From Candidatus Kaiserbacteria bacterium RIFCSPHIGHO2_01_FULL_53_29 (GTDB lineage: Bacteria > Patescibacteriota > Minisyncoccia > Phycocordibacterales > UBA2100): a stretch of 24,000 nt of DNA. This document shows positions 1-24,000 of the stretch, one piece after another. Numbering within the stretch: position 1 is the stretch's first letter; the number at the start of each line of letters is the position of its first letter. The notes under the pieces were generated by a model. The model worked only from the letters and a program-made list of their open reading frames with translations, searched no databases and was not told the origin of the DNA. The stretch is taken from contig MFKT01000018.1 of NCBI GenBank assembly GCA_001781125.1, positions 4,595 through 28,594 of the forward strand. Direction: 5' to 3'. The position numbers and the translations under genes were made by a program.

Positions 1-468
1 ATCGCCCAGGCACGTGTGGGCAGGTTCCAGAAGCCCATCCGCATCATCAAATTCCGAAGTATGAGCGGGAATGATGAAGGTGATTATGGTGAGCATGGGA
101 AAACCAGACTGCACGTCACACGTGTTGGGAAATGGTTGCGATTGCTTCGATTCGACGAACTTCCACAATTGTGGAATGTCGTGCGCGGTGATCTTTCACT
201 CGTAGGGCCGCGCCCCGAATTACCGAAGCTTGCCGCGGAGTACAATGCCCGCATTCCGTACTACAACGCCCGCTACCTCGTGGCGCCGGGGCTTACCGGC
301 TGGGCGCAGGTGCGGCACGATCGTGACCCGCATCATGGCGCCGATATTGCCGAGACGAAGACCAAACTCGCATACGATCTCTTCTACCTCGCCCATCGCT
401 CGCTTTTGCTTGATCTTTTTATTATGCTTCAAACGGTGCGCATCATCCTGACCGCACGGGGATCGTAA
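1..468 (+). CDS. Sugar transferase (polyprenyl-phosphate glycosyl-1-phosphate transferase family), C-terminal fragment; the gene starts left of the window
   Basis: The frame is open from nt 1 (IAQARVGRFQKPIRIIKFRSM...). The conserved bacterial sugar-transferase motifs KFRSM, DELPQLWNV, GDLSLVGPRP and GLTGWAQV are all present. Confidence 0.85.
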   Translation: MAQARVGRFQKPIRIIKFRSMSGNDEGDYGEHGKTRLHVTRVGKWLRLLRFDELPQLWNVVRGDLSLVGPRPELPKLAAEYNARIPYYNARYLVAPGLTGWAQVRHDRDPHHGADIAETKTKLAYDLFYLAHRSLLLDLFIMLQTVRIILTARGS

Positions 469-473
469 TTTGT

Positions 474-1385
474 ATGACTCAAAAATTTGTTGTAACAGGC
501 GGGGCGGGATTTATCGGCTCTCACATTGTGGATGCGCTTGTTGCACGCGGCAATGATGTGCACGTGATCGACAATTATACGGGCGGCAAATTTGAGGAGC
601 GATTCAACGCGAAGGCGGTGTACCACGAGGTAGACATGCGCTTGACGGATGAGATCCAAAAGATCGTGCGAGGAGCAGATGTTGTTTTTCATACAGCAGC
701 CGTCCCGCGCGTGCCATATTCCATCGAACATCCGGTCGAAACGACAGACGTGAATATTACAGGTACGGTCTCTGTGTTGACCGCGGCCGCGAATGCAAAA
801 GTCCGTCGGGTAATCTACTCTTCTTCCGGCTCGGCGTATGGAAATCAAACAATTCTTCCGCTTGGAGAAACACTTCCCGCCAATCCAGTAAATCCGTACG
901 GTTTGCAGAAATATGTCGGGGAGTTGTTCGCTGCACTGTGGCCGAGCATCTACGGTATTGAGACAGTGAGCCTGCGCTACTTCAACGTGTATGGCCCGGG
1001 TCTCGACCCGAATGGCCCGTATGCGCTTGCGATAGGGAAATTTCTCTTGGCGCGGAAGGATAACACGCCGATAACGATATTCGGCGACGGAACGGTGACC
1101 CGCGACTTCACGCATGTTTCGGATGTCGTACGCGCCAACCTTCTTGCAGCAGAGAGCAAGAAAGTAGGGAAGGGAGAGGTCATTAATGTCGGTGCTGGGC
1201 GCAACGTCTCGATCAAGGCGCTCGCCGACATGTTTGGCGGTGAGATCCGGTATGGCCCTGCGCGGATAGAGGCGCACGATTCGCTGGCAGACAATCGCAA
1301 AGCAAAAGAATTACTTGGTTGGGAGCCGACTATTACACTTGAGGATGGTATCGCGGAATTAAAAAAAGAAATGGGCATTACATGA
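474..1385 (+). CDS. NAD-dependent epimerase/dehydratase (extended SDR, UDP-sugar 4-epimerase-like)
   Basis: N-terminal Rossmann motif TGGAGFIGSH and catalytic YxxxK (PYGLQKYVGE); 303 aa. There is a 4-nt stop/start overlap with folD. Confidence 0.85.
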   Translation: MTQKFVVTGGAGFIGSHIVDALVARGNDVHVIDNYTGGKFEERFNAKAVYHEVDMRLTDEIQKIVRGADVVFHTAAVPRVPYSIEHPVETTDVNITGTVSVLTAAANAKVRRVIYSSSGSAYGNQTILPLGETLPANPVNPYGLQKYVGELFAALWPSIYGIETVSLRYFNVYGPGLDPNGPYALAIGKFLLARKDNTPITIFGDGTVTRDFTHVSDVVRANLLAAESKKVGKGEVINVGAGRNVSIKALADMFGGEIRYGPARIEAHDSLADNRKAKELLGWEPTITLEDGIAELKKEMGIT

Positions 1386-2176
1386 TTGTTGACGGAAAGG
1401 CGATAGCGGAGAGTATCTATACGGAGCTTAAGCCGAAGTTCGAAGCGCTCGGGCGGAAACCCCGGCTTGGGATCCTCGTCGTCGGCGGCCACGCGGTAAT
1501 CGAATCGTTCGTTGGCATCAAAACGCGCAGCGCCGAAGCGCTCGGCATCGAAATGGTGCGCGTCAATGTTTCTGATAAAAGCGATATGGGCAAGATCGAA
1601 CAAGCGGCACAGCGGCTTGTCGATACGACCGATGCCGTCGTCATCCAGCTTCCGCTGCCACCAGGTATTGATGTAAATCAGATCCTTGCCGCCGTGCCTC
1701 GTGAAAAAGATGTAGATGCGCTGAATCCGAATGTGCCTGAAGAAGAGCGCCTCGTGCACGCGCCGGTGGCGCTCGCCGTCGTTGAGATACTCCGTAGGAA
1801 CAACGTAGAAATAGCTGGCGCGCGGACAGTCGTCGTCGGCCAGGGAAGGCTCGTGGGGAAGCCCGCAATGTGGCTTCTCAAAAGCCTCGGCGCGAACGTA
1901 TCGGTGTTCTCGCTCGACGAAGGTTCTATCGATGACCTCAAAGATGCAGATATTGTTATCCTCGGCGCAGGTAATCCGGGATTCATAAAGCCCGAGCATA
2001 TCAAAGAGGGTGTTGCCCTTATTGATGCAGGTACCAGCGAACTCAACAAAAAAATCCAAGGCGACGCCGACCCGGCGTGTGCCGAAGTCGCTTCCGTCTT
2101 CACCCCCGTCCCCGGTGGCGTCGGCCCCGTTGCCGTAGCGATGATTTTTCGCAACCTACTCGAACTCATCCAGTAA
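1382..2176 (+). CDS. folD: Bifunctional methylenetetrahydrofolate dehydrogenase / methenyl-THF cyclohydrolase
   Basis: The full 264 aa resemble FolD: MIVDGKAIA, VIQLPLPPGID, DVDALNP, VVVGQGRLVGKP, TPVPGGVGPVAVAM. Confidence 0.9.
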   Translation: MIVDGKAIAESIYTELKPKFEALGRKPRLGILVVGGHAVIESFVGIKTRSAEALGIEMVRVNVSDKSDMGKIEQAAQRLVDTTDAVVIQLPLPPGIDVNQILAAVPREKDVDALNPNVPEEERLVHAPVALAVVEILRRNNVEIAGARTVVVGQGRLVGKPAMWLLKSLGANVSVFSLDEGSIDDLKDADIVILGAGNPGFIKPEHIKEGVALIDAGTSELNKKIQGDADPACAEVASVFTPVPGGVGPVAVAMIFRNLLELIQ

Positions 2177-2194
2177 GATGATACAATTTGTTGT

Positions 2195-2659
2195 ATGAGT
2201 TCGGAGGGTTCGGACTTTTTAAGGAAGTTAAAACAAATGGTTCCCGGAACCGAAGCCAACAAGAAAGCGAATGCCGTTGGTAGTCTTTACTTACAGCATC
2301 GGCATGAGAAGGACGTAGCGGACATGGAGCAGCTCGTCGTCCCGCTCCAGCGAAAACAGAACGAGATTTTCGACTCGAACAAAAAAAGGATTTTCGCCAA
2401 CATTGCGGAACTAGATAGCAAAGGAGCGATTGAATTGGATCTGCGTAAAATGTTGCCCGAATATAATCTTTTTTGGAAAGAAGAAGCTCACCTGGTTGAT
2501 GATATTGAGTTTCATCTCGCTGCGTCAGGTGCCGAATGGTTTTCACGCAATGCGGGAACAAGTTTTCAAACGGAGTTTCAGTACTATGGGAACGGCGTTG
2601 TGCGCTGGTTACGCGGCGCGCCCGGCGTCGAAAGGGGACTATGGGGTGTGAACGAATGA
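2195..2659 (+). CDS. Hypothetical protein (154 aa), no family recognised
   Basis: Longest ORF in the folD-secD gap, with protein-like composition. An extended -10 TGATACAAT (2179-2187) lies 7 nt upstream of the ATG. Confidence 0.5.
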   Translation: MSSEGSDFLRKLKQMVPGTEANKKANAVGSLYLQHRHEKDVADMEQLVVPLQRKQNEIFDSNKKRIFANIAELDSKGAIELDLRKMLPEYNLFWKEEAHLVDDIEFHLAASGAEWFSRNAGTSFQTEFQYYGNGVVRWLRGAPGVERGLWGVNE

Positions 2660-2689
2660 AGTGTTTGAAATGGAGGAGCTCTCAGATCA

Positions 2690-4048
2690 ATGGCTGTTGC
2701 GTGGCTCAATTCCAAGGGTATACTGCTCGCCATGTGGCAAAAACGGGCTATTGCGCTGCTTATCTTAGCAGTAGGAGTCGGCATCGGCTGGTATGTTTAC
2801 AGTTCGCAACAGGAAGGATCGCGGCCTTTTAAATTGGGCCTCGATCTTTCTGGTGGTACCCAGCTCGTGTATCGCGCGAATCTCGACGCGATCAAGGGGA
2901 GCGACGTCGCGGATTCGATGGCATCTCTGCGCGATACCATCGAGCGGCGCGTGAATCTCTTCGGCGTATCCGAGCCCATCGTGCAGACGGAGCATGCAGG
3001 TACTTTGGCAGGAACTCCGGAGGAGCGTTTAATCGTGGAGTTACCGGGAGTGACCGATACACAAAAGGCGATCGAGCTCATCGGGCAAACTCCTGTCTTG
3101 GAATTTCGGATGCTCAAAGTTGGCGTGGACCAATCAAACATCGCATCGTCAACCGTCAATGAACTTTTCGAACCTGCGGCCATCACTGGCAAGGATCTCA
3201 AGAGCGCCGAACTGCAATTTCAGGGGGGGGCGGGTAGCTTGAACGAAGCGGTTGTCGTCCTTCACTTCAATTCAGAAGGCGCAAAAATATTCGCGGATCT
3301 GACCAAGAACAATATTGATCGCTCGTTCGGTATGTTTCTTGACGGTTCTCCAATCTCCGTCCCGGTAATCCGCGAAGCTATTCCCGACGGTACCGCGGTC
3401 ATCTCGGGTGGCTTCACGCCAGAGGGGGCAAAAGAGCTGGCACGCAATCTGAACTACGGCGCACTGCCCGTCCCAATAGAGCTCATTTCCACACAGACCG
3501 TTTCCGGCACCCTCGGTGAAAAGGCGGTACAAGATGGCATCATGGCGGGGATCTGGGGTGTGGGCGCGGTCGTAATTTTCATGCTCCTGTGGTACCGCTT
3601 GCCGGGGCTTCTTGCGGCAGTCGCGCTCATGCTCTACATTGCCGTGATCCTTGCACTTTTCAAACTCATTCCGGTCACGCTCACGGCAGCGGGCATCGCC
3701 GCGTTCATTCTCTCGATCGGTATGGCGGTGGATGCCAACATTCTCATCTTCGAGCGCACGAAAGAAGAGCTCGAAAAAGGAACGGGCACAGCTGACGCTA
3801 TTCGCGAAGGATTCCACCGCGCGTGGCCGTCGATTCGCGACAGCAATATTTCATCGATGATAACAGCGATTATTCTCTTCTGGTTCGGCACATCGCTTAT
3901 CAAGGGCTTCGCGCTCGTCTTCGGGCTCGGTGTCTTGGTCTCAATGTTGACCGCAATCTCCGTCTCTCGCACGTTCCTCTTTGCGCTCGGTATCGATGCG
4001 AGAACGGGCTTTTCGCGATTCCTTTTCGGTAGCGGCGTCAAATCATAA
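2690..4048 (+). CDS. secD: Protein translocase subunit SecD
   Basis: N-terminal TM helix, periplasmic domain (LGLDLSGGTQLVY) and a C-terminal multi-TM block with MAVDANILIFERTKEE. GGAGGAG lies at 2672-2678. ATG 2732 (MWQKRAIALL...) is an alternative start. Confidence 0.9.
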   Translation: MAVAWLNSKGILLAMWQKRAIALLILAVGVGIGWYVYSSQQEGSRPFKLGLDLSGGTQLVYRANLDAIKGSDVADSMASLRDTIERRVNLFGVSEPIVQTEHAGTLAGTPEERLIVELPGVTDTQKAIELIGQTPVLEFRMLKVGVDQSNIASSTVNELFEPAAITGKDLKSAELQFQGGAGSLNEAVVVLHFNSEGAKIFADLTKNNIDRSFGMFLDGSPISVPVIREAIPDGTAVISGGFTPEGAKELARNLNYGALPVPIELISTQTVSGTLGEKAVQDGIMAGIWGVGAVVIFMLLWYRLPGLLAAVALMLYIAVILALFKLIPVTLTAAGIAAFILSIGMAVDANILIFERTKEELEKGTGTADAIREGFHRAWPSIRDSNISSMITAIILFWFGTSLIKGFALVFGLGVLVSMLTAISVSRTFLFALGIDARTGFSRFLFGSGVKS

Positions 4049-4050
4049 AT

Positions 4051-4959
4051 ATGTTCATCATCACACACAGAAATATATTCTTCTGCGTTACTGCCGCGAT
4101 TACAGCGCTCGGTATTGTTTCCGTAGTCGTGTTCGGGTTGAAGCCGAGCCTTGAATTTACAGGTGGAACCCTTGTGCAAGTCAGCTACCCCCAAGAGCGA
4201 CCGGCGCCGCAGCGTATGGAGGAGGCGCTGAGCGGAGTGGGCATTCACGGCTATTCAATTCGCGAAGCAGGACAGAAAGATTACATCATACGCGCACCCA
4301 ACCTTAGCGAATTGCAGCGCTCCAGTATTGCAGAGGTCGTGTCAGGTGGCGAAGAGTATCGGGGAGAGATCACGCAGCTTACCGAAGTTGGACCAACCAT
4401 CGGGCTTGAATTGCGCAACAAATCACTCATCGCGCTCGGGCTTGTATTACTCTGCATCCTCCTTTTTATCGCATTCGCCTTTCGCAAAGTCTCGAAGCCC
4501 ATCTCGTCATGGATATATGGGCTTATTGCACTCGTCACCTTGATACACGACATTATCGTGCCTGTCGGATTTTTCGCGCTTCTCGGGTATCTCACGGGGG
4601 CCCAGATAGACACCCTCTTCGTGACGGCCATTCTTACCATTCTCGGCTTCTCCATCCACGACACCATCGTCGTGTTCGACCGTACGCGCGAGAACTTGCG
4701 CGTCAATCATGAGCGCAACAAGAAAGAGGACTTTGCGGATACGGCAGGGAGGAGCCTCGGACAAACCTTCGTGCGTTCCGTCAACACCTCGCTCACTGTA
4801 CTCATCACGCTCCTCGTCCTCTTCTTCATCGGTCCGGCTTCTACAAAAGATTTCGCGCTCACACTCCTGGTCGGTATCATTGCGGGTACCTATTCCTCCA
4901 TATTCTTGGCCACGCCCCTCTTGGTTCTTGTCGAACAATACCGTAGGAAGCGGAAGTAG
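4051..4959 (+). CDS. secF: Protein translocase subunit SecF
   Basis: Begins directly after secD. Motifs LEFTGGTLVQV and HDTIVVFDRTREN plus six predicted hydrophobic helices; 302 aa. Confidence 0.9.
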   Translation: MFIITHRNIFFCVTAAITALGIVSVVVFGLKPSLEFTGGTLVQVSYPQERPAPQRMEEALSGVGIHGYSIREAGQKDYIIRAPNLSELQRSSIAEVVSGGEEYRGEITQLTEVGPTIGLELRNKSLIALGLVLLCILLFIAFAFRKVSKPISSWIYGLIALVTLIHDIIVPVGFFALLGYLTGAQIDTLFVTAILTILGFSIHDTIVVFDRTRENLRVNHERNKKEDFADTAGRSLGQTFVRSVNTSLTVLITLLVLFFIGPASTKDFALTLLVGIIAGTYSSIFLATPLLVLVEQYRRKRK

Positions 4960-5052
4960 CTTTTGGCCTGCCCCGTAGCCAAGTCCGAAGGGCTTGTGGT
5001 ACCGGGGTAGAGGTCGGGCGTTGGAGGCGAAAAAAGTGATATCCTGCTTTGT

Positions 5053-5784
5053 ATGGAGCTGAAAACGGTCGGCATCATAGGATACGGCGCTTTCGGCGCG
5101 CTCGCCCATACCCTCATCAAACGTTTCGCGCCATCGGTTACTGTACGCGTACACTCGGAACATCATCCGTCTGATGGCAAACAGTTTTTCTCACTTGAGG
5201 AAACTGCGCAAAGCGACGCGGTTGTGTTTGCCGTTCCGATACATGCGTATGAAGAAGCATTGCGTGAGATAGTGCCGCTGATGCGGCAAGATTCCGTCAT
5301 CGTCGACGTTGCGACCGTAAAGGTTCACACCGTGCAGATGCTGAAGCAGTATGCGCGGGGCAGGCGCTACATCGCGACGCACCCGGTCTGGGGCCCCGAG
5401 AGCTACGAGAAGTGCGCAGGCGATATCCGCGGGTTCCGTATCGTTATGACAGATGGCACACTGAGCATCGAGGAGTACAACGCGCTCACAGCATTTTTGC
5501 GCGGACTCGGATTCGATGTCGTCGAAATGTCAGCCGAGAGCCACGATAAGTACATTGCTGAAACCCTATTTCTTACCCACTTCATCGCGCAAATCTTTGC
5601 GCGAGCCGGCATTAAGCGCACAAAAGTGGATACGGTCTCGTTTGCCAGTCTCATGAATGCCATAGAAGGTGTACAACACGATCAGGAACTTTTCAAAGAC
5701 GTGTATAAGTATAATCCGTACTGTAAGGAAGTTTTGAAGCGCTTCGGAATTGGGGAATCTGAAGTGCAAAAACTTCTGCTATGA
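5053..5784 (+). CDS. tyrA: Prephenate (or arogenate) dehydrogenase
   Basis: N-terminal dinucleotide fold VGIIGYGAFG, then VDVATVK and ATHPVWGPE (HPMFGP-like), typical of the TyrA family. There is a 4-nt overlap with the downstream dehydratase gene. Confidence 0.8.
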   Translation: MELKTVGIIGYGAFGALAHTLIKRFAPSVTVRVHSEHHPSDGKQFFSLEETAQSDAVVFAVPIHAYEEALREIVPLMRQDSVIVDVATVKVHTVQMLKQYARGRRYIATHPVWGPESYEKCAGDIRGFRIVMTDGTLSIEEYNALTAFLRGLGFDVVEMSAESHDKYIAETLFLTHFIAQIFARAGIKRTKVDTVSFASLMNAIEGVQHDQELFKDVYKYNPYCKEVLKRFGIGESEVQKLLL

Positions 5785-6338
5785 GAATCGGTATTTCAGG
5801 AGCCAAGGGTAGCTTCTCGGAAGAGGCTGCGCGAAAATACGCAAGCAAGAATGGGCTTGAAGGATATACGTTGGACTATCTCATTTCGGTCGAGAACGTG
5901 TTGACTGCCCTCGAGAAGGGGACGATCGACCTCGGGATCTTTCCGATAGAGAATCTGACCGGCGGCGCAGTTGCAGAAACAGTCGTGGCAATGCAAAAGC
6001 ACAAATTTCAGAAAAAAAATACGTTCACCATCGATATACGTCAGAACCTTCTTGCCCTCAAAACGACGAAGCGGGAGGAAATTATTACGATCACTTCGCA
6101 TGAGCAAGCGCTGAAGCAATGCGGTGCCTATCTGAAGGCGAAATGGCCAAACGCAAAACTTCAGGAATACGAGGATACTGCTAAGGCTGCAGAAGATCTC
6201 GCGGCAGGGAAGTTGCCGCCATCGACCGCCGTCATCGCCTCGCGTACCGCAGCTGAAGTTTACGGCCTCCAAATTCTTGAGGAATCGATACAGGATCAAA
6301 AAGAAAATCTCACGAGCTTTATTGCTGCGACAAAGTAG
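5781..6338 (+). CDS. pheA: Prephenate dehydratase, catalytic (PDT) domain only; no C-terminal ACT regulatory domain
   Basis: ISGAKGSFSEEAA, GIFPIENLTGGAV, TSHEQALKQCGAYL and ENLTSFI match the PDT domain. The ORF stops at 185 aa, where canonical PheA proteins continue with an ~80-aa ACT domain. Confidence 0.8.
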   Translation: MRIGISGAKGSFSEEAARKYASKNGLEGYTLDYLISVENVLTALEKGTIDLGIFPIENLTGGAVAETVVAMQKHKFQKKNTFTIDIRQNLLALKTTKREEIITITSHEQALKQCGAYLKAKWPNAKLQEYEDTAKAAEDLAAGKLPPSTAVIASRTAAEVYGLQILEESIQDQKENLTSFIAATK

Positions 6339-6341
6339 TCT

Positions 6342-6683
6342 TTATTTTTTCTCGAGAGTCTCGGAGTGATCGAGAATTACTTCAAAGATTTTTCGCGCCG
6401 CTTCTTCGGATATACCCAGATCTTTGGCGACTGCGATTCTTGAACTCATCACCTCATTTCTTCGTTTCTCGTCACGCACTTCAAGGCCTTTTTCTTGCTT
6501 AAGTTTTCCGATCTCAACGACGGATTTAAGGCGCTCTGCAAGCGCCAGAAGAAGTTCTTTATCTGCCGCATCGATCTCGGCGCGCAATCTCTCCAGCTCG
6601 CTTGACCCCGTTAGAGAACTACCTTTCGGGGGTGTGGTTGAGGAATCATCATTCTCTAACGGGGTTGACATAGAGCCCATCAT
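6342..6683 (-). CDS. Monofunctional chorismate mutase (AroQ-class, all-helical) with a Ser/Thr-rich N-terminal extension
   Basis: ELERLRAEIDAADKELLLALAERLKSVVEIGKLKQEKGLEVRDEKRRNEV matches the helix-1/helix-2 signature (R...D..ll.Ll.eR........K....l...d..Re) of AroQ chorismate mutases. It is convergent with pheA, with 3 nt between the stop codons. Confidence 0.8.
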   Translation of the reverse strand: MMGSMSTPLENDDSSTTPPKGSSLTGSSELERLRAEIDAADKELLLALAERLKSVVEIGKLKQEKGLEVRDEKRRNEVMSSRIAVAKDLGISEEAARKIFEVILDHSETLEKK

Positions 6684-6693
6684 ACACTACAAT
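6665..6693 (+). promoter_or_regulatory. Sigma70-type promoter TTGACA-17 nt-TACAAT driving the trp T-box leader
   Basis: TTGACA at 6665-6670, an exact 17-nt spacer, then TACAAT at 6688-6693. It lies inside the first codons of the divergent chorismate mutase gene. Confidence 0.65.
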
Positions 6694-6699
6694 ACCCCT

Positions 6700-6901
6700 T
6701 AGTTAAAGCCTTTGATTCGGGGGATGGGCCCGAATCGTCTATGGACAAGGCGATCTCTGCATGAGTGGAGATCCGGATTCCTCCGTAAAAAGGATAACTG
6801 ATATCTTACGAGAGCCAGTGAGTTATAAATTAAGGTGGTATCGCGGAAACCCGCCCTTATTGCACAAGGTATGATTGTGCAGTGAGGGCGGCTTTCATTT
6901 T
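6700..6901 (+). promoter_or_regulatory. T-box riboswitch leader, candidate specifier UGG (tRNA-Trp)
   Basis: T-box core AAGGUGGUAUCGCGG lies at 6832-6846. The antiterminator is AAGG/CCUU plus the 7-nt bulge UGGUAUC plus GCGG/CCGC. A competing terminator lies at 6851-6901. A Stem I-like helix spans 6708-6751, with UGG-A at 6742-6745 in its 3' internal loop. Stem II spans 6752-6773, an F-box-like CCGUAA lies at 6783-6788, and Stem III spans 6795-6826. Confidence 0.85.
6851..6901 (+). terminator. Intrinsic terminator of the trp T-box leader
   Basis: CCGCCCU (6851-6857) pairs with AGGGCGG (6885-6891). The inner helix is UGCACAA (6861-6867) / UUGUGCA (6875-6881). The tail is CUUUCAUUUU. Confidence 0.8.
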
Positions 6902-6952
6902 GCGATGAGCAAAATGATGTCGCGACGAGCACGATGCGACATAAACTAATCT

Positions 6953-8299
6953 ATGCAATTACCGAAAATAAAAATAGGGCAGAAGCCCACCTACATCAAA
7001 ATCGCGGAGGATGTGGACTTTTTCGGGTTGTTCCAAAAGATCGAACGGGAGTTTGAGACCTGTTTTGTTTTCGAATCTCTCGGTGAAGAAGGGAAATTTT
7101 CCCGCTATTCGATCATTGGGTTTGATCCTACGCATCTTATTTCTGCACGCGGCGACGACCTCATTGTCGATGGCCAGAGCTTCGCGGTGGAAAATCCCTA
7201 TGGCGCACTGCGCAAAATGATGCCACCTCGCGCGATAGGGAAAGAGTATGCGGGTGGCCTTGTGGGATACCTCGGATACGATGCCGTGCGGTATTTCGAG
7301 CCGTCGCTCCACATTAAAACACACGAGCACTTTCCGGCGTTCATGTTTGGTGTCTATACCGACGGCCTCGTTCTCGACAAGCTCACCAACGAGCTCTTCT
7401 ACTTTTACTGCGATACCGATAAGAGCGAGCTTTTGAGGAAAATCATGCACACAACCTACACGAAAGAGCCGCTTACGGTAACGTACATAAAAGACGGCAT
7501 GAGCAAGAAAGAACACGCGACCGCTGTCGAGAGTGTGAAAGAGCTCATCAGAGCAGGCAATACGTTCCAGTGTGAGGTCGGGTTCAAGACGGAATACAAA
7601 GTTTCTGGCGATACGCTGCAAATATATGAGAAGTTGCGCACCGTGAATCCGTCACCCTTTATGTACTATCTCAAATTTGGCACAAAAAAGGTGATAGGGG
7701 CCTCTCCCGAACTTTTGTTCAGCATTCGCGACGGTGAAATGACGACGCGGCCGCTTGCCGGTACCATCAGGAGAGGAAAAGACGACGCAGAAGACCAGCA
7801 GCTTGCGCGCGAACTGGTGAACGACCCGAAGGAGCGTGCGGAGCACACCATGCTCGTCGATCTCCACCGCAACGACATTGGACGCGTCGCGCAATTCGGT
7901 ACGGTCAAGGTCCGCGATCTGATGAATATAAAGAAATTCAGCCACGTCCAGCATATTTCGAGCGAGGTCGTGGGGCTTATTCGCCCCGAAGAAGATATGT
8001 TCTCGGGTCTTGCGGCGAACTTCCCCGCAGGTACCGTTTCCGGCGCGCCGAAGATCGAAACGATAAAGATCATCGACCGTAACGAGCCCGGGCCCAGGGG
8101 TCCGTATGGCGGCGGGGTGGGGCACTTCGGTTTCAATGGCGATTGTACGTTCGCTCTCGCGATACGGTCCCTATTCATTTCTGATACGCAAGCCTTTGCG
8201 CAGACCTCCGGCGGCATTGTCTACGATTCACAGCCGGAAAAGGAATACGAGGAAGTTACCAACAAGCTCGCTGCTATGAAGAAAGTACTTGATGTATGA
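6953..8299 (+). CDS. trpE: Anthranilate synthase component I
   Basis: Full-length TrpE-like, 448 aa: FESLGEEGKFSRYS (Trp feedback region), GASPELLF, RPLAGTIRRG, EHTMLVDLHRND, FPAGTVSGAPK, GPYGGGVG. Confidence 0.95.
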   Translation: MQLPKIKIGQKPTYIKIAEDVDFFGLFQKIEREFETCFVFESLGEEGKFSRYSIIGFDPTHLISARGDDLIVDGQSFAVENPYGALRKMMPPRAIGKEYAGGLVGYLGYDAVRYFEPSLHIKTHEHFPAFMFGVYTDGLVLDKLTNELFYFYCDTDKSELLRKIMHTTYTKEPLTVTYIKDGMSKKEHATAVESVKELIRAGNTFQCEVGFKTEYKVSGDTLQIYEKLRTVNPSPFMYYLKFGTKKVIGASPELLFSIRDGEMTTRPLAGTIRRGKDDAEDQQLARELVNDPKERAEHTMLVDLHRNDIGRVAQFGTVKVRDLMNIKKFSHVQHISSEVVGLIRPEEDMFSGLAANFPAGTVSGAPKIETIKIIDRNEPGPRGPYGGGVGHFGFNGDCTFALAIRSLFISDTQAFAQTSGGIVYDSQPEKEYEEVTNKLAAMKKVLDV

Positions 8300-8892
8300 A
8301 AGTCCTGATCCTCGACAATTACGATTCTTTCACGTTCAATCTCTACCAGTATATAGGGGAGATCTTGACCGCCGGAGGTCAGACCTTTACGCTCGATGTG
8401 GTGCGCAATGATGCGATTTCGATCGATGAGATCAGGAAGCGCACGTACGACAGGATCGTGATTTCTCCAGGGCCCGGTGAACCTTCCGACAGAGCGTATT
8501 TTGGCGTGTGTGCGGACGTCTTGACCATTATTGGCAGGCAGACCCCCGTTCTTGCGGTATGCTTGGGGTTACAGGGTATGGCGCACTATTTTGGCGGAAA
8601 AGTCGTCCGTGCGGAGCTTCCGATGCATGGTAAAGCAAGCACCGTAACGCATGACGGAAAAGGGGTTTTTGAGGGCTTGCCACAGAATCTCAGCGTCATG
8701 CGATATCACTCGCTCATCGCGGAAAAGGAATCACTTCCCGCATGTCTTTCCATCACGGCCACATCCAATGACACCCAGGAGATCATGGGCTTGCGGCATA
8801 CCGAATATCCCATAGAAGGCATCCAGTTCCATCCGGAATCGTTTGCTACGGAGGGCGGAAAGGAGCTCCTGAAAAATTTTCTTCACGTATGA
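8296..8892 (+). CDS. trpG: Anthranilate synthase component II (glutamine amidotransferase)
   Basis: Class-I GATase: ILDNYDSFTFNL, ISPGPG, CLGLQ (catalytic Cys), IQFHPES. ATGA overlaps on both sides. Confidence 0.9.
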   Translation: MKVLILDNYDSFTFNLYQYIGEILTAGGQTFTLDVVRNDAISIDEIRKRTYDRIVISPGPGEPSDRAYFGVCADVLTIIGRQTPVLAVCLGLQGMAHYFGGKVVRAELPMHGKASTVTHDGKGVFEGLPQNLSVMRYHSLIAEKESLPACLSITATSNDTQEIMGLRHTEYPIEGIQFHPESFATEGGKELLKNFLHV

Positions 8893-9902
8893 ATTCCGTC
8901 GAACTTCTTAACGCATTGATCGAGGGGAAAGACCTGAACGCGTCAGACACGCAGGAGTTTTTTAATGCGGTCGTGCGCGGGGAGATCCCTCCCGCGCAGA
9001 TCGCCGGCATCCTCGTGGCGCTTCGCATCAAAGGGGAGAGTGTTGAAGAGATTGAAGGCTTGGTGCGGGCGATGCGTTCCCACATGGTGAAGGTGGATGC
9101 CCCCGGTGCGATCGATATCGTTGGCACGGGCGGCGGGGAAGTCGATCCGTTCAATATCTCAACTGCGGCGGCCCTTATCGCCACTGGTGCAGGGGCTAAG
9201 CTTGCAAAGCACGGCAATCGGGCGGCGTCAAGCAAGTGCGGTAGCGCTGATGTGCTGGAAGCACTCGGTGTGAATATTCAAGTCTCTGCTGAGCAAGCGT
9301 CGAATGTTTTCAAGAACGCGGGGATCGTTTTTCTATTCGCTCCTACGTACCACCCGGCGACGAAAAACGTGGTTGTCGTACGTAAGGAGTTAAAGATCCG
9401 CACCATCTTCAATGTGCTTGGACCGTTCGCGAACCCCGCGGGAGCGAGGCGTCAGCTCGTCGGCGTTCCAAATCCAGATGTTGCGAAAAAGATGATGGAA
9501 GTGGCGAAGAATCTCGACTACGAGCGCCTCATCATCGTTACGTCAGGGGGAATGGATGAGATAAGTATTGTCGGGAAAACACAGGCACTGGAACTCTCGG
9601 AAGGAAAGATGCGCGAATTCGAGATAGATCCGAGCACGTTCGGTTTCAGCGGAAAGAAAGAAGATCTCGCCAGCGGCGATGCACAGACGAATGCAGCGAC
9701 CATTCGCGACATTCTCAAAGGAGAAAAAGGTCCCAAGCGCGATGTTGTGGTATTGAACGCTGCATACGGTCTCTATGTGGCCGGGGTAGCCAAGACACCC
9801 GAGGAGGGAATAAAAGAGGCTGAAGAATCAATCGACAGCGGCAAGGCGGCGGCGGCGCTCGAAGCCCTGATACGCGAAACGCAGAAGTACAAACCCGTAT
9901 GA
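8889..9902 (+). CDS. trpD: Anthranilate phosphoribosyltransferase
   Basis: DIVGTGGGEVDPFNISTAAALIA, KHGNRAASSKCGSADVLEALG and FNVLGPFANPA are TrpD hallmarks; 337 aa. Confidence 0.95.
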   Translation: MNSVELLNALIEGKDLNASDTQEFFNAVVRGEIPPAQIAGILVALRIKGESVEEIEGLVRAMRSHMVKVDAPGAIDIVGTGGGEVDPFNISTAAALIATGAGAKLAKHGNRAASSKCGSADVLEALGVNIQVSAEQASNVFKNAGIVFLFAPTYHPATKNVVVVRKELKIRTIFNVLGPFANPAGARRQLVGVPNPDVAKKMMEVAKNLDYERLIIVTSGGMDEISIVGKTQALELSEGKMREFEIDPSTFGFSGKKEDLASGDAQTNAATIRDILKGEKGPKRDVVVLNAAYGLYVAGVAKTPEEGIKEAEESIDSGKAAAALEALIRETQKYKPV

Positions 9903-11722
9903 AAGTCCTAAAAGTCATTCCCATTAAAAAACCTCTTGACGCCGAAGTAGCCATTCCCGGTTCTAAAAGTTACACCAACAGAGCGCTCCTCATGGCCGCA
10001 CTTTCGGGAAATACAGTGCGCATCAAAAATCCACTCATAAGTGAAGACACTGAGGCGATGATCGGCTGCCTGCGCGAGCTCGGTATTGCCTGTACGCTCG
10101 AAGACGGGCTCGTTACCGTTGCGGGCGGCATCGATTTGGTCAGTGACCGCGAATACAATCTCGATGCGAATCTCTCTGGGACCACGATCAGATTTATCTC
10201 GGCACTCTCGGCTCTAGTTCCCGGGACAAAGACCATTCATGGTAAGCCTCGTCTCAATGAGCGCCCGATCTACGATCTTGTAGATGCATTGCGGCAGCTC
10301 GGAGCCTCGATCGAGTACCTTGACCGGGAAGGCTACCCGCCTATTCGTATCTCGTCTTCGGAGCTTTCTGCGGGAGTAGTCAAAATGAAAGGAGAAGTAA
10401 GTAGTCAATTCCTGTCGGCACTTCTTATGGTGGCGCCCCGCATCGGCGACGTTGAAATACATATTGAGGGTGAACAGATATCAAAACCCTATGTAGACAT
10501 GACCATCGACGCTATGAAGCAATGTGGTGTTACCGTTGTCAACGATCAGTATGCGAAATATCGAATTACGGCAGGAGCAAAATACAAAATGACCGAGTAC
10601 GTGGTAGAGGGTGATGTTTCAAGCGCGTCCTACTTTGCAGCTATCGCGGCTTTGACCGGATCGCGTATTACGCTCAAGAATATGAATCCGCAGTCAGTAC
10701 AGGCGGATATGGGATTTCTTACCATCCTCGCCGGTATGGGGAACGAGATCACGAATGGGGAGAATGAGATAACGATACAGGGCCGTGGCGTAAGGGCGGT
10801 TGATGTCGACATGCGGGGTTGTCCCGATCAGGTACAGACGCTCGCCGTTCTCTCCGCATTCGTGTCGGGCATTACGTCGATCTCCGGCGTGCGTTCGCTA
10901 CGAGTAAAAGAGACGGAACGTGTCGCGGCGCTTGAGCGGGAACTTGCGAAGATGGGCGTACAGGCAGAATCGACCCCCGACACGCTCACCATCCATGGGC
11001 GTGCGCCGAGGCCCGCGGTGATCGACACCTACTGGGATCATCGGATGGCGATGGCGTTTACGGTTGCGGGGACGAAACTGGAGGGCATGGAGATCAGGAA
11101 TCCGGACGTCGTCGGGAAGACGTTCCCCGACTTTTGGGAGAAACTCAATTCGATCGGCATCAAGACGGAAATTTCCGAGCGGGAACCAAATATTGTGCTA
11201 ATAGGGATGCGCGGAAGCGGGAAGACAACGATCGCAAAAATGCTTTCCACCCGTCTGCAGCGCACCAGCATCGAGATAGACGACGAAGTCGTAAAGAAAA
11301 CAGGAATGAGCATCGCCGATATCTTTGCGCATCACGGAGCGGAATATTTCAGGAACAAGGAGTCCGAAGTAGTGGATGAAATGCTGGCAAAAGAGAATAC
11401 CATCATCTCTACCGGAGGCGGGACCATATTGCGACCCCACAACATCGAACAGCTCAAATACAACGCCATCTGTTTCTGGCTGCGGGCTCCCGTCGAAGCC
11501 CTGGTAGAGAGAATGGAGAGTGATCCCTCATCGTCGCAGCAGCGGCCCACTCTCACGGACAAGGAGACACCCGAGGAAGAAACTGCGGAAGTATTGCGAC
11601 AGCGGGAGGCGTTGTATCAAAAAGCCGCGGATGAGGTCGTGGATACCCAGAATAAGAACCCGGGGGGGATCGTCGAAGAGGTATTACTCAAATTGAAAGC
11701 GCGCGGAATTAACGTACAATAA
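9899..11722 (+). CDS. aroA-aroK: Fusion protein: EPSP synthase (residues ~1-425) plus shikimate kinase (residues ~431-607)
   Basis: The N-terminal part has [47 protein letters not shown] and DHRMAMAF (AroA). From nt ~11189 the sequence [14 protein letters not shown] (Walker A), STGGG and RPTL matches AroK. It is one uninterrupted 607-codon frame. Confidence 0.9.
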
Positions 11723-11729
11723 AGTGATT

Positions 11730-12812
11730 ATGGCAGGGAACAGCTTCGGACAATTATTTCGGATAACGACCTTCGGCGAATCGCACGGCGGTGCTGTCGG
11801 CGTTGTGCTCGATGGTTGCCCGCCGGGTATTGAGATTACCGAGGAAGAGATCCAGAAGCAACTCGACCGGCGTCGACCCGGACAGAGCAAAATAACGACG
11901 CCGCGCAAGGAGGCCGACCGCATCAAGATACTTTCGGGATACTTCGAGGGCAAAACGACCGGTACGCCGATGCTCCTCATCGCTTACAACGAAGAATACG
12001 AATCCGACGATTACCTCGAGCTCAAAGAGGCCTACCGGCCCTCACATGCCGACTTTACGTATGAGGCCAAGTACGGTTTCCGCGATTGGCGGGGAAGTGG
12101 TCGCGCTTCTGCGCGCGAGACCCTCGCGCGCGTCGCCGCCGCCGCAGTCGCCCAAAAATACCTAAAGGAGAAACTCGGTATCGAGATCTTGAGCTATGTC
12201 GATCAAGTCGGTGATATTAAAGCCGACATTGATTTTAATACTGTGACACCAGAACAGATAGAATCCAATATCATCCGCTGTCCGGATCAGAGTGCAGCGG
12301 AGAAAATGATAGCCCTCGTCGAGAAGGTGAAAGCCGAGGGGGATTCCATCGGCGGCGTTATTCAGGGTGTCATCCGCAACGTCCCTGCAGGCCTCGGTGA
12401 GCCGGTCTTCGACAAAATTCCCGCCGATCTTGCAAAAGCGATGATGAGTATCAATGCGGTGAAGGGATTCGAGATCGGTTCGGGCTTCGCGGGCGTGTCG
12501 CAACGGGGAAGCGAACACAACGACCCCTTTGAGATACGCGATGGGGAGATCCGCACCAAGACCAACAACGCCGGAGGCACATACGGCGGTATTTCTAGCG
12601 GCGAAACTATCCACTTCCGCGTCGCGTTCAAGCCGGTTTCAACGATTAAAAAAGAGCAAGATACGGTGAATCGTAAGAAAGAGGCCGTCAAACTCTCTGC
12701 GGCGGGCCGTCACGACCCATGCGTCCTCCCCCGCGCCGTCCCGATTGTGGACGCGATGAGTGCTCTGGTAATCATGGATCACTATCTCCGCAACAAAGCA
12801 CAGAACGGTTGA
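11730..12812 (+). CDS. aroC: Chorismate synthase
   Basis: [35 protein letters not shown]-like [12 protein letters not shown] and GGISSGE. I prefer ATG 11730 over the upstream in-frame GTG 11724. Confidence 0.95.
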
Positions 12813-12824
12813 CCAGCGTCGCCT

Positions 12825-13583
12825 TCAGAAACCGAGCAGGAGCTTGAGACCCAAGATGCCGCCCACGATGACAAAGAGTGTTTTGATGAATTTGTTGCCC
12901 TTGTAGCGTGCATAGCGTGAGCCGATGTACGCGCCGACCATAGAACCTAAAATCGCTAAGATTGCGAGCTGTATATCGAAGTATCCTTTGCTGATGAGGA
13001 ACGCTGCGCTGAAAATTGACCACGGAAGTACGATAAGGTAGTAATGGCCAAGTCCGTCAATAAAATCAAAACCTCGTGTGTAAAAAGTGAGTATCGAAAG
13101 AGCGATTGCATTACCGACCCCAAGAATCAGTTCGTAGAATCCCATCACAAGCGCAAAAGGATACGCGTATATCCCGCGTGACTTCGAATATTCTCTTTTT
13201 TCCTGAAGCCCTATATCTTTATTGAAATAGAGATACACGACGAACAAGAGAATTATCACACCAATGCAGATTTGGTATATACGTGGTTGCACGGTGAGTA
13301 TCGCAGCTATACCCAGATAACATCCGATGAGACCGATACCGCTAAAAAGAAGGACGAACATCCAATCCACCTTCCGCCCCTTAAGATAATTGTAAGCAGC
13401 GGGCATTGTCCAGAATACGTTTGTCGTAAAAGCCGTGGAAATAATTATGGGGATGGGAATACCAAGCGATATGAAAACGGGGTACATAATTATCTCCAGC
13501 CCACCGCCCGACATTGTGCCCAATACCGTGGCAGCGATAGCCGTGAAGAATACGGCTACCATGCCCAAGGCATCCAACTCCAT
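12825..13583 (-). CDS. TauE/SafE-family (DUF81) anion permease-like membrane protein
   Basis: 252 aa with ~7-8 hydrophobic helices. It has the Gly-rich N-terminal motif TMSGGGLEI and a C-terminal repeat typical of TauE/SafE. An extended -10 TGATATCAT (13598..13590) lies 6 nt upstream of the ATG. Confidence 0.7.
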   Translation of the reverse strand: MELDALGMVAVFFTAIAATVLGTMSGGGLEIIMYPVFISLGIPIPIIISTAFTTNVFWTMPAAYNYLKGRKVDWMFVLLFSGIGLIGCYLGIAAILTVQPRIYQICIGVIILLFVVYLYFNKDIGLQEKREYSKSRGIYAYPFALVMGFYELILGVGNAIALSILTFYTRGFDFIDGLGHYYLIVLPWSIFSAAFLISKGYFDIQLAILAILGSMVGAYIGSRYARYKGNKFIKTLFVIVGGILGLKLLLGF

Positions 13584-13613
13584 CGCTCAATGATATCAGA
13601 GGAAACAATACCC

Positions 13614-13655
13614 ATATCATCCTAGCTCACGCGGCCACGTGAGCTAGGATGATAT
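13614..13655 (-). terminator. Perfect 18-bp stem / 6-nt loop hairpin downstream of trpA (probable terminator of trpCBA; possibly also an operator for the permease gene)
   Basis: ATATCATCCTAGCTCACG (13614-13631) and CGTGAGCTAGGATGATAT (13638-13655) are exact reverse complements. The T-rich flank is CTTTCTTTTTT on + and only a weak GGGUAUUGUUU on -. Confidence 0.55.
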
Positions 13656-13677
13656 CTACTATTCGCTCCTTTCTTTT

Positions 13678-14511
13678 TTACTCCGTTTGGATTATTTCTC
13701 GAATTGTTTTTTCAACGGTCCCAATCCCCGAAGCCTTGATCGCATCCACAAATACACTGCCGGCGATGACGATGTCGGCTATTTTTGCGAGCGACTGGAC
13801 GTCCTCTTTTGATTTCACGCCGAAACCGACGGCAAGGGGAAGATTGAAGACGCGTTTGGCGAGGGTGGCAAAGTCTGCGAGATCTTTGGCAAATTTGCTG
13901 GTGGCACCCGTGATACCTTGTCGCGAGGTGCAATAGACAAAGCCGAGCAAGTCTTTTCCTCCAGAGGAGGATCCGCCTCCGGCGGAGGCGAGTTGTTTCA
14001 GTCGCTCTTCCGGTACTCCCGGCGAGACGACGGGGATGAAACAAATATTGTTTTCTTTACACGCAGCGATGAGCGCCTGACCTTCTTCGGTATCAAATGG
14101 GCAATCGGGGACGATAAGCGCGCTCGCTCCAGCATCAGCGATTGTTTTTACGAATTTCGGAATACCGTATCTGAAAACCGGGTTGGTATAACTCATCACC
14201 GCAACGGGTTTTCCGAACGCGGCGACTTTTTTAAGGAGTTCGAGCGATTTGGCGACCGTCGCACCTGCTTTTAGGGCGTCTTCGCTTGCAACAGCAATTG
14301 TCGGGCCGTCGGCCATGGGGTCCGAGAAGGGGATCTGCAGTTCGATAATATCCGCGCCGCCTTTCACCAGTGCCTGCGCAACTTGTTCAGACTCACTGTC
14401 GCTTCGATATCCAGCGATCATGTGTGCCATAAAAAAGGGCTTGCCACTTTTTACCCTGAGCAAAGTTGAAGGGTCTCCAAGCAGTGTCTGCAACTTATTC
14501 ATACCGGCCAT
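13678..14511 (-). CDS. trpA: Tryptophan synthase alpha chain carrying an 11-residue Gly/Ser insertion
   Basis: ELQIPFSDPMADGPTI, MSYTNP, GFVYCTSRQGITG and GFGVKSKED are TrpA motifs. I chose start ATG 14511 (MAGMNKL...), which overlaps the end of trpB; ATG 14502 is an alternative. The longer ORF extending to 14562 is probably upstream read-through. Confidence 0.9.
   Translation of the reverse strand: MAGMNKLQTLLGDPSTLLRVKSGKPFFMAHMIAGYRSDSESEQVAQALVKGGADIIELQIPFSDPMADGPTIAVASEDALKAGATVAKSLELLKKVAAFGKPVAVMSYTNPVFRYGIPKFVKTIADAGASALIVPDCPFDTEEGQALIAACKENNICFIPVVSPGVPEERLKQLASAGGGSSSGGKDLLGFVYCTSRQGITGATSKFAKDLADFATLAKRVFNLPLAVGFGVKSKEDVQSLAKIADIVIAGSVFVDAIKASGIGTVEKTIREIIQTE
13953..13987. repeat. 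Copy 1 of an exact 35-bp repeat (in frame within trpA, encodes SAGGGSSSGGK)
   Basis: cttttcctccagaggaggatccgcctccggcggag is identical to 20472-20506. Both copies have the same orientation and sit in the same reading frame relative to their host genes. Confidence 0.95.
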
Positions 14512-15706
14512 ACTCGTCTTTGAGAAACTCTCGGAAACTTTCGTCCTTGAAAGCACGCGCAAAGTTGAAGAGATCTTTGTCGCCGCGTCCGGAAAGCGTC
14601 GCGACGATGATGGAATCTTTCGGCATTTTCGGAGCGATTTTTTGCACGTGCGCTAGTGCATGCGCACTTTCAAGTGCGGAAATGACGCCTTCGAGCTTTG
14701 CAAAAAAGTCGACCGCGGCGACAGCTTCATCATCAGTCGCGTACGTGAGCTCGACTCGCCCTTCGGCATGTAGATTGGCAAGTTCCGGCCCGATTCCCGG
14801 ATAATCAAGCCCAGCAGAGATCGAATGCGTAGGCGCTATCTGTCCGTCTTCTGTTTGCAGAAAGAGTGATTTATAACCTTGGAAAATGCCTTCCGCGCCG
14901 CTAAGCACACGTGAAGCGTGTTCACCAAGCTTTTTGCCCCGCCCTCCTGCCTCCACTCCGATGAGTTGAACACTTTTTTCATGTATAAAATCGTCGAAAC
15001 TTCCCATCGCATTAGAGCCGCCCCCGACACAGGCAACAACTACGTCCGGCGGTTTTCCTTCACGCTCTTGCAGCTGCGCACGTATCTCGCGCGAGATCAC
15101 CGACTGGAAATAACGGTTCATCGACGGATAGGGTTTTGGTCCGACGACACTGCCGATGACAAAGTATGCTTCGTCTAAGTTCTCCATCCAGAATTTGAGC
15201 GCCTCATTCACCGCGTCTTTGAGGGTTTTTGTCCCGTATTCTACTGGCACTACGGTTGCGCCGAGCCTCTCCATCAAGAAGACATTCGGACGCTGGCGCT
15301 CCATATCGATGCGGCCCATAAAGATCTTGCAGGAAAAACCGAGCTTCGCAGCCACCGTTGCGGTGGCAACACCGTGCTGTCCGGCACCGGTATCGGCGAT
15401 AAGCATTTTCTTACCGAGTCTTTTTGCGATGAGCGCCTGTCCGAGGCAGTGGGTGATCTTGTGCGCGCCCGTGTGGTTTGCGCCCTCGTTCTTGAGGTAG
15501 ATTTTCGCGCCCCCGAGCTCCTCGGTCGCGCGCGCGGCGAAGATAAGCGGCGTCGGGCGGCCCGAATAGTTCTTCAGTAAGTTCTCGAATTCGCTTTTGA
15601 ACGCAGTGTCTTTCTTAGCGTTCTCAAATTCAGCGTCGAGTTTCTGCAGTGTCTCCCAGAGCATTTCGGGTACGTACGCTCCCCCGTATGTATGTTTTTC
15701 ACTCAT
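14495..15706 (-). CDS. trpB: Tryptophan synthase beta chain
   Basis: HTGAHKITH (PLP lysine), GAGQHG, VGGGSNAMG and SISAGLDYPG; 403 aa. ATGA overlap with trpC. Confidence 0.95.
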   Translation of the reverse strand: MSEKHTYGGAYVPEMLWETLQKLDAEFENAKKDTAFKSEFENLLKNYSGRPTPLIFAARATEELGGAKIYLKNEGANHTGAHKITHCLGQALIAKRLGKKMLIADTGAGQHGVATATVAAKLGFSCKIFMGRIDMERQRPNVFLMERLGATVVPVEYGTKTLKDAVNEALKFWMENLDEAYFVIGSVVGPKPYPSMNRYFQSVISREIRAQLQEREGKPPDVVVACVGGGSNAMGSFDDFIHEKSVQLIGVEAGGRGKKLGEHASRVLSGAEGIFQGYKSLFLQTEDGQIAPTHSISAGLDYPGIGPELANLHAEGRVELTYATDDEAVAAVDFFAKLEGVISALESAHALAHVQKIAPKMPKDSIIVATLSGRGDKDLFNFARAFKDESFREFLKDEYGRYE

Positions 15707-16482
15707 AGCATTGCTTGTTTCAATTCATGTATTTTTGCAAGGGGATCGGATGATTTCAAGATGGAGGTTCCTACAAGAATACCCCGCGCCCCGGCTTTGC
15801 GCACTCTCCGCACATCCTCGGCGTTCTCGATGCCCGACTCGCTTATCATCGGTATTTTTTTTGGAATGAGGTGGGTGAGCGTCTCGGTGACAGCCAAGTC
15901 AACTTGGAGCGTCTGCAAATCTCGGTTGTTGATCCCGATCACTTCCGAGCCGGCCGCAAGAGCTTTCGCGACTTCGATCTGATTGTGCACCTCAACAAGA
16001 CTGTTCATGTGGAGCTTTTTTCCTAGGTCGATGAGATGTATAAGCTCGTCTACCTTCAATATGTTTGCAATAAGAAGAAATGCATCGGCTCCACTAAGGA
16101 GCGTCTCGTACACCTGATATTCGTCAACAATAAAATCCTTACGCAATATTGCCTGCGGCACTCGCGCTTTGACTCGTTTGAGCAATTCGATGTCGCCGCC
16201 AAAATATGGCTTGTCGGTCAGGACCGAAATCACATCCGCCGAGCTTTTTGCGTAGAGGTCGGCAATATCAAGCGGAGGCTCCGTAATGAGCATACCCTCC
16301 GACGGGGATTTGGGTTTTATCTCGGCGATAAGGACACTCCCGCGATCAAAGAGCTTTCTGAATGATCGTCGTTCAGTTTTGAAGCTTTCGGCCTCCTTTT
16401 GCAGCACCTCAAGCGGTCGAGCCGCCTTGATGGCTTCGATTTCAAGGCGCTTTTTTGCCACTATTTCATCCAAAATAGTCAT
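15703..16482 (-). CDS. trpC: Indole-3-glycerol phosphate synthase
   Basis: IAEIKPKSPS, ISVLTD..YFGG, LRKDFI, IGINNRDL and ESGI motifs; 259 aa. Confidence 0.95.
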   Translation of the reverse strand: MTILDEIVAKKRLEIEAIKAARPLEVLQKEAESFKTERRSFRKLFDRGSVLIAEIKPKSPSEGMLITEPPLDIADLYAKSSADVISVLTDKPYFGGDIELLKRVKARVPQAILRKDFIVDEYQVYETLLSGADAFLLIANILKVDELIHLIDLGKKLHMNSLVEVHNQIEVAKALAAGSEVIGINNRDLQTLQVDLAVTETLTHLIPKKIPMISESGIENAEDVRRVRKAGARGILVGTSILKSSDPLAKIHELKQAML

Positions 16483-16502
16483 ATCCGTAGTATACTCGCC
16501 AC

Positions 16503-17150
16503 ATGACCAGAGTGAAAATCTGCGGCATCAAGAGCGCCGAAGACGCACAAGCCGTAGCAGCGTTTGGCGCCGATGAGCTTGGATTCCACGTCAAATTGAA
16601 CGGCGGGCGCTCGCCACTCGAAGCGGATGTGGCAAAAGCACTGGTCGGTGCACTTCCAAAGAGTTCGGCGGGTGTTGTTGTGACAAGTCTCACCGATGCG
16701 AAAGAATTGATCGAAATTGCGCAAGCGACCGGAGCTTCAACGCTGCAGCTGTATGGCGATGCGACGCCGGAGACGATACGGGAGTTTAAGAAGGCGTTGC
16801 CAGAAGTAAAAATTTGGAAAGTGTTGAACGTATCCGACGAGAACTCAATTGAGAAAGCGAAAGAATACGAAGACGCGGCGGATGCAATCGCTCTCGATAC
16901 GCTCAACAAAGCAACGGGTGTGCGCGGGGGGACGGGGAAGACCCACGATTGGAGTATCAGCAAAAGAATAGTCGAATCAATCTCAATTCCCGTCATTCTC
17001 GCGGGGGGCCTCAATCCCGATAATATCGCGGAAGCCATCCGCACCGTTCGCCCATATGGTGTAGATGTAAACTCCGGCGTTTCCAACCCCGACGGCTCAA
17101 AAGACCTCGAAAAAGTCAAACTATTTATCGAGCGCGCCAGAAATCTATAG
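16503..17150 (+). CDS. trpF: Phosphoribosylanthranilate isomerase
   Basis: MTRVKICGI, LQLYGD, GGTGKTHDW, ILAGGLNPDN and GVDVNSG; 215 aa. It is divergent from trpC with only a 20-nt spacer. Confidence 0.9.
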   Translation: MTRVKICGIKSAEDAQAVAAFGADELGFHVKLNGGRSPLEADVAKALVGALPKSSAGVVVTSLTDAKELIEIAQATGASTLQLYGDATPETIREFKKALPEVKIWKVLNVSDENSIEKAKEYEDAADAIALDTLNKATGVRGGTGKTHDWSISKRIVESISIPVILAGGLNPDNIAEAIRTVRPYGVDVNSGVSNPDGSKDLEKVKLFIERARNL

Positions 17151-17241
17151 TCAGTGGCGAACTTGCAGAGAGAGAGTTCGTGGTATTCATTGCTCGGACA
17201 AGAGAGTCCGAAATTTCCCGTTAACAGCGAGGGTGAAAGCC

Positions 17242-17733
17242 ATGGCACGCAAAGACAGAGATGCCCGCCTGCAGGCGGAGGCTACCGAAATTGCCCAAAA
17301 TTTGAACGGCTGGGCAATTCACAACGACATTCTCAATGCGGGCGAGGTCATCGTCTACGATGCCCGAGTCGAGAAGATCTCGGTTGTCCGGCCAGCCGAG
17401 AGACCGATGGCGACCGAGGAATTCTCGATCAAAGGCCGGAAGGATCGGGGCGTCGAGTTCGTACGCCCTGCCCGAATGACCTCCGACCAGGTTCAGCGGT
17501 TGTTGAGTAAATTGACACTCAGCTCCCGCGAATTCATGCAGGAATTGCTGGTTGAAAAGCGCAACAATCCTACGAACATCAACGAGTTCGGGAACGCTAA
17601 TGATCATCTTGGACATTTCCGAGGCGTCGTCAACGGAGTATTCCGTAACTGCACGATCGGTGGAAAGCACTACCGTTTGGCGACCGATCGGCGCGCGATC
17701 CAACTTTGGGAGGTGAAGCAGATCAAAAAATGA
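17242..17733 (+). CDS. Hypothetical protein (~163 aa), no family recognised
   Basis: Coding-like RNY/G-first codon pattern. GAGGG (17229-17233) lies 8 nt upstream of ATG 17242; the listed ORF start, GTG 17233, falls inside that RBS. The antisense 160-aa ORF is less coding-like. Confidence 0.55.
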   Translation: MARKDRDARLQAEATEIAQNLNGWAIHNDILNAGEVIVYDARVEKISVVRPAERPMATEEFSIKGRKDRGVEFVRPARMTSDQVQRLLSKLTLSSREFMQELLVEKRNNPTNINEFGNANDHLGHFRGVVNGVFRNCTIGGKHYRLATDRRAIQLWEVKQIKK

Positions 17734-17862
17734 TGCGCCTCGGCATCGAAAACGTGAGATCCGCTTCAGTAGTGGGTCTTGGCGGGGTTGGCGGTAATCC
17801 TCGAAACCGTATGTTTACCGATGTGTATCGGTACTGATGAGCTCAAAAGAGCGAAACATAAA

Positions 17863-18963
17863 TTATCGAAGCGACTCAAGGGTTTTTTCGACGACCGTAT
17901 CTTCTACGGGGTGCGCAAACTGACCGTCTTTTTGGTAGACGGAGCCGATTTTTTCCAGGAGCACGTACTGCACAAGACCGCCGCGGACTTTTTTGTCGCC
18001 TTTTGTCGCCGCGATTATGTCGGAAACTTGGAATTTCTTAATCGGTTCTGCAGTGATGTCGAAATGTGAAAGGTATTCTGCGACGAACGTCTTATCTTCC
18101 GGAGAAAGAATCCCGAGCAGCTCGGATATTTTCGACTCGACGAGTATTCCGTACGCGACTGCGTACCCGTGCCGTATTGTGTAGCCCGAGAGCAGTTCTA
18201 TCGCGTGTCCGATGGTATGGCCGAAATTCAGTATTCGGCGCTCGTTCTGCTCGCGCTCGTCACGCATCGCGACGCCGACTTTTATCTCGATGGAGCGGCA
18301 CACGACGTTCATAAGGGCTTCTTTTGTCGAAAGCGGATCGTCGAGGTTTATTTTTTTTACCACTTCAAGTCCCACAGCATCGGAAGTGAGGAATTCCTTA
18401 ATTGCCTCAATAAGACCGTTCACCACATGTTCGCGCGGAAGTTTCGAGAGGAATTGCAGGTCGGAAATGACGGCGTGCGGCAGATAAAATGCACCGACGG
18501 TATTTTTCCCGAAGGGCGTGTCGATGCCCACTTTGCCTCCAACGGAGCTATCAACCATGGCGAGGAGTGTGGTCGGCATTTGAATGTACGGCACACCGCG
18601 CAGATAAGTGGCCGCAACGTATCCGGCGACATCTCCCACCACCCCGCCACCAAGGGCGATGATGAGGCTGTTACGCCCGTAGCGTTTTTCGAGGAGCGAA
18701 TGCTGCAGACTTGTCACCGTTTCTTGGTGCTTATTGCCCTCGCCCTCGGCAAAAGAAAATATCTCGGCGGGTATGCCTAATTTCTGTATGAGCGAAAGGA
18801 CCTTGTCGCCCCAGAGCTGTGCGGTCGTGGAATCCGCAATGATGACTACTGTTTCCGGAGCGGCGCTCTTGATCGCGGCGAGCACTTCGCTCTCGAGACT
18901 TAGCCCAACCGTTATGGGACATTCCGCGCCCTGTGTCTTCAGGACTATTGTTCGCGGTGTCAT
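17863..18963 (-). CDS. aroB: 3-dehydroquinate synthase
   Basis: LGGGVVGDVAGYVAATYLRG, PTTLLAMVDSSVGGK, LNFGHTIGHAIE; 366 aa. Confidence 0.95.
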   Translation of the reverse strand: MTPRTIVLKTQGAECPITVGLSLESEVLAAIKSAAPETVVIIADSTTAQLWGDKVLSLIQKLGIPAEIFSFAEGEGNKHQETVTSLQHSLLEKRYGRNSLIIALGGGVVGDVAGYVAATYLRGVPYIQMPTTLLAMVDSSVGGKVGIDTPFGKNTVGAFYLPHAVISDLQFLSKLPREHVVNGLIEAIKEFLTSDAVGLEVVKKINLDDPLSTKEALMNVVCRSIEIKVGVAMRDEREQNERRILNFGHTIGHAIELLSGYTIRHGYAVAYGILVESKISELLGILSPEDKTFVAEYLSHFDITAEPIKKFQVSDIIAATKGDKKVRGGLVQYVLLEKIGSVYQKDGQFAHPVEDTVVEKTLESLR

Positions 18964-20003
18964 AGGCCTCGTGCAGCAGCAACTTCTCTTATAATGTTTT
19001 CTGTTGATTCCCAGCCGAGACAGGGGTCCGTGATGGAAAGCCCGCCGCGATCAATCGTTTCCGGTGTTGTTGATTCGAGCTTCTGACTACCTTCCTTGAG
19101 GAAGCTTTCTATCATGAATCCTTTGACGAGGCGGCGGTATTCCGCGTCGGCCTGCATGAACGCAAGCGATTCCCTTACGACCTCGCTCTGCCGCCCGGAG
19201 ACCTTCACGCCGTCGACCTTGCAGTTGTCGTGGCTCGCATCAATGATAATGGCAGGATTTTTCACTTTGTGTTTTTCGAAAAGCGCTCCGGCCTTGTGCA
19301 CGTGTGCGGGATCGTAATTGGAGCCGCGGAAGCCGCCGCGCAGCACGAGGTGTGCAAACGGGTTGCCAGTAGTCTCGATCTGGTTGCCATCGAAAGTTGT
19401 GTGATGCGGATGCTGCGCGGCGACGATGCCGTTGACCGCGATCTCGATGGAGCCGCTCGTTGCATTTTTCATACCGACAGGGCAGTCAGCTGCGGAGGCG
19501 AAGATGCGGTGTTCCTGATCCTCCACACTGCGCGCGCCGATGGCCATCCACGAGAGAAGCTCGGCGAATCCTTTCGCGTTGTGTGTGAAGAGCGCTTCAT
19601 CGGCGATGGGGAGCCCCATCTCAATGATCTTCACCATCATGTCGCGGCAGTATTCGGCCCCTTTTGCGATATCGGGCGACTCGAACGGATCGGGTTGATT
19701 CACCGGCCCGAGCCAGCCGCGGATGGTGCGGGGCTTTTGGATATAGACCCGCATGACAATTTTGATCGAATCTTTGACCTCGTCAGAGAGCTTTTTGAGA
19801 CGCTCCGCAAAGGTAAGGACTGCCTCGGACGGCCATGCGGAACAGGGACCGGCGATAAAGAGAAGACGCTTGTCCTCGCCGGAAAGAATTGCTCCGACTT
19901 CTTTGCGGTCCTGAAGTACTTGCGCCTCGCCTTTTTGGGAGAGGGGATGACGCGCGATTATTCTCTCGACAGTCGGCATTTTTTGTATGATTTTGTAGCT
20001 CAT
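18960..20003 (-). CDS. aroG: 3-deoxy-7-phosphoheptulonate (DAHP) synthase, class I-alpha (AroG/F/H-like)
   Basis: From MSYKIIQKMPTVERI the sequence is collinear with E. coli AroG: IAGPCS, IVMRVYIQKPRT.RGW.G, WMAIGARSVEDQEHR, CPVGMKN, IIDASHDN, GKSITDPCLGWE-like. The 84 upstream codons of the listed ORF are Arg/Ser-rich and overlap aroE. Confidence 0.9.
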   Translation of the reverse strand: MSYKIIQKMPTVERIIARHPLSQKGEAQVLQDRKEVGAILSGEDKRLLFIAGPCSAWPSEAVLTFAERLKKLSDEVKDSIKIVMRVYIQKPRTIRGWLGPVNQPDPFESPDIAKGAEYCRDMMVKIIEMGLPIADEALFTHNAKGFAELLSWMAIGARSVEDQEHRIFASAADCPVGMKNATSGSIEIAVNGIVAAQHPHHTTFDGNQIETTGNPFAHLVLRGGFRGSNYDPAHVHKAGALFEKHKVKNPAIIIDASHDNCKVDGVKVSGRQSEVVRESLAFMQADAEYRRLVKGFMIESFLKEGSQKLESTTPETIDRGGLSITDPCLGWESTENIIREVAAARGL

Positions 20004-20016
20004 AGATGTTCGTAGA

Positions 20017-20859
20017 TTACAGCCCTCGTAACTTGTTCTCGAGGAGCTCTGTATAGTCTCCGGCGATATCTCTCCCAAGCCACAGGCGTTCCTGCTCGAG
20101 GCCTTGTGCGAGGAACATGACGAGGCCGGAGATGGCGCGCGCGCCGCGTGCATCGGCGGTGCGCAGGAGCTTGGTCTCAAGCGGGCTGTAGACAAGATCG
20201 AAGACCGCCGTCTCTTTTTGGATGATCTCCTCCGGTACCGGCATCGCGTCAACATTTGGCGACATACCGATGGGGGTTGCGTTCACGATGACATCGAAGG
20301 GTTGCTTCGCGAAGTCCTCCGTTTCGATGAACGTGCCGTCGAATGCTTTGCAGAGAACCTCTGCTTGTGCCCGATCGCGATTGTGGCAGAAGATATGCGC
20401 GCCCTCGCGATGCAGATGGTATGCAACCGTCAGTGCGGCGCCTCCGGCACCCACGAGAAGCACGTTTGCGCCTTTTCCTCCAGAGGAGGATCCGCCTCCG
20501 GCGGAGAGGTCAACTCCAGAAAGTGCAGCCGCGATGCCTTTCACGTCTGTATTGAATCCGGTGAGCTTACCGTCCCGGTTCACTACCGTGTTGACTGCGC
20601 CGATATCGCGCGCGGTTGCGTCGATCTCGTCAAGGAGCGGCATGATCGTTTGTTTGTGAGGCATCGTCACTGCCGCAAGATGGATCGGCAGTGCGCGTAC
20701 CGCGGCGACCAATACAGAGATATCAGGATTACCAAAAGCGAGCATGACCGCATCGACGCCTTCTTTTTGGTAGATGGCATTGTGTAGCAGAGGACTCAGG
20801 CTGTGCGTGACAGGATTGCCCATAATAGCCGTCAGTTTTGTTGCGGGAGAGATGGTCAT
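20017..20859 (-). CDS. aroE: Shikimate dehydrogenase carrying the same 11-residue Gly/Ser insertion just before the NADP-binding GAGGA motif
   Basis: GNPVTHSLSPLLHN, VTMPHK, GAVNTV, GFNTD, LLVGAGGAA; 280 aa. Confidence 0.9.
   Translation of the reverse strand: MTISPATKLTAIMGNPVTHSLSPLLHNAIYQKEGVDAVMLAFGNPDISVLVAAVRALPIHLAAVTMPHKQTIMPLLDEIDATARDIGAVNTVVNRDGKLTGFNTDVKGIAAALSGVDLSAGGGSSSGGKGANVLLVGAGGAALTVAYHLHREGAHIFCHNRDRAQAEVLCKAFDGTFIETEDFAKQPFDVIVNATPIGMSPNVDAMPVPEEIIQKETAVFDLVYSPLETKLLRTADARGARAISGLVMFLAQGLEQERLWLGRDIAGDYTELLENKLRGL
20472..20506. repeat. Copy 2 of the exact 35-bp repeat (in frame within aroE, encodes SAGGGSSSGGK)
   Basis: Identical to 13953-13987 and contains GGATCC. The NTD-to-GAGGA spacing is ~8 residues longer than in E. 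coli AroE. Confidence 0.95.
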
Positions 20860-20860
20860 A

Positions 20861-20992
20861 CCCGGCTAGTACAATTTCGAATAATTACCACCGCAGTTGT
20901 AACCACGAACGTTTTCAATACGCCCTGGTCAATGCTTCTTGTCATACGCTGATGGATATTCATACAAGGTAATTCGAAATTGTCCTGCCGGG
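20861..20992 (-). repeat. Imperfect long-range inverted repeat filling the aroQ-aroE spacer
   Basis: The left arm cccggctagtacaatttcgaataattacc (20861-20889) pairs with the right arm ggtaattcgaaattgtcctgccggg (20968-20992). The arms share the blocks CCCGGC, ACAATTTCGAAT and TACC and enclose ~78 nt. Confidence 0.6.
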
Positions 20993-20997
20993 CATAT

Positions 20998-21435
20998 CTA
21001 TTTCGTCAGATGCGCCTGCAGTGTCGCAACCGCTTCGACGTAGCCTGCTTCCTTTTTCCCTGCGATCATTGCGATACACGCCGGTGCGGTCACCGAGATC
21101 TTTCTCCAGTCTTCGCGTGAATTGATGTCGGAGAGATGCACCTCGACGCAGGGCAGATCGGTATCGACGAGCGCATCGTGGAGCGCGTAGCTGTAGTGCG
21201 TGAATGCGCCAAGGTTCGCAATGATGCCGGCAGCGTCTGTCGCCTCGGCCTGCAAGAAGTCGATGAGCGCGCCCTCGTGATTCGATTGAAATGCTTTGAC
21301 CGTGTGGCCTATTCTTTGCGCTTCGGCCGCAACGAGCGCCTCAATATCGGCAAGCGTCTTCGTGCCGTACTGCGCCGCATCGCGTTTGCCGAGGCGGTTC
21401 AGGTTGGGTCCGTGGATAAGTAGTATCGTGGCCAT
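20998..21435 (-). CDS. aroQ: 3-dehydroquinate dehydratase, type II
   Basis: ILLIHGPNLNRLG, QSNHEGALID, NLGAFTHYSYAL, VEVHLSDI; 145 aa. Confidence 0.95.
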   Translation of the reverse strand: MATILLIHGPNLNRLGKRDAAQYGTKTLADIEALVAAEAQRIGHTVKAFQSNHEGALIDFLQAEATDAAGIIANLGAFTHYSYALHDALVDTDLPCVEVHLSDINSREDWRKISVTAPACIAMIAGKKEAGYVEAVATLQAHLTK

Positions 21436-21463
21436 AAGGCGTAATTCGTACTATTGTACCCTG

Positions 21464-21499
21464 TTAAAAGCAAACGAGCTCCCTTTCGAGAGCTCGTTT
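21464..21499 (-). terminator. Attenuator terminator (segments 3:4) upstream of aroQ
   Basis: On the minus-strand RNA, AAACGAGCUCUC-GAAA-GGGAGCUCGUUU forms a 12-bp stem (one G.U pair) with a GNRA loop, followed by GCUUUUAA. Confidence 0.75.
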
Positions 21500-21516
21500 C
21501 CGGTATCGTAAGTTGT

Positions 21517-21591
21517 TTACAATAGCGCAGACGAACTCTCGAAGGAGAGTCCATAAAAGAAGCCAAAGAAGCGTGAGGAAATAGTCTGCAT
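21517..21591 (-). CDS. Leader peptide MQTISSRFFGFFYGLSFESSSALL (24 aa) of the aro attenuator
   Basis: The sequence is ATG CAG ACT ATT TCC TCA CGC TTC TTT GGC TTC TTT TAT GGA CTC TCC TTC GAG AGT TCG TCT GCG CTA TTG TAA. Five Phe and one Tyr fall within codons 8-17. The position relative to the 1:2, 2:3 and 3:4 pairings matches trpL/pheL-type attenuators. Confidence 0.65.
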   Translation of the reverse strand: MQTISSRFFGFFYGLSFESSSALL

Positions 21592-21600
21592 ACGTTATTG

Positions 21601-21628
21601 ATAATAGGACTTTCGGCGTTTTTGTCAA
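21601..21628 (-). promoter_or_regulatory. Sigma70-type promoter TTGACA-16 nt-TATTAT for the aro leader
   Basis: On the minus strand, TTGACA lies at 21628..21623 and TATTAT at 21606..21601. The leader ATG is 9 nt downstream of the -10 box. Confidence 0.6.
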
Positions 21629-21636
21629 GCCATTAT

Positions 21637-21671
21637 GGCAAATGAAAGGGCGGCAGTCGTTGACTGCCGCC
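21637..21671 (-). terminator. Intrinsic terminator after the 95-aa gene
   Basis: Minus-strand RNA GGCGGCAGUC-AAC-GACUGCCGCC is followed by CUUUCAUUUG. Confidence 0.6.
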
Positions 21672-21700
21672 GCTTCGCCGCCTTTTTGCGCTCCCCTGCG

Positions 21701-21988
21701 CTAAAGACCCCCGATGTAGATGTTGGGACGAGGTTGTGCCGCGCTAGCGAATGCGGCATTAATCAGTTGCTCGGCTTGCGTCGCGGTCGTTCCTTCCGGA
21801 ACTTCCATGAGCCATGCGCACACGCCATTGGCGAGACCAAGGCGTGTTTCAGGCCCGTTGTTGACGTAGCGGACCAACGGCATGCCGATCTTCGCGTCCG
21901 CGAAGACGTTCTTAAGCGAATCACGAAGAGGTCCTTGATGATCGGGCGTTATTCCGCATACCCGAACTTCGAAGTCGTCGCTTTTCAT
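21701..21988 (-). CDS. Hypothetical 95-aa protein under T-box control (MKSDDFEVRVCGITPDHQGPL...NIYIGGL)
   Basis: A strong RBS, AGGAGAAGG, ends 2 nt before ATG 21988. The rest of the listed 170-aa ORF runs through the T-box terminator, so I discard it. No family was recognised with confidence. Confidence 0.6.
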   Translation of the reverse strand: MKSDDFEVRVCGITPDHQGPLRDSLKNVFADAKIGMPLVRYVNNGPETRLGLANGVCAWLMEVPEGTTATQAEQLINAAFASAAQPRPNIYIGGL

Positions 21989-22069
21989 GGCCTTCTCCTG
22001 AGCGTTGACGATGTGAGATGAAGAGAACAGAAAGAGCGAAGCGACTCCTCCTGCGGTTTGCGAGTTTAG

Positions 22070-22301
22070 TACGCAAATACAAAAATCCGCCCTTACAACA
22101 CGAATACACTTCGTGTAGTAAGGGCGGATTTCTTCCGCGGTGCCACCTTTTTTCTTCTTACTCCGACTATACGTCGGAGTTACCTCTATTACGGGAGAAC
22201 CCCGAGATACCACTTGCGCAGTACCTTACCTGCCGCGTCAGACGCGGACAATTCGGCCCGAACCCCGGCCAGTGCCGGGAACCGAATCTAAGGCTTTTAC
22301 T
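22070..22301 (-). promoter_or_regulatory. Second T-box riboswitch leader (amino-acid specificity not assignable by eye)
   Basis: On the minus-strand RNA, the T-box core AAGGUGGCACCGCGG lies at 22149..22135. The antiterminator is AAGG/CCUU plus the 7-nt bulge UGGCACC plus GCGG/CCGC. The competing terminator, AAAUCCGCCCUUAC...GUAAGGGCGGAUUU followed by UUUUUGUAUUUG, spans 22131..22071. Upstream lie the Stem III hairpin ACUCCGAC-GUAUA-GUCGGAGU, an F-box-like CCGUAA, and a 5' segment AAAGCCUUAGAUUCGG homologous to the trp T-box. Confidence 0.8.
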
Positions 22302-22307
22302 GTCTTT

Positions 22308-22336
22308 ACTGTAAACGATGGCGCTTAAGGTGTCAA
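22308..22336 (-). promoter_or_regulatory. Sigma70-type promoter TTGACA-17 nt-TACAGT for the second T-box
   Basis: On the minus strand, TTGACA lies at 22336..22331 and TACAGT at 22313..22308, with an exact 17-nt spacer. Confidence 0.6.
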
Positions 22337-22365
22337 ACGTGATAAATAATGTAGTATTAGCAATT

Positions 22366-22746
22366 ATGAAACCAGTACATACAGACAAGGCTCCACAGGC
22401 AATAGGGCCGTATTCGCAGGCGGTCGTCGTGGGCGATCTCGTCTTTTGTTCGGGGCAGATCGGGCTTGAGCCTGCAAGCGGGGAAATGGTCGCCGGTGGC
22501 GTGAAAGAGCAGACTGTCCGTGTACTCAAAAATCTCGCCGAGGTTCTTGGGGCTGCGGGGGTCAGTCTTTCCGATGTCGTGAGCGTCAATGTCTATTTGA
22601 AATCCATGAATGATTTTAAAGATATGAACGAGATCTACGCAGCACAATTCGGCGAGCACAAACCCGCGCGTGCCACTGTTGGCGTGTCGGAATTACCGAA
22701 AGGCGCTCTCGTTGAGATCTCGTGCGTCGCTTCTCTTTCTAAGTAG
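22366..22746 (+). CDS. ridA: RidA/YjgF/TdcF-family reactive enamine-imine deaminase
   Basis: MKPVHTDKAPQAIGPYSQAVVVGDLVFCSGQIGL...PARATVGVSELPKGALVEI is collinear with RidA. The 16 upstream codons of the listed ORF overlap the divergent T-box promoter and I drop them. Confidence 0.9.
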   Translation: MKPVHTDKAPQAIGPYSQAVVVGDLVFCSGQIGLEPASGEMVAGGVKEQTVRVLKNLAEVLGAAGVSLSDVVSVNVYLKSMNDFKDMNEIYAAQFGEHKPARATVGVSELPKGALVEISCVASLSK

Positions 22747-22749
22747 CCT

Positions 22750-24000
22750 ATGCCAAAAACATTTTCAGTGGAAATGGTGGACGAAGCGCGCGAGGCTCTG
22801 CGCGATGTGGTGAAAGAAACTCCACTCCAATTTAATCGCGGACTCTCCGAGAAATTCGGCGCCAAGGTGTATCTCAAGCGCGAGGACTTGCAGGTCGTGC
22901 GCTCCTACAAACTGCGCGGCGCCTACAATCGCATGCGACTTCTCACGCCTGCCGAAAAAGAGCGGGGCATCGTGTGTGCTTCGGCAGGCAACCATGCGCA
23001 GGGCGTTGCCTTCAGCTGCGCCGAACTCAAAGTAAAAGGCACGATCTTCATGCCCAAAAATACGCCGCGGCAGAAGATCGATCGCGTGCGCGCTCTCGGT
23101 GGCGAGTGGGTCACGATTGAACTTTCGGGTGATGCCTATGACGAGGCCTATACGACTGCCCGCACACTCTCCGACGCAAAGGGAATGGCGTTCATTCATC
23201 CCTTTAACGACCCGCAAGTCATTGCGGGGCAGGGCACGGTAGGCGCGGAAATTCTTGAGCAGATTAAAGAGCCCATTGATTATCTGGTGGTTCCTATCGG
23301 CGGCGGTGGGCTTGTTGCTGGCACGGGTTCGTATGTCAGGTCCAAAAGTCCTCAAACGAAGGTCATTGGCGTTGAACCTGTGGGGGCTGCGGCCATGGAT
23401 GCTGCGCTGAAAGCAGGGAAGGTGGTGACACTCGAAAAAATAGATACGTTCGTGGACGGCGCCGCCGTCAAAACGGTCGGTGATCTCACGTTTTCTATCT
23501 GCAAGAATATTCTTGAGAAGTTGCTCTTGGTACCCGAAGGAAAAGTCTGCGCAGAGATGATATCGCTCTATCAGCGTGACGGTATTGTCGCAGAGCCTGC
23601 GGGCGCGCTTTCCATCGCGGCGCTCGACCAGCTTGGCGCAGAACTTAAGGGAAAAACGGTGGTCTGTATTCTCTCCGGCGGCAACAACGACATCAGCCGC
23701 TATCCGGAAGTTATCGAGCGCAGCTTGGTCTATCAGGGCCTCAAGCACTACTTCATGGTCAACTTCTCGCAACGGCCGGGGGCCTTGAAGCGCTATCTCA
23801 ATGAAGCGCTTGGACCGAGCGACGACATCACGCTCTTCGAGTACACCAAGAAGAATAATCGCGAGAATGGCCCCGCGCTCATCGGCGTTGAACTTGCAAA
23901 GAAAGAAGATCTCCAGCCGCTCCTGAAACGTATGGACGACCTCGGAATGTCGTATGAGCTTCTCGAAAAAGACAGTCCGATCTTTAGCTTCTTGATTTAA
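22750..24000 (+). CDS. ilvA: Biosynthetic threonine ammonia-lyase (threonine dehydratase) with one C-terminal ACT-like regulatory domain
   Basis: KREDLQVVRSYKLRGA (PLP lysine), ASAGNHAQGVA, PIGGGGL and SGGNND, plus a C-terminal ~80-aa regulatory domain. The stop TAA lies at 23998-24000. Confidence 0.9.
   Translation: MPKTFSVEMVDEAREALRDVVKETPLQFNRGLSEKFGAKVYLKREDLQVVRSYKLRGAYNRMRLLTPAEKERGIVCASAGNHAQGVAFSCAELKVKGTIFMPKNTPRQKIDRVRALGGEWVTIELSGDAYDEAYTTARTLSDAKGMAFIHPFNDPQVIAGQGTVGAEILEQIKEPIDYLVVPIGGGGLVAGTGSYVRSKSPQTKVIGVEPVGAAAMDAALKAGKVVTLEKIDTFVDGAAVKTVGDLTFSICKNILEKLLLVPEGKVCAEMISLYQRDGIVAEPAGALSIAALDQLGAELKGKTVVCILSGGNNDISRYPEVIERSLVYQGLKHYFMVNFSQRPGALKRYLNEALGPSDDITLFEYTKKNNRENGPALIGVELAKKEDLQPLLKRMDDLGMSYELLEKDSPIFSFLI

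Follow-up and report, generated by a model that had tools for sequence, protein, structure and literature searches.

In 2015, Sherwood et al. reportedly described T-boxes with an "ultrashort" Stem I, the examples being the ileS T-boxes of Nocardia farcinica and Mycobacterium tuberculosis (Class III). Four T-box classes have been defined (PMC10482949), and we take the class definitions used below from that paper and from PMC7583486. Class III T-boxes have a short Stem I without the elbow-binding platform (IDTM), present the specifier in an apical loop of 5-6 nt, and require Stem II (PMC10482949); a specifier in the hairpin loop of Stem I is thus a Class III arrangement (PMC10482949; TBDB preprint). 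Class III and IV mostly regulate translation initiation (PMC10482949) and, given that "mostly", a translational platform is typical of Class III without strictly defining it. Transcriptional T-boxes generally require the elbow-binding IDTM (PMC7583486), so a terminator-coupled version without one is unexpected. Reviews argue that the elbow platform gives transcriptional T-boxes fast tRNA capture before polymerase meets the terminator, and they tie short Stem I's to slower translational switches in Actinobacteria. The K-turn is also thought to be necessary for positioning Stem II (PMC7583486). In TBDB, truncated Stem I's are handled by a model derived from ileS T-boxes of Actinobacteria; the de novo genome search with this model covered that phylum only (TBDB preprint). 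Within the literature that we searched (one searchable library), no paper linked T-boxes to Patescibacteria, the candidate phyla radiation (CPR) or Parcubacteria.

The locus described here lies in a 24,000-nucleotide stretch of Candidatus Kaiserbacteria DNA, the whole of which we call the window. From its sequence, a Trp-specific T-box with a short Stem I had been predicted ahead of a trp/aro operon, and this headline proved right overall. The decoding site, however, differs from the one originally proposed.

Results

A T-box below the Rfam gathering score precedes a trp/aro operon

The sequence at 6665-6901 (+) forms a genuine T-box leader. In a permissive Rfam search its alignment with RF00230 spans the full model (positions 1-219; 44 bits, E = 1.3e-8), and its fold has a z-score of -6.1 against shuffles, which places the T-box as a whole far beyond chance. 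At the gathering threshold (93 bits for RF00230), Rfam gave no match anywhere in the window, whose two T-boxes were recovered only by the permissive search. The comparison with RF00230, which the original prediction had proposed as its check, therefore gave a split answer: a significant E-value but a bit score under the gathering score. The low score arises because some 85 Stem I positions of the model are missing, replaced by 30 nt in the leader. Since the match runs end to end at E = 1.3e-8, the T-box is real, and its sub-threshold score directly mirrors the truncated Stem I.

The promoter is present as predicted (Table 1), and a TTGACA-17-TAGAAT arrangement is kept in three related leaders (L068, L117 and L120; L numbers denote collected loci). 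Downstream, Pfam matches and overlapping ORF ends, with overlapping stop and start codons between genes, confirm the predicted operon of trpE, trpG and trpD followed by an aroA-aroK fusion and aroC. The same gene order is found in L117, L119, L120, L128 and L130. Upstream of the operon lie a divergent gene for chorismate mutase and genes for prephenate dehydratase and prephenate dehydrogenase (Pfam). The prephenate dehydratase (5781-6338, +; 185 aa) is reduced to the catalytic PDT domain; the regulatory ACT domain normally found at the C-terminus is missing. The window holds trpE, G, D, C, B and A, but no PRAI domain was found anywhere in it. At the site expected for trpF, overlapping the trpC start, is a 260-aa ORF (16466-17248, -) for which Pfam gave no match up to E = 10; it may be a non-orthologous replacement for trpF.

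Table 1. Features of the leader and of the operon that it precedes (window coordinates)
Feature	Positions	Strand	Basis
Sigma-70-type promoter, TTGACA (6665-6670), 17-nt spacer, TACAAT (6688-6693)	6665-6693	+	11/12 consensus matches
Minimal Stem I	6708-6751	+	Predicted fold, covariation, family table
Stem I basal helix, GCC/GGC	6708-6710 / 6749-6751	+	Fold, covariation
Stem I linker, UUU	6711-6713	+	Fold, covariation
Stem I GA paired with UC	6714-6715 / 6735-6736	+	Fold, covariation
Stem I helix P1, UUCGGG/CCCGAA	6716-6721 / 6729-6734	+	Fold, covariation
Stem I 7-nt apical loop, GGAUGGG, atop 8-bp helix	6722-6728	+	Predicted fold
Predicted specifier UGG (6725-6727) with purine G6728, in apical loop	6725-6728	+	Invariance in family
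Side hairpin GUC-UAUG-GAC, three-way junction at base of Stem I	6737-6746	+	Covariation
Stem II, GAUCUC/GAGAUC, topped by family-conserved YUGC...AGUR	6752-6773	+	6/6 pairs change on both sides
Stem IIA, CGG/CCG	6774-6776 / 6783-6785	+	Covariation
IIB pseudoknot, UCCU/AGGA	6779-6782 / 6791-6794	+	100% paired; UA<->CG and CG<->UA exchanges
F-box-like CCGUAA	6783-6788	+	F-box as defined in PMC7583486
Stem III, ACUG/CAGU	6797-6819	+	3/4 pairs change on both sides; RF00230 alignment
Antiterminator with T-box bulge	6832-6858	+	RF00230 alignment, covariation, -7.0 kcal/mol
Antiterminator A1	6832-6835 / 6855-6858	+	
Antiterminator 7-nt bulge, UGGUAUC	6836-6842	+	
Antiterminator A2	6843-6846 / 6851-6854	+	
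Intrinsic terminator, 17-bp stem (6851-6891) and CUUUCAUUUU	6851-6901	+	-30.1 kcal/mol
Operon trpE-trpG-trpD-aroA/aroK-aroC	6953-12812	+	Pfam, overlapping ORF ends
trpE	6953-8299	+	Pfam
trpG	8296-8892	+	Pfam
trpD	8889-9902	+	Pfam
aroA-aroK (EPSP-synthase/shikimate-kinase) fusion	9899-11722	+	Pfam
aroC (chorismate synthase)	11724-12812	+	Pfam

A family of related leaders supports the whole fold

Relatives of TrpE at 70-75% identity are numerous and nearly all labelled as Patescibacteria (Kaiserbacteria, Pacebacteria, Parcubacteria, Daviesbacteria and Levybacteria). From genome, metagenome and contig look-ups we assembled 13 distinct homologous trpE leaders as a comparison sample, to which the second T-box of the window was added. 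T-boxes are absent from L001-L003, which hold the closest TrpE relatives in the genome collection, and a covariance model built from nine leaders retrieved no further members from 560 kb of collected loci.

Across nine related leaders, 93.9% of the cells in the complete fold are paired, compared with 36-57% in slid controls. Changes on both sides were seen in 18 pairs; shuffles gave 8.2 +/- 2.0, and none of 500 reached the observed value. The support extends to the domain between Stem I and the antiterminator (Table 1), where invariant G, C, G and U columns mark the YUGC...AGUR element atop Stem II. This element is what the family conserves in place of the canonical Stem II S-turn (AGUA/GAA), a feature that Class III T-boxes rely on and that was not recognizable in the alignment.

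None of 12 related leaders attained the Rfam gathering score, the family maximum being 44 bits, whereas the canonical trp T-boxes of L034 and L021 pass it with 120-133 bits on RF00230. Because the threshold misses every family member that we examined, amino-acid regulation is probably under-annotated in genomes of the CPR. In the same run, L028 (a Peptococcaceae MAG) and L037 (Terrisporobacter), both with canonical long-Stem-I trp T-boxes, also fell below the gathering score; as they fail while L034 and L021 pass, the threshold under-calls T-boxes more generally.

The invariant UGG lies in the apical loop of Stem I

Throughout the family, Stem I follows one order, namely a basal helix, a 3-nt linker, GA, a P1 helix of 5-6 bp and then UGG plus a purine. 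P1 is fully paired in 12 of the 14 leaders and keeps four of its five pairs in the other two. UGG followed by a purine (G or A) is invariant in all 13 homologous trpE leaders, where it sits 0-1 nt 5' of the P1 3' strand. It is the sole invariant triplet of the segment, the two bases before it varying among GA, GU, GC, AU and UU. In the window, the four bases concerned (6725-6728) each have an unpaired probability of 1.0. The second T-box of the window is collinear with these leaders and differs in this column at the middle codon base only (UCG), a single-base change of the kind expected of a specifier column.

The column can also be placed against canonical systems. In relatives that bear a K-turn, the sequence runs codon-R-(x)-CCGG-N-GA-basal helix, collinear with Class I trp T-boxes, which read UGG-A-CCGC-U-GA in L023, L028 and L037 and UGG-C-CCCG-G-GA in L021. 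From this invariance and collinearity we assign the predicted specifier of the window to the UGG of the apical loop with its 3' purine, a Trp codon that matches the trp genes downstream. The original prediction was thus right about the identity of the codon (UGG, Trp) and wrong about its position, which it had put at 6742-6744, treating as an empty cap the very 7-nt loop that holds the invariant UGG and purine. Alternative frames were considered and rejected, as UUG varies among trpE leaders (AUG in the window, CUG in L068) and GGG/GGA are likewise variable.

The codon occupies a terminal loop in the window and in L110, L121, L123, L126 and L127, while in the other family leaders a distal hairpin, short at about 4-8 bp, stands above it. 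None of the 14 leaders showed an AG bulge or distal loop (AGAGA/UGxRA-type element), and the Stem I of the window is without the elbow-binding platform (IDTM). In this regard the earlier reading of a shortened Stem I without the distal platform holds (30 nt against about 85 model positions), as does its comparison with the actinobacterial ileS T-boxes.

A covarying side hairpin interrupts the base of Stem I

In the window, the 5' strand at this base is intact (GCC-UUU-GA), whereas the usual K-turn strand on the 3' side is interrupted, reading CCCGAA-UC-[hairpin]-AA-GGC. The inserted side hairpin is 100% paired across leaders, with two of its three pairs changed on both sides; counterparts are GUCC-GAA-GGAC in L128, GCCC-CAAC-GGGC in L068 and CCGCG...CGCGG in the second T-box of the window. 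Pairing at the GA position covaries as well, in Watson-Crick fashion (GA:UC, AA:UU, GU:AU). The family is split accordingly: tandem GA/GA goes with the absence of a hairpin between P1 and GA, and the side hairpin occurs only in, and in all, leaders in which the GA position is Watson-Crick paired. A textbook K-turn is retained in seven relatives, while L068 and L119 are without the G1b that a K-turn needs. For Stem I, the original prediction was correct in part, since its helices GCCUU/AAGGC and GAUUCGGG/CCCGAAUC do appear in the minimum-free-energy fold, but the Stem I fold as a whole was wrong.

A three-way junction at a K-turn site recalls the k-junction of the TPP riboswitch, in which a third helix lies on the non-bulged strand (PMC10573300). 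This reading was rejected for the window, where the inserted hairpin separates P1 from the RA dinucleotide and GA can pair with UC by Watson-Crick pairing. L130, in contrast, keeps GA/GA and has its hairpin added after GA, which fits the published definition of a k-junction.

The expression platform is an intrinsic terminator

The T-box core AAGGUGGUAUCGCGG (6832-6846) and the antiterminator helices A1 and A2 with their bulge are exactly as originally described, both in the sequence and in the alignment with RF00230. The antiterminator pairs as AAGG-UGGUAUC-GCGG...CCGC-CCUU, its helices being conserved in nine leaders. The strong terminator likewise excludes the antiterminator, as had been stated: the two share 6851-6858, making them mutually exclusive, and the difference in predicted stability is large (-30.1 vs -7.0 kcal/mol). 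A terminator followed by a U-tract overlaps the antiterminator in all 14 family members, with energies of about -25 to -33 kcal/mol from a crude hairpin scan, the window value being from a separate fold. In these 14, the start codon lies outside the hairpin, 10-147 nt past it; in the window, trpE starts about 60 nt beyond the end of the stem. The expression platform is therefore transcription termination and not Shine-Dalgarno sequestration.

The bulge of the window, UGGUAUC, departs from the consensus UGGNACC, an AUC variant that it shares with L120 and L126, and it reads UGGU where most relatives have UGGC. In T-boxes, the N of UGGN is complementary to the discriminator base of the cognate tRNA; a search for tRNA genes in the window and 19 related loci did not yield a tRNA-Trp gene. 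Two further details concern the region past the terminator. The U-tract can pair with a downstream A-run (UUUUGC-GAUGA-GCAAAA, 6897-6913), and a similar sequence is seen in L128. In addition, an upstream ORF of 14 codons (6905-6949, +), none of them for Trp, stops 3 nt short of the trpE start codon.

A model of tRNA-Trp-dependent antitermination and its alternatives

The elements of the leader and their covariation, the invariant apical UGG, the competition between terminator and antiterminator and the content of the operon are all consistent with tRNA-Trp-dependent antitermination through the codon in the apical loop, assisted by the Stem II domain, which we consider the most likely mode of action. 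The steps that involve tRNA and its charging, and the part played by Stem II, are inferred and would run as follows. Transcription would begin a few bases past the TACAAT box. With the 17-bp terminator as the default fold, RNA polymerase would halt some 60 nt short of trpE. Under Trp limitation, uncharged tRNA-Trp, through its anticodon CCA, would pair with the UGG of the 7-nt loop. The codon-anticodon helix would presumably be clamped by the Stem II and IIA/B pseudoknot domain (6752-6794), by analogy with Class III ileS, and the free NCCA 3' end of the tRNA would pair with the UGGU of the bulge (6836-6839). This second contact would stabilize the otherwise weak antiterminator, block the terminator and permit read-through into trpE-trpG-trpD-aroA/aroK-aroC. 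Charging of tRNA-Trp would in this way gate the first enzymes of the Trp branch plus the last three steps to chorismate.

The original prediction had instead envisaged a basal and an upper helix separated by a 3' internal loop, GUCUAUGGAC, that presents UGG 6742-6744 as the specifier. A UGG followed by A is indeed present at 6742-6745, with U6742 and G6743 predicted to be unpaired, and a purine A after the specifier codon is the commonest T-box pattern. By our estimate, however, a 10-nt stretch contains UGG by chance in roughly 1 of 8 cases, and the proposed loop is not a loop: the minimum-free-energy fold pairs its GUC with GAC, this hairpin covaries in relatives, and the unpaired probability of G6744 and A6745 is only 0.18. 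Nor is the triplet conserved, as its counterpart is missing in L068 (GCCCCAACGGGC), L119 and L071, and the entire segment is absent from seven K-turn-type leaders that still control trpE (among them L117, L120, L110, L123, L126 and L127). Its place would, moreover, be 3' of the K-turn site, while specifiers are found above the K-turn, both in the family sequences and in known T-boxes (PMC7583486). We regard decoding at 6742-6744 as scarcely credible.

Two other accounts were considered. If the leader were a decaying, nonfunctional relic whose Stem I had been deleted, the terminator would be constitutive or otherwise controlled; the loss of the short distal hairpin still present in L128 and L068, its closest relatives, the sub-threshold Rfam score and the nonconsensus bulge could be read in this sense. 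Yet terminal-loop specifiers recur independently in five relatives, the bulge variant is found in two, all helices are intact and covarying, and the UGG is retained. A constitutive terminator of -30 kcal/mol would also be deleterious ahead of an essential biosynthetic operon, and we think decay very unlikely. The precedent of the actinobacterial T-boxes with a short Stem I, most of which act on translation initiation, would suggest a translational switch in which the downstream hairpin serves as sequestrator, but the U-tract behind this hairpin in all 14 leaders and the position of every start codon beyond rather than within it make this highly improbable.

Discussion

Relation to known T-box classes

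Judged by its sequence, the leader of the window appears Class III-like and its relatives Class IV-like, both differing from these classes in being Trp-specific, terminator-coupled and found in Patescibacteria. With the Class III ileS T-boxes of N. farcinica and M. tuberculosis, the window shares a short Stem I without IDTM, a predicted specifier with its 3' purine in the apical loop, a Stem II followed by a IIA/B pseudoknot with F-box, and the same discriminator of T-box bulge and A1/A2 helices. Unlike these, it would decode Trp (UGG) rather than Ile, precedes a trp/aro biosynthetic operon, belongs to Patescibacteria instead of Actinobacteria and acts through an intrinsic terminator without Shine-Dalgarno sequestration. 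It also has a loop of 7 rather than 5-6 nt, a hairpin-interrupted K-turn strand and no recognizable AGUA/GAA S-turn.

Several relatives (L117, L120, L128, L130, L068 and L119) and the second T-box of the window instead place the predicted specifier in a side bulge flanked by P1 and a short distal hairpin, again without IDTM, much as in Class IV, represented by the ileS T-box of Actinomyces odontolyticus with its intermediate Stem I (PMC10482949). The window, having lost the distal hairpin, departs from that class, and does so too in specificity, host phylum and terminator. With the Class I Trp T-boxes of L034 (Kurthia) and L021 (Dehalococcoidia) it has in common the UGG, the spacing from codon to K-turn GA, the logic of discriminator and terminator, and trpE as first gene. 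Those T-boxes, from Firmicutes and Chloroflexi, however, have a long Stem I, complete with AG bulge and distal loop, and reach 120-133 bits, as opposed to at most 44 bits in the family described here.

The core T-box mechanism is not new. We tentatively suggest, as a possibility that falls somewhat short of an even chance, that these leaders represent an uncatalogued co-transcriptional T-box class across Patescibacteria (Parcubacteria and Microgenomates), which would read tRNA through the codon (in an apical loop or side bulge) and the Stem II domain only, without contact to the tRNA elbow, and in which a three-way junction replaces the K-turn in a subset that includes the window. Were this the case, neither the IDTM nor a standard K-turn would be needed for kinetic, terminator-based control. 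The leader contradicts the stated generalization that transcriptional T-boxes need an IDTM, and a covarying family that joins a short decoder to strong terminators offers a natural test of the kinetic argument put forward in the reviews. The family also bears on whether a Stem II-containing T-box works without a standard K-turn, and it extends T-box regulation to the CPR.

Other leaders in the window and in related genomes

Some other Patescibacteria trp operons are without a T-box (L124, 5880-6000; L001, about 4130-4313; L114, 4589-5987). The leaders of L124 and L001 are short and contain CCCUCC...GGAGGG hairpins and a U-tract. A gene of the Trp_repressor family (PF01371) lies just upstream in L124 and L114, and trpS is immediately upstream of trpE in L114. 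The arrangement suggests another kind of control for these operons, possibly exerted by a protein.

The second T-box of the window (22300->22081, -; RF00230 E 7.7e-5) shares the reduced Stem I and the side hairpin with the first, and has its own promoter (TTGACA-17-TACAGT, 22336-22308, -) and the bulge UGGC. Taken by positional homology, its specifier column would be UCG (Ser); moved by 1 nt, it would be UUC (Phe). Downstream of this T-box come an orphan ORF of 95 aa (21988->21701, -), with a good ribosome-binding site, and then a terminator (21671-21649). No family match and only two homologs were found for this ORF; an orphan ORF in the window matches exactly a protein of a Candidatus Kaiserbacteria MAG.

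The early shikimate genes of the window sit behind a Phe/Tyr-rich leader peptide. Here, the segment 21440-21628 (-; z-score -5.5), ahead of aroQ-aroE-DAHP synthase-aroB, looks like a classical leader-peptide attenuator, with a TTGACA-16-TATTAT promoter and a 24-codon ORF, MQTISSRFFGFFYGLSFESSSALL, at 21591->21517. In this segment, GAGAGUUCGU and ACGAGCUCUC can form an antiterminator, which competes with a terminator composed of ACGAGCUCUC-GAAA-GGGAGCUCGU and then UUGCUUUU.

Follow-up and report, generated by a model that had tools for sequence, protein, structure and literature searches.

The window, by which we mean the whole stretch of 24,000 nucleotides analysed, carries on its minus strand trpA and aroE, the genes of tryptophan synthase alpha and shikimate dehydrogenase, and both are interrupted in frame by the same short sequence. 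Indeed, a search of the window with the 35-mer CTTTTCCTCCAGAGGAGGATCCGCCTCCGGCGGAG (plus strand) returned two exact copies, at 13953-13987 and 20472-20506, in the same orientation and the same frame, as the sequence-only reading had reported. The 35-mer matched in none of 100 dinucleotide-preserving shuffles. Its two copies are spaced 6519 nt apart, and no direct repeat of the window is longer. Read on the coding strand of these minus-strand genes, both copies give S-A-G-G-G-S-S-S-G-G-K. No further copy or degenerate relative of the element was found in the window besides those in trpA and aroE; a search of the window for tRNA or tmRNA genes gave none, and an Rfam search of the window matched no family, which rules out a known RNA family. 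The features are as follows.

13678-14511 (/14562), minus strand: trpA, host gene of copy 1, which encodes tryptophan synthase alpha (277 aa in the gene calls of public assemblies; Pfam Trp_syntA, E 4.5e-64)
13953-13956, minus strand: flanking bases of copy 1 that are native to trpA, on the coding strand the Lys codon AAA and a G, in keeping with the A-rich 3' flank that the family prefers; likewise 20472-20475 at copy 2
13957-13986, minus strand: element copy 1, 30 nt, TCCGCCGGAGGCGGATCCTCCTCTGGAGGA, read as SAGGGSSSGG, in trpA between ...L-A and K-D...
13957-13971: hairpin unit TCCTCC-AGA-GGAGGA (plus-strand reading) of copy 1
13972-13986: hairpin unit TCCGCC-TCC-GGCGGA (plus-strand reading) of copy 1
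20017-20859, minus strand: host gene aroE, shikimate dehydrogenase, 280 aa (Pfam Shikimate_dh_N/Shikimate_DH)
20476-20505, minus strand: element copy 2, 30 nt, identical in sequence to copy 1, in aroE, flanked by ...V-D-L and K-G-A-N and shortly ahead of the dinucleotide-binding motif GAGGA
20476-20490: hairpin unit TCCTCC-AGA-GGAGGA of copy 2
20491-20505: hairpin unit TCCGCC-TCC-GGCGGA of copy 2

The inserted unit is shorter than the repeat. The sequence-only reading had proposed a SAGGGSSSGGK insertion with some 10-11 extra residues; the Gly/Ser insert stands, but the gaps in the homologues limit it to 10 residues (SAGGGSSSGG; 30 nt, 13957-13986 and 20476-20505) and leave the Lys to the host protein. 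The Lys codon AAA and one more base on each side of the insert are native flank that matches by coincidence, and these 5 extra nucleotides are shared in the 35-mer because the element family favours the same kind of flank. The filled trpA site of the window reads CTC GCC-TCCGCCGGAGGCGGATCCTCCTCTGGAGGA-AAA GAC, while the site is empty in P0001/L030, the closest TrpA homologue (85-88% identical), where it reads CTC GCC-AAA GAC. This comparison of L030 with the window, in which the filled sites of L023 and L031 were included as well, indicates an insertion of exactly 30 nt without target duplication and a native Lys. The peptide string that spans the insert is LASAGGGSSSGGKD.

In the element, two palindromic units of 15 nt stand in tandem, TCCGCC-NNN-GGCGGA and TCCTCC-NNN-GGAGGA, each with a 6-bp stem and a 3-nt loop, and the general formula of a unit is TCC[G/T]CC-NNN-GG[C/A]GGA. 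The two hairpins noticed at the outset are both present and form the minimum-free-energy fold (-10.7 kcal/mol as DNA, z -3.1; -17.4 as RNA), but each stem has 6 bp, so that the second one is TCCTCC/GGAGGA and not CCTCC/GGAGG. Loop 1 is usually rich in purines and loop 2 nearly complementary to it, which makes the complete 30-mer a near-palindrome as well, with GGATCC at its centre; this BamHI site is the mere junction of two TCC...GGA palindromic units. The opposite strand is open, as had been remarked, and the sequence in fact holds no stop codon in any of its six frames. Among the matches listed, the loop pairs of 148 distinct copies are GGA/TCT (31), GGA/TTC (16), GGA/TCC (15), GAA/TCC (11), AGA/TTC (11) and others.

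The stems are maintained while the loops vary. In a relaxed search, 17 of 19 two-mismatch variants carry compensatory stem swaps such as TCCGCC/GGCGGA to TCCTCC/GGAGGA or TCCACC/GGTGGA, and rarer compensated stems (TGCGCC/GGCGCA, TCGGCC/GGCCGA) also occur. Across 70 distinct sequences 97% of the stem cells are paired and covariation is concentrated at stem position 4; most copies having been found with a pattern that fixes the stems, this conservation is to be read from the roughly 37 incidental variants only. The doublet appears to be the unit of the element, because 0.97 Mb of carrier DNA contains 171 doublets against 24 singlets, mostly half-decayed doublets, and no triplet (0). The element also nests inside other small repeats. 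A larger "master copy" was sought around the non-coding copies L002 and L004, which have only about 68 nt of flank in common and nothing coding.

Beyond the window, the 25-nt core was identified in 23 stretches from about 14 metagenome-assembled genomes in a collection with one genome per species (185,579 species). These genomes, which come from several unrelated projects and hold at most 3 exact copies each, are labelled as Kaiserbacteria, Liptonbacteria, Paceibacteria, "Saccharibacteria", Patescibacteria group or plain "bacterium". With a loop-degenerate pattern, at least 120 metagenome stretches were retrieved, on contigs from groundwater, lake and other independent studies; the restriction to Patescibacteria/CPR is read from the labelled genomes of the species collection. 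Furthermore, the same AroE protein, insert included, is encoded by 13 contigs of independent assemblies, some of them from Rifle aquifer data sets. Viral contigs, PLSDB plasmids and GenBank phages gave zero matches to the element, and with no match in a viral contig a phage-borne element is ruled out. A DNA-uptake sequence is judged unlikely, since a genome contains only a few exact copies and since the copies are inserted sequences, not sites altered by point mutation.

Long ORFs contain most of the copies, and some copies lie in non-coding DNA. The hosts include DnaG, RecG, XerC/D, TsaD, GyrA, the AlaRS, CysRS, ValRS and MetRS-like synthetases, DinB, UvrA, UvrB, UvrD, a class IV aminotransferase, a SpoU methyltransferase and a class I aldolase (FBA), in addition to TrpA and AroE. 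Alignments of TrpA, AroE, TsaD and DnaG with their orthologues show gaps of exactly 10 residues, and within a single protein the insertion site differs across genomes (five sites in TsaD and two in DnaG, each a clean addition of 10 residues). Insertion takes place mostly in a TN/NA context (T at position -2, A at +2) and without target duplication: among the matches listed, T stands at -2 in 103 of 147 copies on one side and in 127 of 147 on the other, TT adjoins at least one end of the element in 126 of 147, and the consensus is TTT-element-AAA.

With its near-palindromic sequence, its length of 30 nt and its lack of stop codons, the element can be read in either orientation as S-[A/S]-x-G-G-S-[A/S]-x-G-G. 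Among the matches listed, 93 copies lie in ORFs of 150 aa or more, and 83 of these use one of the two Ser/Ala/Gly frames: 47 read S-A-x-G-G-S-S-x-G-G, and 36, which have the opposite orientation, read S-S-x-G-G-S-A-x-G-G. The 10 others are spread over the remaining four frames, as in one TsaD copy that reads PPKADPPPEE. In real ORFs, no more than 46% of the preferred target sites are located between codons, against the 89% observed. A preference for in-frame AAA/TTT targets is thus ruled out as the sole source of the bias, which calls for selection on the translated product and hence for translation of the element.

The two proteins of the window were also considered as AlphaFold models. For TrpA (mean pLDDT 89.5) the insert is modelled in a low-confidence coil (residues 174-187) that leads from helix 164-173 to strand 188-190, and for AroE (mean pLDDT 93.6) in a low-confidence coil (113-131) between helix 105-112 and strand 132-136. 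The predicted loop is the alpha5/beta6 connection in TrpA and, in AroE, the linker before the Rossmann strand with the GAGGA motif.

The presence of the element at orthologous sites is patchy. The insert is missing from 114 of 120 aligned TrpA homologues, which show a clean 10-residue gap between "...LA" and the conserved "KD..", and from 119 of 120 AroE homologues, in which an exact 10-residue gap lies between L and the native K, upstream of the GAGGA motif. The aroE copy, unique among the 120, therefore looks like a lineage-specific gain. Six TrpA sequences carry the element or a derivative of it at the same codon boundary, namely those of the window, P0003/L023, P0015, P0088, P0011/L031-L032 and P0092/L033. 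They are not mutual nearest relatives, and each of them has neighbours with an empty site at 84-89% identity. In P0011 one loop reads GAA in place of GGA and three adjoining codons have been lost as well; in P0092/L033 only 12 nt of the element are left, TCCGCCGGAGGA, as slippage between the GGAGG repeats could have produced.

The codons that abut the element differ among the trpA carriers (CTC GCC, CTA GCA, CTT GCA, ATC GCG), which argues against the spread of trpA alleles by homologous recombination and makes homing by this route unlikely. While only 39% of the trpA four-fold sites are identical between the window and L023, and 37% between the window and L031, the third positions of four-fold codons inside the element are identical at 10 of 10 in both comparisons (P ~9e-5 and ~5e-5, respectively); the insert-bearing relatives encode the shared residues with the same nucleotides and not with the diverged ones that would have refuted the sequence-only reading. 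These data fit several recent insertions at the same trpA site, a plausible course of events if a gene offers few sites that combine target preference with tolerance. They equally fit an old insertion that was precisely lost many times and whose sequence was kept frozen; indeed, each third-codon position of a stem pairs with a first-codon position, and a joint constraint on hairpin and peptide would also freeze the sequence. On either view, the element must be gained and/or lost seamlessly by some active process.

Clustering of the ORFs found within 1.5 kb of the copies yielded housekeeping families and one other, a protein of about 85 aa with a GIY-YIG domain (PF01541, assigned to P0241 and P0242) and without a match among NCBIfam families. 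Ten loci have a common layout, in which a 5' tRNA-Glu fragment that contains the element is followed by the GIY-YIG ORF and then by an intact tRNA-Glu, abutted or overlapped by the 3' end of the ORF. In eight cases the element sits exactly between anticodon-loop positions 35 and 36 of the fragment, and once between positions 8 and 9; at some loci the D-loop of the fragment contains additional single hairpins of this type. The ATG of the GIY-YIG ORF lies 9-18 nt downstream of the GGAGGA of the element. The association was mostly ascertained through the element itself, with about two independent cases: L142, a locus retrieved on account of another copy, carries a doublet of the TT type upstream of its GIY-YIG gene, and P0242/L154, a GIY-YIG homologue retrieved independently of the element, has the same layout with a variant, fully compensated double hairpin (CCCTCC-GGA-GGAGGG TCCTTC-TTC-GAAGGA) in its pseudo-tRNA leader. 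Relatives of the GIY-YIG protein are absent from the viral contigs. The location of this putative nuclease gene beside its presumed target, tRNA-Glu, fits the layout of a homing-endonuclease cassette. It is the only mobiliser candidate that the data offer, and we hypothesize, by analogy, that it is linked to the element. An IS200/RAYT-type transposase was also considered: phmmer found no IS200-like TnpA among the ORFs of about 1 Mb of flanking DNA, which is a weak test.

Several families of small repeats invite comparison. As outlined in PMC10969869 with reference to Ogata et al. 2000, Rickettsia palindromic elements (RPE) are palindromic repeats of about 100-150 bp that occur in frame in many housekeeping and metabolic genes, encode a peptide compatible with the fold of the host protein and are regarded as selfish DNA. 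The element shares with them its palindromic nature, its in-frame position in unrelated housekeeping genes and its restriction to a lineage. By this outline of RPE, it is set apart by its size of 30 bp, its apparently unrelated sequence, its two hairpins with 6-bp stems, its occurrence in Patescibacteria and its Ser/Gly coding in both orientations. REP sequences and REPINs, according to the account in PMC3116915 (see also PMC3733652), are extragenic, imperfect palindromes of 20-40 bp with a GTAG/CGTC tag; they flank the genes of RAYT transposases, which are IS200-like HUH tyrosine (Y1) enzymes. As in REPINs, the doublet is the conserved unit, the element is probably non-autonomous and copies stand beside a single nuclease-type gene, suggesting mobilisation in trans. 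Unlike REP sequences, the element is mostly intragenic and in frame, has no GTAG/CGTC tag (it ends in TCC...GGA with T/A-rich flanks) and flanks a GIY-YIG nuclease gene instead of an IS200-like one, none of the latter having been found in the flanks by the weak test above. IS200/IS605 "peel and paste" elements have subterminal hairpins, no target duplication, a short specific target motif beside the insertion and a TnpA Y1 transposase. The element has hairpins, a short flank preference and no target duplication, yet it is far shorter than their known minimal ends and, within the limits of the same test, the sampled flanks gave no TnpA. A MITE has terminal inverted repeats and a target-site duplication; the element is a palindrome, but the filled and empty trpA sites reveal no such duplication.

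Cyanobacterial small dispersed repeats (SDR), reportedly presented by Elhai et al. in 2008 (ref. 43 of PMC3116915) as "very small mobile repeated elements" of 21-27 nt, form compensated hairpins, produce no target duplication, differ between strains at orthologous sites and nest in other small repeats. The element resembles them functionally in all of these respects and in size class. It is found in Patescibacteria, has no sequence relationship to SDR and is not a member of SDR1-8; SDR are mainly intergenic or embedded in other repeats and are not known to form in-frame insertions in proteins. Double-hairpin elements and GC clusters, dispersed in fungal and other mitochondrial DNA, are tens of bp long, comprise two adjacent hairpins and lie occasionally in coding regions, but they are organellar, have other sequences and are not known for a consistent in-frame Ser/Gly coding. 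The element lacks defining features of RPE (size, taxon), of REP (extragenic position, GTAG/CGTC tag and, as far as the sampled flanks show, RAYT) and of MITE (target-site duplication), and it appears to be undescribed and unusually small. Full-text literature searches on the peptide, the DNA string and palindromic in-frame elements of CPR returned no prior description.

Taken together, we estimate at about 0.78 the probability that the repeat represents a dispersed Patescibacteria/CPR family of 30-bp double-hairpin palindromic elements, selfish and tolerated as in-frame insertions in surface loops, and the two copies of the window are best read as ordinary members of it. Of the three explanations offered by the sequence-only reading, the evidence supports that of a tiny insertion element lying in frame, akin in principle to RPE.

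The main rival reading, in which the element is an old DNA or RNA signal of the host (a protein-binding site, a signal for mRNA processing or stability, or a translational pause at domain boundaries) kept by purifying selection, seems unlikely to us. Such a signal would account for stems kept by compensatory changes while the loops drift, for identical nucleotides at orthologous trpA sites despite saturated synonymous sites, and for the consistent presence of the element in the GIY-YIG leader with GGAGGA shortly upstream of the ATG. It is disfavoured by the sporadic distribution, with the element missing even from the closest relatives of its TrpA and AroE carriers, and by the many sites within single proteins, such as the five of TsaD, in addition to the scatter over unrelated genes. 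Decayed remnants, the use of both orientations and the lack of an Rfam match in the window also speak against it.

We give very little weight to peptide-level convergence, or to palindromic insertions templated locally during repair without any shared element. Surface loops do tolerate Gly/Ser-rich insertions, and fold-back repair would automatically yield perfect palindromes; but unrelated sites, in more than one phylum-level group, share the same 30 nucleotides, the four-fold sites of the element are invariant, and a local template would copy the flanks rather than a conserved TCCGCC/TCCTCC motif. The other two explanations of the sequence-only reading can be set aside with near certainty. 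That of an engineered Gly/Ser linker took the BamHI site as a hallmark of cloning, and the peptide does resemble a flexible (Gly4Ser)n linker with GGATCC as Gly-Ser, the sole paper found with the peptide string concerning a designed protein; against it stand a natural distribution over more than 100 environmental contigs from independent studies and in CPR-type genomes, variable loops, diverged flanks, a palindromic build of which GGATCC is a by-product, and the absence of any vector context, be it in plasmid, phage or viral collections. An assembly or chimera artefact, conceivable in that assemblers may be misled by short repeats and that a number of contigs stop close to a copy, is contradicted by the identical AroE on 13 contigs from different assemblies and assemblers, by inserts precisely in frame and by orthologues elsewhere with the insert at the same codon boundary.

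Regarding how a selfish family of this kind would operate, we infer that the element is mobile DNA that is not autonomous but mobilised in trans, that it is gained recurrently and/or lost precisely, and that the trpA and aroE copies probably have no host function beyond harmless loops. Exactly 30 bp would insert seamlessly in a symmetric TN/NA context, in unrelated genes and in some non-coding DNA; copies that land in a Ser/Ala/Gly frame in a surface loop would be tolerated and so persist as flexible Ser/Gly loops. A reasonable guess is that mobilisation in trans depends on a structure-recognising nuclease acting on hairpin or cruciform DNA, and the small tRNA-Glu-associated GIY-YIG protein is a candidate for this role, in an arrangement that may resemble REPIN/RAYT. 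A bolder proposal, which we put forward tentatively and regard as doubtful, is that this is the smallest known bacterial mobile element to reside routinely in coding sequences, and that the GIY-YIG protein, in whose leader the element is always found, mobilises it in trans by seamless insertion and excision at TN/NA sites; this would be a REPIN/RAYT-like system built on a different nuclease superfamily, adding flexible loops to CPR housekeeping proteins and removing them all the time.

If the selfish-element reading is correct, selfish DNA inside coding genes, best known from the RPE of Rickettsia, extends to CPR/Patescibacteria and down to a size of 30 bp. It would account for the recurrent Gly/Ser-rich inserts in CPR housekeeping proteins, otherwise read as adaptive or as annotation noise, and would reveal a route by which flexible loops and linkers repeatedly reach proteins and become available for evolution. 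The element would furthermore serve as a marker of strain-level dynamics in uncultivated bacteria and come with a candidate nuclease partner open to testing. Finally, exact repeats of the element are a likely cause of assembly breaks and of rare illegitimate recombination in small CPR genomes; recombination between the two direct copies of the window, a speculation of the sequence-only reading that 35 bp of identity make possible in principle, would delete the 6.5-kb trp/aro block and destroy both host genes.

The 30-bp double hairpin recurs in a conserved cassette composed, in this order, of a tRNA-Glu 5' fragment carrying the double hairpin, an ~85-aa ORF for a small GIY-YIG nuclease (PF01541), and an intact tRNA-Glu that overlaps the 3' end of this ORF. 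The double hairpin interrupts the 5' fragment, usually at nt 35/36 of the anticodon loop. Among the stretches fetched from other genomes and metagenome contigs (L-numbers), the cassette is found in L137, L037, L062, L097, and L112, and at the following positions:

L003:1300-1760, minus strand, tRNA-Glu/GIY-YIG cassette
L009:5990-6402, same cassette
L086:4930-5320, same cassette
L045:4040-4350, same cassette
L142:9600-9944, same cassette
L154:2740-3116, same cassette

Two of these cassettes, L037 and L112, have an upstream tRNA fragment unlike their downstream tRNA, a mismatch suggesting that the fragment moves together with the nuclease gene.

Within coding regions, TsaD looks like an insertion-tolerant hotspot protein. 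Its genes (L008, L086, L095, and L112) harbor the element at five different positions over four genomes, some of them hold two copies, and one copy is read in an alternative frame (PPKADPPPEE). Non-coding copies are also present, at L002:3400-3480 and L004:7760-7830, both from one Liptonbacteria MAG and sharing ~68 nt including flanks (GATACGCTT-element-AACGAATxGxGCATGCGAAT); an additional short repeat, GAATAGTGCATGCGAAT, recurs nearby. Several contigs start or stop within ~150 nt of a copy, a pattern that would follow if short-read assemblies break at the repeat:

L020:6-30, element copy near contig end
L039:112-141, likewise
L045:82-111, likewise
L048:143-172, likewise
L060:2277-2306, likewise

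Besides this element, a second family of small palindromic repeats, also in frame (CGAGATCCCTCG...CTCGGGATGAC), was observed, with an exact 47-nt copy occurring twice within a single ValRS gene (L129) and encoding HPKRPLRHPELVEGSR. At four places, the double hairpin sits nested inside the loop of this second repeat. Copies of the second repeat and the nested cases are located as follows:

L129, 10833-10880 and 11487-11534, minus strand, second repeat
L147:627, second repeat
L120, 234 and 432, minus strand, nested double hairpin
L147, 1121, minus strand, nested double hairpin
L129:1433, nested double hairpin

Positions 9899-21435 of the window form a compact aromatic amino-acid biosynthesis block (aroA-aroK fusion, aroC, trpA/B/C/F, aroB, DAHP synthase, aroE, and type II dehydroquinase) in a CPR-type genome, which is notable because most amino-acid biosynthesis is generally described as absent from Patescibacteria. 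The window also contains a palindrome and a hairpin:

13614-13655, near-perfect 42-bp palindrome, 21-nt arms without spacer, ATATCATCCTAGCTCACGCGG and CCACGTGAGCTAGGATGATAT
22083-22131, strong hairpin with a 5-nt loop and 22-nt arms (95% complementary) that include GGGCGGATTT/AAATCCGCCC

The 42-bp palindrome, unrelated in sequence to the 30-bp element, lies within the 94-bp gap from the trpA stop to the start of a TauE-family gene; it may serve as an operator or form a structure resembling a terminator.

Follow-up and report, generated by a model that had tools for sequence, protein, structure and literature searches.

The window analysed here, a stretch of 24,000 nucleotides whose homologues place the source organism in Candidatus Kaiserbacteria (CPR/Patescibacteria), contains the 35-nt string CTTTTCCTCCAGAGGAGGATCCGCCTCCGGCGGAG exactly twice, at 13953-13987 and at 20472-20506. 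The copies lie in trpA and aroE, both on the minus strand, and both are read in one frame as SAGGGSSSGGK. None of 100 dinucleotide-preserving shuffles matched the repeat with up to three mismatches allowed, confirming the exact second copy of an in-frame 35-bp element that a preliminary description of this DNA had placed in aroE. The host genes and the parts of the repeat are as follows:

20017-20859, minus strand: aroE, shikimate dehydrogenase (280 aa), the host gene
20476-20505, minus strand: 30-nt element in aroE, TCCGCC-GGA-GGCGGA-TCCTCC-TCT-GGAGGA on the gene strand, encoding S119-G128 (SAGGGSSSGG); supported by a 10-codon gap in orthologues and by the fold
20491-20505, minus strand: hairpin 1, TCCGCC GGA GGCGGA, the 5′ half on the gene strand; stem position 4:12 covaries in the family
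20476-20490, minus strand: hairpin 2, TCCTCC TCT GGAGGA, a compensated G:C to T:A stem variant
20473-20475, minus strand: native AAA (Lys129), the target-site flank directly 3′ of the aroE insert; AAG or AAA in insert-free orthologues
13678-14511, minus strand: trpA, tryptophan synthase alpha (277 aa), the second host gene
13957-13986, minus strand: identical 30-nt element in trpA, oriented as in aroE and followed by a native AAA at 13954-13956

The insert in aroE and trpA

The boundaries of the inserted unit can be read from empty sites in relatives. The filled aroE site, CTC-(30 nt)-AAA, corresponds to CTC-AAA in L130, CTT-AAG in L126 and CTT-CGC in L128, and the filled trpA site, GCC-(30 nt)-AAA, corresponds to GCC-AAA in the syntenic relative L126; these codon-level empty sites define an inserted unit of exactly 30 nt (10 codons) without target-site duplication. 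On the gene strand the element is preceded by C and followed by AAA G, where the AAA codon is native and one chance-identical base per end (C and G) inflates the repeat to 35 nt. The two copies are identical over the 30 nt, and their flanks show no homology beyond AAA. The aroE DNA on either side of the insert is GTTGACCTC and AAAGGCGCA, and joining the two directly yields the empty site. The insertion proposed for aroE is thus real, but its size is 30 nt and not 35 or 33 nt as first described.

An alignment of 27 AroE proteins shows an exact 10-residue gap opposite SAGGGSSSGG in 24 of the 26 close relatives, and the Leu before and the Lys after the insert are conserved in all 24. The preliminary description had itself raised the possibility that this loop is typical of the family in the lineage; with 24 of 26 orthologues lacking it, this is not the case. 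The remaining two relatives, the Kaiserbacteria proteins of L128 and L130, carry a related insert elsewhere, after PIGM (between ATG and AAG), and these two orthologous inserts differ from each other at 6 of 30 positions, a compensated pair included. Target-site duplication is absent at all three sites compared at the codon level, namely aroE, trpA and the PIGM site in L128/L130.

The identical AroE protein with the insert is found in 13 contigs from several independent aquifer metagenome assemblies, which marks the insert as a natural population feature and not an assembly artefact or an engineered linker. It is present in all members of the AroE and TrpA 90% clusters, so that no empty allele within the species was found among these members. 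One TrpA cluster member, P0127, equals the window allele to just past the insert and then continues with an L126-like C-terminal half; the switch reflects either recombination between alleles or a chimera in the contig.

AroE comprises the Shikimate_dh_N and Rossmann domains (Pfam PF08501/PF01488). Residues 106-136 lie between the NTD motif and the GAGGA loop, a spacing of 31 residues versus 21 in Kaiserbacteria orthologues; the E. coli enzyme has 23. The AF2 model has a mean pLDDT of 91.4 and a pTM of 0.89, and the only residues below pLDDT 50 are 122-126, within the insert, which lies between helix 105-112 and strand 132-136, the strand leading into the GAGGA loop. From this model we infer that the substrate-binding domain and the Rossmann strand are separated by an added loop of 10 disordered residues. 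The orthologue gap and the model together support the interdomain linker position originally suggested. The predicted peptides spanning the insert are ...GVDLSAGGGSSSGGK and GIAAALSGVDLSAGGGSSSGGK, while the junction without it reads ...GVDLK. As had been claimed, the frame and the catalytic motifs are intact: the motifs are invariant in the alignment and the fold is undisturbed in the model, and AroE with the insert is probably still a working enzyme.

The surrounding DNA has features of its own. Positions 5781-21435 form a near-complete aromatic-amino-acid gene cluster in a Kaiserbacteria genome, with genes for prephenate dehydratase and chorismate mutase, trpEGD, an aroA-aroK fusion, aroC, trpABCF, aroB, DAHP synthase, aroE and aroQ; aromatic-amino-acid biosynthesis is usually considered missing from CPR bacteria. 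Between aroB and trpF there is a 160-aa ORF (17221-17703, minus strand) that has no Pfam match and is missing from the otherwise syntenic L126. Two near-perfect palindromes, a spacer-free one with 21-nt arms just 3′ of trpA (13614-13655) and one with 22-nt arms and a 5-nt loop (22083-22131), may be terminators or other hairpin repeats.

A dispersed family of twin-hairpin elements

The degenerate pattern TCCKCCNNNGGMGGATCCKCCNNNGGMGGA was scanned over one genome per species (596 Gb) and found at 119 loci or more, where about 0.03-0.07 would be expected in a calculation that assumes equal base frequencies. A reversed-sequence null gave no match at up to five stem mismatches, versus 145 in the real loci. 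Among the matches listed, all are metagenome-assembled genomes (MAGs) and roughly half belong to CPR lineages (Kaiser-, Sacchari-, Doudna-, Lipton-, Moran-, Uhr-, Campbell- and Giovannonibacteria, among others); the remaining labels include Omnitrophota, Kiritimatiellae, Lentisphaerae, Planctomycetales, Elusimicrobia, Ignavibacteriota, Chloroflexota, "Gammaproteobacteria" and more, with the proviso that NCBI taxon labels can be imprecise for MAGs and that bins may be contaminated. Some host proteins have a type IX secretion sorting domain (L055, with homologues in L040 and L088); since this secretion system is characteristic of the Bacteroidota-Ignavibacteriota group, the copies in them argue for genuine hosts outside the CPR. 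The search pattern fixed the stems, and the apparent sequence conservation across phyla is therefore partly a retrieval effect.

The exact 30-mer of the window occurs at 32 or more further distinct metagenome sites, from several aquifers and other habitats and on contigs of 34-57% GC; these counts are lower bounds, as the scan missed the window's own aroE and trpA contigs, which are known in JGI and ENA data. Only two matches were found among 2.9 million viral contigs, and GenBank phages and PLSDB plasmids gave no convincing match to the element; carriage by phages or plasmids was rejected on these grounds. Rfam 15 had no match at gathering score in the window, and around the element only scores of 15 bits or less. 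The literature searched gave no description of the element, with coverage that was incomplete and an earlier description possible; matches to the core sequence were PCR primers only. That two hosts belong to one pathway had seemed unusual whatever the origin of the element. The simplest explanation is coincidence, since the window is an aromatic-amino-acid cluster and the element belongs to a dispersed repeat family found in many genes.

The 30-mer consists of two abutting hairpins with 6-bp stems and 3-nt loops, with GGATCC at their junction. This architecture and the broad distribution were missed when the insertion itself was correctly recognised. Folded as single-stranded DNA, the 35-nt repeat (the element with five flanking nucleotides) has a dG of -11 kcal/mol and a z of -3.5 versus shuffles. 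The family consensus is TCCGCC-nRA-GGCGGA-TCCGCC-TYn-GGCGGA, with a central palindrome around GGATCC, and the central 14-bp palindrome AGGCGGATCCGCCT is nearly invariant across the family copies analysed. Loop 1 ends in A (A9) in 120 of 126 copies, and loop 2 begins with T (T22) in 120 of 126; other loop positions vary, mainly by transitions. At the stem positions left free by the search pattern (one per hairpin) we counted 229 G:C pairs, 10 T:A pairs and 9 mismatches (odds ratio 127, p 1e-11), whereas alternative pairing as one long 30-nt hairpin is far weaker (odds ratio 8). Stem pairs are among the strongest mutual-information signals, and the TCCTCC...GGAGGA of the window is one compensated stem variant. 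No convincing mutual information beyond the stem pairs was detected for loop-to-flank pairing of the guide/target kind. Single 15-nt units are rare and mostly remnants of degraded doubles, a permuted loop order is very rare, and no triple arrays were found among the loci analysed. At L143, L157, L166 and L169 the 30-mer sits inside a larger intergenic composite repeat (AATTGCYGATTG, element, AAAGAYTGCCTGCCTGTGCGGG...) that adjoins another hairpin.

The flanks show a preference as well. Of the 126 copies counted among the matches listed, 102 have T at -2 and 97 have A at +2, and A is favoured at +1/+2. The preference is equally present in non-coding copies, which indicates that it acts on DNA and not through selection on the protein. 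TT on the left or AA on the right accompanies 83% of copies (one-sided in 43 and 39, both in 22, neither in 22); the two are negatively associated and linked to the asymmetry of the loops. One 30-mer was seen with either flank type, and the observations suggest that the polarity of insertion relative to the flank is a tendency and no rule. Orientation was not associated with local GC skew (p 0.40) in 8-kb windows, a weak test.

About two thirds of the copies among the matches listed (88 of 129) fall within open frames 150 or more codons long. Phase 0, which reads S-A-x-G-G-S-A-x-G-G, is used by 77 of these 88 intragenic copies (88%), where a third would be expected by chance, and the share rises to 64 of 68 (94%) once copies within 30 codons of an upstream stop are set aside. 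Near-palindromy means that either orientation gives the same type of peptide in phase 0; the other two phases would encode Pro/Asp-rich or Arg-rich peptides. Among the 77 coding copies, 53 encode Ser at the second loop codon, and copies with TGA in both loops are found only in contexts without a long open frame. The phase bias, the Ser loop codons and the confinement of stop-bearing loops to DNA outside long frames point to ordinary translation of the element and purifying selection on its phase, as far as sequence can tell. The host genes include dnaG, uvrA, tsaD, cysS, a class II aminoacyl-tRNA synthetase, folD, rpe and an amylase, among others, and homologues of folD, uvrA, cysS, tsaD and rpe show exact 10-residue gaps opposite the insert. 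The dnaG genes of L034 and L007 carry separate inserts at different positions. For annotation, the family explains the recurrent "SAxGGSAxGG" loops in MAG proteins.

Copying, movement and alternative explanations

Four of eight pairs of copies within one locus are identical, versus 3.8% of pairs between loci; a segmental duplication accounts for one of the four. Lineage-specific variants are common to the copies of one genome, and this within-genome likeness matches the prediction of copying from resident copies. One 748-codon ORF of an Elusimicrobia MAG (L012) contains one 30-mer twice, at 1400 and 1808 and in opposite orientations; the copies read SSKGGSASGG and SAGGGSAFGG and have an uncompensated stem mismatch in common. 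The dnaG orthologues of L034/L147, L138 and L154 carry an identical 30-mer at one site, in a sample biased by retrieval through exact match, and their flanks have 30-61% ungapped identity over 240 nt, an underestimate owing to indels. Such identity is not predicted for a decaying selfish insert, and a hot spot, gene conversion or selective constraint could be needed to account for it.

The search for a mobilising enzyme covered the genes around the copies. All-against-all BLAST of 2,432 ORFs from about 120 loci revealed no recurrent neighbour gene, the largest protein cluster spanning seven loci, and in a Pfam scan of 150 ORFs adjoining non-coding copies neither a nuclease nor a transposase family was enriched. 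Neither the ORFs of the roughly 120 loci (up to 8 kb each) nor the window contained a RAYT (Y1 transposase), and no TnpA was found among the ORFs of the loci analysed; the window had no candidate mobilising gene, its unannotated ORFs having no Pfam match. A GIY-YIG nuclease was considered as mobiliser and rejected, as it occurs at only three loci and the genes are flanked by a different hairpin repeat. These small genes (L008, 4690-5124; L038, 3418-3714; L095, 1003-1380) lie next to a G+C-rich hairpin repeat of the form GTCATTCCCGCGAAAGCGGGAATCC, which may be a second hairpin-element family with a candidate nuclease.

We consider it likely that the segment arrived by insertion and belongs to a mobile repeat family, as a non-autonomous miniature element. 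The filled sites show a precise 30-nt block, without target-site duplication, and they tend to have T at -2 and A at +1/+2. Its length, a multiple of three, and its near-palindromic sequence would give S-A-x-G-G-S-A-x-G-G in one phase whichever way it inserts; within genes, insertions would survive only in this linker-coding phase and in surface loops, and phase and loop tolerance together would allow even essential genes to be colonised in gene-dense genomes. Movement could proceed through single-stranded DNA hairpins with an enzyme supplied in trans, in the peel-and-paste manner of REP/RAYT or IS200/IS605 systems. Such movement fits the covarying stems and the absence of both target-site duplication and terminal inverted repeats other than the hairpins, though a hairpin-specific single-strand mechanism is, by analogy, a possibility that we regard as doubtful. 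Somewhat below an even chance we place the fuller proposal of a hitherto undescribed kind of mobile DNA, ultra-small at 30 nt and possibly the smallest known unit of transposition. It would be spread over CPR/Patescibacteria and further phyla of uncultured bacteria, travel as a twin hairpin of single-stranded DNA with an enzyme supplied in trans, encode a benign, flexible linker in either orientation and so persist in essential genes of streamlined genomes with almost no intergenic space.

The strongest competing explanation, which we judge unlikely, is that the element is functional and retained, as a dyad-symmetric protein-binding site or as a recombination or DNA-uptake signal, and that its insertion into genes is incidental. 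The near invariance of the 14-bp palindrome and of A9 and T22 speaks for retention, as do the presence of one 30-mer at so many sites in organisms of such different GC content and the dnaG-site 30-mer that is identical in three lineages despite far greater divergence of their flanks; CPR bacteria, moreover, are thought to depend on DNA uptake. Known uptake sequences, however, arise by point substitutions and are species-specific, whereas here there are clean 30-nt insertions across phyla. The differences between the AroE inserts of L128 and L130 mean that there is no general constraint, the stems were fixed by the search pattern, and any binding protein is putative.

Far less probable is that the 30 nt are never translated, and that ribosomal bypass of the kind seen in T4 gene 60 and the byps, or excision from the mRNA, restores a wild-type AroE. 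The insert is byp-like in being a short G+C-rich hairpin in coding DNA, and GGA codons recur in it, but neither bypass nor splicing would impose a phase or avoid stops, and 88-94% of intragenic copies keep a single Ser/Ala/Gly phase. The preponderance of Ser at the second loop codon and the restriction of loops with stops on both strands to DNA outside genes weigh in the same direction; the aroE and trpA junctions lack a matched take-off/landing codon pair, and no Rfam family matches. GGATCC amid Gly/Ser codons resembles a cloning linker with a BamHI site, and all matches listed are MAGs, so that an assembly or library product or a synthetic Gly-Ser linker had to be considered. It was rejected, and we give it almost no credence: one allele recurs in 13 contigs from independent samples and assemblers, the family occupies hundreds of sites with differing native flanks, variable loops and compensated stems, and an artefact would not be expected to show a phase bias. 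Plasmid and phage collections have no convincing match, and in the literature searched the core sequence was matched by PCR primers only. Hardly more credible is a lineage-typical loop, a convergent low-complexity expansion by slippage, or a conversion event between the aroE and trpA genes. Proteins often have Gly/Ser-rich loops, but this one is missing from the orthologues, whose alignments refute these readings. The 30 nucleotides are moreover identical in unrelated genes that have no flanking homology beyond AAA, and the hairpin architecture is conserved and no tandem repeat.

If the mobile-repeat reading is true, compact symbiotic genomes are still open to selfish DNA that is small enough for essential enzymes, and a hairpin-specific DNA-handling enzyme circulates among uncultured lineages. 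The hundreds of natural 10-residue Gly/Ser insertions would then be a record of tolerated sites for protein engineers, and the 30-mer could mark horizontal exchange among uncultured lineages.

Comparison with known repeat and insertion systems

Several known systems resemble the element in part. REPs are imperfect palindromes or hairpins of 20-40 nt that are alike within a genome and do not encode their own enzyme. The element resembles REPs and BIMEs in size class, hairpins, within-genome similarity and lack of coding capacity for an enzyme, and the composite repeats of L143, L157 and L166 recall the mosaic intergenic arrays of enterobacteria. REPs are by definition extragenic and species-specific and have a GTAG-like conserved 5′ tetranucleotide, whereas the element is mainly intragenic and crosses phyla, and no RAYT was seen at its loci. 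The IS200/IS605 family is characterised by hairpins in place of terminal inverted repeats, by insertion without target-site duplication and by a short preferred flank. The element is like this family and the PATEs in having neither target-site duplication nor terminal inverted repeats beyond its hairpins, and in its flank preference. Known elements of the IS200/IS605 type are much longer, however, and require guide and cleavage sequences outside the hairpins; IS608 has a strict target orientation, whereas the 30-nt element shows only a tendency, and the weak test against local GC skew detected no strand bias.

Classical MITEs (Correia, ERIC, Nezha and others) are dispersed non-autonomous repeats that can form in-frame fusions (PMC10969869). 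They have terminal inverted repeats and target-site duplications and are typically at least 50 bp long, whereas the element has no duplication. Short, mobile G+C-rich hairpin insertions in coding DNA are also known from T4 gene 60 and from the byps of Magnusiomyces mitochondria (PMC5009743; bioRxiv 10.1101/2022.08.31.505936). Those inserts are skipped by ribosomes and may contain stops, whereas the phase and codons of the element indicate ordinary translation.

Rickettsia palindromic elements (RPEs) are palindromic repeats found in frame in unrelated and often essential genes, where the extra peptide fits the host fold (PMC10969869). The element shares with them in-frame insertion into coding genes and a peptide predicted to be translated, as judged by the prevalence of phase 0 and the 10-residue gaps. 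RPEs measure about 100-150 bp, form some ten families and do not extend beyond Rickettsia and its relatives; the element, at 30 bp, has about a fifth of their size, is spread over several phyla and yields one peptide type from both orientations. Membership among the RPEs is excluded by size alone; no sequence resemblance is apparent. In behaviour, the element is closest to the RPEs.

Follow-up and report, generated by a model that had tools for sequence, protein, structure and literature searches.

In Corynebacterium glutamicum, the aroF operon, which includes DAHP synthase, is preceded by the reading frame of the aroR leader peptide, which contains Phe-Tyr-Phe and responds to Phe limitation by transcription attenuation through ribosome stalling (Neshat et al., 2014, as cited in PMC11802643). 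By functional analogy, aroR is the closest known analogue of the Kaiserbacteria leader described here. Both systems have a short ORF with Phe/Tyr codons ahead of an operon that includes DAHP synthase, whereas they differ in phylum (Actinobacteria versus CPR/Patescibacteria), in operon content, and in the length of the aromatic run (three codons in aroR versus 5-6 of 7 in the Kaiserbacteria leader). Attenuation logic acting on a DAHP-synthase operon thus has a precedent in C. glutamicum. To our knowledge, no relatedness between the two leader sequences is to be expected.

The Escherichia coli pheL/pheA and trpL systems resemble the Kaiserbacteria leader in having a leader of ~15-25 codons with a Phe run, alternative 1:2, 2:3, and 3:4 pairings, an intrinsic terminator, and a segment 1 that would be masked by the stalled ribosome. 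However, E. coli pheL governs the terminal Phe branch (pheA) and has a start led by a Shine-Dalgarno (SD) sequence, whereas the Kaiserbacteria leader would govern the common pathway, lacks an SD sequence, is probably leaderless, and has an antiterminator enclosing an extra hairpin with the stop codon. The Rfam Phe_leader model did not match it, even at E up to 10. T-boxes are likewise termination switches reporting tRNA charging for amino-acid genes, and their U-rich tails are similar in this genome; they bind uncharged tRNA directly and need a Stem I, a specifier, and a T-box motif, all of which are missing from the aro leader, itself only ~130 nt long. Leaderless attenuators were described in mycobacteria, in the form of polycysteine sORFs (bioRxiv 10.1101/834739; PMC4633059). 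As reported there, a leaderless transcript has the sORF as its opening cistron, and repeated codons for a single amino acid tie expression of the downstream operon to that amino acid; the differences are Cys rather than Phe/Tyr and another phylum.

The window (the whole 24,000-nt stretch of DNA from an uncultured Candidatus Kaiserbacteria bacterium analysed here) contains, on its minus strand, an operon that the first-pass annotation had given as aroQ-aroE-aroG-aroB, an order confirmed here as aroQ-aroE-DAHP synthase-aroB:

17863..21435, minus strand: the operon proposed to be regulated, aroQ-aroE-DAHP synthase-aroB
21435-20998, minus strand: aroQ
20859-20017, minus strand: aroE
20003-18960, minus strand: DAHP synthase, type I-alpha
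18963-17863, minus strand: aroB

Judging from the sequence, we consider it likely, at a probability of roughly 80%, that the region upstream of aroQ is a ribosome-mediated leader-peptide transcription attenuator, which would sense charged tRNA-Phe and tRNA-Tyr and control this operon. Because tyrA, pheA, and chorismate mutase are also encoded in the window, Phe and Tyr are products of the pathway. This reading, and with it the trpL/pheL logic originally proposed, is supported because the aromatic run is kept among relatives, both RNA states are conserved, and masking by a ribosome flips the fold. The leader begins with the following features:

21649..21671, minus strand: terminator-like hairpin upstream of the leader, GGCGGCAGUCAACGACUGCCGCC then CUUUCAUUUG, 10 pairs of which 8 are G-C
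21601..21628, minus strand: leader promoter, TTGACA (21628-21623), 16-nt spacer, TATTAT (21606-21601), 11 of 12 consensus bases
21517..21591, minus strand: leader ORF, MQTISSRFFGFFYGLSFESSSALL, 24 codons plus TAA
21553..21570, minus strand: putative regulatory codons 8-13, UUC UUU GGC UUC UUU UAU (F F G F F Y)

The promoter, with the ORF 9 nt on, and the FFGFFY codons were thus recovered at the coordinates first assigned to them. The hairpin has a counterpart in L093 (one of the related loci discussed below); it ends a unit made up of a T-box and a 95-aa ORF, and separates the leader promoter from that unit. In the 12 relatives and in the distant relative L104, TTGACAA does not vary and TAnnnT is retained at a spacing of 16-17 nt. 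The leader ATG (21591, minus strand) lies 9 nt past the -10 box, and a distance of 6-10 nt is kept in 13 leaders. No SD sequence was found upstream of this ATG in the window; among the window genes the absence of SD sequences is the norm, and several -10 boxes lie 6-9 nt ahead of an ATG. Because of the missing SD sequence and the short distance between -10 box and ATG, the leader mRNA is probably leaderless or near-leaderless, as appears to be the case for other window genes. The putative transcription start site is placed from the promoter only, and if it lay elsewhere, the leader ATG would have no recognisable ribosome-binding signal.

When the 165-nt leader was shuffled 20,000 times with its dinucleotides preserved, an ATG-started ORF with at least five aromatic codons in six arose in 18 cases. 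The AroQ of the window is 100% identical to a Candidatus Kaiserbacteria protein. For comparison with relatives, AroQ homologues were picked blind to the presence of a leader, using a protein search and contig look-ups, and one metagenome DNA-pattern scan added seven matches, among which L107 was discarded as a chance match within a coding region. Of 12 distinct aro loci of the Kaiserbacteria type, seven have the leader (the window, L091, L093, L097, L099, L117, and L104) and five do not; in those five, aroQ directly follows gap-rpiB-rpe. A scan of species genomes with AroQ gave, among the matches listed, only relatives of at most 61% identity, from unrelated phyla, and a scan of viral contigs returned nothing. 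Conservation of the peptide in related genomes had been set in advance as a test, and in 12 distinct related leaders the promoter is retained, as are the reading frame, the aromatic run, and the position of the stop codon (TAA or TAG), while their N-termini differ and carry in-frame indels. Their peptides include:

L093, leader peptide: MQTIQSRFFGFFYGLSFESSSPLL
L097, leader peptide: MQTIQSRFFGFFYGLSVESSSALL
L091, leader peptide: MHVSGQNSFGFFFYGLSIESSSALL
L099, leader peptide: MNRMTSRGFGFFFYGLSVESSSALS
L106, leader peptide: MDMRKTAWFTFFFYGLSFESSFARS
L110, leader peptide: MNRAFRWFSFFFYGLSFESSFARS
L111, leader peptide: MRSAIQVVFAFFFYGLSLESSFARS
L117, leader peptide: MVRGALNFFGFWFYELSLESSFARS

The aromatic run in relatives reads [FW]FxF[FW]FY, with synonymous UUC/UUU and UAU/UAC changes, and an in-frame Phe/Tyr(/Trp) run lies directly 5' of segment 1 in the 12 related leaders as well as in the unrelated leader of L104. 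The aromatic codons are unpaired in both RNA states. By comparison, two bases in the loop of the 1:2 hairpin vary freely, one giving all four Ser codons and the other F, I, V, or L. Since the run is conserved despite being unpaired while the loop bases are free, the constraint appears to act on the codons of the run and on the RNA downstream of it. Phe codon 17, which lies in this loop, was ruled out as part of the sensor by the same F/I/V/L variation.

Downstream of the run, the alternative RNA elements are arranged as follows:

21545..21552, minus strand: segment 1, the 5' arm of the 1:2 hairpin, GGACUCUC, G(G)ACUCUC, beginning at the codon after Tyr13
21531..21542, minus strand: segment 2, partner of segment 1 or 3, UCGAGAGUUCGU, more narrowly GAGAGUUC at 21540-21533
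21504..21524, minus strand: middle hairpin, UAUUGUAA-ACAAC-UUACGAUA, which holds the stop codon and is nested within the 2:3 antiterminator
21486..21497, minus strand: segment 3, partner of segment 2 or 4, ACGAGCUCUCGA, initially delimited as GAGCUCUCGAA at 21495-21485
21466..21499, minus strand: intrinsic terminator, AAACGAGCUCUC-GAAA-GGGAGCUCGUUU (stem 21499-21472) then GCUUUU, 12 bp, -19.8 kcal/mol

The 1:2, 2:3, and 3:4 pairings reported in the first-pass annotation are all present where it had placed them, with two adjustments. The 2:3 pairing, described there as 11 bp, is longer: UCGAGAGUUCGU and ACGAGCUCUCGA form an uninterrupted helix of 12 pairs, to which three further pairs are added, and a hairpin of 8 bp is nested inside; the terminator, placed at 21499..21464, does have the hairpin and GCUUUU but ends at 21466, two further A's having been counted. 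Its tail reads UUUGCUUUU counted from the G+C core, or has four T in eight counted after the 12-bp stem, and is similar to the tails of both T-box terminators in the window. A simple terminator scan of the window did not list the 3:4 hairpin because of the tail rule of that scan.

For the 141-nt leader, the folding energy is -48.1 kcal/mol (z = -5.66), a value that none of 200 shuffles reached. The free window RNA adopts 1:2 plus 3:4 at this energy; taken separately, 1:2 has -9.5, 3:4 has -19.8, and 2:3 has -29.4 kcal/mol. The outer helix GCAGAC/GUCUGC, which joins the start-codon region to codons 20-22 in the minimum-energy fold of the window, is not conserved, and it was dropped from the model because it is absent in L091 and L093. 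Established toeprint data place the downstream reach of a ribosome at ~12-13 nt, the value used for masking. With the RNA masked to 13 nt beyond the last aromatic codon, 2:3 becomes the minimum-energy fold in eight of the 12 leaders, the window included, so that the constrained folding suggested at the outset does switch the window leader from terminator to antiterminator. Folded only as far as segment 3, with segment 4 still untranscribed, all 12 leaders have 2:3 as the minimum-energy fold. In several relatives, the free RNA prefers a nested 1:4 plus 2:3 hairpin over 1:2 plus 3:4, and kinetics must therefore be invoked. As segment 1 begins directly after Tyr13, a stalled ribosome would cover segment 1 and not segment 2.

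In the proposed mechanism, transcription would begin ~2-4 nt ahead of the ATG, and the 24-codon leader would be translated leaderless or near-leaderless. With an ample supply of Phe and Tyr, the ribosome would pass codons 8-13 and reach the UAA; segment 1 would then re-pair with segment 2, or the ribosome terminating there would sit on the middle hairpin and on the 3' edge of segment 2, leaving segment 3 to pair with segment 4 and RNA polymerase to stop at the U-tract (~21474-21466). The earlier suggestion that a ribosome at the UAA masks segment 2 holds in part: the 3' edge of the segment would be covered but the rest exposed, and re-formation of 1:2 is probably the main route. When Phe-tRNA or Tyr-tRNA is scarce, a ribosome would stall on the last aromatic codons FFY (21561-21553) and, with its downstream reach, cover segment 1. 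Segments 2 and 3 would then form the long antiterminator (-29 kcal/mol), segment 4 would stay single-stranded, and the polymerase would enter aroQ. We infer, within this attenuator model, the translation of the ORF, the stalling, the efficiency of termination, and the dominant amino acid.

Both RNA states are conserved in that pairs are kept in 93.8% of cells for the terminator state and 91.0% for the antiterminator state, as compared with 23-46% in controls whose partners were displaced by 1-3 columns, although the 12 aligned sequences are closely related and such slid or shuffled pairing controls are not probabilities. Across the 12 sequences, 1:2 is paired in 99% of cells and 3:4 in 97%, the latter with compensatory changes from C-G to U-A and from U-A to C-G. 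Further, the closing pair of the middle hairpin covaries (U-A to G-C or G.U), and one position covaries over three segments (G/A in segment 2, C/U in segment 3, and G/A in segment 4). Covariation is sparse, with most paired columns invariant, and L117 has an A/C mismatch in its 2:3 helix. The near-invariance of segment 3 is expected, since this strand is doubly constrained.

Similar leaders were found in other sequence and pathway contexts. L104 has an unrelated leader sequence ahead of an aroA-led version of the operon, with a YFSFYF run, a promoter and start arranged as TTGACA-17-TATTCT-10-ATG, and the peptide MKNIVHKSYFSFYF..., whose C-terminus is wholly unlike that of the other leaders. 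Directly past its run is a 1:2 pairing CCUCG/CGAGG, followed by a 13-bp 2:3 pairing and a terminator AACCUC-GACAA-GAGGUU then UUUUGCUUUUU ahead of aroA. In L093, an Ile-rich leader (MQTRTQIGISIITPSPGV) with the architecture of the aro leader precedes ridA-ilvA; the window ridA has an apparent start at 22366, and no Ile leader was found there. When the window and loci L081-L117 were scanned generically for strong promoters with a short ORF behind them, only the leaders described here came up, with no further ones within the window.

The window also contains two T-boxes, including one in the Trp branch as initially noted:

6703-6861: T-box ahead of trpE, 44 bits, E = 4e-07, under the Rfam gathering score, with a canonical GGUGGUAUCGCG motif and a terminator
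22299-22117: second T-box, an Rfam match, upstream of the 95-aa ORF

The same leader and RNA alternatives could instead work at the level of translation, with 3:4 occluding the aroQ start region, stalling freeing it, and termination minor or absent. Favoring such an output, L106, L110, L111, and L117 have no real U-tract after the hairpin, which in L106 and L110 ends only 4-6 nt ahead of the aroQ AUG, and local structure should matter for initiation at window genes without SD sequences. However, the window, L091, L093, L097, L099, and L104 all have a hairpin followed by a UUUGCUUUU-type tail resembling those of the T-box terminators, the aroQ ATG of the window (21435, minus strand) lies 30 nt past the U-tract and clear of the hairpin, and 135 nt are inserted between hairpin and aroQ in L111. 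We therefore regard a translational output as unlikely for the leader as a whole, although the hairpin may act on translation in the relatives lacking a U-tract. In L109 and L112, the U-tract is split by an insertion of ~83 nt. A switch worked by a protein, a small ligand, or uncharged tRNA, with the short ORF as a by-product of a U-rich tract, seems more doubtful still. Translation of the ORF is inferred and there is no SD sequence, and a T-box-controlled gene for an orphan 95-aa protein lies directly upstream of the leader in the window and L093. Against this, although the N-termini diverge, the leaders retain the ATG, the frame, the stop position, and the aromatic codons, as does the unrelated L104; in every case the U-rich tract falls in the Phe/Tyr frame; and the sibling leader ahead of an Ile-pathway operon has Ile codons. 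Neither at the gathering score nor at E up to 10 did Rfam return a leader-family or riboswitch match for the aro leader, its matches being at chance level: the only one within 21480-21549, the plant miRNA hairpin model MIR4239, corresponds to the long 2:3 hairpin. A search for the T-box motif (GGUGGNACCGCG) matched only upstream of the 95-aa ORF and not in the aro leader, and no run of (G/U)AG repeats was seen on reading the leader sequence. The 95-aa ORF was also rejected as a required TRAP-like attenuation protein: it has only two homologues, its predicted fold is tautomerase/MIF-like and not that of a known RNA binder, and L091, L097, L099, L117, and L104 have the leader without this gene.

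Least probable of all, in our estimate, is that the ORF encodes a small hydrophobic functional protein with the hairpin as its plain terminator, aroQ being transcribed from a TAYAAT box that was read by eye between terminator and gene:

21453..21458, minus strand: TACAAT box in the terminator-aroQ interval

Such a box lies 17-31 nt ahead of the aroQ ATG in the window, L091, L093, L097, and L099, and the C-terminal half of the peptide (YGLSxESS) is conserved in amino-acid sequence. On the other hand, RNA pairing explains this C-terminal conservation, the variable loop bases alter the amino acid freely, and the C-terminus of L104 is wholly different; nor would a plain terminator need a conserved and energetically matched 2:3 alternative. 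No -35 element was found for the TAYAAT box, which is missing from L106, L110, and L117, and it was set aside as a second promoter; it remains as a caveat, being a possible weak internal promoter and thus a candidate bypass of the terminator.

For the ribosome-mediated attenuator, the mechanism is classical and the setting in Kaiserbacteria, within the CPR, is unusual. CPR/Patescibacteria are usually described as being without amino-acid biosynthesis, and the ultra-small CPR bacteria are usually viewed as auxotrophic symbionts. A Kaiserbacteria attenuator implies coupled transcription-translation and leaderless initiation, and if it operates as proposed, ultra-small bacteria would keep this coupling and would themselves sense the charging of several tRNAs. 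The lineage carries all the genes for shikimate, Phe, Tyr, and Trp synthesis, which would be under several layers of tRNA-charging control, with two T-boxes and a leader peptide in one 24-kb aromatic amino-acid supercluster. Full-text literature searches found, among the papers covered, none joining leader peptide and attenuation with Patescibacteria, none joining Patescibacteria with riboswitch and T-box, and none joining Kaiserbacteria with shikimate. We tentatively suggest, at somewhat short of an even chance, that this is the first recognised ribosome-mediated attenuation in the CPR, with a leaderless leader ORF and a modular scaffold that has been re-targeted (aromatic codons for shikimate genes, Ile codons for ridA-ilvA), some members having turned translational. 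As a motif that is both compact and conserved, the leader (covariance model R1) can also be used to annotate aro operons in metagenomes from CPR bacteria, and a simple synthetic construct made from it would allow leaderless starts, terminators, and promoters of CPR bacteria to be studied in a heterologous host.

As for the 95-aa ORF upstream of the leader, an ACT domain was considered because pheA lacks its own; no Pfam or NCBIfam match was obtained, and a fold search pointed to the tautomerase superfamily instead.

In the window, the minus-strand aroQ gene is preceded by a promoter, a short Phe/Tyr-rich ORF, and a set of switchable hairpins, which we consider, at a probability of about 0.8, to be a ribosome-mediated Phe/Tyr attenuator of the aro operon. 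Comparative and thermodynamic evidence both support this reading, which was proposed by the first-pass annotation. The promoter, leader ORF, pairing segments, and terminator hairpin are all present in the window sequence, at the positions first assigned to them except for two surplus bases at the 3' end:

21671-21649, minus strand: terminator-like hairpin closing the upstream transcription unit
21628-21623 and 21606-21601, minus strand: leader promoter, -35 box TTGACA and -10 box TATTAT, 16-nt spacer, 11 of 12 consensus positions matched
21591 (ATG) to 21519-21517 (TAA), minus strand: leader ORF MQTISSRFFGFFYGLSFESSSALL, 24 codons, with regulatory codons 8-13 (UUC UUU GGC UUC UUU UAU)
21552-21545, minus strand: segment 1, GGACUCUC, beginning at the codon after codon 13
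21540-21533, minus strand: segment 2, GAGAGUUC, pairing with segment 1 across a CUUC loop
21524-21504, minus strand: middle hairpin, with the stop codon inside
21499-21472, minus strand: 3:4 hairpin, AAACGAGCUCUC-GAAA-GGGAGCUCGUUU, then GCUUUU to 21466
21435, minus strand: aroQ ATG

The leader folds at -48.1 kcal/mol (z = -5.66), far better than shuffled sequences, and an ATG ORF with five aromatic codons among six consecutive ones appeared only 18 times when the 165-nt leader was shuffled 20,000 times with dinucleotides preserved. Predicted energies in the window are -9.5 kcal/mol for the 1:2 anti-antiterminator, -4.5 kcal/mol for the middle hairpin, -19.8 kcal/mol for the 3:4 terminator, and -29.4 kcal/mol for the 2:3 antiterminator with the middle hairpin enclosed. 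The free window RNA adopts 1:2, the middle hairpin, and 3:4. When the nucleotides (to +13) that would be hidden by a ribosome whose A site holds the last aromatic codon were removed, the window flipped to 2:3, which became the minimum-energy fold there and in seven other leaders (8/12); folded before segment 4 is transcribed, 2:3 is the minimum in 12/12. The 2:3 pairing itself stands as first described, although it is longer than the 11 bp claimed, with 12 contiguous pairs (UCGAGAGUUCGU, 21542-21531, with ACGAGCUCUCGA, 21497-21486, minus strand) and three more. In five leaders (L091, L093, L097, L111, and L117), the full-length minimum-energy fold is instead a nested 1:4 and 2:3 hairpin, so a co-transcriptional order of folding has to be assumed. 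It was also suggested that a ribosome at the UAA masks segment 2, but only the 3' edge of this segment would be covered, and under replete conditions termination probably relies mainly on 1:2 re-forming.

For comparison we used contigs of AroQ homologs with 69-84% identity, chosen without regard to a leader. Window-type leaders were found in L091, L093, L097, L099, and L117, and a differently built one in L104, while nine contigs with an identical AroQ carry the identical leader. A metagenome scan anchored solely on segments 2 and 3 added L106, L109, L110, L111, and L112. In many Kaiserbacteria, gap-rpiB-rpe and the aro genes form one gene string; in L095, L101, L103, L113, and L115, aroQ directly follows gap-rpiB-rpe and the leader is absent, and L117 alone among these loci keeps it, between rpe and aroQ. 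This neighborhood may link erythrose-4-phosphate supply with the shikimate pathway.

All 12 distinct main-family leaders (alignment A2) retain TTGACAA and a TAnnnT box at 16-17 nt spacing, an ATG 6-9 nt 3' of the -10 box (9 nt in the window, and 10 nt in L104), and a frame that stays open to a TAA or TAG stop in the same position. The aromatic run, [FW]FxF[FW]FY, is likewise kept in 12/12, so that the peptide is conserved in related genomes in the respects that matter to the first-pass proposal. Across these sequences, 93.8% of cells are paired in the terminator state (1:2, middle, 3:4) and 91.0% in the antiterminator state (2:3, middle), compared with 23-46% and 31-46%, respectively, after shifting the pairing partners by 1-3 alignment columns. 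Most columns are invariant and covariation is sparse, as expected because the strands must pair in two ways. One site covaries three ways (segment 2 G/A, segment 3 C/U, segment 4 G/A), with G-C and C-G in the window becoming A-U and U-A in L110 through G.U intermediates in L111 and L106; in addition, a U-A pair of 3:4 is C-G in L117, and the closing U-A pair of the middle hairpin changes to G-C or G.U.

The N-termini differ wholly among subfamilies (MQTISSR, MHVSGQNS, MNRMTSRG, MDMRKTA, MNRAFR, MRSAIQVV, and MVRGALN). The aromatic stretch is unpaired in both RNA states, yet it is conserved, its changes being synonymous (UUC/UUU, UAU/UAC) or aromatic-for-aromatic. Two bases of the 1:2 loop vary freely, one giving all four UCN Ser codons and the other F, I, V, or L. 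The constraint thus falls on which codons make up the run and on the RNA pairing 3' of it, not on a functional peptide.

No Shine-Dalgarno sequence precedes the leader ATG or almost any gene in the window. A -10-like TAnnnT box lies 6-9 nt before the ATG of trpC (16482, minus) and trpF (16503, plus), whose back-to-back starts share one 20-bp region, and also before chorismate mutase (6683, minus), a TauE-family (sulfite exporter-like) gene (13583-12825, minus), and ridA (22366, plus). As these features point to leaderless or near-leaderless initiation, this is the most economical reading for the leader, and it suggests that leaderless mRNAs are widespread in this Kaiserbacteria genome. Regulatory short ORFs of this leaderless kind are documented for mycobacteria (bioRxiv 10.1101/834739; PMC4633059).

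Some relatives differ at the terminator. L106, L110, L111, and L117 lack a U-tract after 3:4, and in L106 and L110 only 4-6 nt separate this hairpin from the aroQ AUG; these variants may act translationally or terminate weakly. In L109 (about 3690-3775) and in L112 (about 2466-2550), the U-tract itself is interrupted by an ~83-nt insertion bordered by a GTTTAC duplication, and the U-run is thereby moved away from the hairpin. Five loci (window, L091, L093, L097, and L099) have a conserved TAYAAT box 3' of the terminator, 17-31 nt before the aroQ ATG (TACAAT, 21458-21453, minus, in the window); it lacks a recognizable -35 box and may be a weak internal promoter for basal aroQ expression. In a short contig, L090 (1-255), a 5' leader half of the L106 type (MDMRKTAWFTFFFY...) is fused to a 3' half exactly as in the window (terminator, spacer, and aroQ); the contig reflects either natural recombination inside the conserved core of segments 1-3 or chimeric assembly.

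The L104 operon (aroA-aroK-aroQ-aroE-DAHPS-aroB-aroC; AroQ 69% identical) has a leader with TTGACA-17-TATTCT-10-ATG and MKNIVHKSYFSFYFTTSHIEALVDVYII as its peptide. Its YFSFYF codons are followed at once by a 1:2 hairpin (CCUCG/CGAGG), its 2:3 pairing spans 13 bp, and its terminator (AACCUC-GACAA-GAGGUU, then UUUUGCUUUUU) ends just before aroA. Although unrelated in sequence to the window leader, this leader shares its predicted logic and geometry. A covariance model of the main-family leaders also gave a weak match in L093 (1313-1150, minus). There, TTGACA-17-TATACT-6-ATG opens the Ile-rich peptide MQTRTQIGISIITPSPGV, with 1:2 and middle hairpins and a terminator immediately upstream of ridA-ilvA (Ile pathway). 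By its layout this Ile leader, also present in L108 (about 11579-11416), is a leaderless sibling of the aro leader. It is absent from the window, where ridA seems to start directly after its -10-like box. A generic scan of the window and L081-L117 for strong promoters with an ORF of 8-45 codons behind them returned nothing beyond the aro and Ile leaders.

The aro leader would work like trpL and pheL, and it matches no Rfam family. The weight first given to the common pathway as a novel target is overstated, because Corynebacterium glutamicum aroR is a precedent, and functionally the closest one: according to PMC11802643 (citing Neshat et al., 2014), a Phe-Tyr-Phe leader peptide precedes the operon of aroF (DAHP synthase), and the system is induced under Phe limitation. 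What is new here is the host lineage, the probably leaderless arrangement, and the leader family itself with its Ile sibling, and the host lineage is the main importance of the attenuator. Full-text searches of one literature library returned no paper joining leader peptide, attenuation, and Patescibacteria, nor Patescibacteria, riboswitch, and T-box, nor Kaiserbacteria and shikimate, which does not prove absence. The window AroQ shows 100% identity to a Candidatus Kaiserbacteria bacterium RIFCSPHIGHO2_01_FULL_53_29 protein, and its closest other relatives are from other Kaiserbacteria and Parcubacteria; this places the host in the CPR/Patescibacteria, and its genes for aromatic amino acids form a complete set.

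The operon order given initially (aroQ, aroE, type I-alpha DAHP synthase, aroB) was recovered. The window also contains tyrA, chorismate mutase, aroC, trpF, trpC, trpB, trpA, an aroA-aroK fusion (one 607-aa protein, 9899-11722, plus; separate genes in L104), and a pheA (5781-6338, plus) encoding the prephenate dehydratase domain alone (185 aa), without the ACT regulatory domain. Two T-boxes accompany these genes, including the one previously noted for the Trp branch:

6703-6861, terminator to about 6905, plus strand: T-box before trpE-trpG-trpD, 44 bits, E = 4e-07
22299-22080, minus strand: second T-box, before a 95-aa ORF, 29.7 bits, GGUGGCACCGCG motif, clear terminator
21988-21701, minus strand: orphan 95-aa ORF controlled by the second T-box

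The trpE T-box is below the Rfam gathering score (93), yet it has the canonical GGUGGUAUCGCG motif and a terminator. It seems to have a very short Stem I (UUCGGG-GGAUGGG-CCCGAA) whose terminal loop holds a UGG (Trp) codon, presumably similar to actinobacterial T-boxes in which Stem I is reduced. In the second T-box, comparison with L093 shows covariation in the upper Stem I helix, and a conserved internal loop, GGUUCGGG, may hold a UUC (Phe) specifier. The 95-aa protein has two homologs alone in 5.8 billion sequences and five weak matches in a representative library. Its AlphaFold model (pLDDT 87.6) predicts two beta-alpha-beta repeats, best matched in the PDB by tautomerase-superfamily and MIF proteins (TM about 0.55-0.6), despite the lack of an N-terminal Pro.

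Between the convergent trpF and aroB lie ~700 nt (17151-17862), whose ORFs of 160, 166, and 118 aa matched no Pfam or NCBIfam family; as the two genes abut in L091, L093, and L097, this gap is an insertion. A ~135-nt element (20994-20862, minus) with imperfect inverted repeats at its ends (TATGCCCGG ... CCGGGTATG) fills the aroQ-aroE gap of the window, where these genes abut in relatives. In L111 (about 578-440, minus), a copy separates aroQ from the leader hairpin, and at both sites the 3' end runs right up to the downstream ATG; the element looks like a small, MITE-like mobile insertion.

Follow-up and report, generated by a model that had tools for sequence, protein, structure and literature searches.

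The window, by which we mean the whole stretch of 24,000 nucleotides analysed, comes from an uncultured, ultrasmall, Kaiserbacteria-like bacterium of the Candidate Phyla Radiation (CPR). A single transcription unit within its aro/trp supercluster was confirmed, made up of promoter, T-box leader, 95-aa ORF and terminator. The features of this unit, of the adjoining aro control region and of a second T-box in the window are as follows.

22336-22308, minus strand: promoter of the T-box transcript, TTGACA (22336-22331), a 17-nt spacer and TACAGT (22313-22308); 10/12 in a consensus scan
22075-22303, minus strand: T-box leader (full-length match to the Rfam T-box model, RF00230, and covariation)
22297-22249, minus strand: shortened Stem I
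22259-22261, minus strand: likeliest specifier, UCG (Ser), in the Stem I 3' bulge GUUCGGG (22263-22257)
22225-22206, minus strand: Stem II
22204-22192, minus strand: Stem IIA, with its pseudoknot partner at 22189-22183
22179-22161, minus strand: Stem III
22153-22135, minus strand: T-box sequence, with AAGGUGGCACCGCGG at 22149-22135
22149-22120, minus strand: antiterminator, 30 nt, -7.3 kcal/mol
22142-22145, minus strand: UGGC of the T-box bulge, matching a tRNA 3' end 5'-GCCA-3'
22131-22075, minus strand: terminator of the T-box, -33.6 kcal/mol, ending in U5
22027-22054, minus strand: 5' UTR hairpin GCAGGAGGAG...CUCUUUCUGU, 3' of the T-box terminator and 5' of the ribosome-binding site
21701-21988 (stop codon included), minus strand: gene of the 95-aa orphan protein (ORF list, dN/dS, AlphaFold)
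21671-21639, minus strand: intrinsic terminator of the T-box/small-gene transcript, a 10-bp stem (8 of the pairs GC) and the tail CUUUCAUUUG
21628-21466, minus strand: control region of aroQ-aroE-aroG-aroB (promoter, leader peptide, attenuator)
21628-21601, minus strand: aro operon promoter, TTGACA-16-TATTAT, 11/12 of the consensus
21591-21517, minus strand: aro leader peptide ORF MQTISSRFFGFFYGLSFESSSALL, rich in Phe and Tyr
about 21500-21466, minus strand: aro attenuator terminator, a hairpin followed by aroQ
6665-6905, plus strand: paralogous Trp T-box 5' of trpE, 44 bits with the Rfam T-box model

The ORF (21988-21701, minus strand) runs from an ATG start to a TAG stop (21703-21701), and its ribosome-binding site, CAGGAGAAGG at 22000-21991, lies 3 nt 5' of the ATG and is a good one. 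A 170-aa version extending upstream from GTG 22213 is not credible because it runs through the T-box. Since the ORF is followed by a terminator and then by a new promoter and leader peptide, it has no other gene beside it in the stretch from the T-box to the next terminator; the unit is monocistronic, and the claim that the T-box controls this ORF alone stands, aroQ having a separate promoter. In the sister lineage L001 the terminator stem is maintained through compensatory changes and its tail, which is poor in U, is identical, while the 5' UTR hairpin is kept with compensatory changes both there and in a third lineage, L084. The promoter of the T-box transcript shares its layout with that of the trpE T-box of the window (TTGACA-17-TACAAT, 6665-6693) and with those in L001 and L091.

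Immediately downstream of the unit is the aroQ-aroE-aroG-aroB operon, which is controlled separately: it is under an attenuator, as had been claimed, and has its own promoter and leader peptide, with the attenuator hairpin ahead of aroQ. This control region is kept in L001, and relatives have leader peptides rich in F, Y and W; those of the window and L001 are without the Trp codon that several relatives have. On either side of the unit are TrpB (14495-15706) and ridA-ilvA (from 22366 to the end of the window). The unit sits at a lineage-specific rearrangement junction; in the relatives L009 and L015 ridA stands beside trpF with neither small gene nor T-box. The prephenate dehydratase (PDT) gene (5781-6338) encodes a PDT-only protein of 185 aa, which lacks an ACT domain as originally stated. 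A role for the small protein as a missing chorismate mutase was rejected, because a CM_2 gene is present at 6342-6683 and the pathway is complete: all steps from DAHP synthase to prephenate dehydratase/dehydrogenase are encoded, and so is Trp synthase.

In a local search the Rfam T-box model spanned 22299-22117 from end to end with 29.7 bits (E=1.8e-4), well under the Rfam cut-off of 93 bits, and nothing in the leader reached the gathering threshold; the equivalent leader of L001, whose small protein is 76% identical, scored 42.4 bits, also below 93. We nevertheless agree with the original prediction that this is a real T-box, because it has the T-box sequence, a competing terminator and antiterminator, and covariation in its helices; it also has a paralogue 5' of trpE. 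The antiterminator (22149-22120) reads AAGG-UGGCACC-GCGGA-AGAAA-UCCGC-CCUU, with a 7-nt bulge of the UGGNACC type, and UCCGCCCUU is common to its 3' half and to the terminator (22131-22075), which makes the two structures mutually exclusive. Compensatory changes affect 5 pairs of the terminator helix, and the fold of the leader has a z-score of -7.8 against shuffles. When the two small-gene leaders (window, L001) were aligned with two trpE leaders (window, L091), 96.4% of paired cells were filled by pairs against 40-49% in slid controls, and there were 16 double-change pairs against 0-3; none of 500 shuffles reached the observed value. The window and L001 leaders are only 70% identical, yet each helix of the T-box has been retained, and so has the bulge with UCG; an additional hairpin at the base of Stem I is present in the window and absent from L001. 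The long Stem I with a distal double T-loop platform is missing, the insert measuring 54 nt against 86 in the Rfam model, and above the Stem I bulge there is only a hairpin of 6-7 bp with a 4-nt loop. The leader is thus shown to be a T-box of non-canonical form, its Stem I being shortened. Transcriptional T-boxes have been said to need the long Stem I platform (PMC7583486); because this platform is absent and the score falls far below the Rfam cut-off, T-box function is not guaranteed.

The trpE T-box of the window has an ultrashort Stem I with UGG (6725-6727) followed by G in a 7-nt apical loop, a UGGU bulge and a terminator, and the trpE T-box of L091 (32.8 bits in Rfam) is likewise paralogous to the small-gene leader. 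The alignment of these leaders indicates that the small-gene leader arose by duplication of the Trp T-box that this genome has at trpE, and that the duplication preceded the split of the two known lineages. In the Stem I 3' bulge UCG is followed by G, giving a triplet plus purine, and the triplet likely to be read was deduced from an alignment to only two to three trpE leaders: UCG aligns column for column with the UGG of the window and L091 trpE T-boxes, columns 43-47 reading UUCGG in both small-gene leaders, UUGGG in the L091 trpE leader and AUGGG in the window trpE leader. The bulge with UCG is identical in the window and L001. The TBDB rule, by which the specifier is nt 2-4 of the bulge, counted from its 3' end (PMC7778990), likewise returns UCG ('+0' frame) in the small-gene leader and UGG in the trpE leaders. 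We infer a one-base change of the specifier, UGG becoming UCG, with the UGGC of the T-box bulge retained. Duplication followed by a switch in specificity is a documented route of T-box evolution (Wels et al., 2008; PMC2494555). As in those cases, the copy lies before a new gene and its specifier has diverged; unlike in them, donor and copy are found within the same 24-kb window, the switch would be traceable to a single base, and both tRNAs would have the same discriminator base.

The discriminator base G73 is found in tRNA-Ser and tRNA-Trp, and A73 in tRNA-Phe. The T-box bulge pairs with the tRNA 3' end (PMC7778990), and a UGGC bulge that pairs with GCCA therefore implies G73; this allows tRNA-Ser and not tRNA-Phe. 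There are no tRNA genes in the 24,000-nt window. Related CPR loci gave tRNA-Trp with G73 (ending GCCA in one locus) and no tRNA-Ser, and in such loci tRNA-Arg can also carry G73. UCG is the commonest Ser codon of the window genes (104/410). Taken together, the sequence comparisons make it most likely that the small-gene T-box reads tRNA-Ser and not tRNA-Trp, and they do not support the tRNA-Trp/anti-TRAP analogy of the original prediction, UCG standing where both paralogous trpE T-boxes have UGG. In a general sense the small protein may still be a regulator induced through a T-box.

Comparison with the L001 gene indicates that the small protein is under purifying selection: dN/dS is 0.31, differences by codon position number 16, 13 and 25, the 95 codons are free of indels, and start, stop and ribosome-binding site are kept. 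The two proteins are 76% identical, against 67-91% for the neighbouring enzymes. Recent horizontal transfer was rejected, since the GC and GC3 of the gene equal those of the genome. The identical protein occurs on 18-23 contigs from several samples, and members of the family are known in three lineages only. A word-indexed homologue search returned only the query itself and one relative of 76% identity; in 1.84 billion representatives searched exhaustively with HMMER, the one addition was the 70-aa fragment P0005, which as a query returned only itself. The remaining matches of the exhaustive search were giant repeat proteins that we rejected as motif artefacts; one of them, P0003, has about 12 copies of SGIEPDWQGKLRSVVEDRY and resembles only residues 8-29. 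No relatives were present among 185,579 species genomes, and a metagenome collection yielded the sister lineage only. In L084 the N-terminal half is 46% identical to the small protein, and the gene appears to lack a T-box, on a contig of only 550 bp with a garbled end. L001 has the small gene, the T-box and the aro leader; in at least 14 Kaiserbacteria-like aro loci examined, neither small gene nor T-box was found. The protein belongs to a new and very narrow family, and the statement that it has no recognisable family was borne out: searches of Pfam (E<=10), NCBIfam, PHROGs and PADLOC gave no match, and a PDB sequence search gave nothing relevant.

Two independent AlphaFold models, built from shallow alignments of 2-3 sequences, reached pLDDT values of 87.6 and 81.7, the five models varying from 87.6 down to 55.7. 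With Foldseek, the top 36 PDB matches of model 1 and the top 50 of model 2 were members of the tautomerase superfamily or cages designed from them, with a probability of about 1.0 and moderate TM scores of 0.5-0.64. The small protein is thus predicted to have a tautomerase/MIF-like (beta-alpha-beta)x2 fold. The weak impression of an ACT-like domain in the original prediction found no backing: there was no Pfam ACT match at E<=10 and no ACT structure in the top 50 Foldseek matches of either model. The proposed tie to the ACT-less prephenate dehydratase failed as well, since L019 and L020 also have PDT-only pheA genes (185 aa), at loci devoid of a small-gene homologue. Nor is the C-terminus ubiquitin-like: it is IGGL in the window and IGDL, without Gly-Gly, in the sister lineage, and the predicted fold is not the beta-grasp of Ubiquitin-like or ThiS-MoaD proteins.

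Members of the tautomerase superfamily (MIF, cis-CaaD/Cg10062, MSAD, fused 4-OT and the 'NonPro1' member NJ7) resemble the small protein in size and in the predicted topology, they are its sole consistent structural matches, and members without Pro1 have been described (PDB 9c4l). The small protein differs from them in having no detectable sequence similarity (hhalign against human MIF gave no signal, with a probability of 0.5%) and a 5-residue N-terminal extension in place of Pro1, and MIF is the longer protein by some 20 residues. At the N-terminus the sequences read MKSDDFEV, MKAFDFEV and MQGDDVPI; the first strand begins at residue 6, and the catalytic Pro1 is absent; we infer that this is not a classical tautomerase. 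A viral structure library contained no meaningful match.

As the best explanation we tentatively propose, with a confidence that falls a little short of even, a monocistronic, transcription-attenuating T-box unit that was retargeted to Ser and induces a binding-type protein of tautomerase fold in a Kaiserbacteria-like CPR bacterium. A duplicated trpE Trp T-box would have been placed before the 95-aa gene, and its specifier would have changed from UGG to UCG by one base with the UGGC bulge retained. Given this specifier and this bulge, the retargeted T-box would respond to a UCG-decoding tRNA with G73, most probably tRNA-Ser. In the uncharged state of this tRNA, its free 3' end would stabilise the antiterminator, which is weak, in competition with the strong terminator, and so allow transcription of the gene. 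The product would be a cytosolic, lineage-restricted protein with a predicted tautomerase/MIF-like fold and no catalytic N-terminal proline, which may act by binding an alpha-keto-acid-type ligand or an adjacent serine-consuming enzyme (for example TrpB or the IlvA-type dehydratase), so that low serine charging would lead the protein to adjust amino-acid flux. Its probable role is that of a factor that binds a ligand or an enzyme and is induced on tRNA starvation.

Other readings of the specifier were weighed against this. We consider it quite unlikely that the T-box senses uncharged tRNA-Trp through a UGG in the apical hairpin CACUGG (22272-22267) and induces an anti-TRAP-like or ACT-like aromatic/Trp regulator. 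That UGG (22270-22268) is present in both lineages, but it lies mostly inside a GC stem, a placement backed by a C-G to U-A compensatory change, and it is followed by a pyrimidine and not by the conserved purine; the position homologous to the trpE specifier is UCG. UGGC is compatible with the G73 of tRNA-Trp, the leader descends from a Trp T-box, and the gene lies within the aro/trp supercluster, next to an aro leader peptide without a Trp codon, so that Trp input might come from elsewhere. The protein fits such a regulator poorly, as the ACT signal is absent in sequence and fold and there is no zinc-ribbon Cys motif, with only two Cys, of which C11 is not conserved (Ser in P0002). A frame shift within the same bulge would give UUC (Phe, -1 frame) or CGG (Arg, +1 frame) as specifier; in the Phe version the product would be a tautomerase-type factor that binds or converts phenylpyruvate, at the last steps of Phe/Tyr synthesis. 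UUC is followed by a purine there, and codons ending in C, as UUC does, are typical of specifiers. The adjoining aro operon is under a Phe-rich leader peptide, G73 is possible in CPR tRNA-Arg, and the tautomerase superfamily, including MIF, binds arylpyruvates, the Foldseek match 3gac being MIF with hydroxyphenylpyruvate. We regard these frames as unlikely nonetheless: the C of UGGC mispairs with the A73 of tRNA-Phe and is kept in both lineages, though the trpE copy shows that a change to U is possible; the trpE leaders would read UUG/AUG or GGG in these frames, which makes no sense for trpE; and Pro1 is missing.

Two further alternatives concern the role of the T-box and the reality of the ORF. 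The T-box might be an extra read-through input to aroQ-aroE-aroG-aroB, or a decaying duplicate whose ORF is a lineage-specific passenger outside amino-acid metabolism. The lineage-specific rearrangement junction (ridA beside trpF in L009 and L015), the restriction to three lineages and the U-poor terminator tail agree with this, but the ORF is under purifying selection and is conserved like the neighbouring enzymes, the 3' terminator stem is kept by compensatory changes and followed by a strong promoter, and the T-box helices and UCG bulge persist across leaders of only 70% identity; on balance this seems improbable. That the ORF is no real gene and the transcript works only as RNA we judge extremely improbable: the lack of a family match in any library is countered by the third-position excess, the dN/dS of 0.31 over 95 indel-free codons with start, stop and ribosome-binding site kept, the confident AlphaFold models from just 2-3 sequences, and the 46%-identical N-terminal half in L084.

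The genes under T-box control are nearly always those of aminoacyl-tRNA synthetases, transporters or biosynthetic enzymes, anti-TRAP being the textbook exception. In Bacillus subtilis the anti-TRAP gene rtpA (yczA) is under the control of a tRNA-Trp T-box (PMC10327191; PMC2494555). The unit described here is similar in that a small T-box-induced protein, not of the size of an enzyme, is encoded beside aromatic/Trp genes. Anti-TRAP, however, is a 53-aa zinc-binding blocker of TRAP, whereas here there is neither a Cys-rich motif nor TRAP, the predicted fold is another one, and UCG, not UGG, is the likeliest specifier; the hosts are a Firmicute and a CPR bacterium, respectively. The proposed logic would resemble that of anti-TRAP with a different fold, signal and target. 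In the T-boxes of actinobacterial ileS genes, Stem I is ultrashort or of intermediate length (Sherwood et al., 2015, reviewed in PMC7583486). As in these, Stem I here lacks the distal tRNA-elbow platform, the specifier of the small-gene and L091 trpE leaders lies in a side bulge and that of the window and L093 trpE leaders in an apical loop, and Stem II and a IIA/B-type pseudoknot are present. Actinobacterial ileS T-boxes regulate translation by sequestering the ribosome-binding site, while those described here end in strong intrinsic terminators and should therefore act on transcription, a combination with a short Stem I that is generally not found (PMC7583486). The literature searched contained no mention of T-boxes in Patescibacteria/CPR.

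At its most far-reaching, the locus might represent a second, independent anti-TRAP principle, in which a Trp T-box was retargeted to tRNA-Ser by a single base, a putative Pro1-less tautomerase-fold protein serves as brake or valve at the protein level, its target being an enzyme of the Trp/aro supercluster that consumes serine (TrpB or the IlvA-type dehydratase), and CPR T-boxes are transcriptional without a long Stem I; as a whole we consider this speculative and unlikely. The unit would add a second small, non-enzyme-like cargo of a T-box, in Patescibacteria/CPR, and would be a natural case of a one-base change in T-box specificity with the donor copy still at the locus. Terminator-type T-boxes without a tRNA-elbow platform would bear on the minimal needs of transcriptional T-boxes. 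The function of the small protein could reveal how serine and tryptophan are balanced in bacteria of reduced genome that still make aromatic amino acids.

The 95-aa open reading frame is the sole gene of its transcript, as the original prediction had it and as the following order of promoters and terminators, read from the sequence, indicates.

22336-22308, minus strand: promoter of the T-box transcript, TTGACA-17-TACAGT
3' of this promoter and 5' of the ribosome-binding site, minus strand: leader of ~230 nt
22000-21991, minus strand: ribosome-binding site of the 95-aa ORF, CAGGAGAAGG
21988 (ATG) to 21703-21701 (TAG), minus strand: 95-aa ORF
21671-21639, minus strand: GC-rich 10-bp terminator after the ORF
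21628-21601, minus strand: second promoter, TTGACA-16-TATTAT, directly past that terminator
21591-21517, minus strand: leader peptide MQTISSRFFGFFYGLSFESSSALL, 24 codons
after the leader peptide, minus strand: attenuator hairpin, then aroQ, aroE, aroG and aroB

The ridA ORF has room for 16 more codons (MALKVSNVINNVVLAI; 22318-22366, plus strand) 5' of the start used in relatives; with either start it begins no more than ~30 nt from the -35 box of the T-box promoter, which is divergent, and both control regions therefore overlap.

Rfam at its curated thresholds returned nothing in the whole window. A permissive scan aligned the T-box model end to end with 22299-22117 (29.7 bits vs a cut-off of 93), the score being low because Stem I measures 54 nt vs 86 in the model. 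The leader has AAGGUGGCACCGCGG as its T-box sequence, an antiterminator of 30 nt bearing a 7-nt UGGCACC bulge (-7.3 kcal/mol) and a terminator (-33.6 kcal/mol) that takes up the 3' half of the antiterminator and finishes in U5; as a whole it folds far better than shuffled sequences (z = -7.8). These features bear out the proposed T-box: the small gene has a leader of transcription-attenuating T-box architecture on a single-gene transcript. The corresponding leader in the sister-lineage locus L001 scores 42.4 bits against the Rfam model. At the base of Stem I the window's leader carries an extra hairpin (CCGCGUCUGACGCGG; 22233-22247, minus strand), where the L001 leader is closed simply, by a K-turn-like UGA/GGC, and the two trpE leaders have a smaller hairpin. 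A 5' UTR hairpin separates the T-box terminator from the ribosome-binding site (window 22027-22054, minus strand; L001 ~9935-9962; L084, a short contig of a third lineage, ~255-285) and is maintained through compensatory changes in 3/3 lineages; its 5' arm (CAGGAGGAG) resembles the true ribosome-binding site (CAGGAGAAG), so the 3' arm might instead pair with that site and mask it.

Permissive scanning of the entire window turned up another T-box-like leader (6703-6861, plus strand; 44 bits) directly 5' of trpE-trpG-trpD-aroA/K-aroC. It can be aligned with the small-gene leader through promoter, Stem I base, Stem II, IIA/B region, T-box sequence and terminator, and the two T-boxes are paralogous. 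Its Stem I is ultrashort (UUCGGG-GGAUGGG-CCCGAA), with UGG then G in the 7-nt apical loop. The trpE leader of L091, which shares a contig with L001, reaches 32.8 bits and has exactly the small-gene leaders' architecture, in which a lower helix is followed by UU, a hairpin insert and a 7-nt 3' segment.

Stem I and the 5-nt bulge of the RNAalifold consensus in the four aligned leaders
L091 trpE: UUCGG UU CCCGCG-UCCUA-CGCGGG GU-UGG-GA CCGGA; bulge UUGGG
Window small gene: UUCGG UU CCCGGC-ACUG-GCCGGG GU-UCG-GG CCGAA; bulge UUCGG
L001 small gene: as window small gene, with compensatory changes in both helices; bulge UUCGG
Window trpE: ultrashort; bulge AUGGG

This four-leader structure has good support: 96.4% of cells are paired (40-49% in slid controls), 16 pairs show double-sided changes vs 0-3 in slid controls, and 0/500 shuffles match the observed value, in a test limited to four sequences that also supplied the structure tested. 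L093, from a third CPR lineage, likewise has a short-Stem-I T-box 5' of trpE, with UGG then A in the apical loop. Trp T-boxes thus precede trpE in three CPR lineages (window 6665-6905, plus strand; L091 2193-2455; L093 ~2372-2612), with an ultrashort or intermediate Stem I, no tRNA-elbow platform and a strong intrinsic terminator at the end. They lie far under the Rfam cut-off, that of L093 being undetected at E<0.1.

By the T-box database rule, in which the specifier is nucleotides 2-4 from the bulge 3' end (PMC7778990), both small-gene leaders read UCG and both trpE leaders (window and L091) UGG. UCG is the most used Ser codon of the window's genes (104/410). Window trpE has UGGU in the T-box bulge; the other three leaders, L091 trpE and the two of the small gene, have UGGC. 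In T-boxes the final base of this motif pairs with the discriminator of the tRNA, U against G73 being used in 46% of those for Trp (PMC7778990). The UGGC of the small gene therefore requires a G73 tRNA, and the tRNA-Trp of a related CPR locus ends in GCCA. By the accepted rules of tRNA identity, the discriminator is G73 in tRNA-Ser and A73 in tRNA-Phe. We somewhat favour tRNA-Ser as the effector. Reading UUC in the -1 frame would give tRNA-Phe, which is unlikely since its discriminator is mismatched, and CGG in the +1 frame would make tRNA-Arg a very improbable effector. UGG at the apical stem would allow tRNA-Trp, yet most of this triplet is inside that stem and the next base is a pyrimidine, so this too is unlikely; the remaining probability falls to a non-functional T-box or another effector. 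On the tRNA-Ser reading the change from UGG to UCG is a single base between tRNAs sharing a discriminator, and T-box duplication followed by specificity change is a recognised evolutionary route (PMC2494555). Under T-box rules, uncharged tRNA-Ser would stabilise the antiterminator and switch the small gene on.

The ORF itself is a real, constrained gene under purifying selection. Between the window and L001 there are 16, 13 and 25 differing sites by codon position over 288 nt, with no indels, identical start and stop positions and a dN/dS of 0.31. The 76% identity to the L001 protein P0002 falls inside the 67-91% range of the neighbouring enzymes, GC3 is 0.604 vs 0.607 for the genome, and 18-23 contigs from several samples encode the very same protein.

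No sequence library searched recognised the protein, in line with the earlier statement that its family could not be recognised. AlphaFold2 gave a pLDDT of 87.6 and pTM of 0.81 for the window protein (two-sequence alignment) and a pLDDT of 81.7 for P0002 (three-sequence alignment), both models with the order strand-helix-strand, strand-helix-strand. Foldseek against the PDB matched both alike to cis-CaaD/Cg10062, MIF of many species and malonate semialdehyde decarboxylase, as well as to fused 4-oxalocrotonate tautomerases, to one member of the superfamily labelled "NonPro1" and to designed cages built from such trimers (probabilities ~1.0, E-values down to 1e-4, TM-scores 0.5-0.64). The same searches gave no ACT domain, so the ACT-like impression was not sustained; nor is a ubiquitin-like C-terminus supported, because IGGL in one lineage is IGDL in the other and Gly-Gly is not conserved. 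The protein has no catalytic N-terminal proline (it starts MKSDD, the first strand beginning at residue 6) and no sequence similarity to MIF. We therefore call the modelled protein tautomerase-fold-like only, superfamily membership not being demonstrated, and it is probably not a classical tautomerase.

P0002, the sole full-length relative, occupies the same place in L001, flanked by ridA-ilvA and, on the opposite side, by aroQ-aroE-aroG-aroB and the trp genes. When 1.84 billion representative proteins were searched exhaustively with HMMER, the only further relative was P0005 (70 aa, its first 50 residues 46% identical to the query), from the 550-bp contig L084 with its G-rich junk 3' end. The remaining matches, giant repeat proteins sharing only a short helix-capping motif, were rejected. 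No relatives were found in 185,579 species genomes or elsewhere in JGI metagenomes. L084 (1-317) retains the 5' UTR hairpin along with a remnant of the terminator 3' half (AAGCGGAUUUCUG) and has no T-box sequence 5' of the gene, an apparent absence that may be an assembly artefact given the contig's length and junk end. The closest DAHP synthases (70-73% identity) belong to Candidatus Kaiserbacteria and other Parcubacteria MAGs, which places the organism in the CPR/Patescibacteria. Small gene and T-box are both absent from 14 such CPR loci with aroQ-aroE-aroG-aroB. Since two of these relatives' loci, L009 and L015, run ilvA-ridA, trpF, trpCBA, aroQEGB, T-box and small gene occupy a lineage-specific junction.

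Starting with DAHP synthase, the aromatic pathway is complete as far as Trp synthase and both prephenate dehydratase and dehydrogenase, type II chorismate mutase included, which leaves no missing step for the 95-aa protein. The window encodes prephenate dehydrogenase and a prephenate dehydratase without ACT domain in two distinct genes that overlap (5053-6338, plus strand); in the sister lineage the two form a single fused protein of 438 aa (L091 1-1125). An aromatic-codon-rich leader peptide and terminator precede aroQ-aroE-aroG-aroB in the window (21466-21628, minus strand), L001, L003, L004, L009, L014 and L015. The peptides of relatives contain Phe, Tyr and Trp alike (YFFFWFY, YFFWFFFY, AWFTFFFY, YFSFWF); those of the window, L001 and L015 (RFFGFFY, GFGFFFY) are without a Trp codon. 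Small ORFs with a PaaX_M-type domain are inserted at several intergenic sites within the aromatic supercluster of the sister lineage (L001 8942-9502 and 1486-2073; L092 1201-1779), one directly 5' of the small-gene T-box; the window has none at these sites, which suggests that the gene family is mobile or expanding.

Serine-using enzymes, TrpB and an IlvA-type dehydratase with RidA, flank the unit, and the cargo of a T-box normally increases charging of the sensed tRNA. Our best guess from these two points is therefore a binding protein that would restrain serine use or bind an alpha-keto-acid ligand; the main alternative would be an enzyme that works without Pro1 on arylpyruvates or enamines.

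Of the proposed analogy to anti-TRAP (rtpA), the likeness in regulatory logic stands, but every feature of family membership failed. Transcriptional T-boxes generally need a long Stem I (review PMC7583486). The small-gene leader resembles actinobacterial ileS T-boxes in Stem I and Stem II, but differs from them in using a terminator. In a limited literature set we found no paper naming a T-box together with Patescibacteria or CPR, although others may exist. The regulation is thus a variant of a known T-box kind, and its cargo is a new, very narrow protein family.

Follow-up and report, generated by a model that had tools for sequence, protein, structure and literature searches.

A compact minus-strand T-box leader in a Kaiserbacteria genome with a probable serine specifier

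Introduction

The window analysed here, a 24,000-nt stretch of contig MFKT01000018.1 from Candidatus Kaiserbacteria bacterium RIFCSPHIGHO2_01_FULL_53_29, carries two putative T-box leaders. T-box 1, a trp leader, lies on the plus strand (6705-6860), and a second leader on the minus strand precedes a short open reading frame that encodes a hypothetical protein of 95 amino acids (aa). This second leader raises two questions, namely whether it is a genuine tRNA-sensing riboswitch and, if so, which amino acid it monitors. The window contig encodes the full pathway for aromatic amino acids, which is subject to RNA control at three levels, i.e., the two T-boxes and a leader-peptide attenuator. Candidate-phyla bacteria are commonly portrayed as having a poor biosynthetic capacity. 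T-boxes in these bacteria are mentioned neither in the T-box database paper nor in the searchable literature.

Results

The minus-strand leader matches the Rfam T-box model RF00230 end to end (model positions 1-219, 29.7 bits, E 0.0037), but scores far below the Rfam gathering score of 93; there were no matches at the gathering threshold and a permissive run was required. The cmsearch check that a first-pass annotation of this DNA had recommended is thus ambiguous by itself, as the match is full-length and yet falls short of the cut-off. We attribute the shortfall to the truncated Stem I, which comprises 54 nt as compared to 86 nt in the model. Covariance model R1, built solely from 18 related leaders of other metagenomes and without the window sequences, recovered the window leader over all 164 of its 164 model positions (125.7 bits, E about 1.5e-35), with a higher score than for T-box 1. 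The folding energy of the leader corresponds to z = -7.4 as compared to shuffled sequences.

The family comprises at least 23 distinct leaders, 20 of which, including both window T-boxes, were aligned. Across the alignment, standard pairs fill 95% of base-pair cells, a share that drops to 84.5% when sequences are shuffled and to 38-52% when partners are slid. Compensatory changes occur in 21 of 38 pairs, and none of 500 shuffles attained the observed values. Covariation is apparent in seven of the nine helices. Orthologous leaders and covariation, which the first-pass annotation had advised to look for, were hence both found, and the paralogy that it had proposed between the minus-strand leader and T-box 1 is borne out by the family alignment and by R1. 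An RNAalifold consensus helix between the GAGG of the K-turn and the CCUU of the antiterminator was rejected as spurious, and an explicit structure model was used instead. These findings confirm, at the level of sequence-based prediction, that the minus-strand element is a genuine tRNA-sensing T-box riboswitch. It belongs to an unusually compact family that lies below the standard database threshold.

Table 1 Features of the minus-strand T-box locus (coordinates are those of the window)
Feature	Position	Strand	Remarks
Predicted sigma-70-type promoter TTGACA-17-TACAGT	22308..22336	-	10/12 matches, 17-nt spacer
Predicted T-box leader, Stem I to antiterminator end	22118..22297	-	R1 and RF00230 matches
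Predicted K-turn, 5' half (basal Stem I): C-stem GCC, then UUA bulge (3 nt), GA	22287..22294	-	Family alignment
Stem I body: UUCGG(U) 22286-22281 pairs with (G)CCGAA 22257-22252	22252..22286	-	Encloses upper hairpin and specifier bulge
Upper Stem I hairpin CCCGGC-ACUG-GCCGGG	22264..22279	-	6 bp and tetraloop
Putative specifier bulge GUUCGGG (3' bulge above the lower Stem I helix)	22257..22263	-	UCG 22261-22259 and purine G22258; rival UUC 22262-22260
Inserted hairpin CCGCG-UCUGA-CGCGG	22233..22247	-	Lineage-variable; non-bulged strand beside the K-turn
K-turn 3' half and C-stem: C-A, then GGU	22228..22232	-	Most of GCAGG
Stem II hairpin	22205..22226	-	9-bp helix closing on UGC-GCAA-GUG
Stem IIA (CGGG...CCCG) and IIB pseudoknot (UCUC 22198-22195 with GAGG 22186-22183)	22183..22204	-	Includes CCGUAA box
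Stem III hairpin, then purine run (AAGAAGAAAAAA)	22160..22181	-	
Antiterminator: A1 AAGG 22149-22146/CCUU 22123-22120; A2 GCGG 22138-22135/CCGC 22127-22124	22120..22149	-	Loop AAGAAAU 22134-22128
Intrinsic terminator: long hairpin (22131-22085), then UUUUUG	22080..22131	-	Reuses antiterminator 3' strand CCGCCCUU
Predicted regulated gene, 95-aa ORF (NCBI OGG53096.1, hypothetical protein)	21701..21988	-	AGGAG upstream
Terminator-like hairpin ending the 95-aa transcription unit	21649..21671	-	10-bp stem, 8 G-C pairs, then CUUUCAUUUG
Next predicted promoter TTGACA-16-TATTAT	21628-21601	-	11/12 matches

Transcription is predicted to start ~10 nt upstream of the T-box 5' end, from the promoter that had already been recognized by eye (Table 1). 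Compensatory changes occur in six of eight pairs of Stem II (helix 4), where both sides are changed in up to 9 of the 20 sequences, and in five of six pairs of Stem III (helix 7). Stem IIA is invariant; IIB shows changes in two of four pairs, with pair 176:185 being CG in 15 leaders and UA in five, and T-box 1 has UCCU/AGGA where the window leader has UCUC/GAGG. The antiterminator helices A1 and A2 (helices 8 and 9) are 99% paired across the 20 leaders. Between their 5' strands lies a 7-nt bulge, UGGCACC (22145-22139), of which UGGC is complementary to the tRNA 3' end GCCA. All antiterminator parts listed in the first-pass annotation, from AAGG through UGGCACC, GCGG, AAGAAAU and CCGC to CCUU, are in place on the minus strand, as are the competing terminator and its U-tract. 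Terminator and antiterminator are mutually exclusive via their common CCGCCCUU. Computed energies are -6.8 kcal/mol for the canonical antiterminator structure versus -36.5 kcal/mol for the terminator, the minimum-energy fold computed for the full leader contains the terminator hairpin, and the terminator design is common to the tails of all 20 leaders. No regulatory helix was found to sequester the Shine-Dalgarno sequence of the 95-aa gene, as its AGGAG lies ~80 nt downstream, outside the switch.

Stem I is built on a predicted K-turn. Family members without an insert have the canonical form GCC-NNN-GA ... GA-GGC, G10 and A11 of the K-turn are invariant in the 20 leaders, and C-stem pair 5:120 covaries (CG in 17, UA in two, UG in one). 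In the window leader, A22231-G22230-G22229 align with the invariant A-G-G of the (G/A)A-GG motif of the family, and GGU pairs with GCC 22294-22292. The K-turn sequence is nevertheless non-canonical, with a 3' strand reading C-A-GGU (C-A for G-A) and a hairpin inserted beside it. This hairpin had been correctly noticed at 22247-22233 but was misplaced into the specifier-loop region; it lies at a site of variable insertions next to the K-turn, where it would make a three-way junction, and R1 treats it as an insertion. Eleven of the 18 non-window leaders lack any insert at this site, among them the ortholog L002, which has the same downstream gene as the window leader and a higher Rfam score; unrelated inserts are present in T-box 1, L017, L041, L044, L019, L025, and L039.

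Above the K-turn, the lower helix of Stem I (helix 2) is paired in 97% of cells, with compensatory changes in three of four pairs and a closing pair that is U-G in ten leaders and G-C in seven. Pairs of the upper hairpin (helix 3), which is present as first annotated, also covary (C-G to U-A in L002), and hairpin length and loop vary freely throughout the family. The upper Stem I of the family lacks the platform for docking to the tRNA elbow (AG bulge and distal loop, interdigitated T-loops) and has no conserved AGAGA/UGNRA motif. The upper hairpin of the window leader is too short to reach the tRNA elbow.

Comparison across the family points to the 3' bulge above the lower helix as the specifier site. 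All 20 aligned leaders share U22261 and G22258; the dinucleotide enclosed by these bases is G-G throughout the Trp class and C-(G/A/C) in the class of the window leader. Nine trp-operon leaders present AUUGG-G, GAUGG-G, GUUGG-G, GUGG-G or, apically, GGAUGG-G, and the sole triplet common to them is UGG, followed by G. The specifier of T-box 1 is UGG in the apical loop GGA-UGG-G (6725-6727, plus strand), and two Trp-class leaders found later obey the same UGG-G rule. L025, a UGG leader near tyrS, was considered as a counter-example and set aside; the gene under control of its T-box is a 58-aa zinc-ribbon ORF that has a terminator of its own, and tyrS is transcribed from a different promoter. Read in the Trp register, the class of the window leader has UCG (window, L002, L032, L021), UCA (L039), and UCC (L023), i.e., three synonymous serine codons, with G after each. 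The cognate tRNA, held to be unassignable by eye in the first-pass annotation, can thus be proposed from family comparison; UCG (serine) at 22261-22259, with the invariant purine G22258 on its 3' side, is most likely the specifier of the window leader.

The antiterminator bulge agrees with this assignment. UGGC is present in all six Ser-class leaders and, as had been suggested at the outset, points to a tRNA with G73. Bacterial tRNA-Ser and tRNA-Trp carry G73 as their discriminator, and tRNA-Phe has A73; by these general bacterial identity rules, the bulge therefore fits bacterial tRNA-Ser and not tRNA-Phe (PMC9976931). Genes for tRNA-Ser, tRNA-Trp, and tRNA-Phe were absent from the window and from all other loci examined.

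The genes downstream of two further Ser-class leaders, L021 and L039, are serA-like. They encode proteins of 400-414 aa with 2-Hacid_dh domains, whose best NCBIfam match is phosphoglycerate dehydrogenase (E 1e-62 to 1e-56; next family 1e-30), at scores under the NCBIfam equivalog cut-offs. Their C-terminal region aligns with E. coli-type SerA, with Pfam ACT above threshold in L021 only. Serine-rich leader peptides (SSSSS, SSSGSS) lie upstream of serA-like homologues in related Parcubacteria; among six such homologues, three had a leader peptide of this type and none had an upstream T-box. A serA-like gene is also present at L014, whose bulge lies off the contig. A serine-related target is seen for L021 and L039 and not for the window leader, which precedes the 95-aa orphan. 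Taken together, we estimate a probability of about 0.78 that the window leader is a transcription-attenuating T-box sensing uncharged tRNA-Ser.

The triplet UUC (22262-22260), with G22259 as the following purine, could alternatively specify phenylalanine, the strongest competing assignment, one base upstream of the Trp register. UUC is likewise conserved in all six Ser-class leaders and is followed by a purine (G or A) in five of them; moreover, the window T-box lies among genes for aromatic amino-acid biosynthesis and the operon of L039 continues into trpC-trpB-trpA. However, this assignment needs a one-base register shift versus the 17 Trp-class leaders, is at odds with the purine rule in L023, where UUC precedes C, and leaves the invariant G22258 unexplained. 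UGGC would mispair with A73 of tRNA-Phe (PMC9976931), and the regulated enzymes of L021 and L039 are SerA-like, with homologues that have Ser-codon leader peptides. The U in front of the serine codon is the commonest base at this position in Trp leaders too, and its conservation can be ascribed to ancestry from them. A phenylalanine specificity is therefore unlikely.

UUCG could also be read as two overlapping codons that mediate a dual response to tRNA-Phe (UUC) and tRNA-Ser (UCG), given that both frames are kept across the Ser class, that codon ambiguity in specifier loops has precedent (PMC5622331), and that the 95-aa gene stands between serine-consuming and aromatic pathways. This is very unlikely, as the single UGGC bulge fits G73 alone, the upstream U is inherited from Trp leaders, and nothing positive separates a dual from a plain serine response. 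Decay of the leader into a non-functional copy of the trp T-box, as might be suspected from the non-canonical K-turn, the inserted hairpin, and the orphan downstream gene, is highly improbable; the leader has been kept between the window and L002 with compensatory changes (C-G to U-A) while the proteins are only 76% identical, its nine helices, promoter, and terminator are all intact, and its R1 score is above that of T-box 1. Tryptophan specificity through a UGG straddling the apical loop (C-ACUG-G, 22274-22269) would accord with the occurrence of this triplet in the window leader and L002, with the G73 of tRNA-Trp, and with the apical-loop UGG of T-box 1, but is hardly credible because the GG is base-paired in a 6-bp stem closed by a 4-nt loop, and the loop is not conserved in the class (AAC(G) in L032, AGAG in L021, a 50-nt insert in L039). 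Finally, the GCAGG that the first-pass annotation had read correctly at 22233..22229, and in which it had sought CAG (Gln), AGG (Arg) or GCA (Ala) by positional likeness to the UAUGGAC of T-box 1, has next to no probability of being the specifier site even though tRNA-Gln also has G73, since it represents the K-turn 3' strand and base stem, its A-G-G coincides in the alignment with the invariant motif of K-turn and C-stem, the entire segment is absent from the ortholog L002, and the UGG-A in UAUGGAC, mistaken for the specifier of T-box 1, is part of a mini-hairpin (GUC-UAUG-GAC) at the variable insertion site that has no counterpart in the trpE leader L029.

With a terminator-like hairpin and a new promoter following the 95-aa gene (Table 1), the window switch is predicted to control this one, near-orphan gene. 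A single full-length homologue (76% identity) was found among 5.8 billion and 1.84 billion proteins. When the two genes are compared in frame, 43 codons differ and 20 of these differences are synonymous; the two other frames give 9 of 45 and 6 of 43. Searches of Pfam, NCBIfam, PHROG, and PDB sequences returned no match to the protein. Its confident alpha/beta AlphaFold model (pLDDT 87.6, pTM 0.81) has a beta-alpha-beta-beta-alpha-beta topology, for which Foldseek reported weak similarity to the tautomerase/MIF fold (TM 0.5-0.6, E 6e-4); the catalytic Pro-1 is absent. A scan of one genome collection for homologues yielded one match, weak and partial, from a Verrucomicrobia MAG, without a T-box. 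The proteins downstream of L032 (97 aa) and L023 (~106 aa) were discarded as homologues (BLASTP E 0.15 and 6.8, respectively). A role as missing pathway enzyme or detached ACT domain was likewise dismissed, because the window already encodes the complete pathway, with a CM_2 chorismate mutase among its enzymes, and domain searches were empty.

Discussion

The window leader could operate as follows. Transcription would start at the TTGACA-17-TACAGT promoter, and the nascent leader would adopt a structure with a compact Stem I, followed by Stem II, the IIA/B pseudoknot, and Stem III. The first of these would consist of the K-turn, a lower helix of 5-6 bp, the 3' bulge, and a short capping hairpin, with the bulge offering UCG (22261-22259), backed by G22258, to the anticodon of tRNA-Ser. 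Because this Stem I is devoid of the elbow-docking platform, we infer that, with tRNA-Ser as ligand, the Stem II/IIA-B module clamps the codon-anticodon helix, by analogy to ileS T-boxes of solved structure, whose Stem I is likewise short. With uncharged tRNA, the 3' end G73-C-C-A would pair with UGGC and thereby stabilize the weak antiterminator (-6.8) against the terminator (-36.5 kcal/mol), allowing RNA polymerase to read into the 95-aa gene. Charged tRNA could not pair, and transcription would halt at the U-tract near 22080.

The presumed three-way junction has a possible parallel in the K-junction of the Arabidopsis TPP riboswitch, reportedly described by Lilley and co-workers as a K-turn elaborated to a three-way junction. 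As in the K-junction, the third helix of the window leader would lie on the non-bulged strand at the K-turn; in contrast, the insert of the window family is optional and variable in sequence across homologues.

In its overall design, the window leader resembles canonical class I T-boxes (RF00230) such as B. subtilis tyrS and glyQS. It has a putative purine-flanked specifier, a predicted basal K-turn in Stem I, Stem II, IIA/B, Stem III, a UGGNACC antiterminator bulge, and a mutually exclusive intrinsic terminator, and would be off by default. Unlike in these T-boxes, Stem I has ~54 nt instead of ~85, carries no AG bulge and double T-loop platform, and leads from the K-turn to the specifier region without an intervening helix. 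This platform has been described as a general requirement of transcriptional T-boxes (review PMC7583486). Short or ultrashort Stems I are known from actinobacterial translational ileS T-boxes of M. tuberculosis and N. farcinica (Sherwood et al. 2015, via PMC7583486). These share with the window family a short, platform-less Stem I, with the specifier either apical (as in T-box 1 and L037) or located laterally, in a bulge beneath a small hairpin, and retain Stem II and IIA/B, which are presumably essential. However, the actinobacterial T-boxes are Ile-specific and sequester the ribosome-binding site, whereas the window leader belongs to a Parcubacteria Trp/Ser family and has a terminator of -36.5 kcal/mol with a U-tract and a ribosome-binding site ~80 nt further downstream.

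The serine T-box of Paenibacillus polymyxa serA reads AGC in a canonical, long Stem I and carries UGGU in its bulge (PMC8002221). It is transcriptional and responds to tRNA-Ser, as predicted here for the window leader, and its serA target corresponds to those of L021 and L039. The window family differs by its UCG, UCA or UCC codons, UGGC bulge, and short Stem I, and the target of the window leader is not serA. Serine T-boxes have also been predicted in Bacillus and Clostridium. Two overlapping, potentially readable triplets, here UUC and UCG, recall the two-codon NT-box of Clostridium acetobutylicum, as it is cited in PMC5622331; the single discriminator-pairing C of the window leader, in contrast, fits only tRNAs with G73.

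It is tempting to propose, albeit tentatively and at somewhat less than even odds, that these leaders represent an undescribed class of T-boxes in Parcubacteria/Patescibacteria that terminates transcription without an elbow platform, tolerates a variable helix at the K-turn, and can change between Trp and Ser by one base (UGG to UCG), with the serine version controlling an orphan 95-aa protein. Such a single-base switch would be possible because both tRNAs share G73. The family scores below the Rfam threshold and is therefore missed by standard annotation; R1 could serve to annotate it.

In reviews, the length of Stem I in transcriptional T-boxes is ascribed to a kinetic demand, as the tRNA has to be captured quickly, ahead of the arrival of RNA polymerase at the terminator. 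At least 23 leaders that combine a strong terminator with a platform-less Stem I would put this kinetic argument to a direct test. The Trp and Ser classes, essentially one specifier base apart, would provide a natural and easily tested case of how riboswitch specificity evolves. If the serine assignment is true, the orphan 95-aa protein would be a new component of the serine-starvation response.

T-box identity and conserved architecture

The minus-strand element at 22070-22336 is a T-box of a divergent subfamily. The promoter, antiterminator, terminator and two hairpins proposed in the first-pass annotation were all found on the minus strand within 22336-22070, and the full-length leader has a folding energy of -107.3 kcal/mol (z = -7.4; 0 of 200 shuffles as good). 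No Rfam family matched anywhere in the window at its gathering threshold. With permissive filters, the suggested comparison with RF00230 returned matches covering the whole model for both this leader (22299-22117, minus strand; 29.7 bits, E 0.0037) and T-box 1, the trp T-box at 6705-6860 (match 6703-6861, plus strand; 44 bits); the end-to-end match thus stood, but the score remained below the gathering score of 93. Both alignments contain a large deletion in Stem I.

Features of the window leader and the gene downstream
Feature	Position	Strand
Promoter TTGACA-17-TACAGT	22336-22308	minus
Inner hairpin CCCGGC-ACUG-GCCGGG	22279-22264	minus
Second hairpin CCGCG-UCUGA-CGCGG	22247-22233	minus
Antiterminator AAGG / UGGCACC / GCGG - AAGAAAU - CCGC / CCUU	22149-22120	minus
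Long terminator hairpin reusing CCGCCCUU, then UUUUUG	22131-22085	minus
95-aa ORF with AGGAG, starting ~90 nt after the T-box terminator	21988-21701	minus
Terminator-like hairpin after the 95-aa ORF	21671-21649	minus
Next promoter	21628-21601	minus

Because these matches were weak, relatives of the leader were sought. The syntenic locus L002 was reached via the downstream protein (76% protein identity), and a metagenome scan for the lineage-specific IIA/B box plus the T-box bulge, with Stem I left free, yielded 35 loci. After removal of duplicates and unrelated matches, 20 distinct leaders, including the two from the window, shared a common architecture. An explicit T-box structure scored on their alignment gave standard pairs in 95.0% of cells, versus 84.5% after column shuffling and 38-52% with partners slid by 1-3 columns. 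The proposed search for covariation among related leaders was likewise positive, with compensatory double changes in 21 of 38 pairs, and none of 500 shuffles attained the observed value by any measure. Pairing is at least 86% in each of the nine helices, and seven of them, including the IIB pseudoknot, have compensatory changes; one pair varies in the K-turn C-stem and none in IIA. A covariance model (R1) built only from the 18 non-window leaders matched the window leader at 22297-22118 with 125.7 bits (E ~1.5e-35, model positions 1-164), and T-box 1 with 108.9 bits, with no further match in the window, which supports both the T-box identity and the paralogy with the trp T-box.

Position of the specifier

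All members open with a predicted K-turn (3-bp C-stem, 3-nt bulge, GA), above which come a lower helix of 4-6 bp and then one or two U of the 5' strand facing a 3' bulge of about 5 nt. The upper hairpin beyond is free in length and sequence across the family, and in T-box 1 and L037 it is absent, so that the bulge becomes the apical loop. Nine leaders (T-box 1, L017, L019, L029, L030, L041, L044, L024 and L037) lie upstream of trp operons, as recognised by BLAST against the Trp enzymes of the window. Their bulges read AUUGG-G, GAUGG-G, GUUGG-G, GUGG-G or GGAUGG-G, and the only triplet common to all is UGG, directly followed by G and then by the lower helix; in T-box 1 this triplet, its actual specifier, lies at 6725-6727 within the 7-nt apical loop GGA-UGG-G. 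Two further UGG-reading (Trp-class) leaders, found later with the model, obey the same UGG-G rule. The U and the 3' G of this register are invariant in the 20 leaders (U22261 and G22258 in the window). In the same register, the window leader, L002, L032 and L021 read UCG, L039 reads UCA and L023 reads UCC, three synonymous serine codons, with G directly after each in all six of these Ser-class leaders.

The first-pass annotation had instead sought the specifier at GCAGG, using 'UGG-A' of T-box 1 as reference, and had placed the extra (second) hairpin in the specifier-loop region. None of this was borne out. In L002, the lower helix runs directly into U-GA-GGC, a textbook K-turn 3' strand, with no equivalent of 22250-22233. 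The insertion site lies between the lower helix and the (G/A)A-GG motif. Of the 18 non-window leaders, 11 have nothing there; unrelated inserts occupy it in the other seven, among them L017, L041, L044, L019, L025 and L039, and also in T-box 1, which has the mini-hairpin GUC-UAUG-GAC, of which 'UGG-A' is a part, and in the window leader, which has the second hairpin; the latter is thus a variable insert next to the K-turn. MAFFT and the covariance model both match C22232-A22231-G22230-G22229-U22228 to this K-turn and C-stem motif, with the hairpin handled as an insertion, so GCAGG is the G that closes the insert plus nucleotides of the K-turn and base stem, and not a specifier.

Serine as the probable cognate amino acid

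We consider it likely, with a probability of about 0.8, that the window leader reads serine. Besides the register fixed by the Trp leaders, this reading draws on the genes downstream of its relatives. The leaders of L021 and L039 lie directly upstream of 400-414 aa proteins with 2-Hacid_dh domains, whose C-terminal parts can be aligned across the ACT region of the E. coli-type SerA model (Pfam ACT reached threshold in the L021 protein only). Their best NCBIfam family is phosphoglycerate dehydrogenase (E 4e-62 and 3e-56; next family ~1e-30), with scores under the equivalog cut-offs. L014 has a partial leader, its bulge beyond the contig edge, upstream of a third serA-like gene. Homologues of this enzyme are annotated in Minisyncoccia, Paceibacterota and Taylorbacteria, and at three independent loci they are preceded by short ORFs that encode serine runs (TTSSSSSR, CSSSSSP, NNSSSGSS), each followed by a terminator, as is characteristic of a serine-sensing leader-peptide attenuator. 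Finally, the bulge carries UGGC, the pairing partner of G73, in all six Ser-class leaders. The G73 tRNA anticipated from UGGC in the first-pass annotation fits the general discriminator of bacterial tRNA-Ser and tRNA-Trp, whereas tRNA-Phe has A73 (PMC9976931). The Trp class, with UGGC or UGGU, likewise fits G73.

The discriminator also bears on phenylalanine, which would be read if the specifier were UUC, present one base upstream in all six Ser-class leaders. We regard this as improbable: the register is already set by the Trp leaders, UUC would be followed by C in L023, against the rule of a purine after the specifier, the serA-like genes and serine-run ORFs point elsewhere, and UGGC does not suit A73. 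A dual reading of the overlapping UUCG by both tRNA-Phe and tRNA-Ser is more improbable still.

Proposed mechanism and comparison with known T-boxes

In the best explanation, the leader is a T-box that senses serine, terminates transcription and controls an orphan 95-aa protein; it belongs to a compact subfamily of Parcubacteria type. Its architecture is shown, as is the competition between terminator and antiterminator (-36.5 versus -6.8 kcal/mol), and by default the terminator would prevail. Uncharged tRNA-Ser, which we infer to be the ligand, would pair through its anticodon with UCG and through its G73-CCA end with UGGC, thereby keeping the antiterminator together and permitting read-through; charged tRNA would provide no such stabilisation. 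As Stem I is too short for the tRNA elbow, the strongly covarying Stem II and the IIA/B pseudoknot may buttress the codon-anticodon helix, as they do in solved short-Stem-I ileS T-boxes (PMC7583486).

The 3' half of the leader is a standard T-box discriminator. Its 5' half resembles actinobacterial ileS T-boxes, which have a short or intermediate Stem I without the double T-loop platform and keep Stem II, but they are translational, whereas the read-out here is transcriptional; a long Stem I with platform is generally required in transcriptional T-boxes, and short forms are typical of translational ones (PMC7583486). Rare T-boxes that combine a terminator with a platform-less Stem I may already have been reported. 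Serine T-boxes as such are already known: the serine response of the serA T-box of Paenibacillus polymyxa (AGC, UGGU) was proven experimentally (PMC8002221). The T-box database paper traces T-boxes to Firmicutes, Actinobacteria, Chloroflexi and Deinococcus-Thermus, with candidate phyla unmentioned, and we found no paper in the searchable literature that couples T-boxes with Patescibacteria, Parcubacteria or the Candidate Phyla Radiation.

The regulated gene

As a terminator-like hairpin and then a fresh promoter follow the 95-aa ORF, the T-box essentially controls this one gene, although some read-through into the aroQ operon may occur. In collections of 5.8 billion and 1.84 billion proteins, the 95-aa product (NCBI OGG53096.1, 'hypothetical protein', Candidatus Kaiserbacteria) had a single full-length homologue plus a partial match of 70 aa, and it had no match in Pfam, NCBIfam or PHROGs. 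The ORF looks like a real gene because its length is kept, its codon differences are biased towards synonymous ones (20/43 in frame versus 9/45 and 6/43 out of frame) and its AlphaFold model is confident (pLDDT 87.6, pTM 0.81). The predicted layout is beta-alpha-beta-beta-alpha-beta; the top Foldseek matches in the PDB belong to the tautomerase superfamily (Cg10062, MIF; TM 0.5-0.6, E 6e-4 or weaker), and the tautomerase-type N-terminal catalytic proline is absent.

Past the terminator, the untranslated region contains a conserved motif, GCAAACCG ... GCUCUUUCUGUUC (window 22061-22025, minus strand; L002 9925-9965), which also occurs in L016, L036, L032 and L021 (~7330-7380) and is common to the Ser leader upstream of the 95-aa gene and to Trp leaders whose genes are unrelated and uncharacterised.

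Putative attenuators and aromatic amino-acid genes

T-box 1, of the same compact family, precedes trpE-trpG-trpD-aroA/aroK-aroC. A separate promoter and leader (21628-21436, minus strand) serve the aroQ-aroE-DAHP synthase-aroB...trpC-trpB-trpA operon, with a 24-codon leader peptide, MQTISSRFFGFFYGLSFESSSALL (ORF 21591-21517), followed by the terminator hairpin GGAAACGAGCUCUCGAAAGGGAGCUCGUUUGCUUUU (~21500-21467). The peptide is kept in L002 with seven synonymous and two non-synonymous codon differences, and CCUUCGAGAGUUCGU, at the 3' end of the ORF, is able to pair with the 5' arm of the terminator. This looks like a ribosome-mediated Phe/Tyr attenuator, here in a bacterium of a candidate phylum. 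Ser-rich leader peptides MKAVEKRTTSSSSSRIHFKG, MTFGAQKFICSSSSSPHI and MKATVKCNNSSSGSSKHI lie upstream of serA homologues from Paceibacterota, Taylorbacteria and a third contig (L051/L052 3830-3990, L053 3840-3990, L056 720-880), each followed by a terminator hairpin, GAAACGAGCCCUCGAAGGGCUCGUUUC, closely resembling the aroQ attenuator. One scaffold, which matched no Rfam family, thus appears to be reused with different regulatory codons.

Between 5053 and 13583, the aromatic-pathway genes of the window are unusually organised, with an aroA-aroK fusion (607 aa) and aroC within the trpEGD operon. Prephenate dehydratase (185 aa) is without an ACT domain, the opposite strand carries a stand-alone CM_2 chorismate mutase (6342-6683), and trpF is opposite in strand to trpC-trpB-trpA. 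For a MAG labelled as Parcubacteria, it is notable that the pathway to the aromatic amino acids is complete, and mis-binning is possible. At 17820-17862 (plus strand), Rfam Hammerhead_3 matches below threshold (23.7 bits, E 0.52); the CUGAUGA...GAAAC core is perfect and stem II (GCUC-AAAA-GAGC) is good. Stem I is reduced to about one pair, so the match is probably due to chance.

Evolution of the Trp and Ser classes

The two classes differ essentially at the second specifier base, UGG versus UCG. When the two specificity columns are left out, the window leader, L002, L032 and L021 group together, L023 (UCC) is nearest to a Trp leader (80% identity, versus at most 73% to other Ser leaders), and L039 (UCA) is nearest to Trp leaders (72-73%). 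This hints, suggestively only, at more than one Trp-to-Ser switch, which would be easy given that both tRNAs carry G73.

A mini-hairpin with the consensus YCCUGAGNGCARUCGAAGGR (L017 5060-5085, L041, L044, L019, L020) is found, depending on the T-box, at the K-turn insertion site, in the A2 loop of the antiterminator or in Stem II, and behaves like a mobile or repeatedly acquired mini-module.

Trp-class T-boxes also occur beyond trp operons (L026, L014:2560-2724, L022, L025, L016, L036, L021:7130-7293, L042). Their targets include two GCS2-like carboxylate-amine ligases, a protein with a PPDK_N domain, a zinc-ribbon protein of 58 aa, a Cys-rich protein of 108 aa and several related, uncharacterised proteins of 140-220 aa that form one family; this is an unexpected tryptophan regulon.
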